A stretch of DNA of 26,263 nt from a virus: the IMG/VR virus record IMGVR_UViG_3300025014_000209; one strand, given 5' to 3'. Every line of letters begins with the position of its first letter. Position 1 is the first letter of the stretch. The notes under the pieces are model-generated. The model did not search any database, was not told where the DNA came from, and saw only the letters and a program-made list of their open reading frames with translations. The translations under genes were made by a program, and so were the position numbers. Shown here piece after piece: positions 1-26,263 of the stretch.

Positions 1-62
1 GAATTAATGTCTAATTCTTGTGTTAAATCTAATTTCAATCTAGTTTCTATCGTATTAATCAT
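1..62 (-). CDS. Partial CDS (5' end only, MINTIETRLKLDLTQELDINS...), runs off the window start
   Basis: ATG at 62-60 on the minus strand, followed by an open frame to position 1. Only about 20 codons are visible. Confidence 0.35.
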   Translation of the reverse strand, partial: MINTIETRLKLDLTQELDIN

Positions 63-208
63 ATGATTTAGACTAACAATTAATGAAAATTTGTCAAATT
101 TTTCAACAAGATTTCAGAGGGGCTTGTCAAAATTGGGGCTTTTTCTATTAAATATTTAATTTATTCATTCTTTTTTTATATTTAAAATCAAAAAATAAAT
201 GCTTTCCA

Positions 209-217
209 TGCTATAAT
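209..217 (+). promoter_or_regulatory. Extended -10 promoter (TGcTATAAT) for the 250..1736 operon
   Basis: TG-N-TATAAT lies about 30 nt upstream of the ATG at 250. Confidence 0.5.
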
Positions 218-249
218 AACACCATGTTAAACTTACTTAAACAAACCAA

Positions 250-894
250 ATGAGTATCTTAAAAATAAAAAAATTCCTCCTTTCTAACAAGAATATTATT
301 GGTTGTGATCTTGCATCAATTGTTCTTGTTCTTGTTCTTGCTTTTGTTGGAGTCATTAAAACATTATGGCTTCCGATTGCAATTATGAGTTATATTTTTG
401 GTTATATTGCAATTCCAGCAGAAAAAGAAATTAATTTTTTTCACATTAAAGGTGAAAACCTTAATGATTACATTGGATTTGTTTCTAAAATGCAAAAGAC
501 AGTTAATGAATCTAATAAACTTCCTAATGAGGCTAAATCTATTTTTTCTAGTATTTCTAAAAATGCAATTGAACTTCTAACATTTCTACAAAAAGACAAT
601 CAAAATTATAGCTTTAATGAAGACATGCGTAATCTAACTTCAATCTTTGATGCCTATCTTCCAAAAATAATTAATCAATATGAGCGATTTCCATCCTCTT
701 ATGCAAATGATGTTAAAGCCTCTAATGGAAAGACAGCTAAGACAATGTTAATTGAACAGTTAGAAATTTTGGAAAAACAAGTTCAAGAAATTTCTTATGG
801 TATGTATGAAAATGACATGACTGCACTAAAGGCTAATGGTTACTTTCTTAAATCAAAATTTTCTCAAAATAATTTGTTTGAGATTAATTCTTGA
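250..894 (+). CDS. Membrane-anchored XpaC-like (5-bromo-4-chloroindolyl phosphate hydrolysis family-like) protein
   Basis: Two N-terminal hydrophobic helices, then YLPKIINQY...GKTAKTMLIEQLEILEKQV...D..AL...GYFLKSKF, a pattern recalled for this family. Confidence 0.6.
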   Translation: MSILKIKKFLLSNKNIIGCDLASIVLVLVLAFVGVIKTLWLPIAIMSYIFGYIAIPAEKEINFFHIKGENLNDYIGFVSKMQKTVNESNKLPNEAKSIFSSISKNAIELLTFLQKDNQNYSFNEDMRNLTSIFDAYLPKIINQYERFPSSYANDVKASNGKTAKTMLIEQLEILEKQVQEISYGMYENDMTALKANGYFLKSKFSQNNLFEINS

Positions 895-1736
895 TTAATT
901 TAAAATATAATGGCAACAATGAAGTTGTCATTATTCAAAATAATAATGTTATTTTCCAAATAACATCCAATCATATTGATGATTCTATTTGTGAAGCAAT
1001 TAAATATGCTTTAAATTCTAATTTTCTTATTTTAAAATTTTCTTGTTTCCCTAAGCAAATAACAAAAATATTAGACATTTGTTATGGTAAAAGTTTTGAA
1101 AACAAGTTTAAATATGCGACATTGAATATTGAAAAATTTATTCAATTTATGATTGAAAAATTTTATAACGAAAAACAAACAATTAAAAAACTTGTTTCTC
1201 TATTGAGTCCTATTCAAAAAATTGAACATGACCAATCTCTTTCTATCAAGTTAAACCCACCTTATATCATTACACAATATATGAAAATTGGTGCAAACAT
1301 TTTGAAATCAGATAAATTTATTAAGCCTGATGTTTCCTTTTTTACTGATGCATCAGTAAGTTCTAAAACTTATTTAGCTGGATATGGTGTCTCTGGCCAC
1401 AATGTTGTTGCTAGCTTTAGAAAAAAAGACTCTACCAATGATAATAATATTGCAGAACTTAAAGCCATTAGTATGGCTATTTATCTTGCAAAAGATATGA
1501 ATGTATCATCTCTTGAGATATTCACGGATTCAGATCCGTCTATTATGTTACTTAAAAAGTATAAAATTAATCCACAAAATGTAAAAAATGAATTTAAAAA
1601 CATTTTGGAAGAAATTTCTAACAATTTAGAACTATTTGAATTTTATCAAATTGCCTGGATTCCTAGACAAAAAAATAAATTTGCTGACTATATGTCAAAA
1701 GAAAACTTTCCAACTAATTTTCTTAACCTTGTTTGA
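891..1736 (+). CDS. RNase HI-like domain protein with an unknown ~145-aa N-terminal domain
   Basis: FFTDAS (D1), NNIAELKAI (E), IFTDSD (D2) and WIPRQKNKFAD (D3) give the full RNase H DEDD motif set. The TTG start overlaps the previous stop (TTGA). Confidence 0.85.
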   Translation: MINLKYNGNNEVVIIQNNNVIFQITSNHIDDSICEAIKYALNSNFLILKFSCFPKQITKILDICYGKSFENKFKYATLNIEKFIQFMIEKFYNEKQTIKKLVSLLSPIQKIEHDQSLSIKLNPPYIITQYMKIGANILKSDKFIKPDVSFFTDASVSSKTYLAGYGVSGHNVVASFRKKDSTNDNNIAELKAISMAIYLAKDMNVSSLEIFTDSDPSIMLLKKYKINPQNVKNEFKNILEEISNNLELFEFYQIAWIPRQKNKFADYMSKENFPTNFLNLV

Positions 1737-2985
1737 TTTTATGCTTTGAACTCTCTTTATTTGTATCTCTTAATTTATTTAAAAAATCACCAATATCAGG
1801 TTTTTGCTTTATTTCAATTGCAACCTTTGTAGCATTACTTGATTCAGAAGTTAAATTTGTTTTTAAATGTAAAAAATCTATTTTCTGTTTATTTATATTT
1901 TTCAATGAATTTGTTAATCCATCTTTCTTACCAATTTGAACACCTAAATAATCTTGATTAACAAATGTTTGTGCAATCAATTTGGCTCTTTCATCTAGAA
2001 CCATTTCATTACCATCTTTCCTATAGTAGAAAGTTAATTCTTTAGCTATTGTTTTTAATTCTGCCATACCTGGATTTTTATTTTTAGCATAAACACTAGA
2101 TGCTATACGAATAGCTTTTTTATATTGAGATAAAGCATCATAACCAGCTTTATAAGCAGCATAAGTTAAAACTTCTTGTTGGTGTTTACCCATTTTATCA
2201 AACACCCCTTCAAACGATAACCTAGCTTGTTCTTTATATTCAGCTTGTGTTCTTTTTAGTAAAGCAACACCCTGTTTAATCGTAATTAATTGCTTATCTT
2301 CTGAAGCTAATCCTTTATTAAACTCTTTTATTCCAAAATTTAATTTATTTTGAGGTAATTTTGCAATATCAAGAATTTTTTGAATTTTTTCATGAGATAA
2401 GCCAATAGCAGATAAGTCATTCACCACAACAATTGTTGAACTTCCAATTCTTTTCGATATATTGTAACCAAAACCAATATTTAGTCCAGTTGCTGGATCC
2501 TTATGTAAATCTCCACGAAAACCTTCCATTTCAGCAGCAAGAGCAATAAAATTATTTTTACCTAAAAAAGCTTTTGAAACATCTCTTTGATTTTCAATAT
2601 CTGTAAAATTAATATTTACATGTTCTTTTTTTAAAATATTTAATGCACTCTCAAATCCATTATTTTCAACAACAGATTTATTATTTGTAGAACTTACTAA
2701 TAATTTTTCAGCATTAATATCTATTAGTTTCCCAACACTAAGATTACTTAAAAGAGTAGTATCTTTTAATTCAGCTAAATCTGCCGAACTAAATGCCCCA
2801 AAGCCTGCCAAACCTGCTATTAAACCAGTTGCCATTCCAGTTGCCATTCCAAATTTAAATTTAGATACGGCTCTTGAATACCAAGGCTTAACCCCAACAT
2901 AGGATATTTCATGACTTTCACTGCCATAAACCAAGCTCTTGGCTTCCTCTAATAGTTTGTTATTTTTCGTCAATTTAGCCACCAA
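1723..2985 (-). CDS. Lysozyme-fold (GH24/T4L-like) putative muramidase with a Gly/Ala-rich hydrophobic N-terminal segment
   Basis: EMEGFRGDLHKDPATGLNIGFGYN matches the E-x8-D...IGxG lysozyme motif. The hydrophobic segment is GMATGMATGLIAGLAGFGAFSSA. Confidence 0.6.
   Translation of the reverse strand: MVAKLTKNNKLLEEAKSLVYGSESHEISYVGVKPWYSRAVSKFKFGMATGMATGLIAGLAGFGAFSSADLAELKDTTLLSNLSVGKLIDINAEKLLVSSTNNKSVVENNGFESALNILKKEHVNINFTDIENQRDVSKAFLGKNNFIALAAEMEGFRGDLHKDPATGLNIGFGYNISKRIGSSTIVVVNDLSAIGLSHEKIQKILDIAKLPQNKLNFGIKEFNKGLASEDKQLITIKQGVALLKRTQAEYKEQARLSFEGVFDKMGKHQQEVLTYAAYKAGYDALSQYKKAIRIASSVYAKNKNPGMAELKTIAKELTFYYRKDGNEMVLDERAKLIAQTFVNQDYLGVQIGKKDGLTNSLKNINKQKIDFLHLKTNLTSESSNATKVAIEIKQKPDIGDFLNKLRDTNKESSKHKIKQG
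2825..2850 (-). repeat. 12-bp in-frame tandem duplication (GMAT-GMAT) in the lysozyme-like gene
   Basis: CCAGTTGCCATT occurs twice in tandem on the + strand. Confidence 0.8.
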
Positions 2986-3325
2986 ATCTTATTTTTCTTT
3001 TCCCTTCTATACTTACATGTAAAACTGCACATACTTCTGATATTTCGTTTGTATCTTCAGATAATCCAGCTATTAAAATTCTTTTATCTCTTATTTCCTG
3101 TAAGTTTTGATTATCTAAATCCTTAAAAACAATCAACTCTTTACCATTCTCATTTGTTATAACTAAATCATACATTGAATTATTTTTTTCTTTAGCAAAT
3201 ACATAAACAGATTCTAGGTCAACAAGCTTGTTAGAATCTGCTAAAGAATAAGTTATTGCAACAGATTCCGCTTCTTTTTTATTTACTATTTCATAATTTT
3301 CTATAATTGATAAAGATGTTTCCAT
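2975..3325 (-). CDS. Hypothetical protein, overlapping and probably co-transcribed with the lysozyme-like gene
   Basis: 116-aa ORF with ATG start and an 11-nt overlap with the downstream gene. Confidence 0.75.
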   Translation of the reverse strand: METSLSIIENYEIVNKKEAESVAITYSLADSNKLVDLESVYVFAKEKNNSMYDLVITNENGKELIVFKDLDNQNLQEIRDKRILIAGLSEDTNEISEVCAVLHVSIEGKRKIRFGG

Positions 3326-3430
3326 ATTTTTCCATATTAGTTGGTCTTACTCTATACTAAAGAAATTAAATTAATAATCAATCTATTATATATATTTATA
3401 TTAATAAATAATGAGGTTAATGTTTATTTT

Positions 3431-4201
3431 TTAAACTTCTAAACAAAACTTAGGATTAAAACTTTCATTTTCTTGCTTATATTCATATTTTGAATATCCA
3501 CGTGGATTACATATCACTCTTGATTTATTAATTAAATAATCAAAAGAATCATGAGTATGACCATGAATCCAAAAATCTGACAGATTAATTAATTCATCTA
3601 AATCATTCGCAAAAGCTGGATTTAATTGGTTTCCTAAATATTTTTCATGCACACTTTTTAAACTTGGTGAATGATGAGATATTACAACCTTTTTTAAATT
3701 TTTATTTTCAATTAATTTATTCTTAATATAACTTTGAGCAACAATGCTTAAAGATGCACAATTGCTTGGTTGAAACCACCAATGAGCATACCTTATTTGT
3801 GAAAAATCATTAATTCCATTCATTGCTTTATTCATATAGAATCCAATTTGTTCTAACTTATCACCATAAAGTCTAAAATCTGTCCAAAGAGTAGACCCAA
3901 TAAAAACAACATCTTCTATTTGCACAGTATCGTTATCTAGGATAATAATACCTAAACTTTTAGAATATTGTTTTAATTCAACACTTAATCTAGAAAGATG
4001 ATGACCATAAAACTCATGATTACCAGGCACATAAATTATATGCTTATAATCTTTTTTATATTGAGATGCATACGTTAATCCAGTTAATCCATTTCCAATA
4101 TCACCAGCCAATATTAACACATCAGCATCTTGAACAGGAAGTGGGTAATTTGAATATTCTATATGTAAATCAGAGACAATATGTAATTTCATTTTTTTCA
4201 C
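3431..4201 (-). CDS. Calcineurin-like metallophosphoesterase
   Basis: SDLH, AGDIG, PGNHE, SHH, HGHTH and NPRGY motifs, all in the canonical order. Confidence 0.92.
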   Translation of the reverse strand: MKKMKLHIVSDLHIEYSNYPLPVQDADVLILAGDIGNGLTGLTYASQYKKDYKHIIYVPGNHEFYGHHLSRLSVELKQYSKSLGIIILDNDTVQIEDVVFIGSTLWTDFRLYGDKLEQIGFYMNKAMNGINDFSQIRYAHWWFQPSNCASLSIVAQSYIKNKLIENKNLKKVVISHHSPSLKSVHEKYLGNQLNPAFANDLDELINLSDFWIHGHTHDSFDYLINKSRVICNPRGYSKYEYKQENESFNPKFCLEV

Positions 4202-4254
4202 CTAATTATTTTTGTTCAACACTATAAAGAAATATCAAGATTTACTTATATATG

Positions 4255-4307
4255 TAAAGTTTTTCGACACTTGATTAAAGTTTTTCGACACTTGATTAAA
4301 GTTTTTC
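4255..4307 (+). repeat. 21-bp tandem direct repeat (TAAAGTTTTTCGACACTTGAT x2.5) in a divergent promoter region
   Basis: Two perfect copies (4255-4275, 4276-4296) plus a partial third. The second copy overlaps a TTGATT-N16-TATACT promoter candidate (4292-4319). Confidence 0.9.
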
Positions 4308-4359
4308 AAGCATTATACTATATATTGGGAGTTAAAAATATTATTATAATAAAAATAAA

Positions 4360-5130
4360 ATGGATACAAAATTAAAAGAATTAAATAAGACAAATATTCC
4401 TCAATTAACGTTACAGTATTTCAAACACCATTATACTGTAGAATTTTTTAATTCACAATTAAAATTTAATGAGGACATTGCTAAAAAGAGCTATCAATTA
4501 AGACATCAGGTATATTGTGAAGAATTAGGATTTGAATCTTCTAATTATTCTCGTTGTGAAACTGACCTTTATGATGCTAATTCGGCTGGCTGTTTAATTT
4601 CTACAAAAATATCTAAAGAACCAATTGCTAGTGTTAGATTGATTCAACAAATTGACAAAACGATTGAACTTCCATGTTTAAATTCTTTCCGAAGAGAACA
4701 TCCCGAAGAATATAATGCTGTTCAATCAAATATTGAAACTAACAATTATGCAGAAATATCTAGACTTCTTATTTTAAATGATTTTCGTAGTAAGTCTTCA
4801 AATAATGATCATAATCCATTAACAACCAACTATTTATTATTAAGTCTATTTGCTTCCACGATGATTTTATCAGAGAATCTTGATTCCATGTTGTTTATGT
4901 GTGAAACAAAAATGCTTGCTCTCTTTAAAAAAATTGGATTCCCATTTCACTTGTTAAGTCAAAAAAGAATTCATCATAAAGGTGTTAGGGTTTTAATTAA
5001 AATAATTCCTAAAGAAGCTCTTCTTTATATGCACACAGACAATCCTCATATGAAAACAATAGTTGGATTAATTCAATATATGCAAGATGAAAAGCCACTC
5101 AAATTATTTGAATCTCTAAGCTATCATTAG
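4360..5130 (+). CDS. LuxI/FeeM-like GNAT acyltransferase (N-acyl amino acid synthase / exosortase-associated acyltransferase family)
   Basis: LRHQVYCEELGFE, ETDLYD, SVRLI and EISRL match the conserved R, E-x-D-x-x-D, R and E-x-S-R residues of this fold. Confidence 0.75.
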   Translation: MDTKLKELNKTNIPQLTLQYFKHHYTVEFFNSQLKFNEDIAKKSYQLRHQVYCEELGFESSNYSRCETDLYDANSAGCLISTKISKEPIASVRLIQQIDKTIELPCLNSFRREHPEEYNAVQSNIETNNYAEISRLLILNDFRSKSSNNDHNPLTTNYLLLSLFASTMILSENLDSMLFMCETKMLALFKKIGFPFHLLSQKRIHHKGVRVLIKIIPKEALLYMHTDNPHMKTIVGLIQYMQDEKPLKLFESLSYH

Positions 5131-5765
5131 CTTAATCGATGATTTGCCATCACCATTTGTGATTTAAGAATAAACTTAATATTTTCATAAATATATTCTT
5201 GTTCAACATGAATATGCTTAGCCTTCTTTAACATTGGGATAATGAAATCTTTTGTTTCAGTAATGTAAGAAATTTGTTTTTCTTTTGTAAAAACAGGATG
5301 CATTGTTTGGTGATTATTAATTCTATCACCCCCCTTAATTACACTTGCAATTGGACAATGTGCCATTTCTTCGAAATAAAGCTCCATCTCTTTCTTTTCT
5401 CCACGATGCTTTTTTGTTAGCAATCTAACAGCATCACTAATTTTTTTCCCAAATAATTCTTCAATTTCTTCAAAAGAAATATCATAGTCTTCTGGAACAT
5501 CATGAAGAAGTGCCGCAGCAAATGTAGCTCCAGGATACATGAGGCCAGTGTAAAGTGTTCGTAAATAATGAACAATTTCAATTTGATGTTGAAATTCTGG
5601 TGTCTTACCATCTTTTCTTAAACCAATATGAATATTTTTAGCATATTCCAATGCTTTTAGAGCTGGAATATACTGATGGTCATTTTGAGAAATTCCAATC
5701 AACCAATAACGCACTGCAATAAAAAGGCTTTGATAGCTATTGTCATTACCCATTAGTTCTTGCAT
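5127..5765 (-). CDS. RelA/SpoT-type HD domain protein (small alarmone hydrolase, Mesh1-like)
   Basis: A...H.G..RKDG..PE..H, AALLHDVPED and KGGDRINN motifs. Start moved from 5843 to the ATG at 5765, which has an AAGGGA SD-like sequence upstream. Confidence 0.85.
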   Translation of the reverse strand: MQELMGNDNSYQSLFIAVRYWLIGISQNDHQYIPALKALEYAKNIHIGLRKDGKTPEFQHQIEIVHYLRTLYTGLMYPGATFAAALLHDVPEDYDISFEEIEELFGKKISDAVRLLTKKHRGEKKEMELYFEEMAHCPIASVIKGGDRINNHQTMHPVFTKEKQISYITETKDFIIPMLKKAKHIHVEQEYIYENIKFILKSQMVMANHRLS

Positions 5766-5915
5766 TTTACATTCCCTTAAGTTAATTTCTCTCTGAGGAT
5801 TAATTATATCATATAAAACATCAATTAAAATGAATTTATCCACTTTAATTACTTGACCTAATTAACATTCCCACATAATATATATTTAAATAATCATTTT
5901 TAAAAAAGGAATTAA

Positions 5916-6608
5916 ATGAACATCCAAACACTTACTGAAGAAATTCAACATAAACTTAAACACCTGGTTTCTATTCAGCTTCCTAAACATCTTAAATCTA
6001 TTGGAGATAATACAGAGGTGGATAATGATACTGAAACATCTATTTTTATTACTAACTTAACTTTTGATGTTAGTAATAAAATTATTAAAGAAAAATTATC
6101 AAAAATGAACCCAAAGCCATTAAATTTTATTTTTCATATTGATAGAGAAAAGTATTTTGAGCAAACGGCTAAAGAATTAATGCTTCAAATTAATGAGGAA
6201 ATAATCTATTTTGATCACGATACAATTGATAAAACAAAAGAATCCTTTAGGGGTGGGAGCACTTTTGATATTACGTTTAATGGTTACTTTCTTGAAGATT
6301 ATGGATATATTGGAACTAAAAAAATTTTACAAACAGAAGAAATTACAGATATTTGGTTTCCAGCCATTCTTGCTTGTCTTAAGTTTCGTGAAGATTCAGA
6401 TACAGATGCATCTGAAACTCTAAATTTTATTAGAGATTTTGTTACTTTTGGATTTAAAAAAGCATTGGCTATGGAAAATGTTTTTATTGATTTTGAAAAA
6501 ATGAACTCAAGTCTACTTTCAGTGTCCTCTATCTCTGTTGGACAAAACACTCTTACCCCAGAACAGTTTATTGAATTTAGAAAAGAAAATAAGCTTGGTA
6601 AAAATTAA
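5916..6608 (+). CDS. Hypothetical protein
   Basis: 230-aa ORF with an AAGGA SD. No motif recognised. Confidence 0.8.
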   Translation: MNIQTLTEEIQHKLKHLVSIQLPKHLKSIGDNTEVDNDTETSIFITNLTFDVSNKIIKEKLSKMNPKPLNFIFHIDREKYFEQTAKELMLQINEEIIYFDHDTIDKTKESFRGGSTFDITFNGYFLEDYGYIGTKKILQTEEITDIWFPAILACLKFREDSDTDASETLNFIRDFVTFGFKKALAMENVFIDFEKMNSSLLSVSSISVGQNTLTPEQFIEFRKENKLGKN

Positions 6609-6651
6609 AATTTATGATTATTTAACTGAAGAATTCTAATAATAGCTTCTT

Positions 6652-7194
6652 TTATTTGTTTTCCAAATCTTGTTTAAAATTTTTATCATATTTGGAAAAC
6701 AATTTAAATAACACTTCATTTTTACTATGTTTAGTTATTAGGCTTAATTCTGCATTACTAATTTCAGATAAATAAACAATATCCATAAAATTTATTAAAT
6801 TATTTCTTCTTAGATGATTCGTAATATATCTTCCCAATATATATGATATGCCACCTAAATTATCCCAATACTCTAAGAATTTAGATGCTACAGGAATTCT
6901 TTTAAATCCCCAACTTAATACTTGAACTATAATTACATTCAACATTAACCAAGCAGTATCTATCAGCCAATGATTTACAATTAACCAAATTTGGCCTAGG
7001 TTTTTTTCTATTTTAGAAATATCATTTATGTAACTAAAAATATTTGCTCCTTCAAAATAATTGAAACTATTTTTTATCCAAATACCTAAAATTAATAAAA
7101 CAAATAATTTCAACATAATTAAAATTAATTTATATGTCATAGTAAATTGAGAAAAAGTCATAATTAATATCCTTATTATTTTTAAAAAATACAA
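6652..7194 (-). CDS. Hypothetical membrane protein (start uncertain, possibly 7161)
   Basis: 180-aa ORF with 2-3 hydrophobic stretches. Confidence 0.65.
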   Translation of the reverse strand: MYFLKIIRILIMTFSQFTMTYKLILIMLKLFVLLILGIWIKNSFNYFEGANIFSYINDISKIEKNLGQIWLIVNHWLIDTAWLMLNVIIVQVLSWGFKRIPVASKFLEYWDNLGGISYILGRYITNHLRRNNLINFMDIVYLSEISNAELSLITKHSKNEVLFKLFSKYDKNFKQDLENK

Positions 7195-7212
7195 ATAAAT
7201 CTGTTAAAAAGC

Positions 7213-7247
7213 AACACACTTAGTTGATTATTAAAACTAAGTGTGTT
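7213..7247. promoter_or_regulatory. 35-bp palindromic operator (candidate NrtR site) over the nadD-nrtR promoter
   Basis: AACACACTTAGTT-N9-AACTAAGTGTGTT, with perfect 13-bp arms. Nearly identical to 9054..9088. Confidence 0.8.
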
Positions 7248-7252
7248 ATAAT
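7224..7252 (+). promoter_or_regulatory. sigma70 promoter for nadD-nrtR
   Basis: TTGATT-N17-TATAAT, also with an extended -10 TG. Confidence 0.75.
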
Positions 7253-7273
7253 ATTATAATAATTAGGAGATTT

Positions 7274-7795
7274 ATGAGAAATATTGGTTTATTCGGTCTA
7301 ACAGGAAACCCCCCACATATTGGGCACCTTAGGGCTGTTGAAGATGCACTATTATCTTGTGAGCGTGTTTTTGTTACTCCCGTTTTTATTCATCCCTTTA
7401 ACAAGGAGTTTATTGAATATGAGCAACGCCTTAAAATGATTACCATGTTATTTCAGCATTTAAAATCGGTTGACATTATTGAACTAGATAAAAAATTTTA
7501 TATGGAAAAACAACAAATTCCATACAGTTATGATTTGCTTACTTATATTAAACAAGAAAAATCAATTGATGCAAAATTGATTATTGGTGAAGATAATTAT
7601 AAAAAAGAAATTTGGGAAAAGTTTTATTCTTATGATAAAATAGATAATGAATTTGGTGTTATTGTTATCAAAGATTCAGGAGAACACAGCACACAAATTA
7701 GAGACTTTTGCAAAAACAAAGATTGGATTAATGTTGAAAAATGTTGTAGTCCACTAGTTACAGCACATATTCGTGACAATTTACTTTATATTTGA
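7274..7795 (+). CDS. nadD: Nicotinate/nicotinamide mononucleotide adenylyltransferase (NadD-like)
   Basis: GLFGLTGNPPHIGH (HIGH motif), PFNK, R..M and LIIGEDN motifs. The ATG at 7274 has an AGGAG SD, so it is preferred over the track start at 7241. Confidence 0.85.
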   Translation: MRNIGLFGLTGNPPHIGHLRAVEDALLSCERVFVTPVFIHPFNKEFIEYEQRLKMITMLFQHLKSVDIIELDKKFYMEKQQIPYSYDLLTYIKQEKSIDAKLIIGEDNYKKEIWEKFYSYDKIDNEFGVIVIKDSGEHSTQIRDFCKNKDWINVEKCCSPLVTAHIRDNLLYI

Positions 7796-7807
7796 TTGGA
7801 GTTATTC

Positions 7808-8494
7808 ATGCCTAAATTTAAACCAGAAATTCAAAAATTCATTTTTCCAGTTAGTGTCGATCCTGTTATTTTTTCCATTATTGACAATCAACTCCATGTT
7901 CTTCTTGTTAAACGAACACACGGAGTTTTTAATGGGAAATATTCTCTTCCTGGTGGGTTAGTTAGCCAAGAAGATACTAGTCTTGAAAATGCTACTGCTC
8001 GTGTCCTTTCGGAAAAGACTGGTGCTAAAGTTAATTATGTTGAACAATTATTTACTAGAAGTGGTCATGACCCTCGTGGTCCAACTATCTCTATTGCTTA
8101 TATTGCTTTAGTTGATAAGCAAAGTGTTGTCTCTAATGCTGTTTGGAAGCCAATTAGTGAAATTAAAAATACTTCTCTTGCATTTGATCATAATCATATT
8201 ATTGACTTAGCAGTTAAGAGATTAACTGACAAAGTTAATTACTCAACACTTCCAATGCACTTTTTACCACACCCATTTACACTTCCAAAACTACAACAAG
8301 TTTATGAAATTATTCTTGGTGAACCTCTTGATAAAAGTACATTCAGAAAGAAAATTGATGAAACTGGTGTGCTTTTTGAAACTGGCGAACAAATTAAAGA
8401 AGGAGCTTATCGCCCGGCTAAACTTTATTCGTTAGTTAATGATATTGTATTTAATTTTGATAGCAATATTTTAAAATCTTCACCAAAACCTTAA
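7808..8494 (+). CDS. nrtR: Nudix-related transcriptional regulator (degenerate Nudix domain plus wHTH)
   Basis: SVDPVIF..LLVKR, a degenerate Nudix box (LPGGLV...RVLSEKTG), DPRG, LAFDH..II..A..RL, and a C-terminal FTL..LQ.VYE.ILG..LDKSTFRKK...YRPAKLY. The ATG at 7808 has a GGAG SD. Confidence 0.9.
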   Translation: MPKFKPEIQKFIFPVSVDPVIFSIIDNQLHVLLVKRTHGVFNGKYSLPGGLVSQEDTSLENATARVLSEKTGAKVNYVEQLFTRSGHDPRGPTISIAYIALVDKQSVVSNAVWKPISEIKNTSLAFDHNHIIDLAVKRLTDKVNYSTLPMHFLPHPFTLPKLQQVYEIILGEPLDKSTFRKKIDETGVLFETGEQIKEGAYRPAKLYSLVNDIVFNFDSNILKSSPKP

Positions 8495-8511
8495 TTTTTA
8501 ATACATTAACC

Positions 8512-8520
8512 TGTTATAAT
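8512..8520 (+). promoter_or_regulatory. Extended -10 promoter (TGtTATAAT) for the two small genes at 8561 and 8826
   Basis: TG-N-TATAAT lies about 40 nt upstream of the ATG at 8561. Confidence 0.5.
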
Positions 8521-8546
8521 TCTTTTAAAACATAATATACAAAACT

Positions 8547-8824
8547 TTTGGAGTAAAATAATGAACGAACGAATTGAAGCACTTGCTAAACAAGCTGGTA
8601 TGGTAATGTATCCCACTGGGCTTGGTATCAGCGAGAATACACTTTGGGGTGACCGCAATATTGGCAAATTAGCCGATTTGATTATTCAAGAATGTGCTAG
8701 AATTGCACGAGCAGTCCCGTGTCCGTATGAAGATAAAGAGGCAAGAGATCGGCTTGGCCATACTTGGGATATTGCCTGTGTTGAATCAGGCAATAGCATT
8801 ATTAAACACTTTGGAGTAAAATAA
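8547..8824 (+). repeat. 15-bp direct repeats TTTGGAGTAAAATAA (8547-8561 and 8810-8824) bracketing the 8561 gene
   Basis: Exact 15-bp match. Each copy contains the GGAG SD of the following gene. Confidence 0.8.
8561..8824 (+). CDS. Small phage-type hypothetical protein (MNERI..LA.QAG...HFGVK)
   Basis: 87 aa with a GGAG SD. The N- and C-terminal patterns resemble a small-protein family I recall from phage genomes. Confidence 0.75.
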   Translation: MNERIEALAKQAGMVMYPTGLGISENTLWGDRNIGKLADLIIQECARIARAVPCPYEDKEARDRLGHTWDIACVESGNSIIKHFGVK

Positions 8825-8825
8825 C

Positions 8826-9032
8826 ATGTTAGGAATGTCAGAATACCAACTTGATTTAATGTTTGAATACATTGATGGCAAAAGCGACAATCACCCAGGA
8901 CAAGGAACATTGGAAAGAATGGCTCAAATTCGTAAATTGCTTCTTGACGATGCACGAGCAAATGAAGAACAATTGGATAAAATCTCTGCTAGTATTGATA
9001 AAATGAGAGCAGAGTCTCTTAAGTTTAAATAA
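8826..9032 (+). CDS. Small hypothetical protein
   Basis: 68 aa. Starts 1 nt after the previous stop, and its SD lies within the end of that gene. Confidence 0.7.
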   Translation: MLGMSEYQLDLMFEYIDGKSDNHPGQGTLERMAQIRKLLLDDARANEEQLDKISASIDKMRAESLKFK

Positions 9033-9053
9033 TCCAACTTATTAAAAATAAAC

Positions 9054-9088
9054 AATACACTTAGTTGACAAACTCAACTAAGTGTATT
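9054..9088. promoter_or_regulatory. 35-bp palindromic operator (candidate NrtR site) over the pncB promoter
   Basis: AATACACTTAGTTG-N7-CAACTAAGTGTATT, with perfect 14-bp arms. Confidence 0.8.
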
Positions 9089-9093
9089 ATAAT
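9065..9093 (+). promoter_or_regulatory. Consensus sigma70 promoter for pncB
   Basis: TTGACA-N17-TATAAT, an exact consensus match. Confidence 0.85.
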
Positions 9094-9121
9094 TCATTCA
9101 TCGTAATTAAATAGGAAAAAA

Positions 9122-10315
9122 ATGAAATTTAAACAACAAAAATTCGTTCCAATTATTGAATCTCTTTTGGATACTGACTTATACAAATTTACTATGCAAC
9201 AAGCTGTCATGCACCAGTTTCCAAATGCAAGTGATGTTGAATTTCACTTTAAATGTCGTGACACAAATATTAATATGGTTCAGTTTATTGATGAAATCAA
9301 TCGTCAAATTGACCACCTTTGCACACTCAAGTTTAGTGAAGAAGAATTAAATTTCATGGATAGTCTTCGTTATACCACTGATGACTATATTGCTTTTTTG
9401 AGCATCTTCAAACTTCAACGCAAATACATTAATATTATCGCTCTCAATGAAAATGAAATTGATGTTGTAATTCGTGGCCCATGGGTTCATACCATTTTAT
9501 TTGAAGTTCCAGTTCTTTCTATCATTAATGAAGTTTACTTTCGTCAAACTCAAAATACTGAACATTTTGTTACTGGTCGTGAACGTCTTCAAGTAAAAAT
9601 TCAAAAAGTTTGTGAACTTAATAATAAAGAATTTAAATTCTCTGATTTTGGAACTCGTCGTCGTTACAGCCGTGATTGGCAAGAAGAAGTTATTGTTGCA
9701 TTTAAAAATGCATTACCTGATAATTTTACAGGCACTAGCAATGTTCTTTTTGCTATGAGGCATAATCTAACCCCTATTGGGACTATGGCCCATGAATTTT
9801 TACAAGGTTGCCAAGCACTTGGTCCTCGGCTTCGTGATAGTCAAAAGTTTGCTTTTGACAAATGGGTGCAAGAGTTCCGTGGAGATTTAGGTATTGCTCT
9901 TACTGACGTGATTGGTATGGAAGCATTTTGTGCCGATTTTGATTTGTTTTTCTGTAAACTATTTGATGGTGTTCGGCACGATAGTGGCGACCCTGTTATT
10001 TGGGGTAACAGAATGATTGAACACTATGAAAGTATGAAAATTGACCCTAAAACAAAAATTTTTGTTTTTTCTGATGGCTTAAATATTGATAAATCAATTG
10101 AACTTTTTCAAACCTTTTATGGTAAAGTTAAAACATTTTTTGGTATTGGAACCAATCTAACTAACGACATGGGTGTTAAAGCTCTTAATATTGTGATTAA
10201 GATGACTTCATGCAATGGTTCTCCAGTTGCTAAAATTAGTGACTCACCTGGAAAATCAATGTGTAAAAATGAAGAATATTTAGCTTATCTTCGTCAAGTT
10301 TTTTCTGTTAAATAA
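9122..10315 (+). CDS. pncB: Nicotinate phosphoribosyltransferase
   Basis: SLLDTDLYKFTM, FSDFGTRRR, GTSN, GTMAHE, ALTD, GVRHDSGDP, FSDGL, FGIGT and VAKISDSPGK motifs. Full length at 397 aa. Confidence 0.97.
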   Translation: MKFKQQKFVPIIESLLDTDLYKFTMQQAVMHQFPNASDVEFHFKCRDTNINMVQFIDEINRQIDHLCTLKFSEEELNFMDSLRYTTDDYIAFLSIFKLQRKYINIIALNENEIDVVIRGPWVHTILFEVPVLSIINEVYFRQTQNTEHFVTGRERLQVKIQKVCELNNKEFKFSDFGTRRRYSRDWQEEVIVAFKNALPDNFTGTSNVLFAMRHNLTPIGTMAHEFLQGCQALGPRLRDSQKFAFDKWVQEFRGDLGIALTDVIGMEAFCADFDLFFCKLFDGVRHDSGDPVIWGNRMIEHYESMKIDPKTKIFVFSDGLNIDKSIELFQTFYGKVKTFFGIGTNLTNDMGVKALNIVIKMTSCNGSPVAKISDSPGKSMCKNEEYLAYLRQVFSVK

Positions 10316-10338
10316 TACAATTTAAATCAACGTAAAGA

Positions 10339-10375
10339 AAAAGACTCATGTCATCATCATGAGTCTTTTCTTTTT
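10339..10375. terminator. Probable bidirectional intrinsic terminator between pncB and the convergent gene
   Basis: 12-bp stem AAAAGACTCATG/CATGAGTCTTTT with a 7-nt loop and T/A tracts on both sides. Confidence 0.85.
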
Positions 10376-10391
10376 ATTGTCCTCAAATTTT

Positions 10392-12044
10392 TTATTTTTC
10401 TAAAGATTTATTTAATATTTCAAATGTTTTTTTATTTAATAATTTTAATTGAATTAATGTATTTTTCTTTACTTCAATTGGATCTTTAGTTCTTGTAAAC
10501 TCTAAATAGTTTTGAATCGTTCTACTTAATAATTTTGGCAATATATTTTTTATATAATCAAAATCTTGAGACTCATTATCCCCCTCAGTATATATTGTTT
10601 TGAATTGTTGAGCTTCAAAAATTATAGAATCTATATAGTTTTTTATTTCAACATCTTTAATATCTTTAATCGTTGCTTTTGTTATTTTTGATGTAGATGG
10701 CTGATCTATCTTTTCCTTCATCTCAATTAAAGGTTTTTCTGATTCTTTTATTACTTCTTCATTCTTTACTAATATTTTAACTTTTCGTTTTGGTTCATCT
10801 ATAATTCCATTATCAATTAATATATTTAATAGCTTATCATGAATTCGTATTCCCTTAAATGAAACTTCATCCATTTCTCTCTTATAGTGAAGAATTAAAC
10901 TATTTAAAGTATTAATTGATGCATGTAAATTTAAACCATTAGCCTTCATCCAAATAGAAAAAGGATGTGGATCATTATAATTAACTGGAGAAATAAACCT
11001 AAATAACTTATCTAACATAACAGATGTTGGATTTATTGTATTATTTGTTTTTTCTCTTACTGCATCAAATAATTTTGAATTATCCAAGGATAGTAATTTA
11101 TTTATTATTTTTTCTCTATCAAAAAAACTTGAATTAAATGATTGATGTGAAAAAAGTGCATCATAAATTACATTATCATAGAAAATACTTATTATTTCTT
11201 CTGAAATTAATATCCCACATAAATCATTAATCTGTTTTTCTGATAAACTTCCATAATTTAATACACTTGTTATTTTTTCTATTTTTTCGGTTGTTTCTAG
11301 ATTTTTATCCTCTAAAATCAATTCAATCCAAGTATATTCTTCTTCTTTTATTTTTATCTTTAATTCGAAATTAATTTTATCACCAAAATCTTTTAAGAAA
11401 TTATTTAAATATTTTTGTGATAATACATCTTTTTCAATTAAAATTGAATGAAGAAATGTTCCACTTACATTATATTCTTTATAAATTTCACCAAATCCAT
11501 TAATATCTAATCCATGCTTTACAATTATTCTTTTTATAAACGAATAGTCTCTATTCATCTTTGAATATAATAATCTCAAAACCAAACTAGAATCAAAATT
11601 TACCTTATCTGAATACTCTAATAACTTCTCTATGGACTTAGTATCATTTGCCTCTATTTGTTGAATTAAAAAAGAACGATTTGACTTCAAATCTTTATCT
11701 AATCTAAATTGATTTAAATATTCTGCATAATCATATTTTTCAAACATTAATGAATTTAAGAATAAAATATTTTCACAACCATTTAAAAAAGCTTTTTTTT
11801 CTTGCTTATTAAATCTTTCATCATCTCTAAAAAATGGAATTAAAGCATCTAAAAATTCAAGCATTTTGTTTTTATCCAATAATCCCCTTAAGTTATCTAT
11901 ATTTAATAGCTTAAAAAATTTACCCATTAAATCTTGATGTTCCTTAATTTGGCGATTTCTTTCAGCAACGAGTTCAAACATTATCTGAAAATCGTTGGAA
12001 TCAAACAAGTCTTTTATAATCTCTTTGCTTTCTTCTTGTGACAT
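10392..12044 (-). CDS. Large hypothetical protein with a C-terminal XpaC-like helical domain
   Basis: 550-aa ORF. The C-terminal IKNILPKLLSRTIQNYLEF...LIQLKLLNKKTFEI aligns by eye with the 250..894 protein. Confidence 0.75.
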   Translation of the reverse strand: MSQEESKEIIKDLFDSNDFQIMFELVAERNRQIKEHQDLMGKFFKLLNIDNLRGLLDKNKMLEFLDALIPFFRDDERFNKQEKKAFLNGCENILFLNSLMFEKYDYAEYLNQFRLDKDLKSNRSFLIQQIEANDTKSIEKLLEYSDKVNFDSSLVLRLLYSKMNRDYSFIKRIIVKHGLDINGFGEIYKEYNVSGTFLHSILIEKDVLSQKYLNNFLKDFGDKINFELKIKIKEEEYTWIELILEDKNLETTEKIEKITSVLNYGSLSEKQINDLCGILISEEIISIFYDNVIYDALFSHQSFNSSFFDREKIINKLLSLDNSKLFDAVREKTNNTINPTSVMLDKLFRFISPVNYNDPHPFSIWMKANGLNLHASINTLNSLILHYKREMDEVSFKGIRIHDKLLNILIDNGIIDEPKRKVKILVKNEEVIKESEKPLIEMKEKIDQPSTSKITKATIKDIKDVEIKNYIDSIIFEAQQFKTIYTEGDNESQDFDYIKNILPKLLSRTIQNYLEFTRTKDPIEVKKNTLIQLKLLNKKTFEILNKSLEK

Positions 12045-12176
12045 ATATTAAATCCTGATAGTTTCATAATTAGACCACCAATATAAGTAAAAAAGTAATA
12101 AGTGTCAACCCGTTCCATTTTCTATGGAATGATAATTTTTATTCAAAAAAAATCAATTCTTCACCTTTATACTAAA

Positions 12177-12205
12177 TTGACAATTTTTTATTTTTAAAAT
12201 AAAAT
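12177..12205 (+). promoter_or_regulatory. sigma70 promoter for the 12240 gene
   Basis: TTGACA-N17-TAAAAT. Confidence 0.7.
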
Positions 12206-12239
12206 AATAATTTGTTACAATTGAAAGATATACACATTT

Positions 12240-12833
12240 ATGATTAATGAACAGCTTCACAAAGAATATAAAAATGAACTTAAGGAATTAATTCAAAGTG
12301 TTAATTACAGAGAAAACTTTATATTTTCTAATAATTTCATTTATCTAATTTTTGCTAATTGTATTGGCATTCATAAATTACTTAATGAAGCAACCAATAA
12401 TATGCCTCTTCAGATAATGCGTTATGATGAATTAGTTGGTGATGTTAAAATATTAGAACTCCAAGAAAAATTAACACCTCATTTTATAAATGATTTTATT
12501 CAAAATAAAAAAATATTTTTTAAATTAACTCATACTTTTTATGATGATAAAATTGACGACTATATTCATAAAATTAAATTTTATTATATTAGCGAACAAG
12601 GGAATGAAACATCTAAAGTTGTTTCAATAACTACCCCACATAAATCTTTTGATGAAAATGAAATTTTTAAGGATGTTCCAAAAGAATCAGATGATAGCAA
12701 ATATGGATATTCTTTTAATTATGAAAACTTATCCATCATCCTTAATAATCTTTTAAATAAAAAAAGTGTATACTCTAATTTTGATATTAAAAACTCAAGT
12801 CTAGATAATAAAAAAATTACAATAACACCATAA
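12240..12833 (+). CDS. Hypothetical protein
   Basis: 197-aa ORF downstream of a consensus promoter. Confidence 0.75.
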   Translation: MINEQLHKEYKNELKELIQSVNYRENFIFSNNFIYLIFANCIGIHKLLNEATNNMPLQIMRYDELVGDVKILELQEKLTPHFINDFIQNKKIFFKLTHTFYDDKIDDYIHKIKFYYISEQGNETSKVVSITTPHKSFDENEIFKDVPKESDDSKYGYSFNYENLSIILNNLLNKKSVYSNFDIKNSSLDNKKITITP

Positions 12834-12891
12834 TCAGTTAATTCATGTTATAATTATCCTATCCGATAAACTCCATTAATAAGGTTATAAA

Positions 12892-13641
12892 ATGAATAAT
12901 TCCACAAAAGGTAATGTAGATGAACTTGATTTTTTTTAAAAGAAACAAGAATCTTCAACTGATTCACCAAGTTTTTTAGCACTTAGTATTTATCAACTTT
13001 CAAAATCAATCAATGCTACTAATATCAAAGTAGTTTTACGATATTTTTTGATTGGACTTATTATTTTGATTGGGAGTTACTCAGTAAAAACTCTTATTGA
13101 ACAACGACAAGCTGAAAATATTATTAATCAAAAAATTAATGAAGACATTAAAAAAGAACAAATTCTAAAGATTAAATCAATTAGTGAGAAAGACATTAAG
13201 AATATTTTAAGCTACATTGATAATGTTGCAAAAGTTGCTTCAAAATATCAACAAGAAAACCTTTACTATATTGATTTTTTCAATAAGAACAATATCATTA
13301 CGACACAAACTGCATCATACTATAATAAAAACAATACAGAAATTAGTTTAAAATATTTTAGGCATCTTCAGTCTAGAAAAGAACTCATTAATAGCACTTA
13401 CAAACAAATTACTAACGGTTTTATTAAAACATTATCTCAGTCATATGATAATGCTGATGTCTTAAATCTTATCTCAATTTGGAAATCAATGTATGAACAA
13501 GATTCTGCATATGTTTCAGAAGAATTAACGGATCTCAGAAAATCAATTCTATCTAATGGAGAAAAAACGATTGAAGCTAATGCTTATGTCGCAGAACATA
13601 TGAAAACATATAACAACTCTTTTTCTTTAAAAATTAATTAA
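12892..13641 (+). pseudogene. Membrane-anchored hypothetical protein interrupted by a single in-frame TAA at 12937-12939 (or an intact gene starting at TTG 13048)
   Basis: The ATG at 12892 has an AAGG SD and an extended -10 (12846-12854) and is in frame with the 13048..13641 ORF. Only one stop intervenes. Confidence 0.55.
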
Positions 13642-13710
13642 TTTTACATTTTTTAATAAAAAAGATATATAATCACATATATTAATTAAATAACACAAAT
13701 AGGTAAAAAT

Positions 13711-14232
13711 ATGAATTTAGATAAAAACACTTTTGGAAAAACACCGGCAGCACTCTATCTTGCTGACTACTTAAACACTTTAGATCAGCCATTAGTTGCT
13801 AAACGGACTGGGAAAATAATGTCTGGTTTTCGCAACACAATATTACAGCTTGCTAAAGCTAATGATGCCGGAATCTTAACAGCACATAATTTAGCTCGTG
13901 TGATTAGCTCTATGCGCTCTAATTTATTTATTGAAGTTGGTGATTCTCTCGCTTCTAATTTAGTTACCAATATTATTGTTGGTGAGATGAAAATCTTACT
14001 TCGTAAATCTTCAGATATTAGAAAAATTGAAATTATGCAAAAGAAGGTTTCACCATCTAATTCTAAAATTGGTAACATTACCAATAAAAAAGGCTATGTT
14101 ATTGCTAATGTTACAGAAGATGAAGTTAACCTTCAGAAATATACAGTTAATGAATTAACTGACGAAATTAATGCTGATACTTTAACTGAAAAATGGAAAA
14201 TTAAAATGGATAAAAGAAATAAAACTATTTAA
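13711..14232 (+). CDS. Hypothetical protein
   Basis: 173-aa ORF with an AGG SD, followed by a terminator. Confidence 0.8.
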   Translation: MNLDKNTFGKTPAALYLADYLNTLDQPLVAKRTGKIMSGFRNTILQLAKANDAGILTAHNLARVISSMRSNLFIEVGDSLASNLVTNIIVGEMKILLRKSSDIRKIEIMQKKVSPSNSKIGNITNKKGYVIANVTEDEVNLQKYTVNELTDEINADTLTEKWKIKMDKRNKTI

Positions 14233-14255
14233 ATAGTTTATCTATTTTTTTCATT

Positions 14256-14284
14256 AGGTCATAATATTTATTATGACCTTTTTT
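14256..14284 (+). terminator. Intrinsic terminator
   Basis: AGGTCATAAT-ATTT-ATTATGACCT hairpin followed by a T run, between convergent genes. Confidence 0.75.
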
Positions 14285-14783
14285 AATATCCATAATTTGA
14301 ATATGGTGTTAATTTAGGTCTTGGGTATCTACTTTTATAATAAATACTTTTTACTTCATTTTTAATTTCATTTTCTTGTTTATAGTGGTCTTCTAATATT
14401 ATACTTTCTTGAACTGTATTAGTTTTTTCATATTGTCTCGTTAAAACTAGAATTTTTACTTTTAATGCCTCTCTTTCATATCTACTTTTAGGTAAATAAG
14501 AATAGTTATACATTAAGTTTATTTGATTTAATTGATCTTGTTCTAATTGTGTAACTACACCATCTTCCATTGCCATAGTATATGCATACTTATATGCATA
14601 TACTAACAACATTCCTATATCTTCATAATTTAAATGGTATCTTGAGTGGTTTTCATTCAAGTAATCTATTTCATTTACCCCCCAACGACCATCTTTAAGT
14701 CTATCAACAACTCCAATTATAAAATCTTCTTTTTTATTTCTTAACGGCCTCATCTTTAATCCTTTTAAAATAGATGTTAACAA
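14283..14783 (-). CDS. Hypothetical protein
   Basis: 166-aa ORF. The AMEDGVVTQLE segment faintly resembles a TerB-like motif. Confidence 0.7.
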   Translation of the reverse strand: MLTSILKGLKMRPLRNKKEDFIIGVVDRLKDGRWGVNEIDYLNENHSRYHLNYEDIGMLLVYAYKYAYTMAMEDGVVTQLEQDQLNQINLMYNYSYLPKSRYEREALKVKILVLTRQYEKTNTVQESIILEDHYKQENEIKNEVKSIYYKSRYPRPKLTPYSNYGY

Positions 14784-14827
14784 AACAACATCTTTTATAT
14801 ATATCTATATATATTATCAAGTTTAAA

Positions 14828-15334
14828 TTATTTTTCAATAACTCTATTTAATTTAACAGTATTAAATACACATATATCTGATATTATCATTATTCCTAAA
14901 AACATAATACAAGACCATAACACATAAGGGATACCAAATATTAATGGTGATAGATCTGCACATAATGCGTATATTCCAAACAACTCTGGAATATTATTTA
15001 ATCCTGTAGCAACAATAATTTTTTCTGCAATAGAAATATTACAATCAAAATTTTTTGATGCTACAAAAAATTGATACATAGCTACCATTATTCCTAAACT
15101 AGAAAAAATTGATACCAATCCAAAACCAATAATTTTCATTTTTGAATTTATATAAAAAATTAAACTTACAATTCCAATAACTATAAAAACTATTCTTTGT
15201 AAAATACACCAAGAACAAGGTTGCATATCATACACATATTGTGACACTAATGCTCCAGCAACACTTCCAAAAGATAAGATTGATATTAATAATAATTTAT
15301 TATCTTTAAATTTAAAAAATTTATTTATTTTCAT
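14828..15334 (-). CDS. dsbB: Disulfide bond formation protein B
   Basis: Four TM helices, QPCSWCILQR (CxxC followed by QR), and a second Cys pair (FDC...ALCAD) in the long periplasmic loop. Confidence 0.88.
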   Translation of the reverse strand: MKINKFFKFKDNKLLLISILSFGSVAGALVSQYVYDMQPCSWCILQRIVFIVIGIVSLIFYINSKMKIIGFGLVSIFSSLGIMVAMYQFFVASKNFDCNISIAEKIIVATGLNNIPELFGIYALCADLSPLIFGIPYVLWSCIMFLGIMIISDICVFNTVKLNRVIEK

Positions 15335-15358
15335 TTTTTTAAACCCATAATCATTTCT

Positions 15359-15472
15359 TTTTTCTTAAAATTATTTTCAGTTTAGTCAATAATAAAAATC
15401 CTTGTTTAAAGGTTAAAATAAGTTGACATCAAACAAGTAATTAGATTAAACTGAAAATAATTTTAAGAAAAA
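15359..15472. repeat. Perfect 26-bp inverted repeats flanking a 62-bp spacer between divergent genes
   Basis: TTTTTCTTAAAATTATTTTCAGTTTA (15359-15384) and its exact reverse complement (15447-15472). The spacer holds a further CTTGTTT/AAACAAG pair. Confidence 0.9.
15423..15452 (+). promoter_or_regulatory. sigma70 promoter candidate for the 15480 operon
   Basis: TTGACA-N18-TAAACT. The -10 lies inside the right repeat arm. Confidence 0.55.
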
Positions 15473-15479
15473 GTATCTT

Positions 15480-15713
15480 ATGGCAATTTTAAATTTAAAT
15501 ATCATTCTCACTGAAGAACAAACCAAACTTTATTCTGATTGGATTAAACCAATTGTTAAGGGACATTTTGATGAAGAAGTCGAATTCCCAGGAGTTACCT
15601 ATACAATTGAAACTTCTCCATGTTTTGGAACTACTCTTATAATTTCAGTTGGTTCAGTTTCGATTGAATTTGAAATAGAGATGGAAAATGATAAAACTAT
15701 TCTTTCTCAATGA
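15480..15713 (+). CDS. Small hypothetical protein
   Basis: 77 aa. Its stop overlaps the next start (ATGA). Confidence 0.7.
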   Translation: MAILNLNIILTEEQTKLYSDWIKPIVKGHFDEEVEFPGVTYTIETSPCFGTTLIISVGSVSIEFEIEMENDKTILSQ

Positions 15714-16267
15714 TTATTAAAACATATTCTTATATTAACTTAATTGAAAATAAAGATAAAATATTATCTCGTATAGATTTAATTAAGAAGTTAACATTAA
15801 ATGAAACAAGCTACACTTATTTTGAATTAAATGATGACAATATTATTCGTAAAACTACACGAATAAAATCAAACAATATCAACTATGGGAAGATTACCAA
15901 ATCTCAAAAGATTGAACTTTGTAGAATTGTTACAAAAGCATTTTATTTAGGAATAACCCATGGAGATCTTAATCGTAAAAATGTATTTATTGATTTAAAT
16001 CAAAATATTTTTGTAAGCGATTGGGAACCATCACTTATTCAAATAGTAAATGGTAGAAAAACACTTATGGGAACTAAACCATGGATTGATTATCAAGACT
16101 TAGAGAATAAAAGTATAGGTGTTAGAACCGATTTAGTCGGATTTTATAAAATAATTACAGACTGCAACAAAGATTTTTTTAATTCATCAAATTGGGAAAA
16201 CCTCATTCTTGATTCATTAAAAACCAAATCACCATTTGAATTTTTACTTAAAAACCAACAAATATAA
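15710..16267 (+). CDS. Minimal protein-kinase-like protein
   Basis: HGDLNRKN catalytic loop, SDWE (DFG equivalent), MGTKPW and DLVGF. Confidence 0.7.
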   Translation: MIIKTYSYINLIENKDKILSRIDLIKKLTLNETSYTYFELNDDNIIRKTTRIKSNNINYGKITKSQKIELCRIVTKAFYLGITHGDLNRKNVFIDLNQNIFVSDWEPSLIQIVNGRKTLMGTKPWIDYQDLENKSIGVRTDLVGFYKIITDCNKDFFNSSNWENLILDSLKTKSPFEFLLKNQQI

Positions 16268-16278
16268 CAGGAGCTATC

Positions 16279-17904
16279 ATGATTGAAAAAATAACGAACA
16301 AACAAATAAATGAAGTTGTCGACCAACTTTTTAATAATGATTTTGAAAATCTACCAGATTTTTTCCCCAAAATAGATTCTATAATTTTAGCAAAAGCACT
16401 TATAAAATCTAAAGCAACTAGAACATATAACTCCACAATATCTTTACCTTGTGATTATCTTGAAGATAAAATAGAAAGTATTTTAATTCATATTTCAAAT
16501 GCTCGAAAAAAATTAAATGGTGAACAATTTGATTTATTATGGAAAATTTTTGATGCTAATTTAGATATTAGTGTTTGGGCTGGTGAAACATGGGTTCCTA
16601 AACTTTTACCTAATGGTGCTATAGCAATTAGAAATCATCATCGTGTTATTGGAATTAGCAATGATACAATGGGAACTCTTGATTATGATAATATTAAAAT
16701 TAGAAATGACTTACAAGAGGTGTCTGACTATATTTTAAATAATGAAACAGAAAATAAAGAGATAGCTTTTAGTATTATTCATCATAATGACTTAGGGATT
16801 ATTTGGACACAAACAGTACCTAAAAAACTATCTGATTATGGTCAATCTGTTGTATTTATCAGTATGGACTTAATTAATAAAATGGTAGAAGATGATATTA
16901 TTAGTGAGGATAATTCTCTATTAGAACAAATAGTTAATGATACAGCATCTAATTCAAGAACTTCACATTGTGTGTTAAGAATATTTAAAAATAAGACATT
17001 CCTATATAATACATATAGAGCTAGTGATGAATATGACACAATTTTAGAAAACTATTCATTATACTTAGGCGATAACTTAGACGAAGAAACAGTTCATCCT
17101 TCAAAAATAAATTCTGACACATTTTCCCTTAAAATATTTATCAAAGAATCTATTCTTGACCATGAATTACCTCAAATATTAGAAACAAAAACACTTCGTA
17201 AAGATGTTATTTTAAAAACATTATTAGAAGATAAGATTTACAATGGATATGCAATGAAAAAAGCATATCAATATCTAGACTTTATACCATTTTTTCACAA
17301 ATATATAGGTCAACCGACTACATATTGTGGCAATCCTCAGCCATATTTTTCGTTGTCACAAAAACATAATGACAATTTATTTGTTATTCAAAGCAATATT
17401 GATTGCTTAACTAAAATATCTGGTGGGGAATCAAAACTTAAAAAAACGATACAAAAATTAATTAATTTTGTTCCAACAACTAAAGTAAAGATACATCTTC
17501 CTTTAGAAAAAATAGACAGCCAATCTATTGTTTATGATGATGATATTTTTGATTTAGGGTCTAAAGAATTTGATAAAAGAATTAAAGAATTTTTTAAATT
17601 TGTTAAACAAGAATTCGAAAAAACATTAAATCCTAATGAAAATATTATTAATTTAGAAGATGAAGAAACAAGCTACTTAGAAGGTTATGGTTATGAATAT
17701 TCATTTGCCTTAATCTTCATAACCGATGATGCTCCATGTATTAAAGATTGTCATCAATATGCCTTAGCTATGTCCAATGAAACAAAATCAAATTTCACAT
17801 TAATAATCCCACAATATGGATATAATCAAGGTTATTCATGCGGAGAACTTGATACTGGAAACTATATGTCTTTTATGCTTGAAAAAGAAGATGATGATGA
17901 ATAA
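16279..17904 (+). CDS. Large hypothetical protein
   Basis: 541-aa ORF with an AGGAG SD. No motif recognised. Confidence 0.85.
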   Translation: MIEKITNKQINEVVDQLFNNDFENLPDFFPKIDSIILAKALIKSKATRTYNSTISLPCDYLEDKIESILIHISNARKKLNGEQFDLLWKIFDANLDISVWAGETWVPKLLPNGAIAIRNHHRVIGISNDTMGTLDYDNIKIRNDLQEVSDYILNNETENKEIAFSIIHHNDLGIIWTQTVPKKLSDYGQSVVFISMDLINKMVEDDIISEDNSLLEQIVNDTASNSRTSHCVLRIFKNKTFLYNTYRASDEYDTILENYSLYLGDNLDEETVHPSKINSDTFSLKIFIKESILDHELPQILETKTLRKDVILKTLLEDKIYNGYAMKKAYQYLDFIPFFHKYIGQPTTYCGNPQPYFSLSQKHNDNLFVIQSNIDCLTKISGGESKLKKTIQKLINFVPTTKVKIHLPLEKIDSQSIVYDDDIFDLGSKEFDKRIKEFFKFVKQEFEKTLNPNENIINLEDEETSYLEGYGYEYSFALIFITDDAPCIKDCHQYALAMSNETKSNFTLIIPQYGYNQGYSCGELDTGNYMSFMLEKEDDDE

Positions 17905-18089
17905 ACAAAATATTTATCAATAAATAATAAATAATTCAAAAAAAATCCATAAAGTCCCTAAAAATGGTCTTTAAAGCATTCTTTACTTGACATAAAGAAA
18001 AAAATTTTATAAATATATAAGTAAGAGTATTCAAACTCTTTCCATTTAATACCGAATGGATTTTAACAATTAAATTTAGGAGAAAAATT

Positions 18090-18365
18090 ATGAACAAAAC
18101 TCAATTAGTTGAAGCCGTAGCTCAAGCCGCTGACGTAACCAAGGTCAAGGCTTCTGAGGCTGTAGAAGCTGTATTAGCATCTGTTTCAGGTGCTTTAGCA
18201 TCTGGTGAGTCAGTTACCCTTGTTGGTTTCGGAACATTCTCAGTTGCGCAAAGAGAAGCACGTGATGGTCGTAACCCATTAACTGGTAAAACCATTAAAA
18301 TCCCTGCAAAGAAAGCTCCTAAATTTTCTGCTGGTAAGGCTTTGAAAGAAGCTGTAAACAAGTAA
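18090..18365 (+). CDS. hup: Histone-like DNA-binding protein HU
   Basis: [11 protein letters not shown]...VTLVGFGTF...R.GRNP.TG..I.IPA...[12 protein letters not shown], with an AGGAG SD. Confidence 0.97.
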
Positions 18366-18383
18366 TCAATACTTTTTTATTTT

Positions 18384-18420
18384 AAACCCAATGCCAGTTA
18401 TGACATTGGGTTTTTTCTTT
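18384..18420 (+). terminator. Intrinsic terminator after HU
   Basis: AAACCCAATG...CATTGGGTTT stem followed by a T run. Confidence 0.85.
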
Positions 18421-18438
18421 TTTATAATTTAAAGCTAA

Positions 18439-19458
18439 TTAACGGTTGGCGTGCTTAAGTAGATACCAATTAGAAATCGCTTTAAATGAAAATTTTCCAT
18501 CTTTTCTTTTAAACACAATACCTTCACGGTTTGGTGAAAATAAAGATTTCCCATCGGCTAAAGATAAAATATCATCTACAGTAACATTTTCATCAAATAC
18601 AATAAAGCCTTCAGTTGGAACTTGATTGATTTTTGCTCCCAGATTTACTAATTCAGCAACAACAATCTCTCTATCTTCTGGAGAAAGATATTCTTGTTTA
18701 TCAATGTCCCAAATATTGAATAAATAAAAATCATTTCCAACTAGCTTTTCATTATTTTCTTGAATTCCTTCACCAATCAACTCACCACGAATAGCAATAT
18801 TTTTACCCAAAGATCCAACAGCTTCAATTAGTTTATTCTTCCTTGCAACCCTCCATAGAGTATTTGCTTCACTTTCACGAAGCTCCCAATTTCTACCAGC
18901 AACACCTAGTTGTCCTTCATGACAAAATACAGTCATTGATGTTCCATCTAACTTTATAGTTTTTTCAAAAGTTTGACCAGCAATATGTGTTTTAATCTTA
19001 TCAATAAGATTTTGGATTCGTTCTTCATCTGTAATTGGAATTACTGATCTCATTTTCCCTGTAACCTCTCCAGCTAACTGTGTAGGTACTGGGGCTTCCC
19101 ATTTTTGAATATTTAAAATTTCAGTTACATCATCACCGACGACCTTACCATCTAATTCTGGAAATAAACGCATTGGTAAAAACAAGCCTTGAGATACTTG
19201 CCCACGTAACTTTATTGTGCGCAATCTTGCCCCCACATTTCCCAACCAATTTATAAATGTCTTTTCAAGAAATGAAAACCGTTTATCTGTTCCTGGAAGA
19301 AAAGAATCAATTTCAAAATAGACACCTAAATCACCAACATTAAATTCGCCCTTTTGGGTTACACAAACCCAACCATCAACACGTGTTGCGGTAATTAAAT
19401 CAGCACCAACAATAGGAAAATTTTCTCCTGCTACACGAATACTAGCTAAAGATCTCAT
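18439..19458 (-). CDS. RNA ligase, Rnl2-like DRB0094 family
   Basis: N-terminal domain VYFEIDSFLP...LRG..SQGL, then KLDGTS (adenylylation motif I), RGELIG, FYLFNI, EGIVFK and FKAISN..LLK. The ATG at 19458 has a GAGGTG SD. Confidence 0.92.
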   Translation of the reverse strand: MRSLASIRVAGENFPIVGADLITATRVDGWVCVTQKGEFNVGDLGVYFEIDSFLPGTDKRFSFLEKTFINWLGNVGARLRTIKLRGQVSQGLFLPMRLFPELDGKVVGDDVTEILNIQKWEAPVPTQLAGEVTGKMRSVIPITDEERIQNLIDKIKTHIAGQTFEKTIKLDGTSMTVFCHEGQLGVAGRNWELRESEANTLWRVARKNKLIEAVGSLGKNIAIRGELIGEGIQENNEKLVGNDFYLFNIWDIDKQEYLSPEDREIVVAELVNLGAKINQVPTEGFIVFDENVTVDDILSLADGKSLFSPNREGIVFKRKDGKFSFKAISNWYLLKHANR

Positions 19459-19499
19459 AATTATCACCTCATTTTATTTAACATGAAGCAATTATAACA

Positions 19500-20081
19500 T
19501 TATTTTTGTATTCTGTACATCTTTTTTAAATTTTCAACATCTAACATGTTACTATTATAATTAGCTAATAACAATTCCCATTTTTTAATTATTTTATCAC
19601 CACATTTAAAATAAATTTTATTACCATGGTTAGTTAATTTAGCAACAATTCTTAAGAAATCTGTACGATTTTTCAATTCTATAATTTCTTTACTATAATT
19701 ATCTAAAACCCAACTTTTATTATCATTTTCATAAACTAAAACTATATGTGATTTAAAATTATTTTTAATAATTAAATCTTCATTTATTATTACCCAAGCT
19801 AAATATAGTTTTTTGCTATCCACTCCTGAATTTATCAAATCAAAATATTTAATAATTGCATAATCTTCACAATCACCTGTTTTAAGACCTATCGTTTCTT
19901 TTGGTGTTTGCCAAACATCTACTTTTTTACCCGTAATGGAATCAATTGGCTCATCAACATATGAAATATAATTGTTCCAAAAATCATTAACATTTACAGT
20001 ATTAATAGAATTCTCATCTAAAGCTAATGCCAATTGGCACCAAATAAGTAACATAATACTTGTAATTATTTTTCTAACCAT
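19500..20081 (-). CDS. Secreted transglutaminase-like cysteine proteinase (BTLCP, LapG-like)
   Basis: Signal peptide ending in ALA, then WQTP.ET, GDCEDYAI.KY, HIVL and VLDN, giving a Cys-His-Asp triad. Confidence 0.88.
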   Translation of the reverse strand: MVRKIITSIMLLIWCQLALALDENSINTVNVNDFWNNYISYVDEPIDSITGKKVDVWQTPKETIGLKTGDCEDYAIIKYFDLINSGVDSKKLYLAWVIINEDLIIKNNFKSHIVLVYENDNKSWVLDNYSKEIIELKNRTDFLRIVAKLTNHGNKIYFKCGDKIIKKWELLLANYNSNMLDVENLKKMYRIQK

Positions 20082-20164
20082 TTTATTGTTTTTATTTTTT
20101 TCTTCATTTTTTCACAATAAAAATTAAAAACAAATTTTTTTTGATAAACGGTAGAATTTGATTC

Positions 20165-20197
20165 AATTGTTGATATAATAGACATATATCAACAATT
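20165..20197. promoter_or_regulatory. Palindrome overlapping the extended -10 promoter (TGaTATAAT, 20171-20179) of the 20207 gene
   Basis: AATTGTTGATATA-N7-TATATCAACAATT, with perfect 13-bp arms. Confidence 0.65.
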
Positions 20198-20206
20198 TGA
20201 AATAAT

Positions 20207-20404
20207 ATGAAACAAATTTTCACAAAAAAACAAGCTGTATCAATTCTTCATCAAGTTAAAACAGGAACTAGTGATGTAGATTTAATGGCACATGTTGATT
20301 CTAAAAATAGTTTATTTAAACTATCTAATGATGAACTTCATGAACGTTTATCTAAAATTATCGATGAAGATTCTATTGCCGGGGTTGTTGACGAAATTAA
20401 TTGA
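20207..20404 (+). CDS. Small hypothetical protein
   Basis: 65-aa ORF downstream of an extended -10 promoter. Confidence 0.65.
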   Translation: MKQIFTKKQAVSILHQVKTGTSDVDLMAHVDSKNSLFKLSNDELHERLSKIIDEDSIAGVVDEIN

Positions 20405-20554
20405 TTACACAGATATAAGACCTGGCATTAAAATCAAGCCCCTCCGAAATCTTGTTGATTTTTGTGTGGGGTTTTCTATTAAATCGTTATAAATCAACAA
20501 GTTATATAAATTCAATTTTTACCACAAAAAAGTTTTTAGTACAGAAATGAAAAA

Positions 20555-20573
20555 GTCCTTGAATTTCAAGGAC
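20555..20573. repeat. Palindrome GTCCTTGAA-T-TTCAAGGAC within an intergenic motif cluster
   Basis: Perfect 9-bp arms. A nearby 11-bp inverted repeat is CTTGTTGATTT (20451-20461) / AAATCAACAAG (20491-20501). Confidence 0.75.
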
Positions 20574-20648
20574 GTAGTATGGTTTTAATTACTTTTTTAA
20601 CAAGTTTTTAGATGGGCTTGCATTAAAATAGGCTTTTATTTTAATTTA

Positions 20649-21773
20649 TTAAATTTTATTTTTTTTTACTTTTGTTTTTGTGATTGTATCAATTGGTAAA
20701 TTATCAGATAAATCCCCTTTTTCTAAAATAACCTCAATCATTTTCTTATTTTCTTTTTGACTGTTCTCATTTCCAATGAAAAACAAACTATATTCTAAAT
20801 TATTATATTTTTGTTGAATTCGTGGCAAGTGGTCTTTGAATGAACTTATTATTTGGTCTTCTCTTTTATCTTGAATATTATAGGTTATCTTTTTATTTCT
20901 TACATCAGCCCAAAAATCAACATCTGCCACAAACCTAGAAAGAAGATGACCTGGTTGTTTGGGGAATATTTTATTAACATAACTATTCACAAAACAAAAG
21001 GATGCCTTACATAAATCAAAATCAAAATCACCAATAAACTCAAGTTTTGTAAAATTTGTTACTAAAACTTCTATAGGATATGTCATCTTAGTAGAATCTA
21101 GCTTAATTACTGCCAACAATCTATCCTTAATGTATAGGACATCCTTATTTGTATGGTCAAATGTTATTCTTTTTATATTTGATTTATTAAAACATAATTG
21201 AATTAACTTTAATTTTTGAATATCTATTGAATCTTCTAAATTCCAATCAATATTTACTAATTCTTTTTTTGTAAAAACACCAAAAGATTCTAAATCTTTA
21301 ATTCCCACATATTCATTAATGCTTAACATAAAATCTAAATCTTTAATTTCATGATGTTTGTTTAAAACGAAATCTCGCACTGAACCACCAGTTAAATCTA
21401 AAGTATACTTTATCCCAATATCACTTAACGGTTTCAACATATCATTAACTCTCTTAGCATCTTCCCAAATATTATTTAATATTTGTATTTTATCTTTATT
21501 TAAAAAATTATCTGCGGATATAAACTTGTAAAATATATCTTTATATGCATCTATACTTAATGGACGACCTTGCTTGCTATATTCTAGCTCTTTCATTTGG
21601 TTATTATTAATAGGCGAATACTCAACAAAATATGGAATAAATTCCTTTACATTTTCTAACAATGAAGGGTCTTCTTTTGAAAGAGGTATATTATTAACTC
21701 TTTTATCTTGGGCTTGCTTTAACCTTATATTATCAAATAAAGCATTAATTATTTTTTTAATTTCTTTAAACAT
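20649..21773 (-). CDS. Divergent class II nucleotidyltransferase (CCA-adding / poly(A) polymerase head domain)
   Basis: LTGGSVRDFVL...KDLDF (motif A with DxD), and DFDFDLCK at the motif B position. Confidence 0.75.
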   Translation of the reverse strand: MFKEIKKIINALFDNIRLKQAQDKRVNNIPLSKEDPSLLENVKEFIPYFVEYSPINNNQMKELEYSKQGRPLSIDAYKDIFYKFISADNFLNKDKIQILNNIWEDAKRVNDMLKPLSDIGIKYTLDLTGGSVRDFVLNKHHEIKDLDFMLSINEYVGIKDLESFGVFTKKELVNIDWNLEDSIDIQKLKLIQLCFNKSNIKRITFDHTNKDVLYIKDRLLAVIKLDSTKMTYPIEVLVTNFTKLEFIGDFDFDLCKASFCFVNSYVNKIFPKQPGHLLSRFVADVDFWADVRNKKITYNIQDKREDQIISSFKDHLPRIQQKYNNLEYSLFFIGNENSQKENKKMIEVILEKGDLSDNLPIDTITKTKVKKNKI

Positions 21774-21824
21774 TTTAAATCCTAAATATACCTTATTTTA
21801 ACATTTAATTATTAAACTACAATA

Positions 21825-22958
21825 TTAAATCTTCACTTTTCTTTTTACAAGATTATTTATATCTAAATCCTCTTGTAATATATTTTTTTCTAAAACTTTA
21901 CTAACAAAATTCCAATAATTTATTTTATTATCATCACTTTTAGCTAGCTTTTTATCTAAAAAATTACAAAATGATTCTCTTGTTATTTTTTCAACTTTAA
22001 AATCTAAAAAAATTTCATTTATATGATGGTATATTTTACCATTAATAAATTTATAATTTAATTCATTCTTCATATCCTCTGTTAAGTCACCTTTTTTAAC
22101 GACTTCACTTAATACCTTTTGAATACACAAAAGATTAAATATATCAGTTAATTTTATTCTTTCTTGTTGATTTTTATTTTCAAATAAAAATTGTTTAATA
22201 TTTATATTATATCTCTCTGGCAAAACAAGAATTTCATTAAAAGGAATATAGTCTTTATTTATTTTAAATGATTGCTCTTTTAATAAACTATTTGGCTGTA
22301 AATTATCTGCAATATAATTTAAATCTAACTTCAAAAGTTTTTTATCTATTAAATAATCAATTACTTCAGTTAATAAGTTTTTTTCTTTTCCATTAGCATT
22401 CCAATACCATAAAATTAATTTGTCATTAAAATTTTCTATATTAAAATTTTCTTTAGATTCTTTATAGTTATTAAATGCTTTAATTCCATAATATTGAAAT
22501 GCCAAAAATAAAACCTTTTCTTTTTTTTCTTGTGTTAATTCAGACAAGTAATTCAATTCTTGTGGGGCATCTTTATGTGCTAAATATAATGTAGATAATG
22601 AATTCTTAAACCAACTATTTATATCGTCATTTAATATGCCCTTTTGATTTAAAAATGTTTTCTGACAAATATCATAAAATGTTTTGCAATCAGATAATGA
22701 ATTTTCTGCAATTTCCATTAACAGACCCAATGTATAACTAGAACGTAATATTAAAATCTTTTCTTTTTCAACACCACTATCTCCAAAATATTCTTTTGAA
22801 TGTTCCATTTTATGAAAAATAGTTTCATTTTTGATTGATTTTAATGGATGTTTTTTAAAAATATTTGTCCAGGAAGCAACTTTGTTTTCATAAACAATCT
22901 TTACATCCCTCTCTCTTCGTAATGTTCTAGCTAATCTTAATGTATTATGTATGCTCAT
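21825..22958 (-). CDS. Hypothetical protein with a basic C-terminal tail (...KRKVKI)
   Basis: 377-aa ORF, translationally coupled to the upstream gene (ATGA overlap). Confidence 0.8.
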   Translation of the reverse strand: MSIHNTLRLARTLRRERDVKIVYENKVASWTNIFKKHPLKSIKNETIFHKMEHSKEYFGDSGVEKEKILILRSSYTLGLLMEIAENSLSDCKTFYDICQKTFLNQKGILNDDINSWFKNSLSTLYLAHKDAPQELNYLSELTQEKKEKVLFLAFQYYGIKAFNNYKESKENFNIENFNDKLILWYWNANGKEKNLLTEVIDYLIDKKLLKLDLNYIADNLQPNSLLKEQSFKINKDYIPFNEILVLPERYNINIKQFLFENKNQQERIKLTDIFNLLCIQKVLSEVVKKGDLTEDMKNELNYKFINGKIYHHINEIFLDFKVEKITRESFCNFLDKKLAKSDDNKINYWNFVSKVLEKNILQEDLDINNLVKRKVKI

Positions 22959-24031
22959 ATTTTAGTTCTTTTAACCTTTTCTCCACCATTACTTAAATTT
23001 TTATTTAAATCCATATTTAATAGTGATTTTTCAAACTCATTTGGATTTAATACTTCATTTAATTTTGTTTTATTTAATATTTCATTTAACAATCTCATTA
23101 ACTCAGAATTTAAATCATTATTCTCGTGAATTACAGATAAAGAAATTACTTTCTTTTCTCTTTTTATAAAGTATGAAAAAATATCATGCTTTGATGACAA
23201 AAATCTTCCGATTACATCAATTCCATCAATACAATTTGTGTGCAAAATTTGGTCAACAACCTTATTTGCCAATACATATCTTTGTATATCTATTTCCCAA
23301 AAAAAACATTTGTTTTCATTTACTACTCGTAATGGTATTTTACCCTTTATTAATTTTTTTAATTCTATATTTGTATTTAATACAGAAAAATCTAAATTTA
23401 TAAATCTTTTACTTATTTGATCAATCTGGTATTTAAATTGTTTTGAATCCCCATTTTCTTTAAATTTAAAAACCTCATTTAAACTTTTTACAATCCATTT
23501 GTTTTCAAATAAATCCCTTTGTTCAATACTAAAGGACAAATATTGAATGATTTGAACAAAACCTGTTACTTTATTTGTATTTATATCATCAATTTCTTTA
23601 TCAATTAATTTTTTTAATTTCTCAATATTTATTTCTGTAAAATCAAAATCATTTATTGAATGAGATAATAATGATGTCATCAGAAATGATTTATTAATAA
23701 TTTCCCTATTAAAAAGTATTTCAAATATCTCTTTCCAATAATCAATATTAAAATCATCTCTAAGAATATCTTTAAGCGGCTCAAGATAATCACCATGCTG
23801 GTAAGTTAATAACTGATAAAGTTCCTCTTTATTTTCTATAATTAATGGAACAACATTATTTAACTTGTCTCCAATAAAATATTTACTTAAATCAATATTT
23901 TCTCTATTTTTATTTGCAAATTGAAATTTTTGATTAATCTTTTCATACCAATTTAAAAAATCAAATTTATTAAAGTTTTTTCCTAATTTTTTAATTATGT
24001 TATTTAAATGACTTATTTCAATTTTAATCAT
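22955..24031 (-). CDS. Hypothetical protein with a basic C-terminal tail (...KVKRTKI)
   Basis: 358-aa ORF with a GGGA SD. Confidence 0.8.
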   Translation of the reverse strand: MIKIEISHLNNIIKKLGKNFNKFDFLNWYEKINQKFQFANKNRENIDLSKYFIGDKLNNVVPLIIENKEELYQLLTYQHGDYLEPLKDILRDDFNIDYWKEIFEILFNREIINKSFLMTSLLSHSINDFDFTEINIEKLKKLIDKEIDDINTNKVTGFVQIIQYLSFSIEQRDLFENKWIVKSLNEVFKFKENGDSKQFKYQIDQISKRFINLDFSVLNTNIELKKLIKGKIPLRVVNENKCFFWEIDIQRYVLANKVVDQILHTNCIDGIDVIGRFLSSKHDIFSYFIKREKKVISLSVIHENNDLNSELMRLLNEILNKTKLNEVLNPNEFEKSLLNMDLNKNLSNGGEKVKRTKI

Positions 24032-24038
24032 ATTTCCC

Positions 24039-24611
24039 TTAAATTTTTACTTTATTTATTTTTTTATCTTGGTTCTTCAATAAATTAACCCATTTTTCAA
24101 TTTGATTTTCTACATCTTCTTTTGATTGTGTAATATCTATTTTATTTTCAAAGCGCTGAATATATCCCTTAGGCAAAGTGATTAATGCATCGATACCTAA
24201 ATATTTAGCTACTACTGCACCAGATAAATCTACTCCTGTTTGACCACCTGTATAAATTTTTTCTATTGGCCAATATTGATGCACCTTTTCAATTACATCA
24301 CATACAAAATTATTAATATGTTCTTGGCTACAATTATGGCTACTTAATGTATAAATTCCATTTCCAGCTATATTTAATGTTTTTGCATTTTTTGCCTTCA
24401 TGAATTTGTATAGTTCACGAGCAACCGTTATTGTTTCTGTATCATCTGTTAATAAGAAACCAATATATTTGTCTCCTGCCGCCTTATGTGTTAACTTTTC
24501 TCCAGCAGTTTCTAAATTGACGGCAAGAGCTAATGTTACATCTCCAGATTTCGCATTGAAGTATGTTCTTGGACTATATTTTTCGCTTGTATGTTCTTGT
24601 ACTATAACCAT
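24039..24611 (-). CDS. SLOG-superfamily (YpsA/cpYpsA-like) nucleotide-binding protein
   Basis: YSPRTYFN, TAGEKLT, LNIAGN and IYTGGQTGVD...P.G motifs. The ATG at 24611 has a GGAG SD, so it is preferred over 24653. Confidence 0.75.
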   Translation of the reverse strand: MVIVQEHTSEKYSPRTYFNAKSGDVTLALAVNLETAGEKLTHKAAGDKYIGFLLTDDTETITVARELYKFMKAKNAKTLNIAGNGIYTLSSHNCSQEHINNFVCDVIEKVHQYWPIEKIYTGGQTGVDLSGAVVAKYLGIDALITLPKGYIQRFENKIDITQSKEDVENQIEKWVNLLKNQDKKINKVKI

Positions 24612-24711
24612 AATACTCCTAGTTATTTCATATATAAAGTATACAATACTCAATTAAAACAATCAAATAGATTTTTAAACACTATATTTTATTTTATTTA
24701 ACAGTTAATTG

Positions 24712-24720
24712 TGATATAAT
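24712..24720 (+). promoter_or_regulatory. Extended -10 promoter (TGaTATAAT)
   Basis: Lies about 30 nt upstream of the ATG at 24748. Confidence 0.55.
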
Positions 24721-24747
24721 TTCTCATCTAAAACTTTATGGATTAAT

Positions 24748-24900
24748 ATGAAAACACTTCTTACACATGATGTTAAACTGAACGATGCTAACAACCCATG
24801 TAAAATTACAAGACCATTTGAACATCCTGAATTTGGAGTTGTAACCTATAATGTATCACAAGAATTCTTACTTGGATGGATAAAGGATGGTTACAAATGA
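24748..24900 (+). CDS. 50-aa hypothetical protein not in the ORF track (MKTLLTHDVK...WIKDGYK)
   Basis: Open frame from ATG 24748 to TGA 24898-24900. The stop overlaps the next ATG and a promoter lies upstream. Confidence 0.65.
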   Translation: MKTLLTHDVKLNDANNPCKITRPFEHPEFGVVTYNVSQEFLLGWIKDGYK

Positions 24901-25232
24901 GTCAAAATTATCCAGACAAATGGGTTCTTGTTAAAATATATACTCCTGAATATGGCACAATTATCAAAGTTCTAGCCTCTTGGTTTGGTGGGTTTGCAGG
25001 TTCAGACTCTTGGACCATTAGTTCTGGAGTAATAAAAACAACCCAAACTGAAACAGGATATGAATTTTTGAATGAATCTGGTTCTATTTATTTTTGTAAT
25101 AAAGCAACATATGGAATGTCATCATATACACATTCAGTTTATACTAGATTTGTTAAAAAATTTAAAGAAATCCCAAATTCAATCTTTGAAATTGTTGATG
25201 AAAAAAACATATTGAATTGTTTCGATACATAA
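24897..25232 (+). CDS. Conserved phage-type hypothetical protein
   Basis: PDKWVLVK...KVLASW.GG..G.DSW..SSG...SGS.Y.C...YG is a pattern I recall from phage proteins. Start set at ATG 24897 (ATGA coupling). Confidence 0.75.
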   Translation: MSQNYPDKWVLVKIYTPEYGTIIKVLASWFGGFAGSDSWTISSGVIKTTQTETGYEFLNESGSIYFCNKATYGMSSYTHSVYTRFVKKFKEIPNSIFEIVDEKNILNCFDT

Positions 25233-25295
25233 TTATTCGCATTCTTCATTGATCTCAATCTAAAATATTATTAATAGTTAAAAACATTTAAATAA

Positions 25296-25766
25296 ATGAA
25301 AAAAATGAAACAACAATCATATGAAAGAATAGGAATATTATCTTTATCTGATGTAATTCCACATATTGAAAAAAATCTAGGCCAACCTGGTAAAACTAAA
25401 GTAGAGGTTAAAGGATTTACCTTTAACACTCAAAGCCTTAGATTAAAAACATTTTTAAAAACAGGAACAACTTGTCCATGCTGTAATATTGTTGCTGAAT
25501 TTTTTGCTGTTGAACGAGCAAAAGGTAGTAAAGATGGCTTTCACATTAATCTTTACGGATATAATGAAAACAAAGAAGAAGTAATTTTTACTCATGATCA
25601 TATTATTTCTAGAGCATTAGGTGGCGAAGACAACCTAGCTAATTCACGAACTATGTGTGGACCATGTAATTGGGAAAAGGGAAGGATAGAATATCTTTTA
25701 TTAAAAGAAAACTCTATTCAAGATATTGAAAAAATTAATCAACAACTAAAAAAATATAAACCTTAA
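25296..25766 (+). CDS. HNH endonuclease
   Basis: CPCC, then THDHIISRALGG.D...N...MC..CN..KG. Confidence 0.85.
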   Translation: MKKMKQQSYERIGILSLSDVIPHIEKNLGQPGKTKVEVKGFTFNTQSLRLKTFLKTGTTCPCCNIVAEFFAVERAKGSKDGFHINLYGYNENKEEVIFTHDHIISRALGGEDNLANSRTMCGPCNWEKGRIEYLLLKENSIQDIEKINQQLKKYKP

Positions 25767-25860
25767 TTTTTAGATATAGTAATAATTTGTAGTTCAATTA
25801 TCCTATTATATTATAACAAAGTAAAAGTATAGAAGAAAAAAATTTCAATATAAAATCTAA

Positions 25861-26263
25861 TTACGACAATTTTTACCATTAAAAAAATTTAATTACTATC
25901 AAATATTAGCTAAAGATTCCGTTATTAAACAACCACAAGAACATTATGAGGTTAATTACTCTGAAATGGCTAAAAAAAATTTTAATATGGATTATTGAAT
26001 AAATTACCTGTTGATATTGTGGCGAGCCTTTGGTTAGCAAGACAATCAATATTTGGCAAAGAATTTAAAACTGAAAATAATGTAAGTTTTAAGAAGATGT
26101 ATCAAGAAGAAATTAAATTCCCTTATCACAAACAACCCAAACAGAGCAATAGGTTGTTTGTAGGTGAGTTGAAATGGAATGAAGTTTCTTCAGCTTTAGG
26201 AAAGAATAGAAATCATTGGTATAAAAACATAATGGATTATATTCAACCTACGGTAGTTAAACC
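25861..26263 (+). pseudogene. Frameshifted or partial CDS running off the window end
   Basis: Protein-like open segments at 25861-25995 and, in another frame, from 25986 to the window end (LNKLPVDIVASLWLARQ...). No clean start. Confidence 0.45.

Follow-up and report, generated by a model that had tools for sequence, protein, structure and literature searches.

Relief of DNA binding and repression by ADP-ribose is a trait of the NrtR repressor family, and the gene orders listed for its regulons include #pncB-nadD-nrtR and nrtR-nadD<#>pncA-pncB-nadE (Rodionov 2008, Table 1; PMC2330246). In Pseudomonas aeruginosa, nadD2-nrtR stands divergent from pncA-pncB1-nadE (PMC2330246), and the NADase toxin NatT derepresses the NrtR regulon (PMC11535050). 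The cyanobacterial arrangement, #pncB-nadD-nrtR(-nadE), is one operon with one operator (Rodionov 2008, Table 1). The NrtR of Shewanella oneidensis (PDB accession numbers 3gz5 and 3gz6) regulates prs-nadV, the salvage II genes. Preiss-Handler clusters have also been reported from jumbo phages, for example pncB-nadD-nadE of Kuafu_71 (PMC11662467). Three phage pathways, NARP1 (Adps and Namat), NARP2 (Nampt and Nmnat) and NARP3 (PnuC and a NadR-like enzyme; PMC13464706), have the common aim of raising NAD after depletion.

The locus compared here with these systems lies in a window of 26,263 nucleotides, the whole stretch of DNA that was analysed, which together with another 9 kb makes up a 35,256-bp IMG/VR record (IMGVR_UViG_3300025014_000209; G000). 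The features of the module and its surroundings are:

6652..7194, minus strand: small predicted membrane protein, 169-180 aa, divergent from the nadD promoter, with hydrophobic N-terminal segments
7216..7244, unstranded: predicted NrtR operator 1, exact ACACTTAGTT-N9-AACTAAGTGT; the palindrome reaches 7213-7247
7224..7252, plus strand: promoter of the nadD-like/nrtR operon, sigma-70-type (TTGATT, 17-nt spacer, TATAAT)
7274..7795, plus strand: NadD-like nucleotidyltransferase, 173 aa, short VPA0413/PRK08887 type; Pfam CTP_transf_like, 3.5e-8
7808..8494, plus strand: NrtR repressor, 228 aa, start ATG 7808; Pfam NrtR_WHD, 5.8e-23, and NUDIX, 4.3e-8
8561..8824, plus strand: ORF87, small conserved protein of 87 aa, higher in G+C than its surroundings
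8826..9032, plus strand: ORF68, 68 aa, starting two bases past the ORF87 stop
9057..9085, unstranded: predicted NrtR operator 2, exact ACACTTAGTT-N9-AACTAAGTGT; the palindrome reaches 9055-9087
9065..9093, plus strand: pncB promoter, sigma-70-type (TTGACA, 17-nt spacer, TATAAT; 12/12 consensus positions)
9122..10315, plus strand: PncB, nicotinate phosphoribosyltransferase, 397 aa; above the NF003704 and TIGR01514 cut-offs
10339..10369, unstranded: hairpin with a terminator score on each strand, separating pncB from a convergent ankyrin-like gene

The combination of nadD-nrtR with pncB is the layout of the classic bacterial NrtR regulon (Rodionov 2008, PMC2330246). As in P. aeruginosa, a NadD-type gene is co-transcribed with nrtR (PMC2330246, PMC11535050), pncB comes under the same predicted repressor, and the operator sits on the promoter; nadE also belongs to the predicted regulon in G001, the closest relative readable in full. 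Unlike its P. aeruginosa counterpart, the present cluster lacks pncA and has as operator a 29-bp palindrome centred on TTG-N7-CAA; two small ORFs and a gene for a small predicted membrane protein accompany it. Neither pncA nor nadE, nor a Nampt or Prs/Adps-like gene, was found anywhere in the 35,256-bp record, which extends to the entire record what the first-pass annotation had stated for the window and agrees with its view that PncA and NadE would come from elsewhere. The cyanobacterial unit has the same three genes under NrtR control, whereas the present genes form two transcription units, each with an operator, and encode a proteobacterial-type PncB. The likeness to S. oneidensis NrtR lies in the degenerate Nudix box and the winged helix, but that protein recognises another operator sequence. 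The jumbo-phage clusters share with the present one the grouping of pncB and nadD on DNA called viral, but they come from genomes > 200 kb and include nadE, and a viral origin is unsupported for the present record; NrtR or its operators are mentioned nowhere in that report (PMC11662467). The ORFs of the 35-kb record include none of the NARP1, NARP2 or NARP3 enzymes, and in comparison with those pathways the route here is deamidated, incomplete alone and repressor-gated.

The assignment of the three genes as a nadD-like, nrtR and pncB cluster, made from the letters alone in the first-pass annotation, is borne out by matches to protein families and PDB entries; of its gene models the identities stand, and the start of the nadD-like gene is corrected from GTG 7241 to ATG 7274, which is preceded by an AGGAG ribosome-binding site. 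The best PDB match of the encoded protein is 3h05, followed by NadD structures. Its scores against NCBIfam NF006479 (81.5 bits, cut-off 164) and TIGR00482 (60.1 bits, cut-off 112.45) fall short of the NadD equivalog cut-offs, and it is therefore named NadD-like. The HxGH (PPHIGH) and SxTxxR (HSTQIR) nucleotidyltransferase motifs are invariant in 5 relatives. Its substrate is probably NaMN, and possibly NMN as well.

NrtR comprises an N-terminal Nudix-like sensor and a C-terminal winged helix (PF21906, NrtR_WHD), and residues 15-213 of its 228 align with Shewanella NrtR 3gz5 (E value 4e-40). The Nudix box is degenerate, reading RVLSEK in place of the expected REUxEE in the alignment. The score against NCBIfam NF050029, 159.6 bits, is below the equivalog cut-off of 400 and denotes similarity at the family level only. 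No NrtR more than 46% identical was found in any GTDB species genome.

PncB exceeds the cut-offs of two curated models, with 566 bits against NF003704 (cut-off 379) and 483 bits against TIGR01514 (cut-off 269.55). The closest PDB entry is 1yir (E value 6.5e-116), and identity to the PncB of Acinetobacter and Comamonas is 50-54%. The GTMAHE segment (G220-E225), including its histidine, is invariant in 25 sequences; this histidine we take to be the one phosphorylated in enteric PncB.

The module is likely to be the regulon for NAD homeostasis in an uncultured, AT-rich bacterium whose genome measures ~ 2.2 Mb, and not a viral counter-defence device. In IMG/VR the 35-kb record is classed as viral, with direct terminal repeats and a CheckV completeness of 100. 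Its 126-bp ends are identical and their junction cuts no gene. Pfam and PHROG scans of its ORFs revealed no capsid, portal, terminase, integrase, replication or lysis gene, and a six-frame search with the capsid and portal families PF05065 and PF04860 gave no match. Megablast of 25 kb against phage and plasmid records yielded no close relative, and pncB was the sole match in a distant blastn search of such records. IMG/VR scans with the single NrtR or PncB protein returned nothing, and an alignment-based scan proved necessary. All ten proteins that were looked up, taken from around the whole circle, recur on one 98,683-bp contig, and a 35,102-bp contig carries a variant of one protein of the record. 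A small number of its genes resemble those of phages: one that matches phrog_10079 (3e-56), an RNA ligase with a PHA02142 domain and an RNase H. The look-up of a 541-aa ORF in the Atlas was uninformative (scores ≤ 0.83).

The chromosomal setting is seen in G001, an IMG/VR 'provirus' of 180,807 bp. It has 14 genes in common with positions 250-12044 of the window, of which 13 run contiguously at 129-141 kb, with the ankyrin-like gene apart from them at 112-114 kb. The PncB and NrtR of G001 are 100% identical to proteins P0141 and P0010, both recorded on one contig of 2,230,803 bp. G001 further encodes a beta-type two-piece tmRNA, ArgRS, NadE and IcmW, along with photolyase, GGDEF, LemA and SBP domains; housekeeping genes are sparse. 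In this 180-kb slice, over half of the ORFs carry a striking C-terminal tail. Transfer-messenger RNA and aminoacyl-tRNA synthetases can occur in huge phages, and a huge-phage fragment was considered for G001 on the strength of the CheckV value (28%), the tmRNA, ArgRS and PHROG matches to endonucleases and a clamp loader. That reading was dropped because PncB and NrtR are identical to the proteins of the 2.23-Mb contig and because searches for capsid, portal, terminase and integrase genes gave nothing. Neither G001 nor the 35-kb record contains capsid, portal or integrase genes, and Terminase_6N (PF03237), for which G001 was the only element searched, had no match. G001 is a slice of the 2.23-Mb bacterial contig.

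The 35-kb record is best taken as bacterial DNA listed as virus, probably either a plasmid-like circle or a repeat-bounded chromosomal segment. Counting against a bacterial reading are the IMG/VR label, the repeat ends with their intact junction and the phage-like genes; the 35,102-bp variant contig, a possible sign of a discrete ~ 35-kb element; the contigs of 160-360 kb that carry ORF87 homologues; and the sparse housekeeping genes of G001, along with the occurrence of tmRNA and aminoacyl-tRNA synthetases in huge phages and the lack of a GTDB NrtR above 46% identity.

Of the alternatives, an authentic plasmid or episome of 35 kb belonging to that lineage of bacteria, with NAD salvage as an accessory function alongside candidate secreted effectors, survives best, yet it is unlikely. 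The identical ends and the variant contig of nearly the same length would both suit it, as would the K-x-K-I C-terminal tail, typical of the lineage, that five proteins of the record bear. Against this, the scans of the record turned up no gene for Rep, Par, a relaxase or conjugation, and the 14-gene block is chromosomal in the relative. The ten sampled proteins also lie on the 98.7-kb contig, which a 35-kb circle fits only as a concatemer, and a repeat-bounded segment would equally yield recurrent ~ 35-kb contigs with identical ends.

That the record is a phage, or part of a huge phage bounded by repeats, with the module serving an auxiliary or counter-defence role, is improbable. Here Sir2 or TIR cleavage would release ADP-ribose, which would derepress the phage PncB and NadD-like enzyme, and host PncA and NadE would finish NAD. 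The virus label with terminal repeats, the PHROG matches, the reported jumbo-phage Preiss-Handler clusters (PMC11662467) and the PncB and NrtR homologues of huge phages (LR756500, LR756501, LR756511, LR756504, Atu_ph07, Phosso and Bacillus phage G) speak for it. No hallmark gene for virion, packaging, lysis, integration or replication is present in the record, however, and no phage homologue was found for the NadD-like protein. Strand switches between genes are frequent, the products encoded range over DsbB, HU, a protein with a SpoT-like HD domain and the ankyrin-like protein, and the nearest relative is part of the 2.23-Mb contig, with nadE under the same operator. The route would also depend on two host enzymes and therefore cannot rebuild NAD alone. 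The first-pass proposal of a phage or plasmid counter-defence module is not supported, given that no virion, packaging, integration or replication gene was found and that the nearest syntenic relative is a slice of a bacterial contig. Nor is its 'third route' new: the layout is a textbook bacterial regulon, induction by a toxin (PMC11535050) and phage Preiss-Handler clusters (PMC11662467) are already published, and the label of third pathway is taken by NARP3 (PMC13464706). Little is gained for phage biology: the literature already covers the salvage regulon under NrtR, how cleavage of NAD induces it, and Preiss-Handler genes in large phages.

A true circular mobile element of any kind (plasmid, phage-plasmid or satellite) with its own ADP-ribose-gated Preiss-Handler module is an equally doubtful reading of the 35-kb record. 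Were it so, the module would sustain NAD against the NADases of defence systems, toxins or effectors, and a repressor-gated, host-completed salvage route would exist on mobile DNA. Under the bacterial regulon reading, two IMG/VR records, one a terminal-repeat 'complete' genome and the other a 180-kb 'provirus', are flagged as probable bacterial DNA, and the uncultured AT-rich lineage with its widespread C-terminal tail may be the more interesting lead.

A shared operator over both promoters had been claimed and is confirmed as exact copies at 7216-7244 and 9057-9085, each laid over its own promoter at the -35 box and spacer; self-regulation by NrtR through it is supported at the level of sequence. 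The 35-kb record holds two exact copies of ACACTTAGTT-N9-AACTAAGTGT, where 0 are expected by chance, and no further copy with up to 3 mismatches was found in the window, the other 9 kb or shuffled controls. The equivalent of operator 1 is kept before the nadD-like genes of G001, L083, L084 and L085, and that of operator 2 before pncB in G001, L082 and L085. Ten aligned sites from five elements read CTTAGTTG-N7-CAACTAAG, with the -10 box a few bases downstream; they include one before the nadE of G001, ~ 70 kb from its nadD-nrtR/pncB cluster. The operator core is GTTG-N7-CAAC within a 29-bp palindrome, and the usual GT-N7-AC core in a 21-bp palindrome is not matched. The palindromes are very unlikely to be terminators or to serve a different regulator: site 2 was scored as a minus-strand hairpin in the terminator scan and the core spacing is unlike the common NrtR core, but each site overlies the -35 box and spacer of a promoter directed away from it, only the NAD genes nadD-nrtR, pncB and nadE have such sites in five elements in which nrtR is always present, and divergent NrtR motifs are reported for some lineages (Rodionov 2008, PMC2330246). 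This lineage-specific predicted operator, whose TTG-N7-CAA centre doubles as a -35 box, could refine regulon prediction.

In the proposed mechanism of the bacterial regulon, PncB would convert nicotinate and PRPP to NaMN, and the short NadD-like enzyme would adenylate NaMN, and possibly NMN as well; NadE would be encoded elsewhere, as would any PncA of the organism. NrtR, which shares a transcript with the NadD-like enzyme, would bind as a dimer to one 29-bp palindrome per promoter and, by covering the -35 box and spacer, keep RNA polymerase off. Cleavage of NAD would generate ADP-ribose, to which NrtR is expected to respond by release from its sites, so that salvage and the repressor itself would rise together.

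Two further ORFs, both unmentioned in the first-pass annotation, separate nrtR from pncB. ORF87 has 178 metagenome homologues of ~ 80-90 aa; it belongs to no Pfam, PHROG or NCBIfam family, had no match in related loci, and is missing from the module in relatives. The 6652..7194 protein on the other flank keeps its place beside the module in relatives: both G001 and L082, the latter with two copies, have homologues between pncB and nadD/nrtR. It has no Pfam or PHROG family, and a niacin transporter was rejected for this 180-aa ORF on account of too few hydrophobic segments.

Five plus-strand genes lie within 7213–10315, where the first-pass annotation had placed a NadD, PncB and NrtR module that could serve as an inducible phage or plasmid counter-defence route to NAD. 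The clustering of the nadD-like, nrtR and pncB genes was borne out by Pfam, NCBIfam and PDB matches; two small ORFs had gone unmentioned.

Features of the NAD salvage cluster (window numbering)
7274–7795, plus strand: NadD-like nucleotidyltransferase, 173 aa, its ATG preceded by an AGGAG ribosome-binding site
7808–8494, plus strand: NrtR, with NUDIX and NrtR_WHD domains
8561–8824, plus strand: small ORF of 87 aa (ORF87)
8826–9032, plus strand: second small ORF
9122–10315, plus strand: PncB (NF003704, 566 bits, cut-off 379; PDB 1yir, 6.5e-116)
10339–10369: hairpin 3' of pncB, with a terminator score on both strands

The NadD-like protein matches CTP_transf_like (Pfam, 3.5e-8), and its HxGH and HSTxxR motifs are invariant. 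The top NCBIfam model, PRK08887, scores 81.5 bits, below the cut-off of 164; among solved structures 3h05 (VPA0413) ranks first, ahead of NadD structures. A GTG at 7241 falls within the promoter of this gene. Residues 15–213 of the 228-residue NrtR align with Shewanella NrtR 3gz5 (E 4e-40), and the protein carries a degenerate Nudix box, RVLSEK. ORF87 is higher in G+C than its surroundings and has 178 small metagenome homologues, some on contigs of 160–360 kb. The 15-nt string TTTGGAGTAAAATAA at 8808–8822 forms its last codons and the subsequent ribosome-binding site, and a second copy lies directly 5' of ORF87 (8547–8561); ORF87 looks like the remnant of a tandem cassette array.

The palindrome ACACTTAGTT-N9-AACTAAGTGT is matched exactly at 7216–7244 and 9057–9085, and no further copy with up to three mismatches occurs in the record or in shuffled controls. 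Both copies take in the -35 hexamer of a strong sigma-70-type promoter, TTGATT-17-TATAAT at 7224–7252 for the first and TTGACA-17-TATAAT at 9065–9093 for the second, in agreement with the earlier claim that a shared operator covers both promoters. With a repressor on these operators, RNA polymerase would be kept off both promoters, that of nrtR itself among them. The gene parts and this operator–promoter anatomy are conserved: the same palindrome lies on the pncB and nadD-like/nrtR promoters in the five related loci read (L082, L083, L084, L085 and G001, the nearest relative, IMGVR_UViG_3300047323_000673), and the ten aligned sites read CTTAGTTG-N7-CAACTAAG with the -10 box a few bases downstream. 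G001 has a third copy immediately 5' of nadE, ~70 kb from the other two. Conserved in relatives, and present 5' of G001 nadE as well, these predicted sites support on comparative grounds an NrtR regulon that comprises nadD-nrtR, pncB and nadE. The common core of the NrtR family is GT-N7-AC, whereas the operator centre here is TTG-N7-CAA; divergent lineages were also described by Rodionov et al. (PMC2330246).

PncB would convert nicotinate to NaMN, which the NadD-like enzyme is predicted to adenylate, and NadE, encoded elsewhere, would complete NAD. NrtR would repress both promoters until released by ADP-ribose; its binding and ADP-ribose response are inferred from the NrtR family (PMC2330246). 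This gene set and regulatory logic are textbook material: Table 1 of Rodionov 2008 gives #pncB-nadD-nrtR for cyanobacteria, nrtR-nadD<#>pncA-pncB-nadE for Pseudomonas and #nrtR-pncA-#pncB-nadD-nadE for Clostridium (PMC2330246). The trigger proposed in the first-pass annotation is a mechanism already demonstrated in P. aeruginosa, where NAD cleavage by the NADase toxin NatT yields ADP-ribose and derepresses Preiss-Handler salvage (PMC11535050).

The cluster probably belongs to an uncultured AT-rich bacterial lineage, as an ordinary NrtR regulon on DNA mislabelled as viral. G001 (180,807 bp, 27% G+C, CheckV completeness 28%) is labelled a provirus and has 14 genes in common with window 250–12044, 13 of them contiguous at 129–141 kb and the ankyrin-like gene at 112–114 kb. 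It has a two-piece tmRNA of betaproteobacterial type (RF01850, 140 bits) and encodes ArgRS, NadE, IcmW and photolyase; GGDEF, LemA and solute-binding domains also occur. Searches of G001 for a terminase, capsid, portal or integrase found none. At 100% identity, the PncB and NrtR of G001 match P0141 and P0010, two proteins that the protein collection records on one 2,230,803-bp contig. From this identity, the gene content and the absent virion and integrase genes, G001 is a segment of a bacterial chromosome, which makes the NrtR regulon chromosomal there. Both G001 and the window's own IMG/VR record, in neither of which a virion, packaging or integrase gene was found, are probably bacterial DNA mislabelled as viral. 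Two more PncB relatives (69–72% identity) lie on contigs of 2.22 and 2.34 Mb. NrtR proteins 50–72% identical come from metagenome data only, and the closest among GTDB species genomes has 46% identity. Close to the NrtR relative in L083 (57% identity) lie genes for an AhpF-like reductase and a class II aminoacyl-tRNA synthetase.

A single 35,256-bp record (~26% G+C) contains the window, which corresponds to the reverse strand of its bases 8994–35256. IMG/VR classes this record as viral, with direct terminal repeats, and CheckV accordingly gives 100% completeness. The first and last 126 bp of the record are identical, and their junction cuts no gene. That the record is a plasmid-like circle is unlikely, and would leave the function of the module unchanged. 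None of the ~50 ORFs matches capsid, portal, terminase, tail, lysis, integrase, replication or partition families (Pfam, PHROGs). Ten proteins from all round the 'circle' each recur letter for letter on 33–48 contigs, the longest always of 98,683 bp; either the 35 kb belong to a larger DNA and owe their identical ends to a repeat, or the 98,683-bp contig is a concatemer. One of the ten has a variant on a 35,102-bp contig, which is compatible with both. Internal repeats of 87–480 bp and 74–97% identity were seen by self-BLAST, one being a tandem gene duplication (26167–26288 with 34800–34922, 28977–29282 with 31831–32331, and 29326–29804 with 29958–30429; window orientation, beyond 26263 in the remainder of the record, L001). 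Repeats of this kind might have caused the assembly to close falsely into a circle.

A phage counter-defence module is very unlikely and without positive support. The earlier interpretation is thus partly supported: the conserved operators favour NrtR-controlled nadD and pncB salvage, and the absent virion genes and the bacterial nature of G001 speak against its phage part. The record gave no hit in six-frame searches with capsid, portal and integrase models and has no tRNAs. Its frequent strand switches and its genes for DsbB, HU, a SpoT-like HD domain, a GNAT/LuxI-like enzyme and an ankyrin-like solenoid are evidence against a phage. PncB and NrtR homologues are present in huge phage genomes; no phage homologue of the NadD-like protein was found. 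A PncB relative occurs on 424 IMG/VR contigs, on many of them at the edge, a position suggestive of host DNA beside a prophage. The phage pathways NARP1 and NARP2 differ in using enzymes other than PncB and the NadD-like protein, and the published 'third' pathway, NARP3, consists of PnuC and a NadR-like enzyme (PMC13464706). Preiss-Handler clusters (pncB-nadD-nadE) are reported in jumbo phages, in a paper that does not mention NrtR (PMC11662467).

Several further features were observed. In G001, 135 of the 237 ORFs finish with the C-terminal tail K-x(1,2)-K-[I/L/V], as do 5 of 48 in the window's record (window 20649–24611; L001:6913–7815; throughout G001, L242–L251), against a frequency of 0.28% for the motif at internal positions; the tail may act as a signal for secretion or sorting in the uncultured lineage. 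More than half of the 180-kb G001 is occupied by 104 tandem paralogues of ~190–330 aa with a DUF285/BspA-like repeat (FNGDISxWDVSxV; 5.5–129 kb, L242–L248). Near the nadD-nrtR operon of L084, a 704-aa ORF (4792–6906) has a Cas12f1-like TNB domain (TnpB/IscB-like). In the window's record, a 24–28-nt element from the end of the terminal repeat has further copies at 34688–34715 and 20435–20458, and a long inverted repeat (15359–15472; self-BLAST, 75% identity over 122 bp) fills the intergenic space from dsbB to the 15480–17904 operon. Just 5' of the LuxI/FeeM-like acyltransferase gene at 4360, TAAAGTTTTTCGACACTTGAT is repeated 2.5 times as a perfect tandem array with a 21-bp unit (4255–4307), which may be an operator.
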